The notes beneath the pieces are model-generated. The model was not told the origin of the DNA. It ran no database searches and saw only the letters and a program-made list of their open reading frames with translations. A program made the position numbers and the translations under genes. From contig CAVXPZ010000003.1 in the NCBI GenBank assembly GCA_963763775.1, forward strand, positions 512,001 to 576,000: DNA of 64,000 nt, read 5' to 3'. Shown here piece after piece: positions 1 to 64,000 of the stretch (positions are counted from its first letter, which is position 1; the number at the start of each line of letters is the position of its first letter). This stretch comes from an uncultured Chloroflexia bacterium (lineage in GTDB: Bacteria > Chloroflexota > Limnocylindria > Limnocylindrales > CSP1-4).

Positions 1-1
1 G

Positions 2-292
2 GCCGACGGGTTCGAGGTCGTCGGCGACGCCTCGGACGGCAGCACCGGGCTCGCGGCCGCGCGCGCCCTGCGGCCGGACCTCGTGCTGCTCGACATCGGC
101 CTGCCGGACGTCGAGGGCTTCGACGTGGCCCGCGAGCTCGCCGTCGACGGTCCGCCGCCGCTCGTCGTCCTGACGTCCAGCCGCGAAGCCAGCGCCTACG
201 GCCCGCGCCTCGCCGATAGCCGGGCCCTCGGCTTCATCCCCAAGGACGAGCTCTCCGGCGCGGCGATCCGGGCCCTCGTTGACGGCCGATGA
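2..292 (+). CDS. response regulator receiver protein (5' partial)
   Basis: Open frame from the window edge: [13 protein letters not shown]...[12 protein letters not shown]...LTS...FIPK, receiver motifs. Confidence 0.85.
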
Positions 293-942
293 CCCTTCGC
301 CTGGTCCTCGCGGACGACTCGCTCCTCCTCCGCGAGGGGATCGCGAGGCTGCTCGCCGATGCCGGTTTCGACGTGGTCGGCCGGGCCGGCGACGCCACCG
401 AGCTGTTGGCCGCGGTCCGCGAGCAGCGGCCGGACGTGGCCATCGTCGATATCCGCATGCCGCCGACGCACACCGATGAGGGCCTGCGCGCCGCCGAGGC
501 GATCCGCGCCGAGCACGGGACGGCCGTCGGGATCCTGGTCCTCTCGCAGTACGTCGAGACCACCTTCGCGCTCCGGCTCGTCGCCGACGGAGCGGGCGGC
601 GTCGGCTACCTGCTCAAGGACCGGGTCGACGACCTCGACGACTTCGCCGACGCCGTCCGTCGCATCGCCCGCGGTGGATCGGTCATCGACCCCGAGGTGG
701 TCGCCCAGCTGGTCGGGCGCCGTCGGTCGCGGGTGCCCCTGGACGACCTCAGCGAGCGCGAGCGCGAGGTCCTCGCCCTGATGGCCGAGGGCCGATCCAA
801 CCAGGCGATCTGCGATCGGCTGTTCCTCGCCCCGAAGACCGTCGAGGCGCACATCGCCAACATCTTCTCGAAGCTGGAGCTCCTGCCGGCCCCCGATGAC
901 CATCGCCGGGTCCTGGCGGTCCTGGCGCACCTCCGCGGCTGA
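289..942 (+). CDS. NarL/LuxR-family DNA-binding response regulator
   Basis: LADDS, VDIRMP, LSQY and GYLLK receiver motifs plus [24 protein letters not shown]. Confidence 0.95.
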
Positions 943-978
943 GCAGGGTCTGCCCCGACCCGCGGTCGCGGGACTCCC

Positions 979-1010
979 CCGATGGCACGGCGCCGCACGG
1001 TCGCGATCGT
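979..1010 (+). promoter_or_regulatory. putative promoter motif CCGATG-N20-GATCGT
   Basis: Same motif and spacing recur at 1823-1854 upstream of the next gene. Confidence 0.35.
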
Positions 1011-1062
1011 GGTCGCAGGCCTCCGAACCCCGGGGCACGCATCACCGAAGGGAGCACCCACC

Positions 1063-1689
1063 ATGTCCACGCAGCCGATCTCCCGGATCGCCGGCCCGGT
1101 CGCCCTCGGCGTCGGCGCCGTGCTGCTGGTCCAGCAGCTCGTCATGGCGTCGATCCTCGACCGGACGCAGATCGAGACGACGATGGCGAACCCCCTCTAC
1201 CTCCCGAGCGCGATCGCCTACTTCTTCGCGTTCTGCGGGCTGCTCGTGTCGCTCGTCGCGGCGTACAGCTGGGAGTCCGAGGCCGCCGGCAAGGTCGGCG
1301 TGGTCGGGTTCGTCGCCGCGCTGGTCGGCACGATGTTCCTCACCGGCGACCTGTGGTTCGAGGCGTTCGCCGTGCCGTGGCTGGGCGATGTGGCGCCGGC
1401 GTCCCTCCACCTCGCCGGCGGGACCCTGATGGTCGGTGCGTTCATGAGTTACGTGCTGTTCGCTGCCGGTTGGGTCCTCTTCGGTCTCGCGAGCTTCCGG
1501 GCTCGAGTCTTCCCGCGGCCGATCTCCGTCGCGATCGTGGTCGGCGGGGCCATCGGGTTCCAGGCGGCGATGCCGCCGTTCGCGATCCCGCTGGCGATCG
1601 CGGTCGGATGTCTCGGGGCCTGGATGGTCCGGACCACGTCGACCGCGCGCGAGCCGGGCCCTGCCGCCGCGCTCGTGCCGGCCGCCTAG
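1063..1689 (+). CDS. multi-pass membrane protein, unknown function
   Basis: RBS AAGGGAG, MSTQPISRIAG start, about 6 hydrophobic segments. Confidence 0.8.
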   Translation: MSTQPISRIAGPVALGVGAVLLVQQLVMASILDRTQIETTMANPLYLPSAIAYFFAFCGLLVSLVAAYSWESEAAGKVGVVGFVAALVGTMFLTGDLWFEAFAVPWLGDVAPASLHLAGGTLMVGAFMSYVLFAAGWVLFGLASFRARVFPRPISVAIVVGGAIGFQAAMPPFAIPLAIAVGCLGAWMVRTTSTAREPGPAAALVPAA

Positions 1690-1822
1690 CTCCAGGAGGA
1701 TCCCGACGGCGGGGTCCGGTCGCGGCGAGGGCCGCATCGACCGGGCCCCGTCGTCGCACGTTCGGCCCTCGGACGGGTCCGCGACTTTAGGTGATGTCCG
1801 GTGGGGTCGTTGGGTCGATCGA

Positions 1823-1854
1823 CCGATGCCCGGGCAGCCGCCCCAGGCGAGAGT
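1823..1854 (+). promoter_or_regulatory. putative promoter motif CCGATG-N20-GAGAGT
   Basis: Matches the motif at 979-1010. Confidence 0.35.
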
Positions 1855-1911
1855 CGTAGGCAACGGCCTCACCCCCGATGACGGCCGAAATCGACCAGGA
1901 GGGATCGAGAC

Positions 1912-2231
1912 ATGACCGCACAGATGACCACCCAGCCGGCCGGTTCCGGGATCCGCGTCGCCCCGGCGATCGTGGCGATGATCGCCGTCCTTGCCTTCGC
2001 CGCCGGACTCGCGCTCGCCCACATCGATCGCCCCGGGCGCAGCGACCACCGCGCGCGGACCGGCGGCAGCCCGCTGCGGTGACGGCCGTCGACGCCGCGG
2101 TGCCCGCCGCGCGCGCCGGCGCCCTGACGGTCGCCCCGGCCTACGAGGCCGCGCACCGGGCGCTCCCGAACAAGCTCGACAGCCTACTCGTCGCTCACGG
2201 GCGACACCAAGGTCACGCTCGACAGCCGTGA
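1912..2231 (+). CDS. small membrane-anchored/secreted hypothetical protein (apparent frameshift near 2040-2070)
   Basis: AGGAGG RBS; MTAQMTTQ...IVAMIAVLAFAAGLALAH hydrophobic N-terminus; plausible continuation AVTAVDAAVPAA...HARQP in another frame. Confidence 0.45.
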
Positions 2232-2377
2232 GCTCGCCGCGGGCCGCGCTCGCTGAGGATCGCCTGGCGGCCGTCGAGCCGCGCCGGAACCTTTCGAGGC
2301 CGATCGTGGTGACCCACGGTCGGCCTCGTCGTCTGTTCGGCCGCCCGTCTCGTCAGGCGCCCGCCCGCGCGACGCGT

Positions 2378-2944
2378 CTACCCGGCGACGGGCTTGAGCA
2401 ACGCGTACTCGCCGTCGTAGCGGACCTGGAGGCTGTTGTTGAACAGGTTGAGCATGTTGATGTAGCCGACCAGGAACGTCAGCTCGACGAGTTCCGGGTC
2501 GCTGAAATGCTCGTGGACCTGCTGGACGAGCGACTCGGGGAGCCGGTTCGAGTCGGCCATCACGGCCCTCGTGTACTCGATCGCGAGCCGCTCGCGGGGC
2601 ACGAGCGCGTCCGTGTGCTCGATGACGTGGAGCGGGTCCTGGACGATGTCCGCGATGTCGACCAGGTCGCAGTGCGAGAACGTGCAGAACTGGCACTCGT
2701 TGGTCTTGGAGGCCGTGATGATCACGAGCTCCTTGACCCGGCGTTCGAGCAGGCCGCCCGGGTAGACGCTGTTCCCGAATCCGGCGAAGGCGCGCAGGAT
2801 CTCGGGCCGCAGGCACATCGCCTGGATCATCTCGACCGGCGGCCGGCCGCGCTCCCAGAGGCCCCGACTCTCGTCGAAGGACGGGTCGTCCTTGACGGCC
2901 TCGAACGCGGACTGGATCTGCTCCGGCGTGACGGTGACGCGCAT
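2378..2944 (-). CDS. carboxymuconolactone decarboxylase / AhpD-like peroxidase-related protein
   Basis: GGAGG RBS; KELVII..S..NECQFC..SH CxxC motif; ELVELTFLVGYINMLN. Confidence 0.85.
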   Translation of the reverse strand: MRVTVTPEQIQSAFEAVKDDPSFDESRGLWERGRPPVEMIQAMCLRPEILRAFAGFGNSVYPGGLLERRVKELVIITASKTNECQFCTFSHCDLVDIADIVQDPLHVIEHTDALVPRERLAIEYTRAVMADSNRLPESLVQQVHEHFSDPELVELTFLVGYINMLNLFNNSLQVRYDGEYALLKPVAG

Positions 2945-3190
2945 CGATGGACCTCCTGCAAGGGACGGCAGGGTACCGCGGGAGCGATGTGGTGGGCGCG
3001 GTGTCGTCACCGGGGACCGAGGGGTACTAGCAGTAGCCGTTCTGACGACGCGTTCCTCGTGGACGGAGGCGAATCCGACGTCGGAACGTCGAGTTCGCTC
3101 GAGCACCACGCTGGAATATCCAAGGATCGGTCACTGATGGTACCCGGGCACGGGGGCACGACCTGAGCGACGCCGACGCTTCCGCTAAGC

Positions 3191-3208
3191 TGGTTGTGTG
3201 CACAACCA
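3191..3208. promoter_or_regulatory. palindromic operator TGGTTGTG-TG-CACAACCA
   Basis: Perfect 8-bp arms right after a TAAGCT -10-like hexamer upstream of the DsbA gene. Confidence 0.55.
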
Positions 3209-3250
3209 TGCGGCCCGACCCGGTCGATCCCGATCCCGACAGCGACGTTC

Positions 3251-3896
3251 GTGATCGTCGAGATCTGGTCCGACGTGGCTTGTCCGTGGTGCTACATCGG
3301 CAAACGGCGCTTCGAGCGCGCACTGGCCGACTTCGATGGCGCCGAGGACGTCGAGGTCACGTGGCGGAGCTACCAGCTCGACCCGACGATCCCGCGCGGC
3401 ATCGCGGACGCCGCATGACGAGTCGCTCGCCGCGAAGTTCGGCGCGACCCCCGACCAGATCCGGGTCATGAACGAGCGGGTCGTGACGCTCGCCGCCGAG
3501 GAAGGCCTCGAGTACCACTTCGAGCGCTACATCACGGTCAACACCTTCGACGCGCACCGGATGACGCACCTGGCGGCAGCGCATGGCCTCGGGGCGGCGA
3601 TGCACGAGCGGCTCTTCCGGGCGCAGTTCGTCGAGGGCGAGGTCCTCGACGACCCGGACACGCTCGTCCGTCTGGCGGGCGAGGTCGGCGTCCCCGCCGA
3701 CGAGGCTCGACGCGCGATCGAGACCGACGCGTTCGCCAGCGAGGTCGCCGAGGACATCGATGAGGCTCGGCGCATCGGCGTGAGCGGCGTCCCGTTCTAC
3801 GTCCTCGACCGCCGGTACGGGATCTCCGGCGCCCAGCCGACCGAGCTGTTCCTCGAGGCCCTTCGACAGGCCCGGGCGACCGCCATCATCCCGTGA
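3251..3896 (+). CDS. DsbA-family oxidoreductase (FrnE-like), frameshift near 3410
   Basis: VEIWSDVACPWCYIGKRRF in one frame; NTFDAHR...GVSGVPF...ISGAQP in the next. Confidence 0.85.
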
Positions 3897-3994
3897 TGGA
3901 CGACTGGGCGACCTTCGACGACGCCCGGTCGGCGACGATCGCGCTCATCGACTGAGTCGGCCGACGCGGCCGAAGTCGCTGGATCGCCGGACCC

Positions 3995-4436
3995 TCAGCT
4001 CGCGGCTTGCTTCACCAGATGCCGCGATCCGCTCCTCGACCTCGGGGGTCAGCTCGAGCACGGCGTAGGCATTCGGCCACATACGGCCGTCGTCCAGCCG
4101 AGCGTCCGGCTGGAACCCGAGGGTCGCGTAGCGCACCTTGAACTTGGACGCCGGCTGGAAGAAGCAGATCGACTTGCCGTCCTTCGCGTAGGCGGGCATC
4201 CCGTACCAGGTCTTCGACGTCAGCTCCGGCGCGGCCGCCTTGACGATCTCGTGGATGCGTGCGGCCATGCTGCGGTCCGGCTCCGACAGCTCGGCGATCT
4301 TGGCGAGCACGTCGGCCTCGCCGGCCGCATCGTCGGCGCCGCGCTTCGCGTCCCGTTTGGCTTCCGCCGCGGCCTCCCGCATCGCGGCCTTCTCCTCGGC
4401 GGTCCAGATCTGGGTCTTCGCGGGCTTCGTTGCCAT
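3995..4436 (-). CDS. DUF1801/YdhG-like protein (1-nt frameshift near C-terminus)
   Basis: [32 protein letters not shown]; removing one base gives IAALVKQAAS*. Confidence 0.8.
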
Positions 4437-4542
4437 GGGTGGTTCCTCGCTTCCGGCAGTCGTGGTGACAACGATGCTAGTCGCCACTCGGCCCTCGGGC
4501 TTCTCGAAACGTGACCGAGTCGCCTGGCGCCGCCGTGGCAGA

Positions 4543-4927
4543 TCAGCTCGACATCGGCTCGGGCTGCCAGAGCTCGATCTTCGTGCCCTCCGGGTCGACG
4601 ATGTGCGCGAAGCGGCCGTTCGGCTGGTCAGGGAACACGGTCGCCTCCACGCCGTGCGTGGCGCAGCTGGCCAGGATGCCGTCCAGATCGTCGACGGCGA
4701 GGTTGAGCATGAAGTCCTTCGCCGATGGCTCGAAGTAGGTCGTGTCGGCCTCGAACGCGCTGAAGACCGTCCCGGCGCCCGGCTGGGCGGCCATCGCCTC
4801 CGGTCGGAAGACGACACCGCCCCAATCCTCGACCTCGAGGCCGAGGACATCGCGGTACCAGGCGATGAGGGCGGCCGGGTCCGTCGCCTTGAAGAACACG
4901 CCGCCGATCGCCGAGGACCCTGGCCAT
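4543..4927 (-). CDS. VOC/glyoxalase-family protein (frameshift near start)
   Basis: MARVLG(I)GGVFFKA..P..L..WY..LG; NLAVDDLD; [19 protein letters not shown]. Confidence 0.85.
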
Positions 4928-4953
4928 CCGAACCTCCTTGACCTCGATGCTGT

Positions 4954-5783
4954 TCAGGCGACGCCGTCGCGGTCTCGCCGTCTGGCGAGGCCCTCGAGCT
5001 GCCCGGCGTGCACGTCGCTCACCCACTCCCAGCCGGGCGCGGCCGATGGCCCGATCCGCGGGTCGCTTGGGACCGTCGCGTCGCGCAACGCGCACACGTA
5101 CGCCCGATCCAGGTCGATCCGCGCTTGGAGCTGCCCAGCGTCGCCGATGGACCCGTGGCCCGGGACGAGCGACATCGACGTCGCCCGCCACGCCCTCGAG
5201 CAGTCGCAGCGCGGCGAGGTAGTCCTCGATCGGGTCAGTCGGCGCTCAGGTCGAGCATCGGGATCAGGACATCGGAGAGCATGTCGCCCGCGACGAGCAC
5301 CCGGCGCGCCTCGATCACCAGCGCCGCATGGCCGGGGGCGTGCGCTCGATGCTCGATGATCCGGACGAGCGGGCCATCCCACGGGATCCGTGCCGCCTCG
5401 GCGGGCAAGCCGGTGACGAGACCGAGCAGGTCCAGGGGGACGTCGTCGGCGATCTCCGGCGGCAGCTCCTCGGCCTCGCGGGCCTTCCAGTCCGGGTCCG
5501 ACATCTGATCGCGGACCGACGCCGCGCAGCGGGCGGTGGCGTACCGGGGGGCGACGCCGAGCCTGGCGTGCCAGAGCAGGTGATCCCAATGCGGATGCGT
5601 CGAGAAACCCGCCACGACGGTCTGGCCCGCATCGGCGAGGTCGTTCGCGAGGCAGTCCATCTCGGCGCCGGTCACGCCCGGGTCGATGAGCAACGTGCCG
5701 GCGCGGCCCTGCACGACCACGGCGTTGCTCTGGAGGAACTCGCTCTGGTGGACCAGCACGCCGTCCGCGACCTGCGTCAGCAC
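4954..5783 (-). CDS. MBL-fold metallo-hydrolase (frameshift near 5235)
   Basis: [26 protein letters not shown]; continues to LVPGHG in another frame. Confidence 0.85.
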
Positions 5784-5832
5784 GGGTGGCTCCTTCCGCT
5801 GGTGGTTGGCATCCGATCCACGTGCGGATGGT

Positions 5833-5855
5833 CGTCGCGGGCGCTACCCACGACG
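5833..5855 (-). terminator. hairpin just downstream of the outer tRNA 3'-end copy (possible native tRNA-Arg terminator)
   Basis: CGTCGTGGGT-AGC-GCCCGCGACG on the minus strand, a few nt after ...GCGCCA; no clear U-tract. Confidence 0.4.
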
Positions 5856-5861
5856 TCGGTG

Positions 5862-5960
5862 ATGGCGCGCCCGACAGGTGTTGGAGCGCGATCTGCAACC
5901 TACACCATCCCGATCGAGGGTCGCGATGAGTGGCTGGCCGCGGCGAGGCGCCTAGCGTGA
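5862..5960 (+). pseudogene. displaced C-terminal tail of a putative att-split recombinase, copy 1
   Basis: MARPTGVGARSATYTIPIEGRDEWLAAARRLA*; 99-bp homolog of 11150-11248. Confidence 0.6.
5863..5878 (-). repeat. att core copy 1 (tRNA-Arg 3' end CCTGTCGGGCGCGCCA)
   Basis: TGGCGCGCCCGACAGG identical to 16118-16133. Confidence 0.9.
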
Positions 5961-6328
5961 GGCATCGCCCCGCCGTGTGCGCGACCGACCGGGAGGTCGT
6001 CGTCGTGGCCGCGGTCCTCGAGTCCGGGTCGGAGAAGGCGGCCGCCCATCGCCTCGGCCTGTCACATTCCACGGTCAAGCACCACCTGGCGAATGCGTGG
6101 TCGGAGGTCGGAACAGAGACGACGACGCAGCTCGTATGGATCCTGGTTCCTGGCCTGCCGGAACCGGAGGGCGGGAGTCGACGGAACGTGTCGCGGTCGG
6201 AATCGGGTGTCGCAATATGGAACGATGCCGCGCGACCTGCCCTCATAGTGTCGAATGCGGCCGCCGGCCGCGACACAGTGGGACATCGCAATGCAGCGCG
6301 ACCTCGTCCTCCGCGCGGCGACCGGTGA
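5957..6328 (+). CDS. small LuxR-C-terminal-like HTH protein (3' part probably read-through)
   Basis: GTGA overlap with the tail stop; TDREVVVVAAVLESGSEKAAAHRLGLSHSTVKHHLANA HTH. Confidence 0.6.
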   Translation: MRHRPAVCATDREVVVVAAVLESGSEKAAAHRLGLSHSTVKHHLANAWSEVGTETTTQLVWILVPGLPEPEGGSRRNVSRSESGVAIWNDAARPALIVSNAAAGRDTVGHRNAARPRPPRGDR

Positions 6329-6846
6329 CCACGACGCGTTCGCGTCGCTGGCGACCGGTGCCTACGAGCGGCTCCACCGAACCGCGCAGCTGATCCTCCG
6401 CCGCGAGGACCTTGCGTCGGACGCCGTCCAGGAGGCGCTCACCTCGGCGTGGCTGCACATCCGGGCCGTCCGTGACCCAGACCGCTTCGACGCCTGGCTC
6501 AACCGCCTGGTCGTGCGCGCCTGCTACGAGGAGCTCCGTCGAGCGAAGCGAAGGCCGATCCAGGTCCGCGTGGACTTGCTCGAGGGACCGGGGGTCGAGG
6601 ATTTCGACCGTGGCTCTCGCGGATCGGGACCAGCTGGAGCGCGGCTTCCAGCACGTCTCCGTCGACCATCGAGCGGTCCTCGTGGTCCACCACTACTTGG
6701 GACTGGCGGACGCTGATGCCGCGGTAGTCCTGGGCATCCCCATCGGCACCTACAAGTCCCGTCTCAATCGCGCCCACCTCTCGCTGCGCGCGGCCCTCGA
6801 GGCCGACGCCCGCGTGGCCGGGATCGGCCAGGAGTCCATCGCATGA
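6291..6846 (+). CDS. ECF sigma-70 factor (frameshift near 6605)
   Basis: LVLRAATGDHDAF, ASDAVQEA, FDAWL, GIPIGTYKSRLNRA; GGAAC...CCTCATA ECF-like promoter at about 6219-6247. Confidence 0.88.
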
Positions 6847-8090
6847 CTGCCCAGAACGACCTCGACCGGGCCCTCGGCGCGTGGCTCCACGGGGACGCCA
6901 CGACCGCGCCACCGCCCGAGCCCCTGGCTCGAGCGATCGAGTCGACCCGCCACCTCCGCCCACGGCCCGCCCCCGTCGCGCGGATCGGCAGCTCCTGGGT
7001 CGGGTCGGGCGAGAGCAACCGCGTCCTCAGCGGTATCCGCGGCCTTCGGCCCGCTCTTCTCGTCGCGCTCGTCGCGCTGCTCGCCCTGGCACTCGTCGGC
7101 GGGGCCCTTCTGGTCGGGGGCCGGCTACTGCCTCGCCCGCCCGCGCCGCACGCGTACGCGGACCGGTTCGCGTCGTTGCCCGATCTGCCGACGCCGGTTG
7201 GCTCGCCGATCGTCGTCGAGCTCCAGGACGGCCGCGTCCTGGTCGTCGGGAGCATCTTCGGGCTGACGCCGTTCGTGTACGACCCGACGACGAGCACGTC
7301 GGTGGCGACCGGCCCGGTGCTGTCGGCGGACGGCATCCTCGGCAATGCGGTCCGCCTTCGCGACGGGCGCGTCCTCCTCACGGGGGACGGGGTCTCCCAA
7401 GTGTTCGACCCCGCGACGATGTCGTTCGCACCGACCGGGCCGATGGTGACGGCGCGCTCGTTCCCGATGCTCGCGACGCTGCCCGACGGACGGGTGCTCG
7501 TTGCCGGAGGCGTTCAGCCCGGGACCGACACGCGGATCCACTCGGCGGAGCTGTTCGACCCCAAGACGCTGACGTTCTCACCGACGGGCTCGATGGCCTA
7601 CGACGCCGGCGACCTCGTCACGTTGCCAGACGGCCGGGTCTTCGTCGCCTCCAGCCCCAACGCCGAGATCTACGACCCTCGGTCCGGGACGTTCGCCTTC
7701 GCCGGTGTCCTCCCGAACGGTGTCACGGGCGCGACCGCCCTCCCCGATGGCCGCGTCGTGCTCGTCGGGGTCTTGAGCGTCACGGGGATGCAGTCCAACG
7801 GCTTCGTCGGGGTCTGGGACCCGGCGGGATCGACGTACCGGGAGCTGTGGGGCGGATCTCAGTCGCATCCGCTCTGGAGCGCGAGCACCCTCGACGACGG
7901 CCGAGTCCTCGTGACCGGTGGGCGCCCAGCCGCCTGGGCCGGTGTCCTCGATCCGGCGACCGGGCAGATGAAGCCGGTCACGCCGCCAGCCTGGAGCCGG
8001 CCCACGGTCACGCGACTCTCCGATGGCAGGGTGCTGATCGTCGGCGGGATGGACGACGGCGCCGGATCGACCGTGCAGGTCTTCCAGTGA
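6843..8090 (+). CDS. membrane-anchored Kelch-repeat protein, putative anti-sigma factor
   Basis: ATGA overlap with the sigma gene; one TM helix; repeated LxDGRVLVxGG...FDPxT Kelch blades. Confidence 0.8.
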   Translation: MTAQNDLDRALGAWLHGDATTAPPPEPLARAIESTRHLRPRPAPVARIGSSWVGSGESNRVLSGIRGLRPALLVALVALLALALVGGALLVGGRLLPRPPAPHAYADRFASLPDLPTPVGSPIVVELQDGRVLVVGSIFGLTPFVYDPTTSTSVATGPVLSADGILGNAVRLRDGRVLLTGDGVSQVFDPATMSFAPTGPMVTARSFPMLATLPDGRVLVAGGVQPGTDTRIHSAELFDPKTLTFSPTGSMAYDAGDLVTLPDGRVFVASSPNAEIYDPRSGTFAFAGVLPNGVTGATALPDGRVVLVGVLSVTGMQSNGFVGVWDPAGSTYRELWGGSQSHPLWSASTLDDGRVLVTGGRPAAWAGVLDPATGQMKPVTPPAWSRPTVTRLSDGRVLIVGGMDDGAGSTVQVFQ

Positions 8091-8148
8091 ACCTGCTCGG
8101 TCACTGTCGCGACTACGAGCGGATCGCCGCGGCCTCGCGGCTCCGCGC

Positions 8149-8325
8149 ATGAGGGACGGTCACTTGCGGGGCTCGCTGACCCGACCCGCAACGCAGTCCC
8201 AGATGGATGTGCTCGCGGCCTTCGTCGCTGCAGGAGGATCGGTCCAGGGCGCCGGCGAGCTCGTGGGCATTCAACCAGGCGGCCGTGCACAGACCCACGA
8301 CGCAACTGGCACTCGGCCGAGGTAG
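8149..8325 (+). pseudogene. truncated paralog of the 11245 HTH gene, preceded by a decayed recombinase tail
   Basis: MRDGHLRGSLTRPATQSQMDVLAAFVAAGGSVQGAGELVGIQP versus MRDGYQRGVLPPQATRRQMDVLAAYVAAGGSVHDAADLVGIRP; upstream frame ends ...ERIAAASRLRA* with ATGA overlap. Confidence 0.7.
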
Positions 8326-8353
8326 GAACGACAAGGCGCAGCTCGTACGTGGG

Positions 8354-8785
8354 TCAGTCGGAACGGTTTGTCTGCTTCGTCATCGCGTCCCTAACGCGAG
8401 CGGTGTCCACGAACTGCTCGAACCGGACGATGCGCCCGGCTCGCACGACGAAGTGATGGGCGACCCGGCATGCCAGAGTGTTGCCCGTGACACGGTGGGT
8501 CGCGGTATATCGAGCAAGAACGACGACGTCCTCTCCATCGACCACGTAGGTGTCGTCATGCGCGGTCCACTCGTCCCACTCCCGCCCAAGCGCTTCCATG
8601 ACGTTCGTGGTGACACCCTCCGGAGTCCGATACGTCCCGCCGAGCGGGAAGCCGGACATCTCGGTCCACTCCACGTCGGGTGCCAGGGTCTCCCGGAGCG
8701 CTGCCAGATCACCCGCGGCGGACGCGAGGTACTGCCGGCGGACGACGTCCGCGGGTGAGGATCCGTCGGCCTCGATCAGCCCCAC
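8354..8785 (-). CDS. SnoaL/NTF2-like protein
   Basis: LAPDVEWTE..GFPLGGTY; RIVRFEQFVDT. Confidence 0.88.
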   Translation of the reverse strand: MGLIEADGSSPADVVRRQYLASAAGDLAALRETLAPDVEWTEMSGFPLGGTYRTPEGVTTNVMEALGREWDEWTAHDDTYVVDGEDVVVLARYTATHRVTGNTLACRVAHHFVVRAGRIVRFEQFVDTARVRDAMTKQTNRSD

Positions 8786-9582
8786 GTCATCTCTCCCTTC
8801 GCCACCTTGGATCCAAGGCCGGCGGCGACCACCAGGCCGGCATTCGGGTAGGCGGCGATCAGCGCCGCCTCGAGCGCCGCACCGTCGCGCGACTCCGACA
8901 CGAGGGCTTCAAAGCTCTCGAGATACGCGCGGGTGTGGCTGATCGCCGTCGTGTCGGTGGGCGCGCCGGCCGCGCGGTGGCCGGCGACGACGAACGCCGG
9001 CGACAGCGCCAGCAGGTCCTCCAGTACGCGGATCCACTCGGCGCGGAGCTCGGTCGTCGCGGAATCAGCAGTCCAGACGTGCAGGCCCTCGAACAGGAGC
9101 ACCCCGCCGAAGAGCGAGCGGCTTCCCGGCTCCCAGAGGAACCACGCGCGATCGCCGAGCTGGTCGCTCCCGCGCCGGACCTGGATCGTGGTCCCGTCGA
9201 CCGTGAGGGTCGTCCCGCCGAGCTCCTCGATCTCGACGAGCCGTGTCGGCAGGTTGGCGCCGAGGTGCGCCCAGGCCTTCAGCTTTCCCTCGTAGCTGGC
9301 GCGGATATGGTCGATCACGTCGGCAGGGGCGACGAATCGGGCCTCGGGGAAGGCGTCGGCGATGACCTCGGCGCCGAAGTAGAAGTCCGGGTCGCCGGCG
9401 CTGATGACGACGGTGTGGAGCGTCCTGCCCGAGTCGAGGACGGCGGCTGCGATGCGGTGGCCGTCGGCGCGGGTGAAGGCGGCATCGACGACGAGGGCCT
9501 CGGTGTCACCGGCCACGAGGACGCTCGTCTTGTGGAGTGACGTCGGGGCGCTGTCGAGAATGGAATAGGTCAGTGCGGTCAT
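8776..9582 (-). CDS. MBL-fold metallo-hydrolase (degenerate metal motif ISAGDPDF)
   Basis: LVVDAAFTRADG, ISAGDPDFYFG, HVWTAD, VVAGH; AAGGA RBS. Confidence 0.85.
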   Translation of the reverse strand: MTALTYSILDSAPTSLHKTSVLVAGDTEALVVDAAFTRADGHRIAAAVLDSGRTLHTVVISAGDPDFYFGAEVIADAFPEARFVAPADVIDHIRASYEGKLKAWAHLGANLPTRLVEIEELGGTTLTVDGTTIQVRRGSDQLGDRAWFLWEPGSRSLFGGVLLFEGLHVWTADSATTELRAEWIRVLEDLLALSPAFVVAGHRAAGAPTDTTAISHTRAYLESFEALVSESRDGAALEAALIAAYPNAGLVVAAGLGSKVAKGEMTWG

Positions 9583-9678
9583 GGTGTCCTTCACGGTGCA
9601 AGCGGCTGGAACGGCACGGTCAGCGTAAGACCGCAGGTCTTGTGGGTCACGGTCGGGACAGGGCGTACGATGGTGAAA

Positions 9679-10563
9679 ATGCGACAGACAGATCGACCCG
9701 GCATCCGCCCCGTCCAGTTCGCCTCGGGGCAGGAGGTCGTGGCCGGGATCGAGGTGATGACCCTGGCGACCATGCGTCGGCGCGCGGGCCTCTTGGAGTT
9801 CCGCGACCCTCAGCGCCTTGGGTTCGACCTCCTCATCCGAATCGACAGCGGCACGGCCGTCCACACGGTCGACCTCGTGGCCTACGACCTTGCCCCAGGC
9901 GACACGATGTGGATCCACGCGGGCCAGGTCCAGCAGTGGGGAGACATCGCCGCGATCGATGGGCCGGTGGTGCTGTTCACGCCCCAGGCTCTCGATGCGG
10001 ACACGCTCCTGCGGATCCGCGCCACGGGAATGGCGCTTCGAAGCGACTTTCCGATGGGATCTGCGGGGTCAGGCCAGGACCTCGCCTGGTCGTACTTGCG
10101 CCACTGTGCGTCGCTCGCCGCTGGGGTGCCGCAGGCCCTCGGGATCGCCCTCGTGGCCCGGTCGCTCGCGGCGCTGCTCTTGGAGCTAGTGGCTGGGGCG
10201 GTCGGCCCCGGAACGGCCCGTCGCCAACCCGCCGAGGACTTCCTCCGGCTGCGTGACGCGATCGAGGATGGCTTCACCACCGAGCACCGGGTCGCGGCGT
10301 ACGCGCGACGTCTCGGCTACTCGACCCGCACCGTCGACCGCCTCGCACGGGCCAACGCGGGCCTGACGGCGAAGGCCCTGATCGACGAGCGCGTGGTCCT
10401 CGAGGCGCAGCGGATGCTCGCTCACGGAGACGACTCGATCGCCGCGATCGGGGGTGCTCTGGGGTTCGACGATCCGTCCAACTTCTCGAAGTACTTCACC
10501 AAGCGTGTCGGCACCACGCCGGCGGCCTCCCGCCGGCGCGCCAGGGGAGAAGAGGCGACCTGA
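9679..10563 (+). CDS. AraC-family transcriptional regulator
   Basis: C-terminal VAAYARRLGYS...IAAIGGALGFDDPSNFSKYFTKRVGTTP; divergent from the MBL gene. Confidence 0.9.
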   Translation: MRQTDRPGIRPVQFASGQEVVAGIEVMTLATMRRRAGLLEFRDPQRLGFDLLIRIDSGTAVHTVDLVAYDLAPGDTMWIHAGQVQQWGDIAAIDGPVVLFTPQALDADTLLRIRATGMALRSDFPMGSAGSGQDLAWSYLRHCASLAAGVPQALGIALVARSLAALLLELVAGAVGPGTARRQPAEDFLRLRDAIEDGFTTEHRVAAYARRLGYSTRTVDRLARANAGLTAKALIDERVVLEAQRMLAHGDDSIAAIGGALGFDDPSNFSKYFTKRVGTTPAASRRRARGEEAT

Positions 10564-10584
10564 TCCGCGTGGGCTGCGCGAGGC

Positions 10585-10998
10585 TCAAGCCCCGATGCGA
10601 ACGTTGAGTTGGAGCCCGAGGGCAACCCCCAGGACGATCCAGCCAAGTGCGCCGCCGACGAGCAGCAGGATCCGGGCAAGGTTCCGGTCGGTCGGCGAAG
10701 CATCGGCCGCGATCTGCTCCGAGAAGACGGCGAGGGCGGCGACCAGAAAGGCGATGATGCCGCCGACGAACGCGCCCGCGACGAACATCGCCAGGACGCC
10801 ACCGGTCACGGCGACGACGCGGACGAACCGCGTGGAGCGTGACGCGGTCTGGCCGTGACGCTTCTCGACGTCGGCTGTGCCGATGACGATCCCGGTTGCG
10901 ATGGCGAACGGCCACGCCCACAGCGTGAACGGGGCGAGCACTCCGATCGCGACTGCGACGACCAGGTGTCGTCCGATCTGGAATCCCGTGGTCTCCAT
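10585..10998 (-). CDS. small membrane protein, unknown function
   Basis: 137 aa with 4 hydrophobic segments. Confidence 0.65.
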   Translation of the reverse strand: METTGFQIGRHLVVAVAIGVLAPFTLWAWPFAIATGIVIGTADVEKRHGQTASRSTRFVRVVAVTGGVLAMFVAGAFVGGIIAFLVAALAVFSEQIAADASPTDRNLARILLLVGGALGWIVLGVALGLQLNVRIGA

Positions 10999-11149
10999 TG
11001 GGCGCCTCGGCCGGACGGGTCCGCCGAACGGCGGACGGCATTGCCATGATGACGCGGCGGGCGCCCGGTCGTGACTTGCCTGCTCGACGGTGTTCGCTTT
11101 GCTGGCGAGGTCAGGGACATCCCAATGAAGCGAACGAATGCAAGTGTTC

Positions 11150-11248
11150 GTGGCGCGCCCGACAGGTGTTGGACGCGCGATTTCAACCTACACCATCCCG
11201 ATCGAGGGGCACGACGAGTGGCTGGCCGCTGCTAGGCGGCTGGCATGA
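11150..11248 (+). pseudogene. displaced C-terminal tail of a putative att-split recombinase, copy 2
   Basis: VARPTGVGRAISTYTIPIEGHDEWLAAARRLA*; homolog of 5862-5960. Confidence 0.6.
11151..11166 (-). repeat. att core copy 2 (tRNA-Arg 3' end)
   Basis: TGGCGCGCCCGACAGG identical to 16118-16133. Confidence 0.9.
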
Positions 11249-11493
11249 GGGACGGGTACCAGCGCGGGGTGCTTCCGCCGCAGGCGACGCGGCGCCAGAT
11301 GGACGTGCTTGCCGCCTACGTCGCCGCCGGCGGGTCGGTCCACGACGCGGCCGATCTCGTGGGTATCAGGCCCAGCACCGTCAAGCGGCACCTCGCCGAC
11401 CTACGAGCGCGGTCGGGACTGACGACCGAGCAGCTGATCTATTCGGGCCGCGCCCTTGGTTGGCTCGTCGTCCCGAGCCTGGAGCCAGCGTGA
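11245..11493 (+). CDS. small LuxR-C-terminal-like HTH protein (82 aa)
   Basis: ATGA overlap with the tail stop; TRRQMDVL...AADLVGIRPSTVKRHLADLRARSG..TTEQLIY. Confidence 0.75.
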   Translation: MRDGYQRGVLPPQATRRQMDVLAAYVAAGGSVHDAADLVGIRPSTVKRHLADLRARSGLTTEQLIYSGRALGWLVVPSLEPA

Positions 11494-11585
11494 TCTCTTG
11501 GATGCAGGCTGAGCCCCCGCGCGCGACCCCGAGTGCCCATCGCTCGCTCAAGCCGGACTATGCGCCAACCACTCTCGCTCCGCAG

Positions 11586-12293
11586 TCAGGCCGTGCCGAT
11601 GGGATCGGCACGGTCGGGCGACGCCCGGAGGCTGTCCAGACCGGCGAGGATCAGATCGAGACCGAAGTCGAACTCGCTGGCGAAGTCGTAGCCGGCCTTG
11701 CCCACGTGCTCGGCAACGGACTCGGCGAGGTAGGGATAGTCGTCAGCGGGGAACTGGCTGAGGATCTCGATCGCCAACTTGTCGACCTGGTCCGTGCTTT
11801 CGAAGGGCAGGGTCTGCTCTTGCAGCGCGAAGCCGAAGATGAAGCTGTCGAGCAGGGTGAAGGCGTGAACGGCCATCGCGACGGAGAAGCCAGCCTGCCG
11901 CAACGCCCCTATCACCATGTCGTGGTATCGCATGTTGCCCGGGCCTGGATGGACGCGGGACTGGATCACCCCCAGCGCCCAGCGGTGACGCGCGAGCACT
12001 TCGCGGATCGAGTTGGCTTGCTGACGCATCGCCCCTTTCCAGTCTGACCCTCCGGCGGTGACGTCGATCTCCTCGTACATCACGTCGACCATCGCGTCGA
12101 GCAGATCGTCCTTGTTCGCGAAGTGGTTGTAGAGCGCCATGGGGTATACCCCCAGCTCCTGGGCGACGTTCCGCATGCTGAGCGACTCGATCCCGCCTTC
12201 ATCAGCGAGCTTGATGGCCGTTCGGAGCACTCGCTGCCGGCTGAGTGGGACTCGTCGTCTGGTCCTCGATCGTTGCTTGACAGACATTTGCAT
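11586..12293 (-). CDS. TetR-family regulator (TetR_C type)
   Basis: LSRQRVLRTAIKLADEGGIESLSMRNVAQELGV.PMALYNHF; EFDFGLDLILAGL. Confidence 0.92.
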   Translation of the reverse strand: MQMSVKQRSRTRRRVPLSRQRVLRTAIKLADEGGIESLSMRNVAQELGVYPMALYNHFANKDDLLDAMVDVMYEEIDVTAGGSDWKGAMRQQANSIREVLARHRWALGVIQSRVHPGPGNMRYHDMVIGALRQAGFSVAMAVHAFTLLDSFIFGFALQEQTLPFESTDQVDKLAIEILSQFPADDYPYLAESVAEHVGKAGYDFASEFDFGLDLILAGLDSLRASPDRADPIGTA

Positions 12294-12312
12294 CCCTCTC
12301 GGCACCTGGGTC

Positions 12313-12370
12313 TTGACGTATGTACGCTGTACATCTAATGTACGCCGTATTGGCGATGTACGCCGTACAT
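12313..12370 (+). promoter_or_regulatory. sigma70 promoter (TTGACG-17-TAATGT) overlapped by three TetR operators ATGTACGCnGTACAT
   Basis: Palindromes at 12320-12334, 12338-12352 (imperfect) and 12356-12370, period 18 bp. Confidence 0.85.
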
Positions 12371-12385
12371 TAGCAGGAGACCACC

Positions 12386-13414
12386 ATGAAGGCAATCGTT
12401 CAACCAACCTATGGCTCACCCGATGACCTGCAGCTGCGCGACATCGACCAGCCCACGATCGGCGACCACGACGTGCTGGTGCGCGTGCATGCCGCGTCGG
12501 TCAACACCGCCGACCGGCTCATCCTGCGCGGCCGCCCCTATCTGATGCGCGCCGCGGGCTCCGGACTCGGCTTTAGCCCGCGTCGACCCCAGTTCGCCGT
12601 CGCGGGCACGGACCTCGCCGGTCGTGTGGCGGCGGTAGGCAGTCTGGTGACCGCCTTCCGCCCCGGCGACGAGGTGTACGGGAGCGTCCCCGGCGCGATC
12701 GCGGAGTACGTCGCGGCGCCGGACACCGCCCTGGCGGCCAAGCCGTCGAGCCTCAGCTTCCAACAGGCCGCCGCGATGCCGCTGGCCGCGCTCACCGCAC
12801 TCCAGGGGCTTCGCGATGCCGGACAGGTCCAGCCCGGGCAGCGGGTTCTGATCAATGGGGCCTCGGGCGGCGTCGGCACCTATGCGGTGCAGATCGCCAA
12901 GGTCCTGGGCGCCGAGGTGACCGCGGTGACCAGCGGCCCGAACGTCGAGATGGTTCGATCACTCGGCGCCGACCACGTCATCGACTACACCAGCGAGGAC
13001 TTCACGGAGTCAGCCAGTCGGTATGACGTCATCCTGGACCTTGTGGGCAACCACTCACTGTCGGCTCGACGACGCGCGCTGACCGCGACGGGCACGCTGT
13101 TGCTGTCATACGTCGGTACCAACCGCTGGGTGGGGCCGTTCGGTCACATCCTGGCTGCCGTGGTGCTGACGCGGTTCACGAGCCACAGGATCGTCTCGTT
13201 CACGACCGCTCCGAGCAGTGCCGACCTGCTCGTCCTTGCGCAGCTGACAGACGACGGAAAGATCGTGCCGGTCATCGACCGGACCTACCGCCTCGACCAA
13301 GCAGCCGAGGCGATCCGCTACCTGGAACTCGGACGTGCCCGGGGCAAGGTCATCATCAGCATCAGCGACCGCGGCGCGCTGGCCGCGCTGACGCCGGCGA
13401 GTGTGGCGTCGTGA
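12386..13414 (+). CDS. NAD(P)-dependent MDR-family oxidoreductase (quinone reductase-like)
   Basis: VRVHAASVN, VLINGASGGVG, VIDYT, ARGKVII. Confidence 0.92.
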   Translation: MKAIVQPTYGSPDDLQLRDIDQPTIGDHDVLVRVHAASVNTADRLILRGRPYLMRAAGSGLGFSPRRPQFAVAGTDLAGRVAAVGSLVTAFRPGDEVYGSVPGAIAEYVAAPDTALAAKPSSLSFQQAAAMPLAALTALQGLRDAGQVQPGQRVLINGASGGVGTYAVQIAKVLGAEVTAVTSGPNVEMVRSLGADHVIDYTSEDFTESASRYDVILDLVGNHSLSARRRALTATGTLLLSYVGTNRWVGPFGHILAAVVLTRFTSHRIVSFTTAPSSADLLVLAQLTDDGKIVPVIDRTYRLDQAAEAIRYLELGRARGKVIISISDRGALAALTPASVAS

Positions 13415-14067
13415 CGGCGCCAGCGATGCCAGTGGGGCCGTACGCGGCTCGTCTGACCATTGACTACCCCGAACGCCTTGATCGGGTCACGACCTTCTTT
13501 CGCCTGATCTGGGTCATACCGATCGCCATCGTGCTCGGAGTGATCACGGGGAGCGGGACCCAGATGATGGTCACCGCAGCCGGTGAGCAGATCGTCGGAG
13601 CCGGCGGTGGACTGCTCGCTGGCTTGGCTTTCGCCACGGCGCTGATGATCGTCATCCGCATGCGCTACCCGCGCTGGTGGTTCGACTTCGCACGGGAGCT
13701 GACCCGCTTCGGCGCCCGCGTCGGTGCCTACGTGGCCCTGCTCACGGACCGATATCCGTCCACTGTCGAGGAGCAATCGGTGCACCTCGAGATCGAGTAT
13801 CCAGAGGTCGATCGCGACCTGAACCGCTGGCTTCCACTGGTCAAGTGGTTCCTGGCGATCCCCCATTACGTCGCGCTGATCGTCCTGATCATCGGAGCGG
13901 CCCTCGCCATCGTGATCGCCTGGTTCGCGATCCTCATGACCGGGCGTTATCCCCAGCCGCTCTTCGACTACGTGGTCGGCGTCGGGCGGTGGAGCCTGCG
14001 CGTGAACGCCTACGCGTTCCTGCTCGTGACCGACCGCTATCCCCCCTTCAGCCTGAAAGCAGGGTAG
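13411..14067 (+). CDS. DUF4389 membrane protein
   Basis: Two YP..LFD...RW..RV.AY..LLTDRYPP repeats; LNRWLPLVKWFLAIPH. Confidence 0.88.
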   Translation: MTAPAMPVGPYAARLTIDYPERLDRVTTFFRLIWVIPIAIVLGVITGSGTQMMVTAAGEQIVGAGGGLLAGLAFATALMIVIRMRYPRWWFDFARELTRFGARVGAYVALLTDRYPSTVEEQSVHLEIEYPEVDRDLNRWLPLVKWFLAIPHYVALIVLIIGAALAIVIAWFAILMTGRYPQPLFDYVVGVGRWSLRVNAYAFLLVTDRYPPFSLKAG

Positions 14068-14069
14068 TC

Positions 14070-15227
14070 ATGCGAATCCTCCGAGAGCTCTCGCGGCGCA
14101 AGCTGCGCACGAGCCTGACCATCACCGGCATCACCATCGGCATCTGGGCACTCGTGGTGTTCAGTTCGCTGGCCAACCAGATCAACGGCCTCGTCGGCAT
14201 GGGCAGCGAATACTTCGCCGACAAGATCGTCGTCACCGACGGCGTGGCCTTCGGCTCGTCGCCGATGCGCCTCGACGACGTCGAGATCATCGCCGGCCTC
14301 GACGGCGTCGGTGCCGTCCAGCCCAAGGTCGAGATCCCGTGGGACCCCGATCCCGCTATCGGGTTCGGCGCGCCGGACTTCCTGGTCGGGACCATCCCGG
14401 GCGCCGACGCCGGGTTCGAGACGTTCACACCCGAGCTGGCCACGGGACGCCAGCTCATCGCCGAGGACACCGGCAACGTCGTGGTCCTGGGGTCGACCAT
14501 CGCCCGCAAGTACGGCGTCGTCGCCGGCGGGACGGTCGACATCCGAGGCGAGTCCTTCGAGGTCCTTGGGACCCTGCAACCCACCCTCAGCACGCCCGAC
14601 ACGAACGGCTTCATCCCGCTCTCGACGGCCCAGGCGCTGTACCTGGGCGACCTGCCCCCACTCGTCGCCGAGTCGCTCCAGGCGGACGAGCTGGCCAACC
14701 AGATCGTCGTCTTCCCCGAAGTCGGTGCCGACCCGACGACGGTGGCCGCGGCGATCGAGGCCGCGGTCGAGAACAGCGCGACCATGACCGGCGCCGAGTT
14801 CTCCAAGACGGTCGGCGCCACGACCGTGATCTTCAACGCGATCATCATCGGGGTGGCCGCCATCAGCCTCATCGTGGGCGGCCTGTCGGTGATCAACACG
14901 ATGGCCATGAGCGTGGCCGAGCGGACCCGCGAGATCGGCATCCGGCGGGCCATCGGCGGCTCCCGGCGACGCATCGTCCGCGAGCTCGTCGCCGAGGCCG
15001 GGGTCATCGGGCTGCTGGGCGGCCTGATCGGGCTCGGCCTGGGCGCTGCGGTCGTCGTCCTGGTCAACGAGGCCGGCCGATCGAGCGGCACCGTCCTCTT
15101 CGACCTCACCGCACAGACCGCGGCGTTCGCGGTCGGCTTCAGCACGATCCTCGGGATGGTGGCCGGGATCATCCCGGCCTGGACTGCCGCACGGCTCGAC
15201 CCGGTGTCGGCCCTGCGCTACGAATGA
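14070..15227 (+). CDS. ABC transporter permease (FtsX/MacB type)
   Basis: INTMAMSVAERTREIGIRRAIG; AARLDPVSALRYE. Confidence 0.92.
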   Translation: MRILRELSRRKLRTSLTITGITIGIWALVVFSSLANQINGLVGMGSEYFADKIVVTDGVAFGSSPMRLDDVEIIAGLDGVGAVQPKVEIPWDPDPAIGFGAPDFLVGTIPGADAGFETFTPELATGRQLIAEDTGNVVVLGSTIARKYGVVAGGTVDIRGESFEVLGTLQPTLSTPDTNGFIPLSTAQALYLGDLPPLVAESLQADELANQIVVFPEVGADPTTVAAAIEAAVENSATMTGAEFSKTVGATTVIFNAIIIGVAAISLIVGGLSVINTMAMSVAERTREIGIRRAIGGSRRRIVRELVAEAGVIGLLGGLIGLGLGAAVVVLVNEAGRSSGTVLFDLTAQTAAFAVGFSTILGMVAGIIPAWTAARLDPVSALRYE

Positions 15228-15256
15228 CCAACGACCGAACGACGAAGGAGCGAACG

Positions 15257-15979
15257 ATGAACCTGATCGAAGCGACCGACCTGCGCAAGACCTACCGGCT
15301 GTCGCGCCGGACCAGCATCGATGCCCTGCAGGGTGTTGACGTCAGCATCGCCGCCGGCGAGATGGTGGCGATCATGGGGCCGTCAGGCTCCGGCAAGAGC
15401 ACGCTCATGCACCTGCTCGGGCTGCTCCACGCGCCGGATACCGACGACGGCCCGGCCCCGACCCTGCGCATCGATGGGGTCGATGCGACGACCCTCTCGG
15501 ACGGCGAGCGAACGTCCATCCGGGCTCGATCGATGGGCTTCGTGTTCCAGTCCTTCAACCTGGTCCCGACGCTCACCGCCGAGGAGAACGTGGCCCTCGC
15601 CGCCGAGTATGCCGGGACGTCCGGTTCGGCAGCCCGTGTGGCTGCGCGCGCCTCGCTGGCGTCGGTCGGCCTTGCCGAGCGAGCGGGGCACCGGCCGATG
15701 GAGTTGTCAGGGGGCGAGCAGCAGCGCGTGGCCATCGCCCGTGCCCTCGTGAACGACCCGAAGCTGATCCTCGGTGATGAGCCGACGGGCAACCTGGATT
15801 CATCCCGGGCCGCGGAAGTCCTGGGCCTGCTCCGTCGCTTCAACCGTGAGCGCGGGCAGACCGTGCTCATCGTCACGCACGACCAGGAGGTTGGCGCCGC
15901 CTGCGACCGGATCATCCGGATGCGTGACGGGCGGATCATCGCCGACGAGCGCGTGGCGGACCTGCAGGTTGCCGCATGA
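15257..15979 (+). CDS. ABC transporter ATP-binding protein (LolD/MacB type)
   Basis: GPSGSGKS, LSGGEQQR, GDEPTGNLD, VTHD. Confidence 0.93.
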   Translation: MNLIEATDLRKTYRLSRRTSIDALQGVDVSIAAGEMVAIMGPSGSGKSTLMHLLGLLHAPDTDDGPAPTLRIDGVDATTLSDGERTSIRARSMGFVFQSFNLVPTLTAEENVALAAEYAGTSGSAARVAARASLASVGLAERAGHRPMELSGGEQQRVAIARALVNDPKLILGDEPTGNLDSSRAAEVLGLLRRFNRERGQTVLIVTHDQEVGAACDRIIRMRDGRIIADERVADLQVAA

Positions 15980-16182
15980 CGGCCGGAACGATGCGCGATC
16001 TGATGCACGCCATCTACGACCGGATCACGGTCGCCGGCCCGGTGATCGTGGGTGTCCGGCTGACCCAGGCGGCCTACGCGCACGGATTGGCGCTGGCTCT
16101 GCCCGAAAGGGTTGAAATGGCGCGCCCGACAGGACTCGAACCTGCGACCTTTGGGTCCGGAACCCAACGCTCTATCCACTGA
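15976..16182 (+). pseudogene. remnant of a putative large serine recombinase C-terminus reading through the att core into antisense tRNA
   Basis: RDLMHAIYDRITVAGPVIVGVRLTQAAYAHGLALALPERVE-MARPTG; MARPTG is in the same frame as the displaced tails; family assignment is inference. Confidence 0.5.
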
Positions 16183-16193
16183 GCTACAGGCGC
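16118..16193 (-). tRNA. tRNA-Arg(CCG)
   Basis: GCGCCTGTAGCTCAGTGGATAGAGCG-TTGGG-TTCCGGA-CCCAA-AGGTCGCAGGTTCGAGTCCTGTCGGGCGCGCCA, 76 nt. Confidence 0.97.
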
Positions 16194-16246
16194 GCGAGCG
16201 CCAAGGATACGACGCCGGCAGGCGATCCGGCCCTGATCACCCGGAC

Positions 16247-16281
16247 AAAAGCCGAGGCCGGCTCCCGAAGGAACCGGCCTC
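16247..16281 (-). terminator. intrinsic terminator of the ncRNA
   Basis: GAGGCCGGTTCC-TTCG-GGAGCCGGCCTC followed by GGCTTTT. Confidence 0.85.
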
Positions 16282-16427
16282 GATGCTGTCCCGGTGAAGG
16301 AGTCCGCTTGAACGGACACTTCTGCCACGCGTCAAAGGCATCTATCACGTCGGCTGCACCGACTACCCTGACCCTACCTACCCATGACCTTGACGCTGGG
16401 GCAGCTTGGCTGACTGAGCAGCATCGA
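16247..16427 (-). ncRNA. structured ncRNA, 6S RNA-like
   Basis: Closing stem TCGATGCTG/CAGCATCGA, central bubble with a GTCCG/CGGAC hairpin, long apical stem; own promoter and terminator; no credible ORF. Confidence 0.6.
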
Positions 16428-16428
16428 T

Positions 16429-16457
16429 ATCCTATCTCGTCAGGGGCCTTTTTCCAA
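16429..16457 (-). promoter_or_regulatory. sigma70 promoter TTGGAA-17-TAGGAT with AT-rich upstream region
   Basis: -35 at 16452-16457 and -10 at 16429-16434 on the minus strand. Confidence 0.7.
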
Positions 16458-16558
16458 GGGTTTTGTCAGGTTCGTCGGTATAAATTCCTTAACCTTTGTC
16501 GCGTCACACGTCGCGGTGACGACGTGCGCCGGTCATTGACGGCTCGGTCGGGCCCGGC

Positions 16559-17053
16559 TCAGGCCTCGTCGTGGATGGTCACCGACACCATCGCGACCGG
16601 CTCGTTCGGCAGGTCCCGGCCGTCGCGCGGGGCCGACACGATCTTGTCGACCACGTCGAGCCCCTTGGTGACCTGACCGAAGAGCGTGTAGTTCTTCGGC
16701 AGCTTGCCGGTCAGGTCGTCGGTGCAGATGAAGAACTGGCTGCCGTTGGTGTTCGGGCCCGCGTTGGCCATGGCCAGCGCGCCGCGAACGTAGTCGCCCT
16801 GGACCGGCTCGTCGGCGAACTTGTAGCCCGGGCCACCGGTGCCGACCCGGCTGCGCTCGAGCGCCGACTTCTTGCCGAACTGGCCGTCGCCGCCCTGGAT
16901 GACGAACCCGGGGATGACGCGATGGAAGATCACGTCGTCGTAGTAGCCCTTGCGCGCGAGGTCCGCGAAGTTCGCGGCCGCCTTCGGCGCGCTCTCGTCG
17001 TAGAGCTGGACCTCGATGTCGCCGATCTCCGTGGCGATGGTGGCCGTGGTCAT
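16559..17053 (-). CDS. cyclophilin-type peptidyl-prolyl isomerase (cytoplasmic)
   Basis: FHRVIPGFVIQGGD, ALAMANAGPNTNGSQFFI. Confidence 0.95.
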   Translation of the reverse strand: MTTATIATEIGDIEVQLYDESAPKAAANFADLARKGYYDDVIFHRVIPGFVIQGGDGQFGKKSALERSRVGTGGPGYKFADEPVQGDYVRGALAMANAGPNTNGSQFFICTDDLTGKLPKNYTLFGQVTKGLDVVDKIVSAPRDGRDLPNEPVAMVSVTIHDEA

Positions 17054-17110
17054 GGGCGTGACTCCTTCTTCGACTCGATGGCTTCGGGCTCGGGACCGCC
17101 TGGCGGCCGA

Positions 17111-17763
17111 TCACGGGTTGGTGACGGTCACCTTGTTCATGATGACCGGCTGGGCGGGGTTCTCCTGACCGGCCGCGGCCGCGGTGATCGCGTCGACCGT
17201 CTCCATGCCGGATGTGACCTCGCCGATGATCTGGTAGGTGTTGTACGACGAGAGGGCGCCGGCCGCGGCATCGTCGCTGACGATGAAGAACTGCGACCCG
17301 ACGGAGTCCGGCGCCGACGTCCGGGCCATCGCGACCGTGCCGCGGTGGTACTTGCCCGTGACCGGCTCGTCCTTGATCGTGTAGCCGGGGCCGCCCGTGC
17401 CGGTGCCGGTGGGGTCGCCGCCCTGGATGACGAACTGCTCGACCACGCGATGGAAGCCCACGCCGTCGTAGTAGCCGCACTCGGCGAGGGCGACGAAGTT
17501 GCCGACCGCGATCGGCGACAGGTCGGCGCTCAGCTTCATCGTGATGTCGCCCTTGTCCGTGGAGATCGTGACGGTCCGCGACTCGCCGGCCGGCAGGGCC
17601 GGGGGCTGGCTCGTCGGGCAGGCTCCGCCGCCCGAAGCTGCGGCGCTCGCGCCCGCACTCGCCGACGAGCTCCGCTCGACGAGGAGCACGCGGTCACCAG
17701 GAGCGCGGCCATCGCCGCGACGAGCAGGGATCCCGCCACGCGGCGGGTCGGGAACGTGGTCAT
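17111..17763 (-). CDS. cyclophilin-type PPIase, lipoprotein (frameshift near 17680)
   Basis: MTTFPTRR...LLVTAC lipobox in one frame; FHRVV..FVIQGGDP, AMARTSAPDSVGSQFFI in another. Confidence 0.85.
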
Positions 17764-18461
17764 GCGGCGGCCTCCAGGGCTGCGGGATAGTCGATCGCCC
17801 CCGAGAGGAGCGCCTCCCCGAGGATGACGCCGGCGACACCGGCGTCTCGGACTCGCCGGAGCGCGTCGAGATCTCGGACGCCACCGGCCATCAGGATGTC
17901 CGCATCGTACGACCGAACGAGCGATCGCACCCGGTCGAGGTCCGGATCGGCGCCGCCATGCGAGAGGACGAACCGCCCGACACCGGCCCCGACCAGCTCG
18001 GCGACCAGCGCGTCGACGGTCGGCGGGACCGCCCGTCGCCACGGGAAGGCCGCCAGTCGCTCGGGCCGCGGGTCCAGGCCGACGGCCAGCCAGTCGCCGG
18101 CGACCTCCAGGCACGCCCGCAGGTCATCCGGGCGGTCGGCGATGTCCGTGGTCAGCACGACGCGCGTCGCGCCGGCGGCGAACACGAGCCGGATCCCGTC
18201 GGCGGACTCGAGGCCGCCGGCCACCTGGAGCGGGACGGCGATCCGGGCTGCGATGGCCCCGATGACGTCGGTCGCCACGGGCGACCCGGCCCGGGCGCCG
18301 GCGAAGTCGACCAGATGGATGAGCCTGGCGCCCATCGCGACGAAGGTCTCCGCGATCCGGTCCGGGCGGTCCGTGGGTGCCCCGACGCCCGATGCCGCGC
18401 CGGGCCAGTACACCGTCCGCGACCGACCGTCCTCGAGGTCGATGGCCGGGATGACCAGCAC
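17760..18461 (-). CDS. HisA/HisF-related TIM-barrel protein (divergent)
   Basis: VIPAIDL, IHLVD, LQVAGG, AGGV, GVILGEAL; lacks the TDI.RDG loop. Confidence 0.75.
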   Translation of the reverse strand: MLVIPAIDLEDGRSRTVYWPGAASGVGAPTDRPDRIAETFVAMGARLIHLVDFAGARAGSPVATDVIGAIAARIAVPLQVAGGLESADGIRLVFAAGATRVVLTTDIADRPDDLRACLEVAGDWLAVGLDPRPERLAAFPWRRAVPPTVDALVAELVGAGVGRFVLSHGGADPDLDRVRSLVRSYDADILMAGGVRDLDALRRVRDAGVAGVILGEALLSGAIDYPAALEAAA

Positions 18462-18467
18462 GCCCGA

Positions 18468-20144
18468 TCAGCCCTCGCCCGCGAGGAGGCGGCGATGGAA
18501 GCTCACCGGCAGCGAGCCGTTGCGCAGGAGCGTGTCGTGGAAGCCCTTGAGCGAGAAGGCGTCGCCGAGACGGCGCTGCTCGTCCGCGCGGAGCGACAGC
18601 AGCAGGGTCCGCCCGAGCAGGTACGAGAGCGGGTACGTCGGCCGGTACGTGTACCAGCCCACCTCCGCGGCGGCGTTGCTGCGCTGGAACCCGGACTGCG
18701 CCACGAGGAAGTCGGTCGCCTCCTCCACGCCGATCTCGCCGCGATGCATCCGGACGTCCAGGATGATCCGGCAGGCGCGCCAGATGGCGTCCGTGTGGAG
18801 CATCACCCGGAAACGCGGGCCGTCGTCGAAGCCGTGCTCGCGGAGCATCAGCTCGCTGTACATCCCCCAGCCTTCCTCGAATTCGGCGGCGTCGGTGAGG
18901 AGCCGCGTCAGCGACGGGTTCCGCCGGGCCGCGTCGAGCTGCAGGTGGTGGCCGGGGTAGGCCTCGTGGATGCTCGTGTTGCTGATCGAGGCCCAGTTGT
19001 GCTCGCGCATGGCCGCCGGGTCCCCGCCGACGGACGGCGTGACCACGTAGATCCCCTTCGGGTCCGGGTCGAACGGGGCCGGGGAGAAGTACGCGGCGAA
19101 GGGGAGCACCTCGCGCAGGTACTCGGGCGTCTCGATGACGTCGATCCGCTCGTCCGACGGGACCGTGACGAGGTCGCGGTCGATGAGGTGCTGGCGCGCT
19201 CGGACCATCGCCGTCCGATATCCCTCGAGCGCGCCCGCGAAGTCGGCCGGGCCGTCGGCCTTGATCGAGGCGAGGACCGTCGCCTCGTCGGCGTCCGGGT
19301 CCACCTCGCGCGCGGCCGCGACCCGGGCGGCCTTCTCCTCGGCCAGCTTCGACCAGCCGAGCTCGAGGATGTCGTCCGCGTCGAGGCCGTCGAAGGCGCG
19401 ATGGGCGACGAGGGCGTCGTGGCGCTCGCGCCCGATCGCCCAGTCGTCGGTGCCGTCCACGAGGGTGTCGTCGAGCCACGCGGCGTACATCTCGAGGGCG
19501 ACCTTGGCCGAGTCGGCGGCCCGGGTCAGCCGGCGCGCGTCGGCGGGGGCCAGCACCCCCTCGCCGGCCGCGATCATCTCGTCGAAGAGCCCCGGCAATT
19601 CCGCGGCCGTGGTGAGCTCCATCTTCTGCCAGATCCGTGTCTGGGGGACCGTGGCGCGGGTCTTCGACGCTTCGAGGAAGGCCGGGACGTCCTCCAGTCG
19701 GCCCGCGACCGCGTCCAGCCGCTCGGCGAGCGGCGCGTGGTCCCGCGTGAACAGCAGGAACAGGCCGTCCCCGAGCCCGTCGAGCGCGAAGGAGCGTCGT
19801 TCCCAGAGGCGCAGGACCTCCGTGTCGAAGATCGCCCGGCGGACGTTGTGGATCTCGAGTTCGCGGTCGAAGCGGGCGCCCGGGGAGAGGTCCGCGGGGC
19901 GCAGCGCCTCGATCGTCGAGAGGTGTGCCTGCTCGTCGGCGAGCTCGGCCAGGACCTGCTCACGGCTCGCGTCCCCGAGGCGGTCGTCGCCGTCGTGCAG
20001 GCCCAGCCACGTCCCGACGATCGGGTTGTCGCGGACGATGCGCCGGAAGCGTGCCTCGACGAGATCGTGGAACCGCGTATCAGCGGGTCCTGCCGGGTCG
20101 GGTCGGGGCAACGGTCGGTCGTCGATCAGTCGGGCGTGGGTCAC
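18468..20144 (-). CDS. DUF885 family protein (zincin-like)
   Basis: HEAYPGHHLQ, EEGWGMYSE, WRACRIILD..MH, PLSYLLG. Confidence 0.92.
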   Translation of the reverse strand: MTHARLIDDRPLPRPDPAGPADTRFHDLVEARFRRIVRDNPIVGTWLGLHDGDDRLGDASREQVLAELADEQAHLSTIEALRPADLSPGARFDRELEIHNVRRAIFDTEVLRLWERRSFALDGLGDGLFLLFTRDHAPLAERLDAVAGRLEDVPAFLEASKTRATVPQTRIWQKMELTTAAELPGLFDEMIAAGEGVLAPADARRLTRAADSAKVALEMYAAWLDDTLVDGTDDWAIGRERHDALVAHRAFDGLDADDILELGWSKLAEEKAARVAAAREVDPDADEATVLASIKADGPADFAGALEGYRTAMVRARQHLIDRDLVTVPSDERIDVIETPEYLREVLPFAAYFSPAPFDPDPKGIYVVTPSVGGDPAAMREHNWASISNTSIHEAYPGHHLQLDAARRNPSLTRLLTDAAEFEEGWGMYSELMLREHGFDDGPRFRVMLHTDAIWRACRIILDVRMHRGEIGVEEATDFLVAQSGFQRSNAAAEVGWYTYRPTYPLSYLLGRTLLLSLRADEQRRLGDAFSLKGFHDTLLRNGSLPVSFHRRLLAGEG

Positions 20145-20259
20145 GTCGGTCCTCTCTGGGCGCCGCGCGCGCCCTTGACGCGGCGGGGGTCGGGCAGGTC
20201 GGGGTCGGGCGCTGTCCGCTCGGTGGCCGGGCGAGTATCCCGCCCGCCGCTCGTGCCGG

Positions 20260-21393
<1,134 letters not shown>

Positions 21394-21503
21394 GGGGGCC
21401 GAGTATACGGTGAGGCTCCGGCGCTCGGACGGCGGCCGCCGCTCGGACGCCGGACCCGGCGACAGACCCGGATGCACCTGCTATGCTCCGCCATCGCCGC
21501 ACT

Positions 21504-21580
21504 GGACCCGTGGTGTAGCGGCCCAACATGCCAGCCTGTCACGCTGGAGATCGCCGGTTCGAATCCGGTCGGGTCCGCCA
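21504..21580 (+). tRNA. tRNA-Asp(GTC)
   Basis: GGACCCG...CCAGC-CTGTCAC-GCTGG...GGTTCGAATCC..CGGGTCCGCCA, 77 nt. Confidence 0.97.
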
Positions 21581-21595
21581 TCGACGCTTTTCCCT

Positions 21596-21632
21596 ACGCC
21601 CCGTCCGCCCGCCCGGACGGGGCGTTCCTTTT
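21596..21632 (+). terminator. intrinsic terminator after tRNA-Asp
   Basis: ACGCCCCGTCCG/CGGACGGGGCGT stem followed by TCCTTTT. Confidence 0.8.
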
Positions 21633-21656
21633 CCCGCCGCTGGTACGATCGCTCCC

Positions 21657-23312
21657 GTGACCCGACGCCCGGCCATCGTCGTCCTGTGCCTGATCGCCCT
21701 TGCCATCGCCGTGCCCGTGACCGGCGGCGAGCTCGGCTTCGGGAAGGCCAGCCCCTCGCCCGCCGCCGTCGGCGGCGCGAGCTCGCCTGGCACGTCCGAC
21801 GCCCCGCCCACCCTTCCGTCGTCAGGTTCCACGGGCAGCGGCACGACGCCGGACCCGACGCCCACGCCGACGCCCGGAGCGGTGACCGCCGCAGACGGCG
21901 AGCCGGCGGACGTCCCCATCGTGCCGGTGACGCAGTTCCGAACCACCCGGACCGCCGCGACGATCAACGAGGTCAAGGCCGCGCTCGCCGGCACGTCGTC
22001 GCGCTACGCGGCGCTCGAACTCGTCGCGAGCGAGGCCGATGCCGTGCTGGCCGCGCTCGGCGTCGACCGTCCGAAGGCCGCGGCGCGGCTCGTGGAGGCC
22101 AAGGACGCGGCGACGCTCCAGAAGGACCTCGCGAAGCATCGCGACCGGCTGGGGTTCGTCCGCGCCGATGCGGTCGGCCCGGGCGTGCGTGCCCTGAGCT
22201 GGCGCGGCAAGACGCTGTTCGGGAACGACCGGGTCACGTCGCTCGCGGCGTGGCCGCTGACCGCGACGCTGCCCGCGGCGTCGGCGAAGACGGCCTTCGA
22301 CCCTTCGGCCACCTGGACCCTCGTGGCCGGCGGCGACATCATGCTCGACCGCGGCGTCTACGAGCAGCTCCGGGTCAAGGGCAAGGGCGCGAACTTCCCG
22401 TTCGACGGCGGAACGGCCGAGATCACGAGCCGCTACTGCTGCTCCGCGTTCGGCTGGAAGGTCCCGCGGACGAAGCGCACCGGCGACAAGGGCGCGATGC
22501 GGGCACTCATCAAGGGCGCCGACATCGCCCTGGCCAACTTCGAGAACCCCGCCCCGAACCGGTTCACCTGGCACAAGAGCGGCACGATCTTCTCGGCCGA
22601 CCCGACGCTCATCGACGGCATCAAGAACGCCGGCTTCGACGTCATGGGCACCGCCAACAATCACATCCGCGACCAGGGCGGGGCCGGCCTCCTGCAGACG
22701 CTCCAGAACCTGCACAAGCGCGGGCTCAAGACCGCCGGGTCGGGCAAGAACCTCGCGGCCGCGCGGAAGCCCGCGATCATCGAGACGCACGGCGTCAAGG
22801 TCGCGATCCTCGCGTACGACGCGATCGCCGCGTCGTACCACGCGACGGCGTCCAGGATCGGGAGCGCCCCGATGACGGCGAAGGTCGTCATCGCCGATGT
22901 CAAGAAGGCCAAGGCCGACGGCGCGGACGTCGTCATCGTGTTCCCGCACTGGGGCACCGAGTACCACGCGAAGCCGAACCCAGGGCAGGTCACGCTCGCC
23001 CATCGGATCCTGGACGCGGGCGCCGACATGATCATCGGCAACCACCCGCACTGGACGCAGGCGATGGAGGTCTACAAGGGCAAGCCGATCTGGTACGCGC
23101 TCGGCAACCTCGTCTTCGACCAGACCTGGTCGGAGGAGACGATGGAGGGCATGACGCTCGAGTTGACCTTCGACGGCTCGAAGCTCGACCAGGTCCGCAT
23201 CCGGCCGCATGTCCTGCTCGACAAGTCGCAGTCGAACTTCCTCGACCCGGCCGGTTCCGGCAAGATCGTCATGGACCGAGTCTTCAAGAACTCGACCCAG
23301 CTGCCCTGGTAG
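21657..23312 (+). CDS. CapA/PGA_cap-family metallophosphoesterase, secreted
   Basis: Signal/TM segment, Pro/Thr linker, [29 protein letters not shown]. Confidence 0.88.
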
Positions 23313-23649
23313 GCGCCGGTCGGGCGCTGACGCGCCGGGCGGGGCCGAATGCCGTTCACCCGGCCATCCTGGCCTGATCCGCGCCCGCTCACGGGCTGTT
23401 CGATCGGCGCCTAAGACTCACGTTCTTACCCTCGGCCTATCGGACGGCAATTCGCGCCCGACATCCTCGCGATCGGCGTGCCCTGACGAGGCGTCCGCAT
23501 CTGTACGAGCTCGGCCGCGTTCGCTTTCGCCGGCCGCGAGGTCGGATGGGAGCGTCATACCCGCGATGTAAGACTGGGAGTCCTGCGGTGCGCGCCAGCG
23601 CGGGTCCGCGGGCCGTTTCGCATCGGGCCTGCCGTGACGGCGTCAGCCG

Positions 23650-24612
23650 CTACACGATCCCGGCGAACAGATCGGTCTCGGGAAGGGTCGTCTCGACGCG
23701 GGACTCGCGCAGGATGTACGCCTCCTGCGCCCAGCTCTCCCGCCAGCCGTCGACGCCCATGAGCATGAACGGGCTCTGATCGCTGATCTGCGTGACGTGC
23801 TCGTGGATCGCCCGCCACTTGCGGTCGATCGGGTCGCCCGAGATGTCGAGCCAGGTCGTGATGCGCTCGTCGGGGACGAGCATCTTCGCCGCGAAGGCCT
23901 CGAACTCGGCGATCTGCTCCGGCGTGGCGTCCTCGGGCGGCTCCCAGAACGACTTCTGGCCGAGCTCCTTGAGCCGCTCGGCCATCTTGGCGCGGACCGA
24001 GGCAGGGATCGCCTGCTCGTAGAGTTTCGAGGGCGTCCAGACCTCGACGCCGCCATCCGCGAGCTGCTCGGGATACCACGCCGGGTCGCCGGCGCGGTCG
24101 AAGGCGCGGATCGACACGTCGTGGACGCGGATGTGGTCCGGGTGCCCGTAGCCGCCGAAGTCGTTGTAGGTCGTCATGACGTCGGGCTGGTAGCGACGGA
24201 CGAGCCACGTCAACCGGCCGGCGGCCGCATCGATGTCCGCCGTCCAGAAGTTGCGCGGGTCGAGGTTCCCCGGCCGGCCCATCATGTCGCTGTCGCGATA
24301 GCCGAGGTTCTCCCACTCGGTCACGCCAAGCACGGCCATCGCCCGCTCGAGCTCGACCGCGCGCAACTCGCCCAGGCGGCGATGGTTCTCGGGCGTGTCC
24401 ATCTCGGGCACGACGATCTCGCCCTGCTCGCCGCGCGTGCCGGTGACGAGGACGACCCGGTGCCCGTCGGCGACGGCCTTCGCCATCGCGCCACCCGTGC
24501 CGATGGTCTCGTCGTCGGGGTGGGCGTGGACCGTCATCAGCGTCGGCCGATGGGGGGTGGGCTCGGGGTCGTCCGCCTCTGAGTCGTTGCCGGTGGTTGC
24601 GTCGTCGATCAT
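23650..24612 (-). CDS. PIG-L family deacetylase (MshB/Mca-like)
   Basis: VHAHPDDE, TRGEQGE, LGYRDS, GGYGHPDHI, ETDLFAG. Confidence 0.9.
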   Translation of the reverse strand: MIDDATTGNDSEADDPEPTPHRPTLMTVHAHPDDETIGTGGAMAKAVADGHRVVLVTGTRGEQGEIVVPEMDTPENHRRLGELRAVELERAMAVLGVTEWENLGYRDSDMMGRPGNLDPRNFWTADIDAAAGRLTWLVRRYQPDVMTTYNDFGGYGHPDHIRVHDVSIRAFDRAGDPAWYPEQLADGGVEVWTPSKLYEQAIPASVRAKMAERLKELGQKSFWEPPEDATPEQIAEFEAFAAKMLVPDERITTWLDISGDPIDRKWRAIHEHVTQISDQSPFMLMGVDGWRESWAQEAYILRESRVETTLPETDLFAGIV

Positions 24613-24679
24613 CGGTGGATGCTACCGCGGCTCGCCGATGATCACCGGACTCGTCCGACCGGGCGCTACCATCGCGCCC

Positions 24680-26020
24680 ATGCCGTGGCCCGCCCCCACC
24701 GAACCGAGCGCGCCGCCTCCGACGGGCCCGCTGGCCGGGCTGCGCGTCGTCGACTGTTCGACGGTCCTCGCCGGCCCGTATTGCACGATGCTCCTCGGCG
24801 ACCTGGGCGCCGACGTCGTCAAGGTCGAGCCGCCGGAGGGCGACGCGACGCGCGGCTGGGGCCCGCCGTGGGTCGGTGGCGACGGGAGCACGGACGGGGA
24901 CGCCGACACGGACGGGGACGCCGGCACGGACGGGGAGCGCACGGCGGCCTACTACCTCGCGATCAACCGGAACAAGCGCAGCATCCGGCTCGACCTGCGG
25001 CAGGCGCGGGGTGCCGAGGTCCTCCGCCGGCTGCTCGTCGACGCCGACGTCCTGGTGGAGAACTTCCGGGTTGGTGGCTTCGCGCGTCTCGGGTTCGACG
25101 ACGCGACCCTCGAGGCGCTGAACCCGCGCCTCGTCCACCTCGCCATCTCCGGCTATGGGCCGGACGGGCCGGCGGCCACGCGACCCGGCTACGACTTCGT
25201 GGTGCAGGCCGCGAGCGGACTGATGAGCATCACCGGGGGCGCCGACGAGGACGGCGGGGCGCCGACCAAGGTGGGCGTCGCCATCAGCGACGTGGTCACC
25301 GGGATGCTGGGCGCGGTCAGCGTCCTGGCCGCGCTCCTCGGGCGTGCCGGGGAGACCGGCGGATCGCCCGCGAGCACCCAGGCCGCGTCCGACGCCGCGG
25401 CGGGTCGCGGCCAGCGGATCGACGTGTCGCTGCTCGGCTCGACGCTGGCCTCGCTCGTCAACCAGGCCCAGAACGCGTTCGTGACCGGGGCGGCGCCCGG
25501 CCGCCGAGGCAACGCCCACCCGAACATCGTGCCGTACGAGACGTTCGAGACCGCCGACGGCGCGATCGCGGTCGCGGTCGGCTCGGCGTCGCAGTGGCCG
25601 CGTTTCTGTGCGGCCCTCGGGCTGCCGGCGTTGGCCACGGACGCCCGGTTCGCCACGAACGGCGACCGCGTCGACGGGCGCGGCGTCCTGCGGCCGATCC
25701 TGGCCGAGCGGTTCCTGGAGCGCGATTCGGCGTCCTGGCTGGCCGCACTCGAGGCGGCCGACGTGCCGTGCGGACCGATCCGCGACATCGCGCAGGCGTT
25801 CGCGTCGCCGGAGGCCGTGGCGCTCGGGATGACGGTCGAGATGACGCACCCGGCATGGGGTGCGATCCGCCAGGTCGGCGTCCCGTTCCGGTTCGCCGCG
25901 ACCCCGGCCTCGATCCGCCTGCCACCGCCGCCGCTCGGCGCCGACACGGATGCCGTGCTCACCGGTCTGGGCTACGCCCGCCAGGACATCGACGCCCTGC
26001 GCCGCGATTCGGTGATCTGA
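24680..26020 (+). CDS. CaiB/BaiF class III CoA-transferase
   Basis: PLAGLRVVD, LAGP, DVVKVEPP, NRNKRS, DVLVENFR. Confidence 0.92.
   Translation: MPWPAPTEPSAPPPTGPLAGLRVVDCSTVLAGPYCTMLLGDLGADVVKVEPPEGDATRGWGPPWVGGDGSTDGDADTDGDAGTDGERTAAYYLAINRNKRSIRLDLRQARGAEVLRRLLVDADVLVENFRVGGFARLGFDDATLEALNPRLVHLAISGYGPDGPAATRPGYDFVVQAASGLMSITGGADEDGGAPTKVGVAISDVVTGMLGAVSVLAALLGRAGETGGSPASTQAASDAAAGRGQRIDVSLLGSTLASLVNQAQNAFVTGAAPGRRGNAHPNIVPYETFETADGAIAVAVGSASQWPRFCAALGLPALATDARFATNGDRVDGRGVLRPILAERFLERDSASWLAALEAADVPCGPIRDIAQAFASPEAVALGMTVEMTHPAWGAIRQVGVPFRFAATPASIRLPPPPLGADTDAVLTGLGYARQDIDALRRDSVI
24889..24936 (+). repeat. 18-bp in-frame tandem repeat (about 2.7 copies, CACGGACGGGGACGCCGR)
   Basis: Encodes TDGDAD-TDGDAG-TDG inside the CoA transferase. 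Confidence 0.75.
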
Positions 26021-26031
26021 CCGCCCGGCTG

Positions 26032-26803
26032 CTAGAGCTCCTGGCGCCGGAACGACCACGCCGCCGCCCCGAGGGCGAGCCCGATGAGCACGAGCGTCGA
26101 GACGACCGGGACCAGGACGTCGCCGACGTCCACGGATGCGCCGGTCGCGAGCGCGATCGCCGGGGCCGCGAGGCCGCCGGGGGTGTACGGCGCGACGCTC
26201 GGGATCGCCGAGACGATCGACAGGACGAGCAGCGCCATGAACCCGATGCCGGCAGCCGCGGCCGTCGAGCCGGTCACGGTGCTGCCGAGGAACGTGATCG
26301 CGGCCCACGCGCCGAGGCTCAGCCAGCCCAGGATCGCCAGCCCGACCCACCCCGCGACGGACGGCGGCTCGAACAGGATCGCGGTGTAGATCCAGCCGAC
26401 GACCACCGCGAGGATCGTCGAGACGCCGAGCACGAGCGCGATCGCGACGACCTTGGCGCCGAGGAACCCGCCTCGCGACGCCGTCTTCGAGAGGACGAAC
26501 GCCGCGGTCCCACGGTCCTTCTCACCGGCGACCGACCCCATGGCGAGGATGATCGCGGCGAACGCGCCGAACTGGGCCAGATTCTTCCAGAGCTGGTCGA
26601 CCGCGTCGACGGGGGTCGGCGTCGGGATCGCGAGTGCCCCGAGCTGGTCGCCGCCGGCCGCCTTGAGGATCTCCGGCAGGTACTTGGCCAGCAGCGGCGA
26701 GCTCAGTCCCACGAACAGGAATAGGCCCGCGACGACCGGCAGCCGATACGTCCGCCACGATTTCGAGCAGCTCCTTGCGCAGGAGCACGGCGAGGCCGGC
26801 CAT
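26032..26803 (-). CDS. ABC-2 type permease (frameshift near 26760)
   Basis: MAGLAVLLRKELLE start; GEKDRGTAAFVLSK; ends FRRQEL. Confidence 0.85.
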
Positions 26804-27753
26804 CACGCTGCCCGCCCGACGAGCCGGAGGAACACGTCCTCGAGCGACGGCCGGACGCGCTCGTAGGCCGCCAGCCTGACCCCGGTCTCGACCACGATGG
26901 GCAGGAGGCCTTCGGCCGCCAGCCCCGCATCCGAGACCGACACCATCAGCCCGCTCTCGCTCTCGGTGACACGATCGATCCACGGCGTGGCGCGGAGCCG
27001 CTCGGTCAGCGCCGCCACCCCGGCGGCCTGCCCCGGCTCGGGGTCCAGCCGGTAGAGGGGGAGGGCGTAGCGCGCGAGCAGCTCGTCCAGCGGACCCTCG
27101 GTGACGAGCCGGCCGTGATCGAGGATCCCGACTCGGTCGCAGATCCGTTCGACGTCCGACAGCACGTGCGTCGAGAAGATGATCGTCGACCGCTCGCGGA
27201 GGTCCGCGATGAGCGCCAGCAGGTCGCGCCGACCCTCGGGGTCCAGTGAGCTGACCGGCTCGTCGAGGATGAGCAGGCTGGGCTCGGAGACGAGGGCCTG
27301 CGCGATCCCGAGTCGCTGCCGCATCCCGCCCGAGTACCCGCCGATCCGGCGGTCGCCGGCGTCGGCCAGGCCGACACGTTCGAGCGAGGACGTCGCGCGC
27401 CGGCTCGCCTCGGCTGCCGCGAGGCCCTGCAGGCGGCCCGCCAGCACGACGAGCTCGCGCCCGGTCATCCAGGCGTAGTACCGCGGGTCCTGGTCGAGCA
27501 CGCCGATCGACCGACGGGTGCCAGGGTCGCGCGGGTCCACCCGGACGCCGTCGATCGTGGCCGCGCCATCGGTCGGCGTGGCGAGGCCGGTGAGGAGCCG
27601 AAGGGTCGTGGTCTTGCCGGCGCCGTTGGGCCCGAGCAGGCCGAACACGGACCCGGCCGGGACGTCGAGGTCCAGGCCGTCGACGGCGAGGACGCCCGCC
27701 CGCCCGCCGAACCGCTTCGTCAGGCCGCGGCAGGTCACCGCCACGCCGCTCAT
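26803..27753 (-). CDS. ABC transporter ATP-binding protein
   Basis: GPNGAGKT, YSGGMRQR, LDEP, STH. Confidence 0.93.
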   Translation of the reverse strand: MSGVAVTCRGLTKRFGGRAGVLAVDGLDLDVPAGSVFGLLGPNGAGKTTTLRLLTGLATPTDGAATIDGVRVDPRDPGTRRSIGVLDQDPRYYAWMTGRELVVLAGRLQGLAAAEASRRATSSLERVGLADAGDRRIGGYSGGMRQRLGIAQALVSEPSLLILDEPVSSLDPEGRRDLLALIADLRERSTIIFSTHVLSDVERICDRVGILDHGRLVTEGPLDELLARYALPLYRLDPEPGQAAGVAALTERLRATPWIDRVTESESGLMVSVSDAGLAAEGLLPIVVETGVRLAAYERVRPSLEDVFLRLVGRAA

Positions 27754-27763
27754 CGACCGCGCC

Positions 27764-27964
27764 TCACCGCTCGTCGCGCCCCACGACCAGGTAGAGGATC
27801 GGCCCGACCATGCTGACGAGGCAGATGATCAGCCCCCACATCAGCTTGCTGTCGCCGCGGACCTTGCGCTCCGGGCGGATGAGGTCGCGCAGCGCGAAGA
27901 GCAGCAGCCCGATCTCGATGACGATCAGCGGGAGCAGCAGCAGGATCAGGGTCGAGTCGGTCAT
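27764..27964 (-). CDS. PLDc_N domain small membrane protein
   Basis: Two TM helices; K..W.LII...GPILYL..GR pattern. Confidence 0.8.
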   Translation of the reverse strand: MTDSTLILLLLPLIVIEIGLLLFALRDLIRPERKVRGDSKLMWGLIICLVSMVGPILYLVVGRDER

Positions 27965-28257
27965 GGCTGGCACTTTCCCGGGTCGGACTTCCAGACCCGA
28001 TATGGATGGACGGACGGCATGACGGCGAGCAGCACCACGATGGCACCGACGATGGCCACGAACAGGGCCTCCGGACCCTCTCGGAGTGGGCCGAGCAGCA
28101 CGAAGACGATGTCACGTTGAGCGGGGGTCCGGTCCGTCGTCAAGCCGCTGGGATGCCTGCATCGATGCATGGACCGCGGTCGAGTCCGACGGCCTCGCTG
28201 CTAGACTCGGCCCACTTCGACCGACCGCGAGCCGCGACCACCCTGGAGGCGACCCCG

Positions 28258-29079
28258 ATGACCGACGACCGCGAGCGCTGGGCGCTGATCCTGGGCGCCT
28301 CGTCCGGGATGGGGGAGGCGACCGCCATCACGCTCGCGAAGGCCGGCTACAACATCGCCGGCATCCACCTCGACTTCCGGGCGGCGCTCGCCCACGTCGA
28401 GGAGGTCAAGGCAGCGATCGAGGCGGCGGGCTCCGAGGCCATCTACATCAACATGAACGCGGCCGACGACGAGAAGCGGGCGGCGGCGCTCGAGAGGCTC
28501 CGCGAACGGTTCGAGCGGTCGCGCGCGGCGGGCCGCGAGCCGTACGTCCGTGTCGTGATGCACTCCCTCGCGTTCGGGTCGCTGGTCCCGTTCCTCAGCG
28601 AGGACCCCAAGGGCGGCGTCGACCGCAAGAAGATGGAGATGACCCAGGACGTCATGGCGAACAGCCTCGTCTACTGGGTGCAGGACCTCTGGCGCGGCGG
28701 GTTCCTCGGGCAGGGCTCGAAGATCTACGCCATGACGTCCGAAGGCTCGACCCGTGTCGTGCCGTCCTATGGCGTCGTGTCATCCGCGAAGGCCGCGCTC
28801 GAGTCGCACATCCGTCAGCTGGCGATGGAGCTCGCGCGCCAGGGGACCGGTGCGACGGCGAACTGCATCCGGGCCGGGGTCACGATCACGCCCGCGCTCC
28901 TCAAGATCCCGGAGTCGCAGACCATGATCGACATCACGATGAAGCGGAATCCGACCGGCCGCATGACGACGCCCCAGGACGTGGCGAACGCGATCCTCGC
29001 CCTGTCCGGCGAGGGGACCGACTTCATCAACGGCGACATCATCAGCGTCGACGGCGGCGAATTCGTCACGGGGTCCTGA
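28258..29079 (+). CDS. SDR oxidoreductase, enoyl-ACP reductase (FabL/FabI)-like
   Basis: GASSGMG, Y-x6-K (YGVVSSAK), GRMTTPQDVA, VDGG; GGAGG RBS. Confidence 0.85.
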   Translation: MTDDRERWALILGASSGMGEATAITLAKAGYNIAGIHLDFRAALAHVEEVKAAIEAAGSEAIYINMNAADDEKRAAALERLRERFERSRAAGREPYVRVVMHSLAFGSLVPFLSEDPKGGVDRKKMEMTQDVMANSLVYWVQDLWRGGFLGQGSKIYAMTSEGSTRVVPSYGVVSSAKAALESHIRQLAMELARQGTGATANCIRAGVTITPALLKIPESQTMIDITMKRNPTGRMTTPQDVANAILALSGEGTDFINGDIISVDGGEFVTGS

Positions 29080-29095
29080 TGGGAGCGACCGCGCG

Positions 29096-30010
29096 ATGAG
29101 CGGCCGCGTCATCGTCGTGGGCTCGGTCAACCTGGACGAGGTCGTGACCGTCGCACGCCTGCCGGGCCCCGGCGAGACGGTCATCGGCGGGCGGTACGAG
29201 CGCCACCACGGCGGGAAGGGCGCGAACCAGGCGGTGGCCGCGGCCCGCCTCGGCGCCGAGGTGGCGTTCGTCGGTGCCGTCGGCGCGGATGCGTTCGGCG
29301 GCGAGGCCCGCGCGGCGCTGGCCGCCGAGGGCATCGACCTGTCCGGCCTCATCGAGTTGGCGGGCCAGTCGACGGGCGTGGCCGTGATCCTCGTCGACCG
29401 GGACGGCGAGAACCTCATCGCGGTCGCGAGCGGCGCGAATGCCGCGATGACGTCGGTGGCCGTCAGAGCGGCGCTCAAACGGCTGGCGCCGACGCCGGCG
29501 GACGTGATCCTCGTCGGCCACGAGATCCGCACCGGAGCCGCGCACGAGGCGCTTCGGCTCGGCCGGCTTGCCGGCGCGACGACGATCCTGAATCCCGCCC
29601 CGGCCGACGGATTGCCCCGGCCCACGCTGGACCTCGCGGACATCCTGACACCCAACCGCAGCGAGCTCGAGCGTCTCGGTGGTGCCGGCAAGCCGGCCGC
29701 GGCCGCGAAGTCGCTGTTGGGTCCGGGCGGGAAGCGAGCGGTCGTGGTGAGCCTCGGCGCGGAGGGGGCGTTGCTCGTCCAGGGGCGCCGGGCGACGCCG
29801 ATCCGGGCGCCGCACGTCGAGGCCGTCGACACGGTGGGAGCCGGCGACACGCTCAACGGCGCGCTCGCGACGGGGCTCGCCGCCGGGCTGGGCCTGGCGG
29901 AGGCCGTCGGCCGCGCCGTGGTCGCGGCGAGCCTCGCCGTCACGCGGCCCGGGGCTCGCGAAGGCATGCCCACCGCGGCCGCGCTCGAGGCCGCGCTCGC
30001 GCATCACTAG
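29096..30010 (+). CDS. rbsK: ribokinase (PfkB family)
   Basis: VVGSVNLD, GGKGANQAVAAARLG, DTVGAGD. Confidence 0.85.
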   Translation: MSGRVIVVGSVNLDEVVTVARLPGPGETVIGGRYERHHGGKGANQAVAAARLGAEVAFVGAVGADAFGGEARAALAAEGIDLSGLIELAGQSTGVAVILVDRDGENLIAVASGANAAMTSVAVRAALKRLAPTPADVILVGHEIRTGAAHEALRLGRLAGATTILNPAPADGLPRPTLDLADILTPNRSELERLGGAGKPAAAAKSLLGPGGKRAVVVSLGAEGALLVQGRRATPIRAPHVEAVDTVGAGDTLNGALATGLAAGLGLAEAVGRAVVAASLAVTRPGAREGMPTAAALEAALAHH

Positions 30011-30017
30011 GGCGTCG

Positions 30018-31047
30018 CTAGGTCTCGGCCGCGACCCAGGCCGTGGCGGCTCGGGCCGCCGACGTCATCTCGAGATCGCCCGCGTCGGTGACCCACCAGG
30101 CGGCGAACCCTCGCCGACGCGCGTCGTCCGTGATCCGCTGGTGCCCGCCGATGAACAGCGTCTTCGACCAGACCTCGGCCCAGGCGGGATCCGGACCGAG
30201 CACGGTCACGGCCCGGAGTCCGCCCTCGGCCGGTTCGCCGGTCCGCGGGATCGAGCAGGTGGTGGACCGCCCGGCCCTCGTGGACCCAGGAGCGGATGCG
30301 GACCGACGACGTCGCGACGGCGCCGGTGCCCACCGCGATCGCGGCCAGGGCCTCGCCGCCGGCCGGGTCCTCGATGCCCACGAGCCACGGCGCATCGCCC
30401 GGGCCAGGACCGCGGACGACGAGGTCGCCGCCGGCCTCGAGCAGGTAGGGGCCGATCCCGCGGGCCTCGGCACGGGCTGCGGCCCAGCGCAGGGCGAGCC
30501 CCTTCCCGATGCCGCCGAGGTCGACCGGCCGTTCCACGGTCATCCGCCCTCGACCGGCACGCCGCACGACGGGCCCGTCCGACGACGCGACGGCGGCGAC
30601 GGGTCCGGTCGTCGCGCCGTCCTCTGCCCGAGTCGGCGGTCCCAGCGCTGCGCCGGCGTATCCGAGCCGATCGAGCGCCCGCGCCAGGCGCGGATCGAAC
30701 CGCCCGCCGGTCACGCGATGGGCGCGGTCGGCCGCCACGAGGGCCCGCTCGAGTCGGCGCGGCACCGTGACGGGACGACCGGTGCCGGCCTCGCGGTCCA
30801 GGCGCATCAGGTCGCTGGTGTCGCGGAACCGCGACATGGCCTGCTCCGACGCCTCGAACTCGTCGATGACCTCCGCCCACGCACCTTCGGCCGCGCGGTC
30901 CGCGTCTCGGGCGCCGTCGTCGACGACGGTCAGCCGCAGCGGCGAGGCCATCGCGCGCGCCTCGAATCGGAAGACGCGCTCGCCCGTCCCGTCGGGCGCC
31001 GTCGCGGCACCGGCCTCGCGGCCGATGCCCGGTCCCAGCGCCGTCAG
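30018..31047 (-). CDS. apbE: FAD:protein FMN transferase (frameshift near 30243; start uncertain)
   Basis: SRFRDTSDL, TGGRFDP, DLGGIGKG, EAGGD, VATSS, HHLLDP(RTG). Confidence 0.85.
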
Positions 31048-31470
31048 CCGGACGCTCCCGTCGTCGCGTGGACGGTCCTGGTCCTCGTGACGGTCCGGGT
31101 CGTCGTCGACGCGTGGATCGTCGGGAGACTCACTCGGCCGGGCAGGGCGTTCGCGGCGCCGGTGACCTTCTGGACCTGCTTCCCGAACGCATCGAGCGAC
31201 GTCTCCATGTCGGCCAGCCGTGGGGCGAGCCGCGCATACCGCCCCGCGGCCGTGGCGTAGGTCCGGGTCGCGTCGTCGAGTCGAATCCTCGAGCTCGTCG
31301 TGGCCGCGCGCCATGACGTCGGCCGCGTGGTCGGCCGGCGCTCGCTCGGCGATGAGGCGCGCGTCGGTCGCGGACTGGAGCGCGGTGACCCCGGCGAGCG
31401 AGATCGCGTACACGCTCGCTGAGGCGCCCACGAGGACCGCGAGGTGGACGGGTCGACGCGAGTCGCTCAT
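31044..31470 (-). CDS. membrane-anchored helical protein with Thr-rich linker and C-terminal TGAS motif (frameshift near 31280)
   Basis: MSDSRRPVHLAVLVGASASVYAISLAGV TM; after a 1-nt correction ends ...STTTRTVTRTRTVHATTGASG*. Confidence 0.7.
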
Positions 31471-31946
31471 CCGCCGTCCTCCGGGCCTTCGCCGTCGTCG
31501 TCCCCATGATGCGTCGGGGCCGGCGTGCTGGTCACGGTCTTCGTCTTGACCACCGTGACCTGACGCTGCTGCGCGGTCTGCCTCGCCTTGGCGATGGATG
31601 CCTCGAGCTTGGCGAGCTTCGCCTTGGCCGCCTTGAGCTCCTTGGCCAGGGCCTTGGCATTCGCGGCATCCGCCACGATCCTGGCTTGCGCGGCCTCGAG
31701 CGCCGCGGTCATCTGGATCGACTGCTCCGCGAGCGACCGGAGCTGCGTGGACATGTCGACCGATCGACCCTGCTCGGCCTCCAGGCGGTCCTGGATCGAC
31801 GAGACGGCGACCGGGGCGACGGGCAGAGGGGCCGCGGCGGCGGTCCATGCCGCGGCGGCCTTGATCGATCCGAACCCGAGGACGAGCGCGGCGACGACGC
31901 CGACGGTCGTGAGCAGGCGTCGGAGTCGGAGGGACGTGATGTTCAT
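31467..31946 (-). CDS. membrane-anchored coiled-coil protein
   Basis: MNITSLRLRR + TM + heptad-rich region + acidic tail HHGDDDGEGPEDGG. Confidence 0.7.
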   Translation of the reverse strand: MNITSLRLRRLLTTVGVVAALVLGFGSIKAAAAWTAAAAPLPVAPVAVSSIQDRLEAEQGRSVDMSTQLRSLAEQSIQMTAALEAAQARIVADAANAKALAKELKAAKAKLAKLEASIAKARQTAQQRQVTVVKTKTVTSTPAPTHHGDDDGEGPEDGG

Positions 31947-32647
31947 CCCGCAGGGACCTCCTCTCGTGAAGTGGAGAACGTCGGCTTCTTCTTGCGGCTG
32001 GCCCAGTAGCGGTAGGCCCCGGCCGCGATGACGAACAGTCCGGCGCCGATGTAGATCGGCCCGAGCGAGCTTGTGTCGGTCCCGGCCAGCACCCCGTGCA
32101 TCCAGGCCATGGCCCAGATGACGAGGGCGAACCGGTGGATCGCCAGCCACATCCCGCGTGGTAGCAACTTCGTCCATCGCGCCGTCACCGCCGTGAAGAC
32201 GAAGGCGTAGAGCGCGAGCGTGCCGATGGCGACGGGCGAGCTGCGGTACTCCGACAGCCCCGGGATGAACGCGCCGCCGAGGCTGACCCCGGCCTTCGGG
32301 TCGACCACGAGGCTGACGATATGGGCGATGAGGAACGCCATCACGAAGACCCAGATGTGGTCGTGCCACGGGAAGATCCGCTTCGAGAGGTTCCAGGTCG
32401 AGCGGTTCGTCGGGTGGCTCAGCACGAGTCCGAGGACGATCTGGAAGGTGAGCAACAGGAACGCGACGATGCCCGTGGCGCGGGCGGCCAGCCAGAATCG
32501 CATCTCGGCCTGGCGCTCCGTGGTGGCCGGGACGATCTGGTCGGTCGCGTAGAGGAGGACCAGCCCGAGCAGCGCGATGACGATCGCCGTGCCGCGAACG
32601 GACAATCGGAAGGGCGGGCCGGTCCGTGCCGGGGTCGCAGTGGCCAT
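31943..32647 (-). CDS. ferric reductase-like transmembrane (MsrQ-like, heme b) protein
   Basis: W..ARATG, conserved His positions (WHDH, AHIV, IHRF, WMHG), AGTD. Confidence 0.82.
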   Translation of the reverse strand: MATATPARTGPPFRLSVRGTAIVIALLGLVLLYATDQIVPATTERQAEMRFWLAARATGIVAFLLLTFQIVLGLVLSHPTNRSTWNLSKRIFPWHDHIWVFVMAFLIAHIVSLVVDPKAGVSLGGAFIPGLSEYRSSPVAIGTLALYAFVFTAVTARWTKLLPRGMWLAIHRFALVIWAMAWMHGVLAGTDTSSLGPIYIGAGLFVIAAGAYRYWASRKKKPTFSTSREEVPAG

Positions 32648-32758
32648 GACGTTCTCCGAGCGGGTGTCGTCTACTCGGTTCGAGGCATCATCGAGCCGGA
32701 AGGTTTCGCGACGCGAGATAGGCGATGGTCCTGCGGCGCCTGCCGGACCTTCGGGGGA

Positions 32759-33511
32759 TCAGGGGGCGGCGACCCCGATGGCGCCCACGCCGACCGAGAA
32801 CGCGTAGATGGCGACGGCGCCACCGAGCGTCGCCAGGACGATCCAGCGGGACCGGTCGCGGCGATGCGCCTCGGGGAGCAATTCGGCCGCTCCCACGTAC
32901 AGGAAGAACCCGGCGAAGAACGCCAGGACCGCGCCGAGGGTGGTCTCCGGGATCGACACCACGAGCCCGACGAGCACCCCGGCGACCGGCGCGATCGCGA
33001 CGAGCGTGAGCCATCGATAGGCGGTCGAGGATGGGGCGCGGCTGGCCAACAGGAAGCTCACGACGCCGATGCCGTCGCTGAACCGGTGCACGATGACGAC
33101 GACGGCGATGACGATCGCGGTCCCTCCGCCGACCGCAAGGCCGGCGGCCAGCGCGACGCCGTCGAGGAAGCTGTGGATCCCCATCCCGACTGCTCCGGCC
33201 GTGCCGACGTGCACGTGCATCGCCTCGTCGTGGTCGAGCTCGGCGGCGGTCTCATGCCCGACGTGGAGGGTCGTGAGCTTCTCGATCGCATAGAACGACA
33301 GGAAACCGATCGCCGTCCAGAGCATCGCCGCGTCGAGCGAGCCGAGGTAGGCGACCGCTTCAGGGATCAGGTCGAAGAACGCCGCGCCGATCCGGATACC
33401 GGCGCCGACCGCGATGATGATCCCGACGTAGCGCACCGCACGGAGCGCGAACCAGCCCCCGAGGAATGCGGAGGCGAATGCGCCGAACGAGACGAGGAGC
33501 GCGGCGGGCAT
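32759..33511 (-). CDS. ZIP-family metal transporter
   Basis: FFDLIPEA, His-rich loop, IHSFLDG, VHRFSDG, ELLPEAH. Confidence 0.88.
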   Translation of the reverse strand: MPAALLVSFGAFASAFLGGWFALRAVRYVGIIIAVGAGIRIGAAFFDLIPEAVAYLGSLDAAMLWTAIGFLSFYAIEKLTTLHVGHETAAELDHDEAMHVHVGTAGAVGMGIHSFLDGVALAAGLAVGGGTAIVIAVVVIVHRFSDGIGVVSFLLASRAPSSTAYRWLTLVAIAPVAGVLVGLVVSIPETTLGAVLAFFAGFFLYVGAAELLPEAHRRDRSRWIVLATLGGAVAIYAFSVGVGAIGVAAP

Positions 33512-33945
33512 CAGTCGGCCCTCGCGGCCTGGCAGTCTGGACAGCGGCCGAAGACTTCGAGCCGATGGCCCTCGATCGCGTAGCCGGTCCGCCGCCCGAT
33601 CTCCCGGACCACCGCTCGAAGCCCGGCGTCGTCGATGTCGCGACTGCGGCCGCAGCCCGAGCACACGACGTGATGGTGATGCGCCGGCTGGCAGGCGAGA
33701 TAGGCATGCTCACCGCTCGGCAGGTCGATGCGCTCCACGAGATCCAGGTCCGCGAGGACGTCGAGCGTCCGGAAGATGGTCGCCCGGCCGACGCCGAGGC
33801 GCCGCGCCCGAGAGGCGGCCACCAGGTCCGCTGCCGAGAAGTGGCCGACCTGGTCGGCGATGAGGTCGGCGACGGCGCGGCGCGGCTCCGTCAGCCGGAA
33901 CCCGGCTTGGTCGAGGGCGGCGATGAGCGGCGCGGCATCGGTCAT
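33511..33945 (-). CDS. Fur-family regulator (Zur/Fur-like)
   Basis: RLTEPRRAV, RATIFRTL, HHHHVVCSGCG, GRCPDC. Confidence 0.92.
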   Translation of the reverse strand: MTDAAPLIAALDQAGFRLTEPRRAVADLIADQVGHFSAADLVAASRARRLGVGRATIFRTLDVLADLDLVERIDLPSGEHAYLACQPAHHHHVVCSGCGRSRDIDDAGLRAVVREIGRRTGYAIEGHRLEVFGRCPDCQAARAD

Positions 33946-33967
33946 GCGCGCCAACGTAGCACACTAC

Positions 33968-33986
33968 ATGAGACTCAGTCTCGATT
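33968..33986. promoter_or_regulatory. Fur-family operator-like palindrome ATGAGACT-C-AGTCTCGAT
   Basis: GAGACT/AGTCTC inverted repeat just upstream of the fur-zip operon. Confidence 0.65.
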
Positions 33987-34044
33987 GTCGCGACCGCTGG
34001 CGGACGGTCGCGACCACCCCGTCGAGACGCGACCGCCTCAGCGG

Positions 34045-35457
34045 CTAGTTCTTCGGATCGCCGTCACCGGCCTGCACCAACCCCAGGGCGCCGCGTCCGA
34101 CGAAGTTGAACGCGTGCGTGACGATCGGGTACAGCCCGTCCTCCTTGGTCGTGAACTCGACGATCGCGCCCTGGGCCGGCGACAGGTCCACGGCCTGCGA
34201 GCCCCAGGATCCCGGATTGCCCTTCTTGAGCTGGATCCCTTCCTTCGTCACGGTGTCGAAGATGGTTCCGACGATGTGGAACGAGCTGTCGATGTTCGGC
34301 CCCGCGTCGAGCACGAAGATCCGCACGCGTTCGCCGGTCCCGACCTTCAGCGGGGCGTCCTTGTACTGGTTGGCGACGCCGTTGAAGACCACGAAGTCGG
34401 GCGCCGGCGCAGCCGCGGAGGCCTTCTCGAGGCTCGTGATGTCGCCCTGGGGACCCAGGTACCACTCGCTCTGGACGAGGGCGAACTCCTTGTCCACCGC
34501 CGGAAGTCCGGCCTTCGGCTCGACGATCACCATCCCGTACATGCCGTTCGCGATGTGGTGGAGCGCCGGAGCCGTGCCGCAGTGGTACATCCACACCCCC
34601 GCGTACTCGGCGGTCCATTCGTAGAGCTTCTCCTCTCCCGGCTTGATCGAGGTCATCTCGTCGTTCCAGGCGACCTGGCTCGCATGGAAGTCCACCGAGT
34701 GGGACAGCTGGTTCGTGGCCGGGTTCTTGAGGTGGACGCGGATGGTGTCGCCCACTTTGACCCGGATCACGGGGCCCGGCACCGTCCCGCCGAACGTCCA
34801 GACGCTCTGCACGAACCCGGGGGCCACGGTCATCTTCGTCTCGGTCACGACGAGGTCGATGTCGTGGGTGTCCCCGGCGAGCCGTTTCGGCGCCGTGGCG
34901 TCGTAGGTCACGGGCGCCGGGGCGTTCGGATCGGCTGCGACGTCGCTCGTGGGCAGGGGTCCACCGTGCGAATCGGCGGCAGCGCCGGCCGACGGGCTTG
35001 CCGCCGCGACGGCGCCGGCGACGCTGATCGCCCCCTGCATGCCGGCCTGGGCGTGACCCGGGATCGAGCACAGGAACGTGACGCCGCCGTCCGGGACGTC
35101 GACCTCGACGGTCGCGGTGCCACCCGCAGGAGCCTGGGCGGTCTCGCCGGTCGGGAAGGTGATGTCATGCGGCACCTGGCCCGTGTTGGTCAGCGTCACG
35201 GCGTACCGCCCTGGCTTGTCGACGGTCACCTGGCTCGGGGTGAAGCCGAGGTCGAACGCCTTGACCTCGACCCGGCCGACCGGCGCGACGGCAGCGACGG
35301 CCGCGCCCGGCGGGGACGGGACAGCGGACGAGGCGGCCCCCGCGAGCGGGACCGGGGAGGCCGGCCCGTACGTCCAGTGGGCGGCCGTCGATCCGGCGCA
35401 GCCTGCGGTGACGAGGAAGAGTGCGACGAGCGCGAACAAGGCGAGCAGACGGCCCAT
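34045..35457 (-). CDS. nirK: copper nitrite reductase with extra N-terminal cupredoxin domain, lipoprotein
   Basis: LVTAGC lipobox; PHD..FLCSIPGHAQAGM cupredoxin; HSVDFH, YHCGT....HHIANGM, SSFHIVG, VTHAF. Confidence 0.82.
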   Translation of the reverse strand: MGRLLALFALVALFLVTAGCAGSTAAHWTYGPASPVPLAGAASSAVPSPPGAAVAAVAPVGRVEVKAFDLGFTPSQVTVDKPGRYAVTLTNTGQVPHDITFPTGETAQAPAGGTATVEVDVPDGGVTFLCSIPGHAQAGMQGAISVAGAVAAASPSAGAAADSHGGPLPTSDVAADPNAPAPVTYDATAPKRLAGDTHDIDLVVTETKMTVAPGFVQSVWTFGGTVPGPVIRVKVGDTIRVHLKNPATNQLSHSVDFHASQVAWNDEMTSIKPGEEKLYEWTAEYAGVWMYHCGTAPALHHIANGMYGMVIVEPKAGLPAVDKEFALVQSEWYLGPQGDITSLEKASAAAPAPDFVVFNGVANQYKDAPLKVGTGERVRIFVLDAGPNIDSSFHIVGTIFDTVTKEGIQLKKGNPGSWGSQAVDLSPAQGAIVEFTTKEDGLYPIVTHAFNFVGRGALGLVQAGDGDPKN

Positions 35458-35476
35458 GGTGGTCCTCCGGCGGTCT

Positions 35477-35511
35477 GACTAAACACGTACAGACCAAGTA
35501 CATGAATAGTC
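35477..35511. promoter_or_regulatory. imperfect inverted repeat, candidate Rrf2 operator
   Basis: GACTA-aa-CACGTAC-agaccaa-GTACATG-aa-TAGTC, AT-rich, directly upstream of the nirK RBS. Confidence 0.55.
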
Positions 35512-35574
35512 GACCGATGCCGGCCTCACGACATGGGCCATCCGGCCCGTCGCGGGTGGGCCGCGTGTCCCGCG

Positions 35575-35988
35575 TCAGTCTTGCGGGGCGGCGACCGCTG
35601 CGAGCGTGGTCCGGGCCAACCGCTCCTGGAGCGCACCGCGCGCCTCGCCGAAGGCGTCATGGACGGCGCAGCGGCCGTCACGCCCACACGGGATGCCGCG
35701 GAGGATGCATCGACGCTCGTCGTCGTCGGGCTCCGCCGCAGCGATGACGTCGAGCAGCGTGATCGCCTCGGCCGGACGGGCCAGGCGATACCCGCCCGAC
35801 CGTCCTGTCCTGGCCTCGACCAGGCCGGCGGCCCCCAGGTCGCGCATGACCCGCGGCAGGACCCGCTCGGGGATCGCCATCGTCGCGCTGATCTTCGAGA
35901 CGCTCAGCCACGGCCGGGGGTGGGCTTGTGCCAGGGCGAGCATGGCTCGCACCGCGTAGTCGCCCTGCCGGGTGAGCTCCAGTCGCAT
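35575..35988 (-). CDS. Rrf2-family regulator with three Cys (Fe-S type)
   Basis: MRLELTRQGDYAVRAML, GRSGGYRLARP..ITLLDVI, C-x6-C-x5-C. Confidence 0.9.
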   Translation of the reverse strand: MRLELTRQGDYAVRAMLALAQAHPRPWLSVSKISATMAIPERVLPRVMRDLGAAGLVEARTGRSGGYRLARPAEAITLLDVIAAAEPDDDERRCILRGIPCGRDGRCAVHDAFGEARGALQERLARTTLAAVAAPQD

Positions 35989-36093
35989 CGTCGCAGTATC
36001 GGGGAACCGCGCGCGAACGCACCGAACGTACGACCGCCGGTGGGACCATCGAGCCGGATGTCGAGGGCACCGCTCCATCCCACACTCCACCCG

Positions 36094-36894
36094 ATGGCCA
36101 CGAACATCCGCAGATTCAAGCTGCCGATGACTCGCCCGAAGATGCCGCAGATCGGCGCGATCGGCGAGCCGGACGCGCACGTCTTCAACTGCCCGAAGTG
36201 CGCCCGCCCGCTCACCGAGGGGACCCCGCGCTGTCCCGGGTGCGGCGTTCGGCTGATCATGGGCGTCGTCCTGCGTCGAGCCGGCACGCTGATGGTCTTC
36301 GGGTTCATCGTCGGCGCCCTCATCGGCGGTTCGGTGATGTCCCTCGTCATCTCGACGCTCGTCAACCCCGCCACGGCCGTGGCCACGGTCGACGCCGCGG
36401 ATGACCCGGCCGCGACCGACCCGAGCGGCGCGCCGGTGGCCTCGCAGGCTCCCGCGGCCGTCGGCCCGGCGATCCCGGCCCCGGCACTCTCGTCGCTCCG
36501 CCAGTCGACCCTCCTCGATGCCCGCATCGCGGCCGACGCCGACGCGCTCTCCGAGGCGTACCGGACGAAGGCCTCGGCCGTCGACATCGCCTTGATCCTG
36601 CGGTCCCTCGCCTCCGAGGCGAACATCGGTTCCGACCTCGCCCCGCAACTGCGCACCTGGGACGACGCGCACAAGCTCTCGATGGACCGCGGCGACTTCT
36701 ACGACGCCGTCGGCGGGATCGCCCGAGACGGGCTGCGGGCCTCGATGAGCGACAAGAAGGACTACCGCGCGACGGCCAAGACGATGCTGAGCGCGCTGCG
36801 ACGCCTCGTCACGCTCGACGCGGAGTCGCGGGCGCTCGCGACGACCGCGGGCGTCGACCTGCCACCCGTCGACCTCGGCAGCCTCGCGCCCTGA
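36094..36894 (+). CDS. zinc-ribbon plus single-TM protein, unknown function
   Basis: CPKC...CPGC, TM segment, helical C-terminal domain. Confidence 0.7.
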   Translation: MATNIRRFKLPMTRPKMPQIGAIGEPDAHVFNCPKCARPLTEGTPRCPGCGVRLIMGVVLRRAGTLMVFGFIVGALIGGSVMSLVISTLVNPATAVATVDAADDPAATDPSGAPVASQAPAAVGPAIPAPALSSLRQSTLLDARIAADADALSEAYRTKASAVDIALILRSLASEANIGSDLAPQLRTWDDAHKLSMDRGDFYDAVGGIARDGLRASMSDKKDYRATAKTMLSALRRLVTLDAESRALATTAGVDLPPVDLGSLAP

Positions 36895-36948
36895 CCGTCG
36901 CCTCAGGTCTGGCCTTCCGCCGCGGACGACCCGAGACGGCGCGCCGCG

Positions 36949-38151
36949 TCAGCGTTCCGGCGCGTACCCCGTGAGTTCGACGTAGGCCTGACCCGCCACC
37001 GGTCGTCCGTCGCGGGTCGCCTCGACCCGCTGCGAACCTTCCCAGTAGACGACGCCGGTCGTCGCCCGCGTGTCGAGCTCCTGGTCCGCGACGGTCGGCG
37101 AGAGGCGGACCTCCAGCGCCTCGCCCGGGATCGACACCGTCCATCCGGCCGGGTAGGTCGCCCCGGTGGCGGGGCTGGTCCAGTGGTCGGTCACCGTCAC
37201 CGTGAAGGCGTCGCGCGCGAGGTGCCGGGTCGTGCCATCCGGCCCGACGAGCGTGCCGTAGACCAGCGGGTACGTCCCGTCCGCATCGCGAACGAGGGAC
37301 AGCGTGAGATCGGTGCCATCGGCGAGGTTCACCGCGAACCAGTCCCAGCCGCCGCCGCCGATGGAGATGAAGTCGCCCCATTGATGGTCGAACCACGCGT
37401 CGCCCTCGACGTCGAACGTCCGACCATCGAGGGTGAGGCTGCCGGTCGCCGCCATGTCCGTCCGCGAGTAGTAGTACGAGCCGCCGGCGGTCCCGAAGTC
37501 GATCCAGCCGTCCGTGTCCTGCATGGCCGGGGGTTTCCGCGCCTCGAGCGCGAGGTCGAGGCCCATCCCTTCCGGCATGCCGGCCGTGGCCGCCTCGTCC
37601 GGGGCGAGGGTCGCCATCAGGTGATCGGTCCCGCCGCCGCCGGTCATCGTCCACGCCGGTCGGCCGAAGGTCGCCGGTCGAGATGGATCGATCCCGGAGA
37701 GCGAGAGGTCGAAGCCCGTCGGCGCCGCATCGGCATCGCGCGGCGAGCGGTCCACCTGGTCACCCACCTCGAGGCGCTGGCTGTAGACGAACCGGTGACC
37801 GGACTCGTCGGTGATCGCGAGATGCGAGGCCCATGAGGTGGGGAATGCCCCGCGCTCGGCTCGGAAGATGACGTACTCGAAGCCGTAGCGGGTGCCGTCC
37901 TTCGCCCGCAGGTGCCCGGTGTCGTACCACCACTCGGTCAGGCGATCGTGCGGCCCGTCGTCGCGCGGCAGGACGACGGGCGCCGGATCGGGCGCACGCG
38001 AGGGCGCGGCGGTCGGCGCCGCGATCGACGGCCGTGCCGCGGTCGGGTTCGCGAGGAGCGGGGCGCCGGCGGTCGTGGAGCAGGCGCCGACCGTTGCGGC
38101 AACGACGATGAGAGAGGCGACGGCCAGGCGGCCGCGAGATCGGGCGTTCAT
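36949..38151 (-). CDS. AttH/CrtC-like lipocalin-domain lipoprotein
   Basis: TVGAC lipobox; TEWWY, YYYS, WFDHQW, GWDWF, YWEG, YVELTGY. Confidence 0.88.
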   Translation of the reverse strand: MNARSRGRLAVASLIVVAATVGACSTTAGAPLLANPTAARPSIAAPTAAPSRAPDPAPVVLPRDDGPHDRLTEWWYDTGHLRAKDGTRYGFEYVIFRAERGAFPTSWASHLAITDESGHRFVYSQRLEVGDQVDRSPRDADAAPTGFDLSLSGIDPSRPATFGRPAWTMTGGGGTDHLMATLAPDEAATAGMPEGMGLDLALEARKPPAMQDTDGWIDFGTAGGSYYYSRTDMAATGSLTLDGRTFDVEGDAWFDHQWGDFISIGGGGWDWFAVNLADGTDLTLSLVRDADGTYPLVYGTLVGPDGTTRHLARDAFTVTVTDHWTSPATGATYPAGWTVSIPGEALEVRLSPTVADQELDTRATTGVVYWEGSQRVEATRDGRPVAGQAYVELTGYAPER

Positions 38152-40421
38152 CGGGCCGCGGCCTCCACCTCGGCCTCCGAGGCCGGCAGCCGGTTCCCGA
38201 CGAGGCGTTCGAGCGACGCGGGCATCCACCAGTTCCAGCGCCCGATGAGCCGCATGGTCGCCGGCACGAGCAGGGCGCGCACGACCGTGGCATCGAGCGC
38301 GACCGCGATCGCCATCCCGATCCCCAACGCCTTGATGAGGACGATGTCCGCGAAGGCGAAGGACCCCGCCACGAGGACCACGATGAGCGCTGCCGACGTG
38401 ATGATCCGCCCGCTCCGCTCGAGACCGCGGGCGACGGCCTCGGTGTTGTCGCCCGTCCGGTCCCAGACCTCCTTCATGCGCGAGAGCAGGAAGACCTCGT
38501 AGTCCATCGAGAGCCCGAACAGCACGCAGAACAGGATCACGGGCTGGGTCGTCTCGACGAATCCGAGCGGCTGGAACCCGAAGAGCCGCGACAGGTTGCC
38601 GTCCTGGAAGATCCAGACCAGCGCCCCGAAACTCGCGACGATCGACAGGGTGTTCATGACGAGCGCCTTCACCGGCAGGATGACCGAGCGGAGGAGGACG
38701 AAGAGCACGAGATACGTCGTGACGATGATGAAGAGCGCCGTCCGCGGGAAGTCCGCCGCGACGCGATCGACGACATCGGTGACATCCGCGGCGCCGCCGC
38801 CCACGAGGACGGTCGTGCCGGCCGGCGCCGCGAGCGGGCTGGTCGGATCGCGCAGCGCCCTGACCAGGGCCCGGCCCTCGTCACGGTTCGGTCCGTAGGG
38901 CGTCGTGATCGTGAACGCGGTGACGTCGCCCTTCGTCGTTGCGGCCAGGCCCTCGGCCACGTACCGGTCGCGCGGTCCGTTGGGGTCGGCGTACAGCAGC
39001 TGGTATTGGGCGAGCGTGAGCCGCGGGTCGACGTCGACGAGGCTGTCCACGCGCCGGATCCGCGGGTCCGCGGCGAGCCGCCGCGAGTAGTCGTACAAGG
39101 CCGCGATGTTCGCGGGGCTCGTGGCGGGGCCGGTCGTGCGGATCGCGAGGACGAGCGGGGCGAATTCGCCCTCGCCGAACTCGTTCTGCAGCCGGTCGAA
39201 GGCGGCGCGCGACGGCACCTCGGGCGGCAGGATCGTGGCGTCGGGCGCGTTGAACCGGACGTGGAGGAAGGGCGACCCCAGGACCAGGAGCAGACCCAGG
39301 GTCGGGATCAGCACCGCGACCGGGTGGCGCATCACCCGCCGGGCGAGTCGTGACCACGGGCCTTCGGCGTCCGGGCGGCTCGTGACGTGCCGGACGGCGA
39401 ACCGGTCGACGCGATCGCCGAGGATCGTCAGGACGGCCGGCAGGAGCGTGAGCGCCGACGCGACCGCCAGCCCCACGACGATCGCCCCGGCGATGCCGAC
39501 GGAGCGCAGGATCATGAACTCGAACAGGACGAGCCCGAGGAGGCCGAGGAGGACGGTGAGCCCGCTGAAGAACACCGCCCGCCCGGCTGTCGCGACGGTG
39601 ACGCGGACGGCATCGGCCACGCGGTCCGGCCCGGGCGGTCGCAGCCCGAGCTCCTCGCGGAAGCGGCTGGTCAACAGCAGCGAGTAGTCCACGCCGAGGC
39701 CCAGGCCGAGCAGCGTGGCCAGGTTCAGCACGAAGATGCTCATCGGCATGACCGACGCCACGAGGAAGATGCCCGCGAGCGCGACGAGCACGGCCGTCCC
39801 GCCGACCACCAACGGGACGCCGGCCGCGACCGCCGACCCGAACACGATCAGGAGCGCGAGCGCGGCGAGCGGGAGCGAGATGACCTCGCTGCGACGCAGG
39901 TCGGCCTCCGACACGCTCTGCACGTCGCCGTAGAACGCCGGTCCGCCGGCCAGTTCGACGGTCAGCCCGGGCGCCGCGTGGAGCCGTTCGCGGAGGATCG
40001 GCAGCGCCTCCGGCGAGTCGTCCGGGGCCAGGTCGAGGAACACGATGTCGTAGGCGGTATGCCGGTCGGCGGAGATCTGGCGCGGCGACAGCAGGTGGGA
40101 GACGACCCGCGCGACGTGCGGTGCCCCCGGGATGTCGGCGACCGCGGCAGCGGCGGCGACCTCGAACTCGGGCGTGCCCGCGAGAAGCGTCGGGCTGCTG
40201 AACACGACGACGAGCGCCGACGGCGGCGACCCGAGCTCGGTCTCGAGCAGCTGCTTCGCGCGCGCCGACTCGAGGTCGTCGAGGATGAACCCGCCGGCGC
40301 GCAGGGCACCGGGCACCTGCGGGGCGAGCGGGAGGGCCGCGAGCAGGACGATGGCCCAGGCCCCGACGACCCACCACGCGCGGTGCGCGACGAAACGGCC
40401 GAGTCGATCGAACGGGGTCAC
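38148..40421 (-). CDS. MMPL/RND-family transporter
   Basis: GLGVDYSLLLTSRFREE, TAGRAVFFSG, GLSMDYEVFLLSRMKE, LLVPATM..IGRWNWW. Confidence 0.93.
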   Translation of the reverse strand: MTPFDRLGRFVAHRAWWVVGAWAIVLLAALPLAPQVPGALRAGGFILDDLESARAKQLLETELGSPPSALVVVFSSPTLLAGTPEFEVAAAAAVADIPGAPHVARVVSHLLSPRQISADRHTAYDIVFLDLAPDDSPEALPILRERLHAAPGLTVELAGGPAFYGDVQSVSEADLRRSEVISLPLAALALLIVFGSAVAAGVPLVVGGTAVLVALAGIFLVASVMPMSIFVLNLATLLGLGLGVDYSLLLTSRFREELGLRPPGPDRVADAVRVTVATAGRAVFFSGLTVLLGLLGLVLFEFMILRSVGIAGAIVVGLAVASALTLLPAVLTILGDRVDRFAVRHVTSRPDAEGPWSRLARRVMRHPVAVLIPTLGLLLVLGSPFLHVRFNAPDATILPPEVPSRAAFDRLQNEFGEGEFAPLVLAIRTTGPATSPANIAALYDYSRRLAADPRIRRVDSLVDVDPRLTLAQYQLLYADPNGPRDRYVAEGLAATTKGDVTAFTITTPYGPNRDEGRALVRALRDPTSPLAAPAGTTVLVGGGAADVTDVVDRVAADFPRTALFIIVTTYLVLFVLLRSVILPVKALVMNTLSIVASFGALVWIFQDGNLSRLFGFQPLGFVETTQPVILFCVLFGLSMDYEVFLLSRMKEVWDRTGDNTEAVARGLERSGRIITSAALIVVLVAGSFAFADIVLIKALGIGMAIAVALDATVVRALLVPATMRLIGRWNWWMPASLERLVGNRLPASEAEVEAAAR

Positions 40422-40617
40422 GTGCAGGCTTCGCGGCCCGGGGGGCGGCGGATGGCGGCGAGCGGTGGAGACATCGGCCCCGGCATCGTAGACGGGCGGA
40501 CCGAAACCGGTCCCGCGACGTGCGCCGGTCCACACGAACGGCCCGCGAGGCGGGTCAGCGGCCCCGCCCATCTGCTAGCATCGGTCCGCCCATCGCGGCC
40601 AGCTGAGGACCCGTCGC

Positions 40618-40950
40618 TTGCAGCTCCTCCTCGCGCCTTTCGCCAGCTTCCCGGTCTCGACCGTGGCGTTCTTCGTCTCGGCGAGCGTCGTGGCGGTCAT
40701 GATCCTGATCATGCTCAAGGCGGCGCTCTCGACCGAGGGCGGGGCTCGATGGGTCAAGCGCATCACCAACCCGAACGCCCGGTACCTCTTCACGTTCCTG
40801 TGGATCGGGTGGCTCATCTTCTTCGGGGTGCTGCTCTTCATCGTGCCGCATATCGGCGCCGGCACGCCGTACGGCGCGATCGGCCTGATCGCCCTCTTCA
40901 CCGGCAGCTTCCTGCTGTTCGGGTTCCTCTGGGCGGTCATCGGCGAGTAG
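40618..40950 (+). CDS. small 3-TM membrane protein
   Basis: Hydrophobic 110-aa ORF with coding-like codon usage. Confidence 0.6.
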   Translation: MQLLLAPFASFPVSTVAFFVSASVVAVMILIMLKAALSTEGGARWVKRITNPNARYLFTFLWIGWLIFFGVLLFIVPHIGAGTPYGAIGLIALFTGSFLLFGFLWAVIGE

Positions 40951-41180
40951 CGGCCGTCGTCCGACCTCGCGACGCCTGGGCCCCGGCTGACGCCGGGGCC
41001 GTTCGATTCCTCGGGAACCTCGGGCTGACCGGGGCATCGACCCCGGCCGGACCGGGCATCCGGCCCCGCCGCGGCGACCGGCTGGACCCCGACAGGACCA
41101 TCGCGCTATCATCCCCGGACTTGCAGACTGCATAGACTTTATGCGTCGATGCCGCTCTCGCACCCGGAGGCCAGCCAGCG

Positions 41181-42758
41181 TTGGATGCCCAGGAGATCAA
41201 GGCCGCGGTCGCCCATCAGGACGCGTCCCGCGCCATGAGCGAGGCACCGTTCGTCAATCGCGCCGACCCCGCCCGGATCCTCGGGCCGGACGGCCGGGCC
41301 GCGGTCAGCCGCCGGGCACCGATCTGGGCCGACGTCCCCGACGAGCAGTGGAACGACTGGCGCTGGCAGCTCAGCCATCGTGTCAATGATCTCGAGGAGA
41401 TCGAGCAGATCCTCGAGCTGACCGAGGAGGAGCGCGAGGGCCTGTCCGCGACCGACAAGTTCCGGGTCGACATCACGCCGTACTTCATCAGCCTCATCGA
41501 CCCGCAGGACCCGACGGATCCGATCCGTCGCCAGGTGATCCCGATCGGCCGGGAGCAGCAGGCCTTCACGGCGATGATGGAGGACTCCCTCGCGGAGGAC
41601 CGCCACTCGCCGGTCCCCGGACTCGTCCATCGCTACCCGGACCGCGTCCTGATGCTGGTCACCACGCAGTGCGCCTCGTACTGCCGCTACTGCACGCGGT
41701 CGCGGATCGTCGGCGACCCGACCCAGAACTTCAACCGCAAGGATCACGAGGCCCAGCTCGACTACCTGCGCCGGACGCCGCAGGTCCGCGACGTCCTGAT
41801 CTCCGGCGGCGACGGCCTGACGCTCGCGCCAAAGCTCTTCGAATCGATCCTCCGCGGCCTCCGCGAGATCCCCCACATCGAGATCATCCGGATCGGCTCG
41901 CGTGTGCCGGTCTTCCTGCCACAGCGGATCGACGACGAGCTGTGCGAGATGCTCGAGAAGTACCACCCGCTGTGGATCAACCTGCACTTCAACCACCCGA
42001 ACGAGATCACCCCCGAGGTGAGCCGTGCGGTCGACAAGCTCACGCGGGCCGGTCTCCCGGTCGGCAACCAGAGCGTGCTGCTGGCGGGCGTCAACGACTG
42101 CGTCCACATCCAGCGCTCGCTGGTCCACAAGCTCGTCGCGAACCGGATCCGCCCGTACTACCTCTACCAGTGCGACCTCGTCGAAGGGTCCGGGCATTTC
42201 CGGACGCCGGTCGGCAAGGGCCTCGAGATCATGGAGGGCCTGCGCGGCCACACGTCGGGCTACGCCGTGCCGACCTATGTGATCGACGCGCCCGGCGGCG
42301 GAGGCAAGATCCCGGTCATGCCGAACTACTTGATCAGCTATTCGGACCACAAGGTCGTGCTGCGCAACTACGAGGGCTACATCACGACCTACGAGGAGCC
42401 CGAGACCTACCAGAAACACGACACGATGGCGTGCGCGTACTGCCAGCACGAGCGCCCGGAGCCCGGCCAGTCCGGCGTCCTGGGGCTGCTCGAGGGCGAG
42501 CGCATGTGGATCGAGCCGAAGGGGTTCGAGGAGACCCATCGCCGCGGCAACACCGAGGCGCACCGGCTCCAGGACCCGTCGAAGTGGGTCCCGTTCGGCG
42601 TCGGCGCGATCGAGGGCACGGCTGGGACCGCCCTCCCCGTCCTCGAACCGGGCGAGGCCGCGGCGGGTGAAGCGCCGCCGCCGGTCTACGGGCCGGGCGA
42701 GGAACCGCGTCCGCGCGAGGGCGAGCCCACGGCCTCGGCGCACGGCGAGCTGCTCTAG
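41181..42758 (+). CDS. kamA: lysine 2,3-aminomutase (radical SAM/PLP)
   Basis: WNDWRWQL, HRYPDRVL, CASYCRYC, SGGD, NQSVLL, DAPGGGGKIP. Confidence 0.88.
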   Translation: MDAQEIKAAVAHQDASRAMSEAPFVNRADPARILGPDGRAAVSRRAPIWADVPDEQWNDWRWQLSHRVNDLEEIEQILELTEEEREGLSATDKFRVDITPYFISLIDPQDPTDPIRRQVIPIGREQQAFTAMMEDSLAEDRHSPVPGLVHRYPDRVLMLVTTQCASYCRYCTRSRIVGDPTQNFNRKDHEAQLDYLRRTPQVRDVLISGGDGLTLAPKLFESILRGLREIPHIEIIRIGSRVPVFLPQRIDDELCEMLEKYHPLWINLHFNHPNEITPEVSRAVDKLTRAGLPVGNQSVLLAGVNDCVHIQRSLVHKLVANRIRPYYLYQCDLVEGSGHFRTPVGKGLEIMEGLRGHTSGYAVPTYVIDAPGGGGKIPVMPNYLISYSDHKVVLRNYEGYITTYEEPETYQKHDTMACAYCQHERPEPGQSGVLGLLEGERMWIEPKGFEETHRRGNTEAHRLQDPSKWVPFGVGAIEGTAGTALPVLEPGEAAAGEAPPPVYGPGEEPRPREGEPTASAHGELL

Positions 42759-43081
42759 CCGGTCCCCTCGGCTCCGTCGCCACGGGGGCCGATCGGCCCG
42801 TTGAAGACGGGCTGAACGCCAAACGCCAGGGAGACGATGGCTCGGTAGTGTTGCGTTGGCGCACCAGCGCCACGGTGTCGGTCGCGGCCCAATCGCGACC
42901 AGACCAGGGGGTTCGCCGGCTCGTCGGCGACAGCCACGCACCCATCCGCGGCGTCACGCGCGCGCCAGATGGCGTACCTCCGCGTCCTGTCGAAGCCCAT
43001 CGGCGACATCGGACGCCGCGCGAGTGATCCGTCGACCTCGGCGCGTCGCGTCCAGGCATGGATCCTGTCTGGAGATCCCTC

Positions 43082-43531
43082 ATGCGCAAGTTCTTTGCGT
43101 CCGCGTTCGGGTTGACCGCCACGCTCGCGATCGTCGCGGGCCTGGTCTTCGCCTGGACCGGCACCGCCTCGGCGCCTGCCGGGGCGCCGTCGGTCATCGG
43201 GAGCGTGAACGTCTCCCTCGTGATCGACGCGTACACGGGCAGCCCGCTGCTGCCCAATGTCAACGTCAAGACCGCCTACGGACGGGTCGCCAATAGCACC
43301 GGCGTCCCCGTGGCGATGACGAGCGGCAACATCACGGGGATCAATGTCCCGGCGAACACCGGGTGCAATCCCTACGTGAGCGGCAGCGTGGTCATCACCA
43401 ACTCCGGTGCCATCGCCAACGGCAGCACCGGCGGAGGCTGGGATAGCTACCTGCAACTCGCTGGTGACACGCCAAATCCCTGTCAGGGGAAGGGCGTCGA
43501 CTACACCATCAACGTCAACGTGACGACCTAG
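43082..43531 (+). CDS. secreted SipW-dependent TasA/pilin-like protein
   Basis: MRKFF...AGLVFA^WTGTA signal; beta-rich; NPCQGK..DYTINVNVT C-terminus; two Cys. Confidence 0.7.
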   Translation: MRKFFASAFGLTATLAIVAGLVFAWTGTASAPAGAPSVIGSVNVSLVIDAYTGSPLLPNVNVKTAYGRVANSTGVPVAMTSGNITGINVPANTGCNPYVSGSVVITNSGAIANGSTGGGWDSYLQLAGDTPNPCQGKGVDYTINVNVTT

Positions 43532-43610
43532 CGTCGCGACCAAGGACCGGGCGGCGTTGCTGCGCCGTCCGGTCCGACGGTTCGACGCCTCGACCCCAGG
43601 GATGACACCC

Positions 43611-44171
43611 ATGCTCACCATGCTCCGACGGCTCCTCGACATCCTCGCCGGACTGATCCTCGGCCTCGCGGTCGTGGTGCTGGTCGCCACCCAGATATTC
43701 GGGTATCGGCTCGCCTCGATCGCGTCGGACAGCATGGTGCCCGCGCTAGCTCGCGGGGACCTCATCCTGACACGCCCGGTCCCGATCGGCGACGTGAAGC
43801 ATGAGGACATCGTCCTCTTCCAGACCGGGGTGACCACCCCGATCCTCGTGGCGCACCGGGTCGCGAACATCATCACCGTCAACCTCAACGTGACCAATTC
43901 GAAGACGGGCGTGACCCACACCGAGCAGACGAAGCTGCTCCGGACCAAGGGGGACGCGAACGCGCTCGTCGATCCTGACCCGGTCGACGCCGACCACTAC
44001 CGAGGCCTGCTGTGGGTCACGGTCCCGGGGGCCGGGTCGTTGCTCGCGTCGCCACTCCCGTTCCTGCTGATCGCCATCGGGCTCGGACTGCTCTGGGTGG
44101 TCTACGAGATCGTCGATCGGGGCCGACGGACACGGACTCGAGCCACGGACGGACCGGAGGCGAGCGGATGA
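43611..44171 (+). CDS. sipW: signal peptidase I, SipW/archaeal type
   Basis: SDSMVP (Ser), VAHRV (His), TKGDAN; N- and C-terminal TM helices. Confidence 0.8.
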   Translation: MLTMLRRLLDILAGLILGLAVVVLVATQIFGYRLASIASDSMVPALARGDLILTRPVPIGDVKHEDIVLFQTGVTTPILVAHRVANIITVNLNVTNSKTGVTHTEQTKLLRTKGDANALVDPDPVDADHYRGLLWVTVPGAGSLLASPLPFLLIAIGLGLLWVVYEIVDRGRRTRTRATDGPEASG

Positions 44172-45202
44172 GGTCCTCCCGGCGGCTGGCCCTGGTGTCC
44201 GCGCTCCTCGCGCTCCTCGCGTCGTCGATCGTCGGCGCGTTCGCGTGGACCGGGACGGCCCACGGGACGCCCGGTCAGGCGCTGATCGGCACCTGGGCCA
44301 CCCCGTCGTCGATCCCCGAGGCGTGCCGGGGCATGACCTTCAAGGACGTCATCGTCGGGACGCCCGGTGACGACCACCTCGTTGCCCGGAACCGCGGGGC
44401 GTTGATCTTCGGCCTCGGCGGCGATGACACCATCGATGGCGGGAACGCCAAGGACTGCATCGTCGGTGGGGACGGCGACGATCGCCTGCAAGGCGGTAAC
44501 GGCAAGGACGTGCTGTTGGGCGAAGCGGGTGACGACGTGATCCGCGGCGGGAACGGCGGCGATCTCGTGGTCGGCGGAGATGGTGACGACCTCCTGTTCG
44601 GCGACGACCGATCTGACCCCGACCACGACGGCGGACACGATCGCGACGGCCCGGCGCATGGCGGCGACCGCGACACCCTGGACGGTGGACCCGGGACGGA
44701 CCGCTGCATCGGGTCGCGGAACGACACGTACATCAGCTGCGAGCGAGACCATCATCCTGGCGACGACGCCGGCAAGGACGGTCCCCAGGACAACCTCGCG
44801 CCGGTGCCGGGTGAGGCCGGCAGTGACGAGCCCGGCGACGACCCGTCGGCATCCGAAACGCCCGGATCGACGGACGAGGCACCGCCGGGCGACGAGGCAC
44901 CTCCAGGCGACGAGGCAGGCGGGGACGACGGATCCGCGCCGGCTGGCGATGCGGATCCCACCCCAGGCGCCGTCGATCCACCGCCGACATCGGGCGACGA
45001 GCCGGCGGCCACGCCGGTCGCGACCCAGGATCCGGTTGCGACGCCCGAGGCGACGTCCGCGCCGACGTCCGAGCCCACGCCGACACCCGACCCGACCCCC
45101 GAGACCGAGCCGGCGCGAACACCGGAACCGACCGTCGCGCCGACGTCCGAGCCCACGCCGACGCCCGACCCGACCCCCACGACTGAGCCGGCCGCTCCCT
45201 GA
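44168..45202 (+). CDS. secreted Ca-binding (RTX/hemolysin-type GGxGxD) protein with Pro/Thr/acidic tail
   Basis: GAFA^WTGTA signal; GGDGDD, GGNGKD, GEAGDD, GGPGTD repeats. Confidence 0.78.
   Translation: MRSSRRLALVSALLALLASSIVGAFAWTGTAHGTPGQALIGTWATPSSIPEACRGMTFKDVIVGTPGDDHLVARNRGALIFGLGGDDTIDGGNAKDCIVGGDGDDRLQGGNGKDVLLGEAGDDVIRGGNGGDLVVGGDGDDLLFGDDRSDPDHDGGHDRDGPAHGGDRDTLDGGPGTDRCIGSRNDTYISCERDHHPGDDAGKDGPQDNLAPVPGEAGSDEPGDDPSASETPGSTDEAPPGDEAPPGDEAGGDDGSAPAGDADPTPGAVDPPPTSGDEPAATPVATQDPVATPEATSAPTSEPTPTPDPTPETEPARTPEPTVAPTSEPTPTPDPTPTTEPAAP
45058..45192 (+). repeat. 57-bp direct repeat (period 78) encoding APTSEPTPTPDPTP.TEPA
   Basis: 45058-45114 versus 45136-45192, near-identical. Confidence 0.8.
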
Positions 45203-45259
45203 CCGCCGGCTCGGGTCGTCCGGGGGCCACGCGGCCGGTCCGGCTAGACTCCGCGCCTG

Positions 45260-45523
45260 ATGAGCACGAAGAAGCGCCGGCCCGTCGGGCAGACCCTCGG
45301 CGGGATCATCGTCGGCCTGGACTACCAGATCTTCCGGGTCGGCAAGCCGCCGGCCGAGATGGTCGAGTCCGCGAAGCCGATCGCCCCGGTCGCCGCGTCG
45401 GGTGGCGGCACGCTCGACATCGACCTCCCGCCGCTCGGAGAGCGTTCGGCTGACGCCCGCGACGAGGCCGAGGAGGTCCGCGAGGCCGATGAGAGCGACG
45501 AGGGCCTGTCCGCGCCTACTTGA
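45260..45523 (+). CDS. small hypothetical protein
   Basis: MSTKKRRPVGQTLGGIIVGLDYQIFR; TAGACT -10-like hexamer just upstream (possibly leaderless). Confidence 0.6.
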   Translation: MSTKKRRPVGQTLGGIIVGLDYQIFRVGKPPAEMVESAKPIAPVAASGGGTLDIDLPPLGERSADARDEAEEVREADESDEGLSAPT

Positions 45524-46883
45524 TCGAGGCGACCAGGGCGAGGGCTCGGGCGAGCTGCGGGTCCGCGATCGTGTCGACGCCGGCGGGGGTCAGGGCCTTC
45601 ACCTGGTCGGGGGTGAGCGCCGCGACGTCGGTCGCACGCTCGACCGCCACATCGGGCTTGATCCCCTCATGCCAGATCCGGCGACCGTTCGGCGTCAGCC
45701 ACTCGACGGTCCCGATCCGCAGAGCAGATCCGTCCGACAAGGGGAACTCGCCGAGCACCGTCCCGGTCCCGTACGTCTGGACGCCCTCGATCGTCGCCCG
45801 ACCGGCGTCCTGGAGCGCCCCCGACAGGATCTCGGCGGAGCTGGCCGTGCCGCCGTCCACCAGTACCACGAGCGGCAGGTCGTAGGCGACGCCGTCCGGG
45901 GAGACCGGGTGCCGCGTCTCGTTGCCGTCCGCGTCCCGTTCCACGTAGACATCGCCGGTCTTGATGAACTGGCTGGCGATCCCGACGGCCTCGTTCACGT
46001 AGCCGCCCGGATTGCCGCGGAGGTCGAGGATCAGCCGATCCGCGCCGGCCGTCTTGATCGCCTTCAGCGCCGTGACCACCTCGTCCGCGGAGCCGCTCGA
46101 GAACGAGTCCAGGCGCAGCAGCGCGGTCTTCGTGCCGGGCACCATGGTCCACGAGACGGATGTCACGGGGACCGCGGCACGGACGATCTTGTACGTGCGC
46201 TCCGGGCCGTCGGTGCCGTTCTGGACGACGACGGTCACGGTCGAGCCGGCTTCGCCGCGGACCCACCCGGCCACCTCGTCGATGGTCTTGCCCGTCGTGG
46301 ACTTGCCGTCGACCGAGACCATGATGTCGCCGGTGCGCACGCCCGCGGTCGCGGCCGGGCTGCCGTCGAAGACCCCGACCACCATCGGCCGGCCGTCCTT
46401 GGCCGGATCGATGCGGACGCCGATGCCGACGTAGGAGCCGGAGAGGTCCTGCGCGCGGGCGGCCCGCTCCTCGGGGGTGAGGAACGAGGTGTGGCCCGTG
46501 TCGCCGACCGCCTGGGTCAGGCCGTCGATGGCGCCGTAGACCAGCTTCTGGTCGTCGAGCTCGCTGCGCGCGACGTACTCCTTGTGGAGCGTGTCCCACG
46601 CTTCCTTGAACAGCCCGAGCTCGGAGGAGGCCGTCGGGCCCGAGGCGGCCGCGTCGCCAGTCGCAGAGGAATTGGCGACGCGTCCGACCCCGATCCCGAC
46701 GGTGAACGTCGCGACGAGCGCGGCCACGATGACCGCTCGACGGGCCCACGACCGGCGTCGACGACCGGCCGCCGGTGACGCCGGCGCCAGGGAGGGGCCG
46801 GATCCGATGGAAGTCGGGTCCGGTGGTCCGGCGTCGATGGTCGGTTCGGTCGGGATCCGGGCGGGGTCCGAAGAGGGCAGCAT
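45516..46883 (-). CDS. ctpA: S41 carboxyl-terminal protease (PDZ)
   Basis: YVGIG, GSPA, LDLRGNPGG, TASSAE, TPNGR.I...GI.PD, DPQL. Confidence 0.88.
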   Translation of the reverse strand: MLPSSDPARIPTEPTIDAGPPDPTSIGSGPSLAPASPAAGRRRRSWARRAVIVAALVATFTVGIGVGRVANSSATGDAAASGPTASSELGLFKEAWDTLHKEYVARSELDDQKLVYGAIDGLTQAVGDTGHTSFLTPEERAARAQDLSGSYVGIGVRIDPAKDGRPMVVGVFDGSPAATAGVRTGDIMVSVDGKSTTGKTIDEVAGWVRGEAGSTVTVVVQNGTDGPERTYKIVRAAVPVTSVSWTMVPGTKTALLRLDSFSSGSADEVVTALKAIKTAGADRLILDLRGNPGGYVNEAVGIASQFIKTGDVYVERDADGNETRHPVSPDGVAYDLPLVVLVDGGTASSAEILSGALQDAGRATIEGVQTYGTGTVLGEFPLSDGSALRIGTVEWLTPNGRRIWHEGIKPDVAVERATDVAALTPDQVKALTPAGVDTIADPQLARALALVASIK

Positions 46884-47177
46884 GGCTCACAAGTCGTGAC
46901 GATCGGTCGACCCGCCTGCGCGGGACGACACCGGACCTCTGCCCGGTCACGACAGCATGACGCGCTTCGGTTTTGGATGGGTCGCGGAGAAGGTGAAGGT
47001 TCGTTCGCTCGTCGGCGAGGCCTCGGCGGGGTCGCGACCGGGGCCGCGGAGGCGCCGGCGTTGGCGACCGCGCGAGACCTCGTGCTAGGCTTCCGGGCCT
47101 AATCCCTAGTGAACCAGTCGGAGATCGACGCCCCGTGACCGACGCCCCGGCCAGCATCACCCGTCCCGACCGTCGCC

Positions 47178-47606
47178 GTGGGCCTCGGCGCCCTGCGGGC
47201 CGCGCCCGCCGGGCTGCCCGATCCGGCGATCACGCCGCCGATCATCGGCGAGGCCGGCGACCCGTTCACGTCGGTCCGGGTCATCGACCTGCTGGCCAGG
47301 ATCGAGCGCGGCCGGCCGACGCGTCTCGCCGACATCGCCGACCGGCTCGATGCGACCTATCTCGACTGGCTCTTCCCGGTGCCGGTCGTCGCCGCGGTCA
47401 TCCTGCAGCTCCAGGCGAACTGGATGGCCGACTACCGCAACAGCGCCGGCATCGTCGTCGAGGACGGCCCGCTCGGCCCGATCGTGACGATCGAGGACTC
47501 GAGCCGCGTCGATCCCTGGATCGTCCGGCAGGCGCAACGCGAAGCCGCGTCGTGTACCGAGCGGCTCGCCGAGTTCAGCCGTCGCGACCGACCGTCCGGC
47601 GACTGA
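47178..47606 (+). CDS. hypothetical protein (possible winged-helix)
   Basis: Coding-like ORF DPFTSVRVIDLLARIERG...LQLQANWMADYR; start uncertain. Confidence 0.6.
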   Translation: MGLGALRAAPAGLPDPAITPPIIGEAGDPFTSVRVIDLLARIERGRPTRLADIADRLDATYLDWLFPVPVVAAVILQLQANWMADYRNSAGIVVEDGPLGPIVTIEDSSRVDPWIVRQAQREAASCTERLAEFSRRDRPSGD

Positions 47607-47687
47607 GTCCGAGCCGCGACCCCGGCCCGACCCGCCACGGCACGCCACCACCGGCCCGTGCCGGCCGACACCACAGGAAGGGAACCC

Positions 47688-48552
47688 ATGAGCACCGGTT
47701 ACGCCACCACGCAGAGCCTCGTCGACGCCACCTGGGCCCAGGCCCACCTCGACGACCCGAACGTCCGCTTCGTCGAAGTCGACGTCGACACCACCGCCTA
47801 CGACCAGAGCCACCTGCCGGGCGCCGTCGGCTGGGACTGGACGAGCCAGCTCGCCGACGGGATCCGCCGCGACATCGCGAGCCGCGAGGACTTCAGCGCG
47901 CTGCTGTCCGCGTCCGGGATCGGTCCCGACACGACGATCGTCCTCTACGGCGACAACAACAACTGGTTCGCGGCCTGGGCGTTCTGGCAGCTGAAGCTGT
48001 ACGGCCACGAGGATGTCCGCATCCTCGACGGCGGGCGCAAGTACTGGCTCGACAACGGCCTCCCGCTGACGGTGGACGAGCCCGACCACGCCCCGACCGG
48101 CTACCAGCTCCCCGAGCCGGACTTCAGCCTCCGCGCCTTCCGCGACGACATCCTGCCGCGGCTCGACGACGAGGGCCTCGCGCTCGTCGACGTCCGCAGT
48201 CCCGCCGAGTTCAACGGCGAGATCATCGCCCCTCCGGGCATGAGCGAGACCGCCCAGCGCGCCGGGACACATCCCCGGGGCGGCGTCCGTGCCATGGGCG
48301 CAGACCGTCCGCGAGGACGGGACGTTCAAGAGCGCCGACGAGCTCGCCGCGCTCTACGAGGCCAAGGGCGTGACGCCCGACAAGGACGTCATCGCCTACT
48401 GCCGGATCGGCGAGCGCAGCAGCCACACGTGGTTCGTGCTCCACGAGCTGCTCGGCTACAAGCGGGTCCGCAACTACGACGGCAGCTGGACCGAGTGGGG
48501 CAGCCTCATCGGCGTGCCGATCGAGAAGCCGGCCGCCGTCGCGGTCAGCTGA
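47688..48552 (+). CDS. thiosulfate/mercaptopyruvate sulfurtransferase, tandem rhodanese (frameshift near 48268)
   Basis: VEVDVDT..Y...[29 protein letters not shown]. Confidence 0.9.
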
Positions 48553-48585
48553 CCGCCTGAGCCTTCGGCCGGCCGTCGGGTCGCC

Positions 48586-49429
48586 CTAGAGGAAGCCCGG
48601 GTTCGGCAGCAGCCGGACCGGGTCGACGAGGTCCGGATCGCTCGCGCACCACGGGTCGCGATCCACGATCCGGATCCCGCCATCCAGCAGCGTGGCGATG
48701 GCCGGGTGCGGACCCGGCACGCACGCGGTCACTCGGCCACCGTCCGGCGCGGCGGCGTGCCACGCCCCGATCGTCGCCGCGACCGAGTCCGCGTCCGGCG
48801 CGATGCTGACGTGGTCGATCCAGCGACCCGGACTCGTCCGGGCGCGCCGCGCCCATCCGACCGCGGCCACCGCCCCGTCGAGCCGCACGGCGAACCCGTC
48901 GGCGTCCGGCAAGGTGGCGTAGTGGGCGAAGTCCACGGTCCGGTCGACGCCCGTCCACGTCCGCGACCAGCCGGCCGTCGCCTCGACCGTCGCCGCCTCG
49001 ACGGTCATCCCCGGGTCCCGCGGCCCGAGCCCCGAGGACGCTGCCGACCAGGTAGAGGAGCGTCCACCACGGGCGCATGCCCGCCCGGATGTACAGCCCG
49101 AGCGCCCGGTCGTCGGCCGAGCTGAACGTCATCCGAGCCGTCGCGCCGTCGAGCGCAGCGTCCAGCAGCGCCCGTCCGGCGCCGCGTTGCTGGCGGGCCG
49201 GGTCGACGAACAGGTCGGTCAGGAATTGGGCGCCGCCGATATCGATCGAGCCGGCGAACCCCGCCACGCCGCCGTCGTCCTCGACGACGACGACACGTGC
49301 CCGCACGATGAGGTGCTCGAGATACGGATACCCGGGCAGATCGGGCCAGCCGATGGGCTCGCCGGTCGCCGCGAGGACCGCCGCGATCGCCGGGATGTCG
49401 GCCGCGGTCGCCGGCCGGACCGGGGTCAC
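48586..49429 (-). CDS. GNAT N-acetyltransferase, two-domain (frameshift near 49020-49040)
   Basis: VRPATAADI, LFVDPARQQRGAGRALL, ALGLYIRAGM. Confidence 0.75.
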
Positions 49430-50592
49430 GTCGGGCCGGCGGGTCGGCCGAACCGGGCCATCGTCTCGAGCAATCGGTCGTGCGGCAGGGCGTGCGCCGT
49501 CACGCCGTCGCGGCCCACCATGGTCTCGGCCGCGACGAGGGCGTTGACGATCGCCTCCTCGGTCGCCTCGATGGTCGCGTCGAAGAGCGGGTCGATCGCG
49601 CGGTCCGCGACCATCCGGACGTCGACGGTCCCGCCGCCCTCGGCCTCCGGCGAGAGCGACGGCAGCCCGCGATTGCCGGTGGCCCACGCGAGGAAGAGGT
49701 CGCCCGAGTAGTTCCCGGCGGTGCTGCCCACGCGGGCGAGGCCCAGGCCGGCGCGTTGGGCCAGGCGCTCGCACTGGTGCGGCAGGAGCGGCGCGTCCGT
49801 GGCGACCAGGATGATGATCGAGCCGCGCTCGCCGGGGCCCGAGGCGCTCGCCGCGCGGCGACGGGCGGCGTCGGCCACGTCCGCCGCCTCGTGCGGGGAG
49901 GGGAACTCGCCCTTCGGGATGGCCTCGCCGACCGGCACGCCGTCGACGCGGAGCCATTCGCGTCGCCCGTAGTTCGCCTGGACGAGGACCCCGACCGTCC
50001 AGCCGCCCTGGGCCTCGTCCACGACCCGCGACGCCGTGCCGATCCCGCCCTTGAACTCGTGGCAGACCATGCCCGTGCCGCCACCCACGCCGCCCTCGGC
50101 GACCGGGCCGCTCGCCGCGGCGGCGAGCGCGGCGCGGACGTGCTCCGCGCGGACGTGGAAGCCGTTGATGTCGTTGAGGGAGCCGTCGTACGTCTCGCCG
50201 ACGACCGGGAGCGACCAGAACGACGAGCCGTCGGGGGCCGCGGCGACCGCCTCCGAGATCAGGGCGTCATGGACGACGCCGACGCTGTGCGTGTTCGTGA
50301 GGCCCACCGGTCCGCCGAGCAACCCGGATTCGCGGATCCACTCGAGCCCGGTCAGCTCGCCGTTGCCGTTGAGCCGGTGCGCGCCGGCGAACACCGGCTC
50401 CGACCAGGGCGCACCGCCGTGCGGCACCACGACCGTGACCCCGGTCCGGACCGGGCCGGTGCCCGCGACGAGCGGCCCGTGCCCGCTGATGAGCGTCGTG
50501 TGCCCGACGCGGACGCCGGCGACATCGGTGATGGCGTTGTGCGGTCCCGGGCGGCCGCGTCCGATGACGATCCCGAGGTCTCGTGCTCGCAT
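49426..50592 (-). CDS. P1/S58 family peptidase (DmpA-like aminopeptidase)
   Basis: NAITDVAGVRVGH, NGNGELTG, EFKGGIGTASR, G|SII..ATDAP autocleavage site. Confidence 0.92.
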   Translation of the reverse strand: MRARDLGIVIGRGRPGPHNAITDVAGVRVGHTTLISGHGPLVAGTGPVRTGVTVVVPHGGAPWSEPVFAGAHRLNGNGELTGLEWIRESGLLGGPVGLTNTHSVGVVHDALISEAVAAAPDGSSFWSLPVVGETYDGSLNDINGFHVRAEHVRAALAAAASGPVAEGGVGGGTGMVCHEFKGGIGTASRVVDEAQGGWTVGVLVQANYGRREWLRVDGVPVGEAIPKGEFPSPHEAADVADAARRRAASASGPGERGSIIILVATDAPLLPHQCERLAQRAGLGLARVGSTAGNYSGDLFLAWATGNRGLPSLSPEAEGGGTVDVRMVADRAIDPLFDATIEATEEAIVNALVAAETMVGRDGVTAHALPHDRLLETMARFGRPAGPT

Positions 50593-50644
50593 CGCGCGAT
50601 GCTACCGGGCCGACGCCGTCGCCGACCGGCCGTATCATCCGGCG

Positions 50645-52078
50645 GTGATCCCGACGTCCCCGCGCGACGCGACGCTCCGACTCCGTCGCCTTCCCGACCG
50701 GCTCGCGGCAGCCCGCCCGATCGACGTCGCGGAGCGCTTCCGCGACCTCCCCGGCCTGGCGCTGCTCGAGAGCGCTCGACCCGGCCGGAACGCACGCTGG
50801 ACGTACCTGACGGCCGACCCGGTCGCGGTCCTCGAGTCGCCGGCCGCCGGCCCGGATCCCTTCGCGGTGGCGCGACGGCTGCTCGGACGACTCGATCGCA
50901 CGGTCATCGTGCCGGCCGACGCGCCGCGGTTCGTCGGCGGGCTCGTCGGCTTCCTGGGGTATGAGCTGGGGCACGCCTTCGAGCGGCTGCCGTCGATCAG
51001 CGAGGACGACCAGGGCCTGCCGCCGATGCGGCTCGGGTTGCACGACTGGGTCGTGGCGTGGGACCGGCGGACCGGGCACGCCTGGCTCGGCGGCCGTGCG
51101 CTCGACGGCGACGCGCGGCGGCTCGCGCGGCGGCTCGACGATGTCCACGCCCGGCTCAGCGCGTCGGCATCCACGGCGTCGGGCCCGCGCACGGCGAACG
51201 CGGCGGCCGGGGGTAGCGGCCCCTTCACGTTCCGTTCGCGGCTGTCCCGCCCGGCCTATGAGGCGGGCGTGGAAGCGGTCCGCGAGCACATCGCCCGCGG
51301 CGACATCTACCAGGCGAATCTGACGCGACGACTCGAGACCTCGTTCGACGGCGATCCCTGGGAGCCGTACCGGCGCCTGCGGACCGGGGACCCGTCGCTG
51401 TTCTCGGCCTACCTCGACCTCGGGCCGAGCCAGCTGTCCGGCCGGCCGCGCGCGTTGCTCTCCGCCTCGCCCGAGCCCTTCCTGACCGTCGACGCCGGCG
51501 GGCACGTGAGCACGGACCCGATCAAGGGCACGCGTCCCCGCGGTCGGACGCGCGCGGAGGACCGCGCGCTGGCGTGCGAGCTCCTGGGCAGTGCCAAGGA
51601 CCGGGCCGAGAACGTGATGATCGTCGACGTCCTGCGCAACGACCTCGGCCGCGTCTGCCGGCCGGGGAGCGTCCGCGTCCCGCGGCTGTGCCGCCTCGAG
51701 CGGACCGCGGCCGTCCAGCACCTCGTCTCGACCGTGACCGGCCGTCTCGCCGGGGGCCGCGACGCCTTCGACCTGCTCGCGGCGTCGTTCCCCGGCGGCT
51801 CGATCACGGGCGCCCCGAAGATCCGGGCCATGGAGATCCTCGAGGAGCTGGAGCCCGTGCGTCGTGGCCCGTACACGGGCGCGCTCGGCTGGATCAGCCC
51901 GGACGGCGCGATGCAGACCAGCATCCTCATCCGGACGTTCGTGGCCGACGGTCGCCAGCTGACGCTGCACGTCGGCGGCGGGATCACCTATCGCAGCGAC
52001 CCGTCGGCCGAGTGGGACGAGACCGTCGCGAAGGCCCGGGGACCGCTCGGCGCCATCGGTGGCGTCGAGGTCGCATGA
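50645..52078 (+). CDS. pabB: aminodeoxychorismate synthase component I
   Basis: LLESA, IYQANL, SPE, PIKGTRPR, ENVMIVD..RNDLGR, FPGGSITGAPK. Confidence 0.85.
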   Translation: MIPTSPRDATLRLRRLPDRLAAARPIDVAERFRDLPGLALLESARPGRNARWTYLTADPVAVLESPAAGPDPFAVARRLLGRLDRTVIVPADAPRFVGGLVGFLGYELGHAFERLPSISEDDQGLPPMRLGLHDWVVAWDRRTGHAWLGGRALDGDARRLARRLDDVHARLSASASTASGPRTANAAAGGSGPFTFRSRLSRPAYEAGVEAVREHIARGDIYQANLTRRLETSFDGDPWEPYRRLRTGDPSLFSAYLDLGPSQLSGRPRALLSASPEPFLTVDAGGHVSTDPIKGTRPRGRTRAEDRALACELLGSAKDRAENVMIVDVLRNDLGRVCRPGSVRVPRLCRLERTAAVQHLVSTVTGRLAGGRDAFDLLAASFPGGSITGAPKIRAMEILEELEPVRRGPYTGALGWISPDGAMQTSILIRTFVADGRQLTLHVGGGITYRSDPSAEWDETVAKARGPLGAIGGVEVA

Positions 52079-52100
52079 CGCCACGGCGGAGCGAGTCCGC

Positions 52101-53021
52101 GTGAGCGGCCCCCGGCATGTCTGGGTGGATGGCGCCGTCCTGCCGGCCGGGGCGAAGCACCTGTCCGTGTTCGATCGCGGGTTCCAGCTCGGCGACGGCA
52201 TCTTCGAGACGCTGCGTGTCCGCGGCGACCGGCCGACCGAGCTCGCCGAGCACCTGGCGCGGCTCCGCCGGTCCGCGGACGGGCTCGGCATCGCCCTGCC
52301 CGGTGGTGTCGACGCGCTGATCGCCGGCGGCATCGCCGACCTCCTGGCCGCCGAGGACCTCGACGGACCGGACGGCGACGCGTCGGTCCGGATCACGGTC
52401 TCGCGCGGCGCCTTCGAGGCGCGTGGCCTGCTCCCGATGCAGGAGGACGTGCCCGCGACGATCGCGATCCAGGCATGGCCGGTGATCCCGCCGCCGGCCG
52501 ACCACCTGGAGCGAGGCCTCCACCTCGTGGCGTCGAGCGTCCGGCGCGACCCCGCGAACCCGCTGGCCACCCTCAAGACGACGTCGCGCGCCGACTACGT
52601 CTACGCCCGGCTCGAGGCGCGCCGGGCCGGGGCCGACGACGGGCTCTTCCTGACGACCGACGGGCGGCTCTCCGAGGGCACGAGCGCGAACATCTTCCTG
52701 GTCCGGCGAGCCGCGGACGGCGTCGACGAGCTGGCCACCCCGTCGCTCGACTGCGCGATCCTGCCGGGGACCACCCGGTCGTGGCTCCTCGATTGGGCCG
52801 AGCGCGCCGGTCTCCGCCCGATCGAGGCCCATCTGACCGCCTCGGACCTCGCGGCGGCATCGGAGGCCTTCCTGTGCTCGAGCGTCGCCGGGATCCTGCC
52901 GGTGACGAGGTTCGACGGCGCACCCGTGGGCGACGGCCGGCCCGGGCCGTGGACCGGCCGAGCCCGTGCCGACCGGGAGGCGATGATCCGGGGCGAGTCC
53001 CCGTCTCGACCGGCCACGTGA
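52101..53021 (+). CDS. pabC: class IV aminotransferase / 4-amino-4-deoxychorismate lyase
   Basis: DRGFQLGDGIFETLR, LKTTS, EGTSANIF, ILPGTTR; follows pabB. Confidence 0.75.
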   Translation: MSGPRHVWVDGAVLPAGAKHLSVFDRGFQLGDGIFETLRVRGDRPTELAEHLARLRRSADGLGIALPGGVDALIAGGIADLLAAEDLDGPDGDASVRITVSRGAFEARGLLPMQEDVPATIAIQAWPVIPPPADHLERGLHLVASSVRRDPANPLATLKTTSRADYVYARLEARRAGADDGLFLTTDGRLSEGTSANIFLVRRAADGVDELATPSLDCAILPGTTRSWLLDWAERAGLRPIEAHLTASDLAAASEAFLCSSVAGILPVTRFDGAPVGDGRPGPWTGRARADREAMIRGESPSRPAT

Positions 53022-53365
53022 CCCGCGACGAGCTCATCACGCGGACCCGCCAGCTCATCGACGAGGGCGACCGGCTCGTCGCCGACCCGTCGATGGGGTC
53101 GCTCCGGGTGTGGCTCCAGCACTCGGACGACCTGCTGTCGACCGCGTGGGGCACGATGGATCGCTACCACCTCTCCTGGCTGATGGTCGGCAAGCCGAAG
53201 GGCATCGTCCGCGGGCGGCCGATGACCGCCGACGAGGAGGCCGGGTACGTGCGCGAGGTCGCCGAGCAGAAGACCGCGGCCTTGCGGATGAGCCTGGACG
53301 CCGTCGAGCGTCAGCACATGCCGTTCGCGGGCGAGACCGGCGGGGTCGGAGCCGGCGGTGCCTGA
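53018..53365 (+). CDS. hypothetical protein
   Basis: GTGA-coupled; VTRDELITRTRQL...AWGTMDRYHLSWL; coding-like. Confidence 0.65.
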   Translation: MTRDELITRTRQLIDEGDRLVADPSMGSLRVWLQHSDDLLSTAWGTMDRYHLSWLMVGKPKGIVRGRPMTADEEAGYVREVAEQKTAALRMSLDAVERQHMPFAGETGGVGAGGA

Positions 53366-54657
53366 CGCCCGGCCCGCTGCCGGCGCGGTCCACCTCGTCG
53401 CGGCGGTCGGCGGGACGCGCTCGGTCCCGGCCCCGGACCCGGTCGCCCGCGACTATCTCCTGCTCGGGCTTCGACTCGACCAGCACCAGCCCGGGATCGT
53501 CGACGGGTACTACGGTCCGGCGGACCTCAAGGCCCAGGTCGACATGGCCCAGCTCCGGGCGCCGGCCCGACTTCGCGACGACGCGACGGCGCTGCGGGAT
53601 CGGCTCGCCGGCGAGGTCGACGACCCACAGCGGCGCGCCTGGCTCGATGCCCAGCTGGTCGCGCTCGAGACGCAGGCCGCGGCCCTCGCCGGCGACCCGC
53701 TGCCCTACATCGAGCACGTCGAGCGCTGCTTCGGACACGCACCGCGGCGTCGAGACGACGCCGTCTTCGAGGCCGCGGCCTCCCGGATCAACGAGCTGCT
53801 GCCGGGCGATGGACCGCTCGAGATCCGCCTGGCGGCGTGGGATGCCGGGCTCGAGATCCCCGTCGAGCGTCTGCCGACCGTCGTCGCCTGGCTGACCGAC
53901 CGGTTCCGTCGACGCGCCGCGGACCTGTTCGGCCTGCCGGATGGCGAGGACCAGCGCGTCTCGCTCGTGACCGGACGGCCGTGGTCGGGCTACTGCTGGT
54001 ATGACGGCGGCCGTCGGTCACGGGTGGAGATCAACACGGACCTGCCCGTCCGAGCGCCGCAGCTGGCGCGCACGATCGCCCACGAGACGTATCCCGGACA
54101 TCACCTCGAGCACGCCTGGAAGGAGGCCGACCTCGTGGACGCGAAACGGCGGCTCGAGGCGTCGATCCTGCTCATCAACACCCCGGAATGCCTGATCAGC
54201 GAGGGCCTGGCCGACCTGGGCACGGACTTCGCGATCCCCGCCGACGAGGCTGTCGAGCTCCTGGTCGAGGTCTTCGTCCTGGCCGGCCTGCCGGTGACCG
54301 CGGACCCGGCCGCCGCCCGGGCCACCGCCGAGCGCGCGGTCGCCCTGCGGGTGCCGCGCGCGACGCTCGACGCGATCCGCGGGCAATGCGGCGATCCTCC
54401 GCCACGCCGACGGCCGGTCACACGACGAGGTCCTCGACTACCTCGAGACGGTCGGGCGCTTCTCGCCACCGACCGCGGCCAAACGGCTCGAGTTCATCGA
54501 GCACCCGCTCTGGCGGACGTACGTCTTCGTGTACGCGGACGGGGAGGCGTTGCTCCGACGCTGGGTGGACGCCGTTCCCCCGGCCGAGCGTCCGGTGCGG
54601 TTCGGACGCCTGCTCCACGAGCAGCTGACGCCGGCCTCGGTCACACCGCCTTCGTGA
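53358..54657 (+). CDS. DUF885-like zinc-dependent protein (frameshift near 54385)
   Basis: VDGYYGP, HETYPGHHLE, SEGLAD; corrected C-terminus WRTYVFVY.DG...LLHEQLTP. Confidence 0.75.
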
Positions 54658-55150
54658 AGACCACCCGATCCTCGCCTTCGCCGTCGTAGTCGGCGTAGGC
54701 CGGCGAGCCGTACAGCCGCTGCGTGCCGTCGCCCTCGTCGGGGGCGAAGCCCATCGCTCGGTGGAACCCGACCGAGACTTGGTTGGCCGGCCACGTGACC
54801 GCCACGACCCGGGCCGCGCCGGCGGCCCGGGCGTCCTCGTAGAACCGCTCGTACAGTGCGCGGCCGAGGCCGAGACGTCGTCGGTTCGGGTTCGTGCCGA
54901 CCATGTGGACGTACCCGATCTCCGGGTGGTCCGGGCTGACGAACCCGATCAGGAACCCGAGCAGCCGGCCGTCCGTGCCCTCGGCGATCCACGATGTGCC
55001 GGTGAAGTGCCGGAACCACAGCCGGGGCAGCGTGGCCCGGACCTTGCGACCGCCCCACCAGTCGTCGACCTGGGCGATGACGACCGGATGATCCGCGTCG
55101 ATCGGCCGGCGGAAGCTGACGTCCTCGAGCCCCGGCCCGGCGATGCTCAT
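54641..55150 (-). CDS. GNAT N-acetyltransferase
   Basis: WWGGR, YVHMVGTNPNRRRLGLGRALYE, N..SVGFHRAMGF. Confidence 0.88.
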   Translation of the reverse strand: MSIAGPGLEDVSFRRPIDADHPVVIAQVDDWWGGRKVRATLPRLWFRHFTGTSWIAEGTDGRLLGFLIGFVSPDHPEIGYVHMVGTNPNRRRLGLGRALYERFYEDARAAGAARVVAVTWPANQVSVGFHRAMGFAPDEGDGTQRLYGSPAYADYDGEGEDRVVFTKAV

Positions 55151-55656
55151 CGGGCCGTCAGCCAGGCGACGACCGGCGCGATCCCGGCCTGGAGGAGGAC
55201 CAGCGGTCCGAACGTCTCGCCGAGGTAGTCGGTCAGTGAGAGCACGCCGCCCTCCGTCCCGGCGTAGAGCCAGAGTCCCACCTGGCCCGCGACCACCGCC
55301 AGGACCGCCACGAGGGCGGCGACCGCGGCTCGACGGCCCGCGGTCATCGACCCGCCGGCACCGAGCTTGAGCGCCCAGCCCGTCCCCCACCCGATGACGC
55401 CCGCGGTGACCAGGAGGCCGCCGGTCAGGGTCACGATGCCGCCGAGGACCGTGATGGCGATCGCGCCGACCACCCCGACGAGCACGGCGAAGAGCAGCCC
55501 GCGGCCCGGCGACGTCGGCCGGGGCGGTGACGGGTCGGCGACCTCAGGGACTCGGTAGCGGTCCGACGGCGGTCGGGCGAGGCGTCGCTCGCCTGGTGTC
55601 GGAGGCGTGGCGGGGAGGCCGTCTGGTCCGGTCGTCGTCGTGCTGGGATCCGTCAC
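55147..55656 (-). CDS. membrane protein, unknown function
   Basis: RLARPPSDRY N-terminus then 4 TM segments. Confidence 0.7.
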   Translation of the reverse strand: MTDPSTTTTGPDGLPATPPTPGERRLARPPSDRYRVPEVADPSPPRPTSPGRGLLFAVLVGVVGAIAITVLGGIVTLTGGLLVTAGVIGWGTGWALKLGAGGSMTAGRRAAVAALVAVLAVVAGQVGLWLYAGTEGGVLSLTDYLGETFGPLVLLQAGIAPVVAWLTAR

Positions 55657-55721
55657 GCGGCCATCGTATCCCGCGCCGCACGTCCACTTGCCCACGCACA
55701 AGGCAGGCGCATACTCGCCGG

Positions 55722-56194
55722 GTGGCGATCGACCGCGCCGGCGGCATCCTCGTCCTCATCGGGACGGCTTCACGTTCGTGGCCGTGCGTGGCCGCGGCGA
55801 CCGGGCTCGCGGGCCTCGCGCACCGATCCGGCCGGCCTGGCCGTCGACGTGCCATGGCGTGCGTCGGTGTCGCCCTGCTGCTCGGTCTCGCCGGCGGTCG
55901 GACCGTCGGCCGCGGATCGGGTCGCTCGCGGCCGTCGCCGGGGCGGCCTCGCCGGCACCTCGACGACGGATCCGCTCGCGAGCCTCCCGATCGTCGCGCT
56001 CACGGTCGCGGGTTCTGCCTCGTGCCCACGGGTGGCGTCACCGGGATCTCGCTCCTGCGATGGCGGGCGGTCGCGCCTGGTCGGGGCGGCGCTCGTCGTG
56101 GCGATCCTCCGGGCGGGGCGCTCGCCTCGACGCCCCGCGGATCGCCTTCATCCTGATCGCGTCGGGGACCGCCGGGATCGGCTGCTCGCGCTGA
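55722..56194 (+). CDS. probable membrane protein disrupted by several frameshifts
   Basis: Hydrophobic stretches in alternating frames (VAIDRAGGILVLIG; VGVALLLGLAG; LPIVALTVAG; IAFILIASG). Confidence 0.3.
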
Positions 56195-56227
56195 CGGGCG
56201 CGCGTGCCCCACGGTAGACTGCGGCTC

Positions 56228-56711
56228 GTGAGCCATCCCAGCCTCGGCCTGCCGCCGCTCGACCCGTCCGCGGGCCAGCCCGCCGCCGCCGCCAGGATCC
56301 GCGCGAACAGCGACCGATTGGCCGCGCGCGCCCTCGAGGCCGCCCTCGCCGCCACGCCCGGCATGCGCGAGCGCTACGACGACGACGGCGCTGCGCCTGC
56401 GGCTGCATGACGCCTCGCTCCTCGCCGAGCGCGTCGCGATCGCCGTCGCGGCCGGTGACTCGACCCCGGCGCGGGAGTACGCGGAGTACACCGCCGCTGT
56501 CTACCGGCGCAAGCAGGTCCCCATGGACGACCTCATCGCGTTGTGCGAAGGCCTCCGGTCGGCGTTTCCCAGCGTCCTCACGCCGGCCGAGCTGCCGGCG
56601 GCCGGTGAGGCCCTCGACGCCGCGATCGAGCGCTATCGGTGGCACCGCCGACTGGCGGGCGACGCGCGGAAGAAGAACGCCCTGCTCCAGTTCCTGTACA
56701 AGGGCGGCTGA
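56228..56711 (+). CDS. globin/phycobiliprotein-like helical protein (frameshift near 56390)
   Basis: LAARALE..L...PGMRERYD...LHDASLLAERVAIAVAAGD...Y.EYTAAVYRRKQVPMDDL. Confidence 0.6.
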
Positions 56712-56718
56712 GGCGTCC

Positions 56719-57048
56719 GTGACGATCAAATGGGTCCAGCAGGACCCGCTCGTCATGAACGGCGAGCCGTTCTGCTACGGATCGCGGCTCACGGTCCGGC
56801 AGCTGCTCGAGCTCCGGTCGAACGGGTACGACCTCACCCGGATCCTGAACGACCATCCGGAGTTGCGCCCGCTCGGCATCGCGGCGGCGTACACGTATGC
56901 GGCGGCCCATCGCGAGCGGTATGCGGACTTCTTCGAGGCGGATGGCACGCTCATCGGACCGGGCTACAGCGAGGCCGAGGCGGCCAGCCTGCCCGCGCAG
57001 TACCGCACGCCCGGGGTCGTCGTGACGACCGAGGCGCCGGTCGCCTGA
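56719..57048 (+). CDS. DUF433 domain protein
   Basis: DP.VMNGEP....SRLTVRQLL...GY....IL.DHPEL....IAAA..YA. Confidence 0.8.
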   Translation: MTIKWVQQDPLVMNGEPFCYGSRLTVRQLLELRSNGYDLTRILNDHPELRPLGIAAAYTYAAAHRERYADFFEADGTLIGPGYSEAEAASLPAQYRTPGVVVTTEAPVA

Positions 57049-57091
57049 CCTCCCGCCACCTCTCGGCTATTTCCGAGTCGGGTGCTAGGAT

Positions 57092-57442
57092 ATGACCCTG
57101 ATGACCGACACCAGCACCGATCCAGCGTCTGCGCCGACCGCCGAGGCTCCCGCCTTCGACGCGGAACGCCGTGCCACCGAGCTGGCGATCCTCGATGCGC
57201 TCCGAAGTGTGGTGGATCCCGAGATCGGCATGAACGTCGTCGAGCTCGCGCTCATCAAGCAGATCATCCTTGGGCCCGACACGACCGAGATCAAGATGAT
57301 CCTGACCACGCCGTTCTGCCCGTACGCCGGGTCGATGATCGCGCAGGTCAAGGAGCAGGCCGAGTCCGTCGTCGATCACGACGTCAAGGTCACGCTGCTC
57401 GCCGAGCGCTGGGACCCGCGCGACGCAGGTCTGATGTGGTGA
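57092..57442 (+). CDS. metal-sulfur cluster assembly factor (DUF59/SufT/PaaD-like)
   Basis: LRSVVDPEIGMNVVELALI, LTTPFCP. Confidence 0.88.
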   Translation: MTLMTDTSTDPASAPTAEAPAFDAERRATELAILDALRSVVDPEIGMNVVELALIKQIILGPDTTEIKMILTTPFCPYAGSMIAQVKEQAESVVDHDVKVTLLAERWDPRDAGLMW

Positions 57443-57552
57443 CCGTCCGCGCCTGACGTCCGACCCCGTCCGAGGGGTCGCGTGACAAGGTCTGCTACCG
57501 TTTTCCGCAGAGGTCGGCGTTCGCGTCCGACCGACGAGGAGCCGAACCAGCC

Positions 57553-58273
57553 ATGACCGAAGACCGCATCCCCGCCACCCCGTATGCCAGCGCTCCACCG
57601 GCGACGCTCGCCGTCAAGCCGGACGCCCGCCTCCAGGTGGTGTTCCTGAGCCACGCGTTCCTGTGGATGTTCGCCGGGCTGCTCGTGTCCGCGGTGGTCG
57701 CGTTCGCCGTGCAGGGCAACCAGAAACTGCTCGACTTCGCCTACGGCAACTTCTTCCTCATCTTCATCGCCCAGCTGGTGCTGGTGATGGGGATCTCCGC
57801 CGGGATCCGGCGGATCAGCGCCACCGGCGCACTCGCCTTGTTCTTCGTCTACGCGGCGTCGCTCGGCGTCACGATCGGCCTGATCGTGGCCTCGTACACC
57901 GACGGGGTCCGTCGTCATGGCCTTCGGCAGCGCGTCCGCGATGTTCGGGGCGGCGGCCGTCTACGGCGCGGTCACGAAGCGGTCCCTGGCCGGCATGGGC
58001 GGCTATCTGTTCATGGCGCTCGTCGGGCTGTTCGTCGCGATGCTGCTGAACCTGTTCTTCGGGAGCGGCCCGCTGAGCTTCATCATCGCGGTGATCGGTG
58101 TCGTGCTCTTCACGGCCCTGACCGCGTACGACGTCCAGCGGATCCAGGCCGGCGACCTCGTCGCCCAGACCGGGTCCGTCGAGAAGGCCGCCGTGATGGG
58201 CGCCCTCCGCCTCTACCTGGACTTCATCAACCTCTTCCTGTTCATGCTCCGCCTCCTCGGCGGCCGGGGCTGA
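57553..58273 (+). CDS. Bax inhibitor-1/YccA family membrane protein (frameshift near 57905)
   Basis: WMFAGL, LFMALVGL, LTAYDVQRI, GALRLYLDFINLFLFMLRL. Confidence 0.9.
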
Positions 58274-61200
58274 CCCGCGCGCCGGCCGCGACCGCGGCCG
58301 GCTTCGCCGTCCGGGCGGCCCCGGCGACGCGGACGCGGCGCGGCGCGGGCGCAGGAGCCGCCCCGCGTCGGCCGCCGGCACCGGCGGCGAGAACAGGTAG
58401 CCCTGTCCGAGCACGCAGCCGAGCTCCACGAGCCGGTCGCGCTGGGCCTCGGTCTCGATGCCTTCGGCGACCACGCCGATCCGCAGCCCGTTCGCCAGCG
58501 CGAGGACGGCCTCCACGATCGAGCGATCCGCGGCCTGTCCGAGTCCCGCCACGAACGAGCGGTCGATCTTGATCGTGTCGAGCGGCAGGTGCTTCAGGTA
58601 GGACAGCGATGAGTACCCGGTGCCGAAGTCGTCCAGGACGAGTCGCACGCCCAGGTCGCGGAGCCGCCCGAGCGTCCGGACGCCCACCTCGGACTGGTCC
58701 ATCACGACCGATTCGGTGATCTCCAGCTCGAGGGCGCCAGGTTCGAGGCCGCTCTCCGCGAGCACGCCCGCGATCTCCTCGACGAGGTCCGGTTGCACGA
58801 ACTGCCGGCCGGACAGGTTCACCGACATGAACGGCGCGTCGGCGCCGGAGCGACCGTCCCGCCACAGCGCCGCCTGGCGGCAGGCCGTCTCGAGGACCCA
58901 CCGGCCGACGGGGCCGATGAGCCCGGTCTCCTCCGCGAGGGGGATGAACGACAGCGGCGGGACGAGACCGCGGGTGGGGTGCTGCCAGCGCACGAGCGCT
59001 TCGAAGCCCACGACCCGCGCGGTCGCGAGGTCGACGATCGGCTGGTAGTGGGCCCGGAGCTCGTGGCGCTGGAGCGCGCGGCGCAGGTCGTTCTCGAGGT
59101 CGATCCGCTCGATGGTCTGGGCGCTCATCGACGGCTCGAACAGCGCGTGCCGGATGGTCGGGTCGCCCTTCGCGCGGACCATCGCGATCTCGGCCTCGCG
59201 CAGCAGCTCGTCGGGCGAGAGGCGGTCGCCGTCGTCGAGGGCGATGCCCATCGAGGCGCTGACGAACCACTCCCGGCCGCCGAGCGAGAACGGGACGCGC
59301 AGCTCGGTCGCGAGATGCTCGGCGACGCCGCGGGCCTCGTCCTCGTCCGCCACCGAGTCGAGGATGATCCCGAACTCGTCGCCGCCGAACCGGCCGACCG
59401 TGTCGCCCGGTCGGAGCGACGCGGCGAGCCGCTGGCCGACGGCGGCGAGCAGCCGGTCGCCGACGGAGTGGCCGACGCTCTCGTTGATGACCTTGAACCG
59501 GTCGAGGTCGAGGAGGATGACCGCGATCCGCTCCGAGTCGTCCGGCCGGACGCGGGCCAGGGAGTGGGCGATCCGGTCGGTCAGCAACTCGCGGTTCGGC
59601 AATCCCGTCGTCGGGTCGTAGAGGGCGCCGCGCTGCGCGACGTCGACGAGGCGGGCGTTGTCGAGCGCGATCGACGCGAGCTGCGCGAACCGCGTGAGGG
59701 CGTCGATCTCGCGATCGCGGAAGACCCGTTCGACCGAGCCTGCGGCCAGCCCGATGACGCCGACCACCTGGTCGCCCGAGCTCAACGGCACGCCGACGAC
59801 GGCGCCGAGCAACCGGGCCGGGACGATCCCGGCGCGACCGACATAGGCGTCGTAGTCCTCGATCGCGACGGCCTTGCCGGTCCGGTAGACCTCGCCGCCG
59901 AGCCCTTCGCCGACCGGCTGGCGATGGCCGAGACCCTGGCTGAACACGCCCGTGCCATGGCGGAGCACCAGCTCGGTCCCGTCCGCGTCGACGATGTAGA
60001 TGTACCCGTGGGGCGTGCCAAGGAGGGCGCAGGCGCGCGTCAGGATGGTCTCGAGGAGGGTCGTCGAGTCGCGCCGGTCGAGGAGCGCGAGGGCCGTCTC
60101 GTCGAGGGCTCGCAGGTATGGGTCGTCCGGCGCGACGCCGGCGTCGTTGCCCCGCGCGGCCGGCTTGGCCAGGTACATGGCCCGGTCGGCGACCGCGACC
60201 AGCTCGTCCTTGGCCCGTCCGTCGTCCGGGAAGCACGCCACCCCGATGCTGATCGTCACCCGGGCGTCCCCGTCATCGGCGGCCGCCGCCAGGACCGTCC
60301 GGCGCAGCCGGTCGGCCACGTCGTGGGCGGCGACCCGGTCGGTGTCCGGGAGGATCGCGGCGAACTCGTCGCCGCCGTAGCGGTACAGGCGGTCCGCGTC
60401 GCGGACCGCGAGGCCCATCTCCGAGGCGATCCTCGCGAGGAGGGCGTCGCCGGCCGGGTGGCCGCGGGAATCGTTGAAGGCCTTGAACGCGTCGAGGTCC
60501 ATCATCAGGACGGCGAACGGCTTGCCGCCGCCCCCGGTCCCGACCGCCTCGCCCAGTTCCCGCTGGAACGCGCCGTGGTTGCGCAGCCCGGTGAGCGCGT
60601 CCTGCTCCGCCCGGATCCGCACCTCGCCGTGGGTCTCGGCGTTCTGGAGCGCGATCGACGCCTGCCCGGCGAACAACTTGGTCAGTTCGAACTCGTTCGT
60701 GCTGAAGTGCGATTCCGCCTCGCCCATCCGTCCGATGTTCAGCGTGCCGACCGCCTCGCCCGCGACGAGGAGCGGGACGACGATCATCGATTCGGGCTCC
60801 TCGGGCGTGCCCGGGACCTGGACCGAGCGCGGATCGAGGTGGGCGTCGTTGGCCAGGACCGCCTCGCGGTGGTCGACCACCCAGCCGGTGATCCCGACGC
60901 CGAGCTGGCTCTCGTGGGCGAGGATCAGGTCGGCGAACCGGTCGCGCGCGATGACCGCGCGCCGGACCCCGGCCTCGAGGTCCACGCGGTACACCGTGAG
61001 CGAGTCGTAGGGGACGATCACCTTGAGCGAGTCGGCGATCAGGTCGAGGATGCTGGCCGGCTCGAGGTTCGAGAGCAGGCGCTCATTGACCTCGAGGAGG
61101 CGACGCTGGCTCGAGAGCTGATGCTGGAGCTCGCCCTGCTGCCGGCGGACACGCTCGAGGTTGGCCGCGTTGACCAGGGCCTGGGCGGCGCACGACGCGA

Positions 61201-62305
61201 AGATCGAGAACGTCGTCTCGTCGTCGACGTCGAAGCGGTCCCGGCCGAGCTTGGAGACGACGATGACCCCGTGGACCGTCGACTCGTGCGACATCGGCAC
61301 GAGGAGCATCGACTCCGGCTCGTCGGTCGGCCGCATGATGACGCTCCGGCCGTCCGCGGCGGCGTCGCCGATCCGGACCGGCCGGTCGTTGGCTGCCACC
61401 CAGCCGGTCAGGCCCTCTCCGATCGCCACGCGCAGGCTTGCGGCGTCGGGTTCGTTCGTGCCCATGAACGTGCCCTGGAACGCGATCGGCTCGCAGGTGC
61501 CGGTCTCATGGTCGACGCGGTACACGCGGATGGTGTCGTGGTCGATGAGCTTGCCGGCCTCGCTGACGATGGCCTCTCCGATGCTCTCGATGTCCTGGAT
61601 CCGGTTCAGCCGGATGGCCAGCTCGGAGATGGCGCGCAGCCGGTCGGTCAGGGCGTGAGTGGCCTCGGCGAGGCGGACGTTCTGCATGGCGACCGCGATG
61701 TGGTCGCCGAACGCCCGGGCGAGGTCCGTCTCGTCGTCGGACCAGGCGTACGCGGTCCGGTGGTAGAGGACGAGGAGTCCGAGGACCTCGTCGCGAAAGA
61801 CGATCGGGACGTAGCACATCGTCCGCATGCCGTCGGCGCGGTACATGCGCCGCAACTCCGGGACGGTGCCGCGGAGGTCGCCCGCCAGGACGTGGACGCG
61901 CCGCTCGCGGAGGGCGATCATGCCGACCGTGTTGGCATCGCTCGGCAGCCGGCCGACCACCTCGAGCATCTCGGGCGACAGGCCGCGCTGCGCCGCGAGC
62001 CGCAGCGGCGTCGGGCTCTCCTCGTAGGTCCAGAGACCGGCGCGATCGGCACCGAACAGGTCGAAGGCCGCGTCGATCACTTCCTCGAACAGGCGGCCGA
62101 GGTCTTGGCGGCTGCTGACCTCGGCGACGATCCGTCGCAGGGCGTCCGCGCGAGAGGCGGGATCCGCCTGCGCGGGTGCCGGGGCGCCGGCGACCGTCGC
62201 GTCGATGCCCGCTGCCGCATCGGACGCCCGGTCGGTCTCGGCTGCGCGACGGCGCGTCCGGGGGCGAGTCTGGGGCGGCTTGGGCGACTCCTGGGCGAGG
62301 ACCAT
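58242..62305 (-). CDS. GAF x3 - GGDEF - GAF - GGDEF - EAL c-di-GMP enzyme (3' end probably frameshifted near 58350)
   Basis: DALTGLRN...RDADRLYRYGGDEF; DPTTGLPN...RPGDTVGRFGGDEF; EALVRW, DDFGTGYSS, KIDRSF, EGIET, QGYLF. Confidence 0.9.
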
Positions 62306-62577
62306 GCTGGGCCCGCATCCTCCGACTATCGATAACGTGAACGTGGCGCCCGGAGGACATGGGCCGGACGCCGACGTCACCGTACGGGGCGACCCGGGGA
62401 GCGGCGATAGCCCATCCGTACCAGCCATGTCGGTCCGGTGCGGTCTGGTGATGTCGAGCGGAACCGTTGCCCGACGGCACCGACGGAGACGCCGGCGCCA
62501 CGGCCGCGTGTCACGATGACGGGAGCGCGTCCGAGCCCACCGAGTCGCGCCCCGGAGCCACGATGGAGGTCCGCCCC

Positions 62578-63318
62578 ATGGCCGCCGATCCCAACGAGCA
62601 CCGCTCCCGACGAGCGCTCCTCGCCGCCGCTGCGGGCGGAGCCGCCGCCCTCGCCGCCTCCGCCGCCATGCCCCTGACCACGATGGCCCACGACGCCGAC
62701 GACCTCCAGAAGGGCGTCGACAACCAGACGACGTCGACGACGTCCGTCTCCAACACCCAGGGTGACTCCACCTTCGGGTTCCAGGGCACGAGCACCGGGG
62801 GCGCCGGCATCGTGGCGTGGAGCGTGACGGGGCCCGACTCGACGGAGTTCGACCCGGCCGACGGCAAGTTCACCGGGGTGTTCGGCTACTCCCCGTCCGG
62901 CCTGGCGGACGGTGGCGTCGGCGCCGGCGTCTGGGGCGAGAGCCCGGACATCGGCGTCTTCGGCAACGGGACCGTTGGCGTCAACGGCTTCGGGGCGTTC
63001 GGCGTCCTCGGCAGCAGTGACGACCCGACGGGCGCCGGCGTGCAGGCCTTCGGGGCGACCGACAGCGATACCGCGCTGGACGTCCACGGCAAGGTCAAGT
63101 TCAACCGCTCGGGCCGAGCGACCGTCGCGAAGAACAAGTCCTCCGTGAAGGTGTCGCTCCCCGGCGTCACGACCGGCAGCCGCGTGTTCGCGGTGTGCTT
63201 CACGAACCGCTCGGGCCGATGGGTCCGCGCGGCGACGCCGACCACCGGGTCCTTCACGATCTATCTGAACGCCACCGTCTCCGCCACGACCTACGTGTCG
63301 TGGTGGGTCCTCAACTAG
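62578..63318 (+). CDS. Tat-exported glycine-rich repeat protein
   Basis: SRRALL twin-arginine signal; GV(F/W/L)GxS repeats; small beta C-terminal domain. Confidence 0.7.
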   Translation: MAADPNEHRSRRALLAAAAGGAAALAASAAMPLTTMAHDADDLQKGVDNQTTSTTSVSNTQGDSTFGFQGTSTGGAGIVAWSVTGPDSTEFDPADGKFTGVFGYSPSGLADGGVGAGVWGESPDIGVFGNGTVGVNGFGAFGVLGSSDDPTGAGVQAFGATDSDTALDVHGKVKFNRSGRATVAKNKSSVKVSLPGVTTGSRVFAVCFTNRSGRWVRAATPTTGSFTIYLNATVSATTYVSWWVLN

Positions 63319-63537
63319 CCGTGGACGACCGCCTTCGGATCCCGCGCCGGGTCACCGCGCACGGGACCGGCACCGACGTCACCCGGCTGCGGAGCGCGCT
63401 CGCGCAGCGTGCCGCCCGCGGTCACGCGCGGCCGGGACCGGCGATCCAGGCGTACCTGGACCGGGCCGGATCGACCGGGGACGCGCAGGGTCTCCGCCCG
63501 CCGGTCGTCAAGGGCAAGACCAGGGGCTGAGCACCGG

Positions 63538-64000
63538 TCAGTCGCCGACCAGCGCTGCCACCGACTCGAGGACCTCGTCCGCGAGCGGTGCCAAGTCGTC
63601 TCGCGTGCCGACGCCGGTCAGCACGCCGTAGCATCGGGCGACCCCGGCCGCCCGGCCCATCGCGAGGTCGGGCACCGAGTCGCCGACGACGGCGGTTCGC
63701 GCCGGCTCGACCGCGAGTTCGGTGCAGAGGCGACGGACCATGTCCGGTGCCGGTTTCGGCGCGACCCCGTCGTCCGCGCAGATCATGGCGTCGACCAGGC
63801 CCTCGATGCCGAGCGCCTCGAGCGTGCGACGTGTCGGCGCTCCGTCGTCCGTCGTGGCCACCGCGACCCGACGACCGCCCAGCCGGATGCTGGCAAGCAG
63901 CACGGCAAGGTCCGTGACCGGCCGCGCGAGGGCGACCGGGTCCGGGGCATGCCACGCCCGGTCCACGGCCGCCGCCGCCGTCTCGACGGTGAGGCCGCGC
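63538..64000 (-). CDS. HAD-family hydrolase (5' partial)
   Basis: VATTD, PKPAPD, VVGDSVPDL.MGRAAG, GVLTG. Confidence 0.85.
   Translation of the reverse strand, partial: RGLTVETAAAAVDRAWHAPDPVALARPVTDLAVLLASIRLGGRRVAVATTDDGAPTRRTLEALGIEGLVDAMICADDGVAPKPAPDMVRRLCTELAVEPARTAVVGDSVPDLAMGRAAGVARCYGVLTGVGTRDDLAPLADEVLESVAALVGD

Follow-up and report, generated by a model that had tools for sequence, protein, structure and literature searches.

In Limnocylindria (Chloroflexota), a small helix-turn-helix (HTH) gene lies directly behind the C-terminal codons of a large serine recombinase, and its start codon overlaps the recombinase stop codon. We propose that this gene is the last cistron of a recombinase operon that is taken apart when the element integrates, and that it encodes a regulator whose expression would follow the recombination state of the DNA; we put the probability of this reading as a whole at roughly 0.55. 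Its two parts differ in strength. The architecture, with the attachment site attP inside the recombinase gene and the HTH gene as a distal cistron split off by integration, is very probably correct, judging from the many loci compared. A state-dependent role for the HTH protein as a regulator is more tentative, and we would place it slightly short of even odds.

Results

Three modules share a stop/start overlap

The starting point was the window, by which we mean the whole 64-kb stretch of DNA that was analysed. A reading of its sequence alone had proposed that, in three modules, the stop codon of a short frame overlaps the start of a small HTH gene, and the overlap is indeed present at all three sites (GTGA at 5957, ATGA at 8149 and ATGA at 11245). 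Reading frames and sequence place the TGA of module 1 at 5958-5960 on a GTG start at 5957, the stop of module 2 at 8150-8152 on an ATG at 8149, and the TGA of module 3 at 11246-11248, closing a frame of 11153-11245, on an ATG at 11245. The division of the HTH genes into two subtypes was likewise borne out: the genes at 8149 and 11245 group together (64% identity over residues 1-45), and the gene at 5957 stands apart (47% identity to the gene at 11245, with a 7-residue segment absent from the 5957 gene). The relevant features of the window are as follows.

5865-5960, plus strand: module 1, att core (5865-5878) with recombinase tail and stop
5957-6328, plus strand: module 1 HTH gene, subtype 1, with its GTG start on the tail stop and homology extending to near 6200
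8113-8325, plus strand: module 2, about 12 tail codons and a frameshifted subtype-2 HTH pseudogene (ATG at 8149); repeat family D4
11151-11166, plus strand: displaced last 16 nt of tRNA-Arg(CCG), the B arm of attL, ending in the putative GG crossover at 11165-11166 (from the exact core, the identity boundary and the starts of soil contigs)
11153-11248, plus strand: displaced last 31 codons and stop of the large serine recombinase gene, called the tail (from the C-terminus in contiguous loci)
11167-11189, plus strand: P' half-site of the recombinase attachment site, inside the tail codons (same right arm as the L077 attP)
11245-11493, plus strand: HTH gene, subtype 2, 82 aa, intact, with a GerE/LuxR-type four-helix fold (from the open reading frame, homologs, dN/dS, AlphaFold2 and Foldseek)
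11586-15979, no single strand: cargo of a 5-kb integrase-less element, namely TetR (minus), zinc-type dehydrogenase (plus), DUF4389 membrane protein, MacB/FtsX permease and ABC ATPase (from Pfam and nucleotide identity)
15985-16133, plus strand: recombinase body remnant (~45 codons), with the P half-site at 16108-16131 and GG at 16132-16133; together with the tRNA, attR (from translation and sequence)
16118-16193, minus strand: tRNA-Arg(CCG), the integration target, its 3' end supplied by the element (from ARAGORN)

An exact 14-nt att core occurs at 5865, 11153 and 16120 in the window, and the 16 nt of 11151-11166 are the same as the 16 nt of 16118-16133. The three copies are homologous and so do not represent three independent events. 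Moreover, the HTH gene opens with ATG or GTG followed by AGR, so that this start by itself places a TGA in the adjacent frame.

Modules 1 and 3 have in common a conserved 31-codon stretch before the stop. Between them, this tail carries about 9 synonymous and about 8 non-synonymous changes (dN 0.16, dS 0.60, dN/dS ~0.30), a pattern indicating that it has evolved as coding sequence. Both modules carry a Shine-Dalgarno-like AGGCGG within the last tail codons, at -11 to -6 relative to the HTH start. Module 2 is degenerate: about 12 tail codons are recognisable, its HTH frame is broken after about residue 45, the Shine-Dalgarno-like AGG is gone, and no att core with two or fewer mismatches was found there. 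Module 2 is a decayed pseudogene.

We considered and rejected an RNA element in the conserved stretch upstream of the HTH gene; an Rfam scan of 5000-12500 returned a chance-level match (E 0.71), and the substitutions are those of coding sequence. A scan of 10900-11700 for sigma-70 consensus promoters and terminators gave 0 sites against 0.0 expected, a result that is uninformative in this G+C-rich phylum. Module 1 is followed by an ECF sigma factor in two frames, one (6255-6716) carrying region 2 and the other (6412-6846) a region-4-like part; the split reflects either a frameshift or an assembly error. A Kelch-repeat protein (6843-8090) follows the split sigma factor.

Long contiguous frames identify the tail as a recombinase C-terminus

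Traced upstream from the tail, the frame extends into a long protein in nine loci, and in four of the loci compared (L077, L116, L117 and L119) the tail forms the C-terminus of recombinases of 321-521 aa, the full-length proteins having 500 aa. One such 500-aa protein (L129:5479-6978) matches Pfam Resolvase (PF00239; 41.5 bits, cut-off 23.3) over residues 19-161, the position of an N-terminal catalytic domain, as well as PHROG 95 'integrase' over residues 10-457 (E 5.9e-40); its match to the Pfam Recombinase domain (PF07508) scores 19.2 bits, below the cut-off of 21.1. Because long contiguous frames with Resolvase and PHROG 95 matches end in it, we identify the tail as the C-terminal end of a large serine recombinase. 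The suggestion that the tail is a displaced recombinase C-terminus thus holds up from both directions, through contiguous recombinase-tail-HTH forms (L077, L187 and others) and through forms in which the recombinase reads into a tRNA gene (46 of 79 recombinase loci). These enzymes form a family of large serine recombinases of Limnocylindria.

The displacement has a sharp edge: in 34 other tail loci, relatedness of the upstream sequence breaks off immediately before the residues ARPTG. Alignment puts a second recombinase lineage at 30% identity to the recombinase associated with tRNA-Arg (Arg-type). A model of the full-length L119 recombinase with its native tail, built from alignment A4, has a mean pLDDT of 61; the tail is below 50, so that its folding cannot be read from the model. 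Upstream of the recombinase gene, we also looked for a palindrome resembling an operator; what is conserved at that position is a small coding frame, with no obvious operator. The L150 contig, checked for circularity, has no terminal overlap and is a decayed chromosomal copy.

That small frame (~60-70 codons, containing ...DPLVAALARYVEALHRRYPDGPDQLRRE...) ends by a GTGA or ATGA overlap on the recombinase start, at L129:5230-5480 and in 14 other loci.

attP lies inside the recombinase gene and matches the 3' end of a tRNA gene

The natural contiguous attP of L077 consists of two 23-nt arms, 78% complementary, with the 2-nt GG between them, and is thus a 23+2+23 bp imperfect palindrome. It has the layout of a serine-integrase attP, with two imperfect inverted half-sites around a central dinucleotide, and it is contained in the recombinase gene, some 31 codons short of the stop. 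The GG of attP marks the end of identity to the tRNA, and it is there that we infer the crossover to take place.

In the 46 loci noted above, the recombinase body reads into tRNA-Arg(CCG), which lies on the opposite strand, and at least 20 of them keep an open frame of about 500 codons that ends in 20 tRNA-encoded residues. The C-termini therefore differ between the free and the integrated form: the native 31 aa in one, 20 tRNA-encoded residues in 500-aa frames in the other. The recombinase remnant of the window reads in the same way into the reverse complement of tRNA-Arg(CCG) at 16118-16193.

The arrangement extends to other targets. In the second recombinase lineage, a different conserved tail stands behind a 16-nt copy of the 3' end of tRNA-Pro(CGG) and is followed by ATGA and the HTH gene; in a third, the recombinase reads into tRNA-Glu(TTC) in one locus. 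Placement of attP within the gene and targeting of a tRNA 3' end are a habit common to several lineages. The loci of these other lineages that read into tRNA-Pro(CGG) and tRNA-Glu(TTC) are L038:7170-7520, L187:4373-5650 (minus strand) and L098:7620-7990.

HTH genes mostly, though not always, follow recombinase tails

The association was counted from both sides. On the HTH side, 80 loci were fetched, of which 3 had no placeable start, leaving 77. Upstream of these we found 44 tails of the Arg type, 12 of the Pro type, 8 holin genes with an overlapping stop and 13 other contexts; inspected by eye, the last group includes about 8 holin contexts with an earlier stop and 1 frameshifted Arg-type tail. 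The HTH gene thus stands behind a recombinase tail in 56 of 77 loci, both recombinase lineages included, and behind a holin in about 16 of 77. In 64 of 77 (44 + 12 + 8), a recognisable upstream gene ends in the start overlap, in three unrelated contexts.

On the recombinase side, 38 native tails were found, 2 of which are at contig ends, so that 36 have room downstream. An HTH gene lies within 120 nt of 29 of these 36 tails (16 of the 5957 type and 13 of the 11245 type), and the remaining 7 precede a different gene; in L119, for example, this is a ParB-like gene that has an ATGA overlap of its own. HTH genes of the 5957 type stand behind tails in L112, L116 and the G001 genome. The expectation that HTH homologs keep to the neighbourhood of attachment sites and recombinases was accordingly upheld for the majority (56 of 77 HTH loci, 29 of 36 tails), but not as an invariable rule, given the holin contexts and the tails that precede other genes.

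In two of five genomes with intact recombinases (those of L140 and L147), the HTH was not matched at E≤0.001; these are metagenome assemblies and possibly incomplete, so that absence of the gene is not proven by this search. Many of the matches to the HTH and the recombinase are found close to or at the end of a contig, and many fall on contigs of only 0.5-6 kb, as is expected if multi-copy elements break metagenome assemblies.

The HTH protein belongs to a narrow, conserved family with a GerE-like fold

The HTH has homologs in more than 3000 clusters (84-98% identity), and by record titles nearly all of these belong to Chloroflexota of the Limnocylindria group. The family is narrow: among 1.84 billion representatives, 463 clusters match at E≤0.001. 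With the window copy as reference, median dN/dS is 0.14 at dS 0.85 (66 of 73 pairs); by this pattern of substitution, the HTH is evidently a real gene under strong purifying selection. The HTH partners of the two recombinase lineages are 82% identical, compared with 30% for the recombinases themselves.

Pfam matches of the 11245 HTH all fall below cut-off (HTH_30, 22.5 bits; HTH_1, 21.6 bits; GerE, 19.6 bits, PF00196 cut-off 23.5), as does the GerE match of the 5957 HTH (22.1 bits). The AlphaFold2 model of the 11245 HTH (pLDDT 84.5) has helices at residues 16-27, 32-39, 43-57 and 61-71. The best Foldseek matches to this model are the DNA-binding domains of GerE, DegU, LiaR and VraR (TM 0.74-0.80 by target, rmsd 1.7-2.2), with E-values of only 0.02-0.13; against GerE (1fse), TM is 0.80 by target with an rmsd of 1.8 over 66 columns, in keeping with a tetrahelical fold. 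A profile search of solved structures gave weak LysR and FixJ matches. Like the C-terminal DNA-binding domains of the GerE/LuxR-FixJ group, the protein has a four-helix fold with the HTH in helices 2-3; unlike them, it stands alone, is narrowly distributed, scores below threshold in Pfam and carries a conserved C-terminal GWLVVPSLEP. A complex prediction that paired the HTH (alignment A2) with the 321-aa L077 recombinase (alignment A3), run with no controls, gave no answer (score 0.00) and has no bearing either way.

A 5-kb element without a recombinase has spread between genomes

Module 3 is the left end of a discrete element (11151-16133) that has no recombinase of its own and consists of the HTH gene, TetR, zinc-type dehydrogenase, DUF4389 protein, MacB/FtsX permease, ABC ATPase and the 45-codon recombinase remnant. 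The window at 11150-15490 is 98.8-99.6% identical in nucleotides to seven of the eight foreign loci tested, which come from different species-level genomes; the eighth, L034, gave no match. Identity to the seven begins at 11141-11153, and the left flanks are unrelated. In two of these foreign genomes, a recombinase remnant follows the HTH at a distance of about 4.9 kb, as in the window.

The same element can be followed in sequencing runs. Twenty runs from 15 studies each contain at least half of the sampled words of 10900-16400; one of these runs is possibly the source sample. Contigs from four soil runs of four studies cover 11151-16134 and start at 11151, with unlike sequence beyond; one of them continues past 11151 into 14 letters resembling the recombinase P arm. 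None of the contigs in these four runs covers 10900-11083, and missing cover proves nothing. We take these near-identical copies to mean that the 5-kb element moved recently between species, and since it lacks a recombinase of its own, it would have been moved in trans.

A search of the genome to which the window belongs found no intact recombinase of the family, only the two tails, the remnant at 15994-16143 and a remnant at a contig start. All three modules of the window are relics, and because none has a working recombinase, nothing in the window can switch. The contig start in question is that of contig 3, to which the window belongs; a second, inverted HTH-TetR-oxidoreductase copy (98.75% nucleotide identity) lies there within bases 1-6392 (L002, L108), together with the recombinase remnant. 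This copy is homologous to module 3 only from 20 nt before the HTH start onwards; another frame ends on its ATGA.

Elements of about 9 kb were seen at L188 (G001 contig 3, reverse strand) and L129:127-1285, with genes for an amidase-LysM endolysin, holin, HTH, HNH, ParB-like and DUF3631/primase proteins and a recombinase. No virion genes were seen in them, and they resemble satellites or defective phages arrayed in tandem at tRNA-Arg.

Discussion

A proposed operon split by integration

The existence of both contiguous and tRNA-reading forms implies that, in a circle or tandem array, the HTH gene is a distal, overlapping cistron that integration moves to the other end of the element. The order there would be recombinase body, attP, tail and then HTH behind a 4-nt overlap, and the HTH would probably be co-transcribed and co-translated as the last cistron of the recombinase operon. 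A crossover with the 3' end of tRNA-Arg(CCG) would let the recombinase body read into the tRNA, acquiring 20 new C-terminal residues, and would carry the tail and HTH to the far end, which is what the window presents three times. Since recombination takes place inside the element's own integrase gene, insertion into the tRNA separates the putative HTH regulator from the integrase, and the HTH would lose the drive of the recombinase operon. The earlier proposal that the HTH is the second cistron in the circle and is cut off in the integrated state agrees with the gene order on both counts (contiguous in L077 and L187; reading into a tRNA in 46 of 79 loci).

There is no room for a promoter before the HTH gene in three unrelated contexts (two kinds of tail and the holin), so it looks like a promoter-less terminal cistron. 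We therefore suggest a transcription regulator whose synthesis would follow whichever operon it ends, that of the recombinase or that of lysis; behind a recombinase tail, it would be switched by the recombination event itself. The topology of tail and operon is well supported by the loci compared, and a role of the HTH as a regulator is plausible. Several observations count against this explanation. The HTH is intact in the integrase-less element and in the second copy of the same genome, with its unrelated upstream frame, which fits expression of its own equally well; about 16 of 77 HTH loci lie behind a holin; 7 of 36 tails precede another gene; two genomes with intact recombinases, possibly incomplete metagenome assemblies, gave no HTH match at E≤0.001; and the GerE scores in Pfam stay under the curated cut-off.

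Alternative roles for the HTH protein

The first of these observations leads to the strongest alternative, in which the HTH is a constitutively or independently expressed regulator, for example an immunity-type repressor of the whole element family, and the overlap is compact packing without switching. We judge this unlikely, and on present evidence a family-wide regulator with its own expression cannot be separated from the preferred reading. It would account for the intact HTH genes just mentioned, for the many copies per genome (18 matches in G001, 11 in G004) and for the great uniformity of the HTH sequence across divergent elements. Contigs from an RNA library also cover the HTH gene, though the library possibly contains DNA and so does not imply transcription. 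Yet 64 of 77 loci leave no promoter spacer, in the three unrelated contexts; the 99%-identical copies are too young to reveal selection for retention; and module 2 has been allowed to decay.

The sequence-only reading had named a recombination directionality factor (RDF) as one candidate role. Such a protein would bind the second DNA-binding domain and coiled-coil region of the recombinase, permit excision between attL and attR, and block recombination of attP with attB. In its favour, the HTH is small and element-encoded and adjoins the recombinase in the circular order at 29 of 36 tails, in two recombinase lineages; according to the portions of two papers drawn on here (PMC12286644, PMC11795197), known serine-integrase RDFs share no common fold, and some are moonlighting DNA-binding proteins. 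The operon logic, however, runs the wrong way: the circle, which has to integrate, would make the HTH along with the recombinase, and the integrated state, which has to excise, would have it uncoupled. An RDF would also have to be reconciled with the holin contexts (~16 of 77), with the other genes that take its place after 7 of 36 tails, with the two metagenome-assembled genomes in which intact recombinases were found and the HTH was not (E≤0.001), and with 82% identity between the partners of recombinases that are only 30% identical. The small conserved frame overlapping the recombinase start is equally well placed and is an alternative RDF candidate. The directionality-factor role is thus unsupported for the HTH, and we consider it improbable.

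Least probable of all is that the HTH is passenger cargo with no part in the life cycle of the element, for instance by regulating the ECF sigma/anti-sigma pairs nearby or other genes of the host or the cargo: genes downstream of it do vary (TetR and oxidoreductase in the window; LuxR-hydrolase, sigma/anti-sigma or DinB elsewhere) and ECF sigma pairs adjoin HTH genes in the window and in G001, but two recombinase lineages that differ in their tRNA targets both retain it right behind the att-containing tail, whereas the true cargo is exchanged.

Relation to known integration systems

For the split operon that we prefer, the integration-dependent switch of mycobacteriophages offers the nearest logic, with the roles of the two genes exchanged and another enzyme family. 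In the BPs type, as set out in the sections of PMC3694055 used here, attP lies in the repressor gene, integration changes the repressor C-terminus, and the promoter PRep drives rep and then int. The likeness to our elements is in an attP within the 3' end of a coding gene, two alternative C-termini and a downstream cistron parted from a shared promoter (same sections of PMC3694055). The BPs type has a tyrosine integrase, with the repressor split and int displaced, whereas in Limnocylindria a serine recombinase is split and a putative regulator displaced; a C-terminal degradation tag was moreover demonstrated in the phage system (PMC3694055, in the part cited).

Precedents for an attP inside the integrase gene itself come from other enzymes. 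In the myxophage Mx8, attP lies within the coding sequence of IntP, and integration makes a new 3' end of int without inactivation; this is a bacterial precedent, unlike ours in that the enzyme is a tyrosine recombinase and that the portion of the work cited describes no coupled downstream regulator (PMC6070905). The integrases of Mx8 and SSV are both described, in an excerpt of PMC4383910, as extending across attP. Self-disrupting recombinases are exclusively archaeal according to a passage of one review (PMC8371274). The 'suicidal' SSV integrases that it treats there resemble ours in having the recombination site inside an integrase gene that is partitioned on integration, and differ in being archaeal tyrosine recombinases whose split form is thought to be inactive. 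The Limnocylindria recombinase, in contrast, swaps only the last 31 of about 500 codons for 20 that are tRNA-encoded, and many copies keep an open 500-codon frame.

Among large serine integrases, those of phiC31, Bxb1 and SPbeta share with the Limnocylindria enzymes the Resolvase catalytic domain, a probable recombinase domain and an attP of about 48 bp with imperfect inverted half-sites and a central dinucleotide. In these model phages, attP lies outside int. Serine-family integrases were not known to target tRNA genes as of the 2014 Islander paper, in the part consulted (PMC4383910). Those described here differ from the ones known in 2014 in targeting tRNA-Arg(CCG) and tRNA-Pro(CGG), with one lineage reading into tRNA-Glu(TTC). 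A search of open-access text turned up neither a later account of serine integrases at tRNA genes nor any description of these Limnocylindria elements.

Implications

Serine integrases are major tools of genome engineering, and the control of their directionality is an open topic. A more far-reaching version of the split operon can be imagined, in which a single crossover exchanges the 31 C-terminal residues of the enzyme for tRNA-encoded ones and at the same time unplugs a coupled GerE-type regulator, so that the state of the DNA would set both the form of the enzyme and the level of the regulator, giving directionality control without a classical RDF; we offer this as speculation, and it is more doubtful than the split operon itself. 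If true, control would follow a new logic, in which integration rewrites the C-terminus of the enzyme responsible for it and also disconnects a regulator, and serine integrases would be extended to tRNA targets. It would also document a class of small islands that is abundant and recently mobile in a soil lineage both dominant and uncultured, with the 5-kb derivative present in runs from 15 studies.
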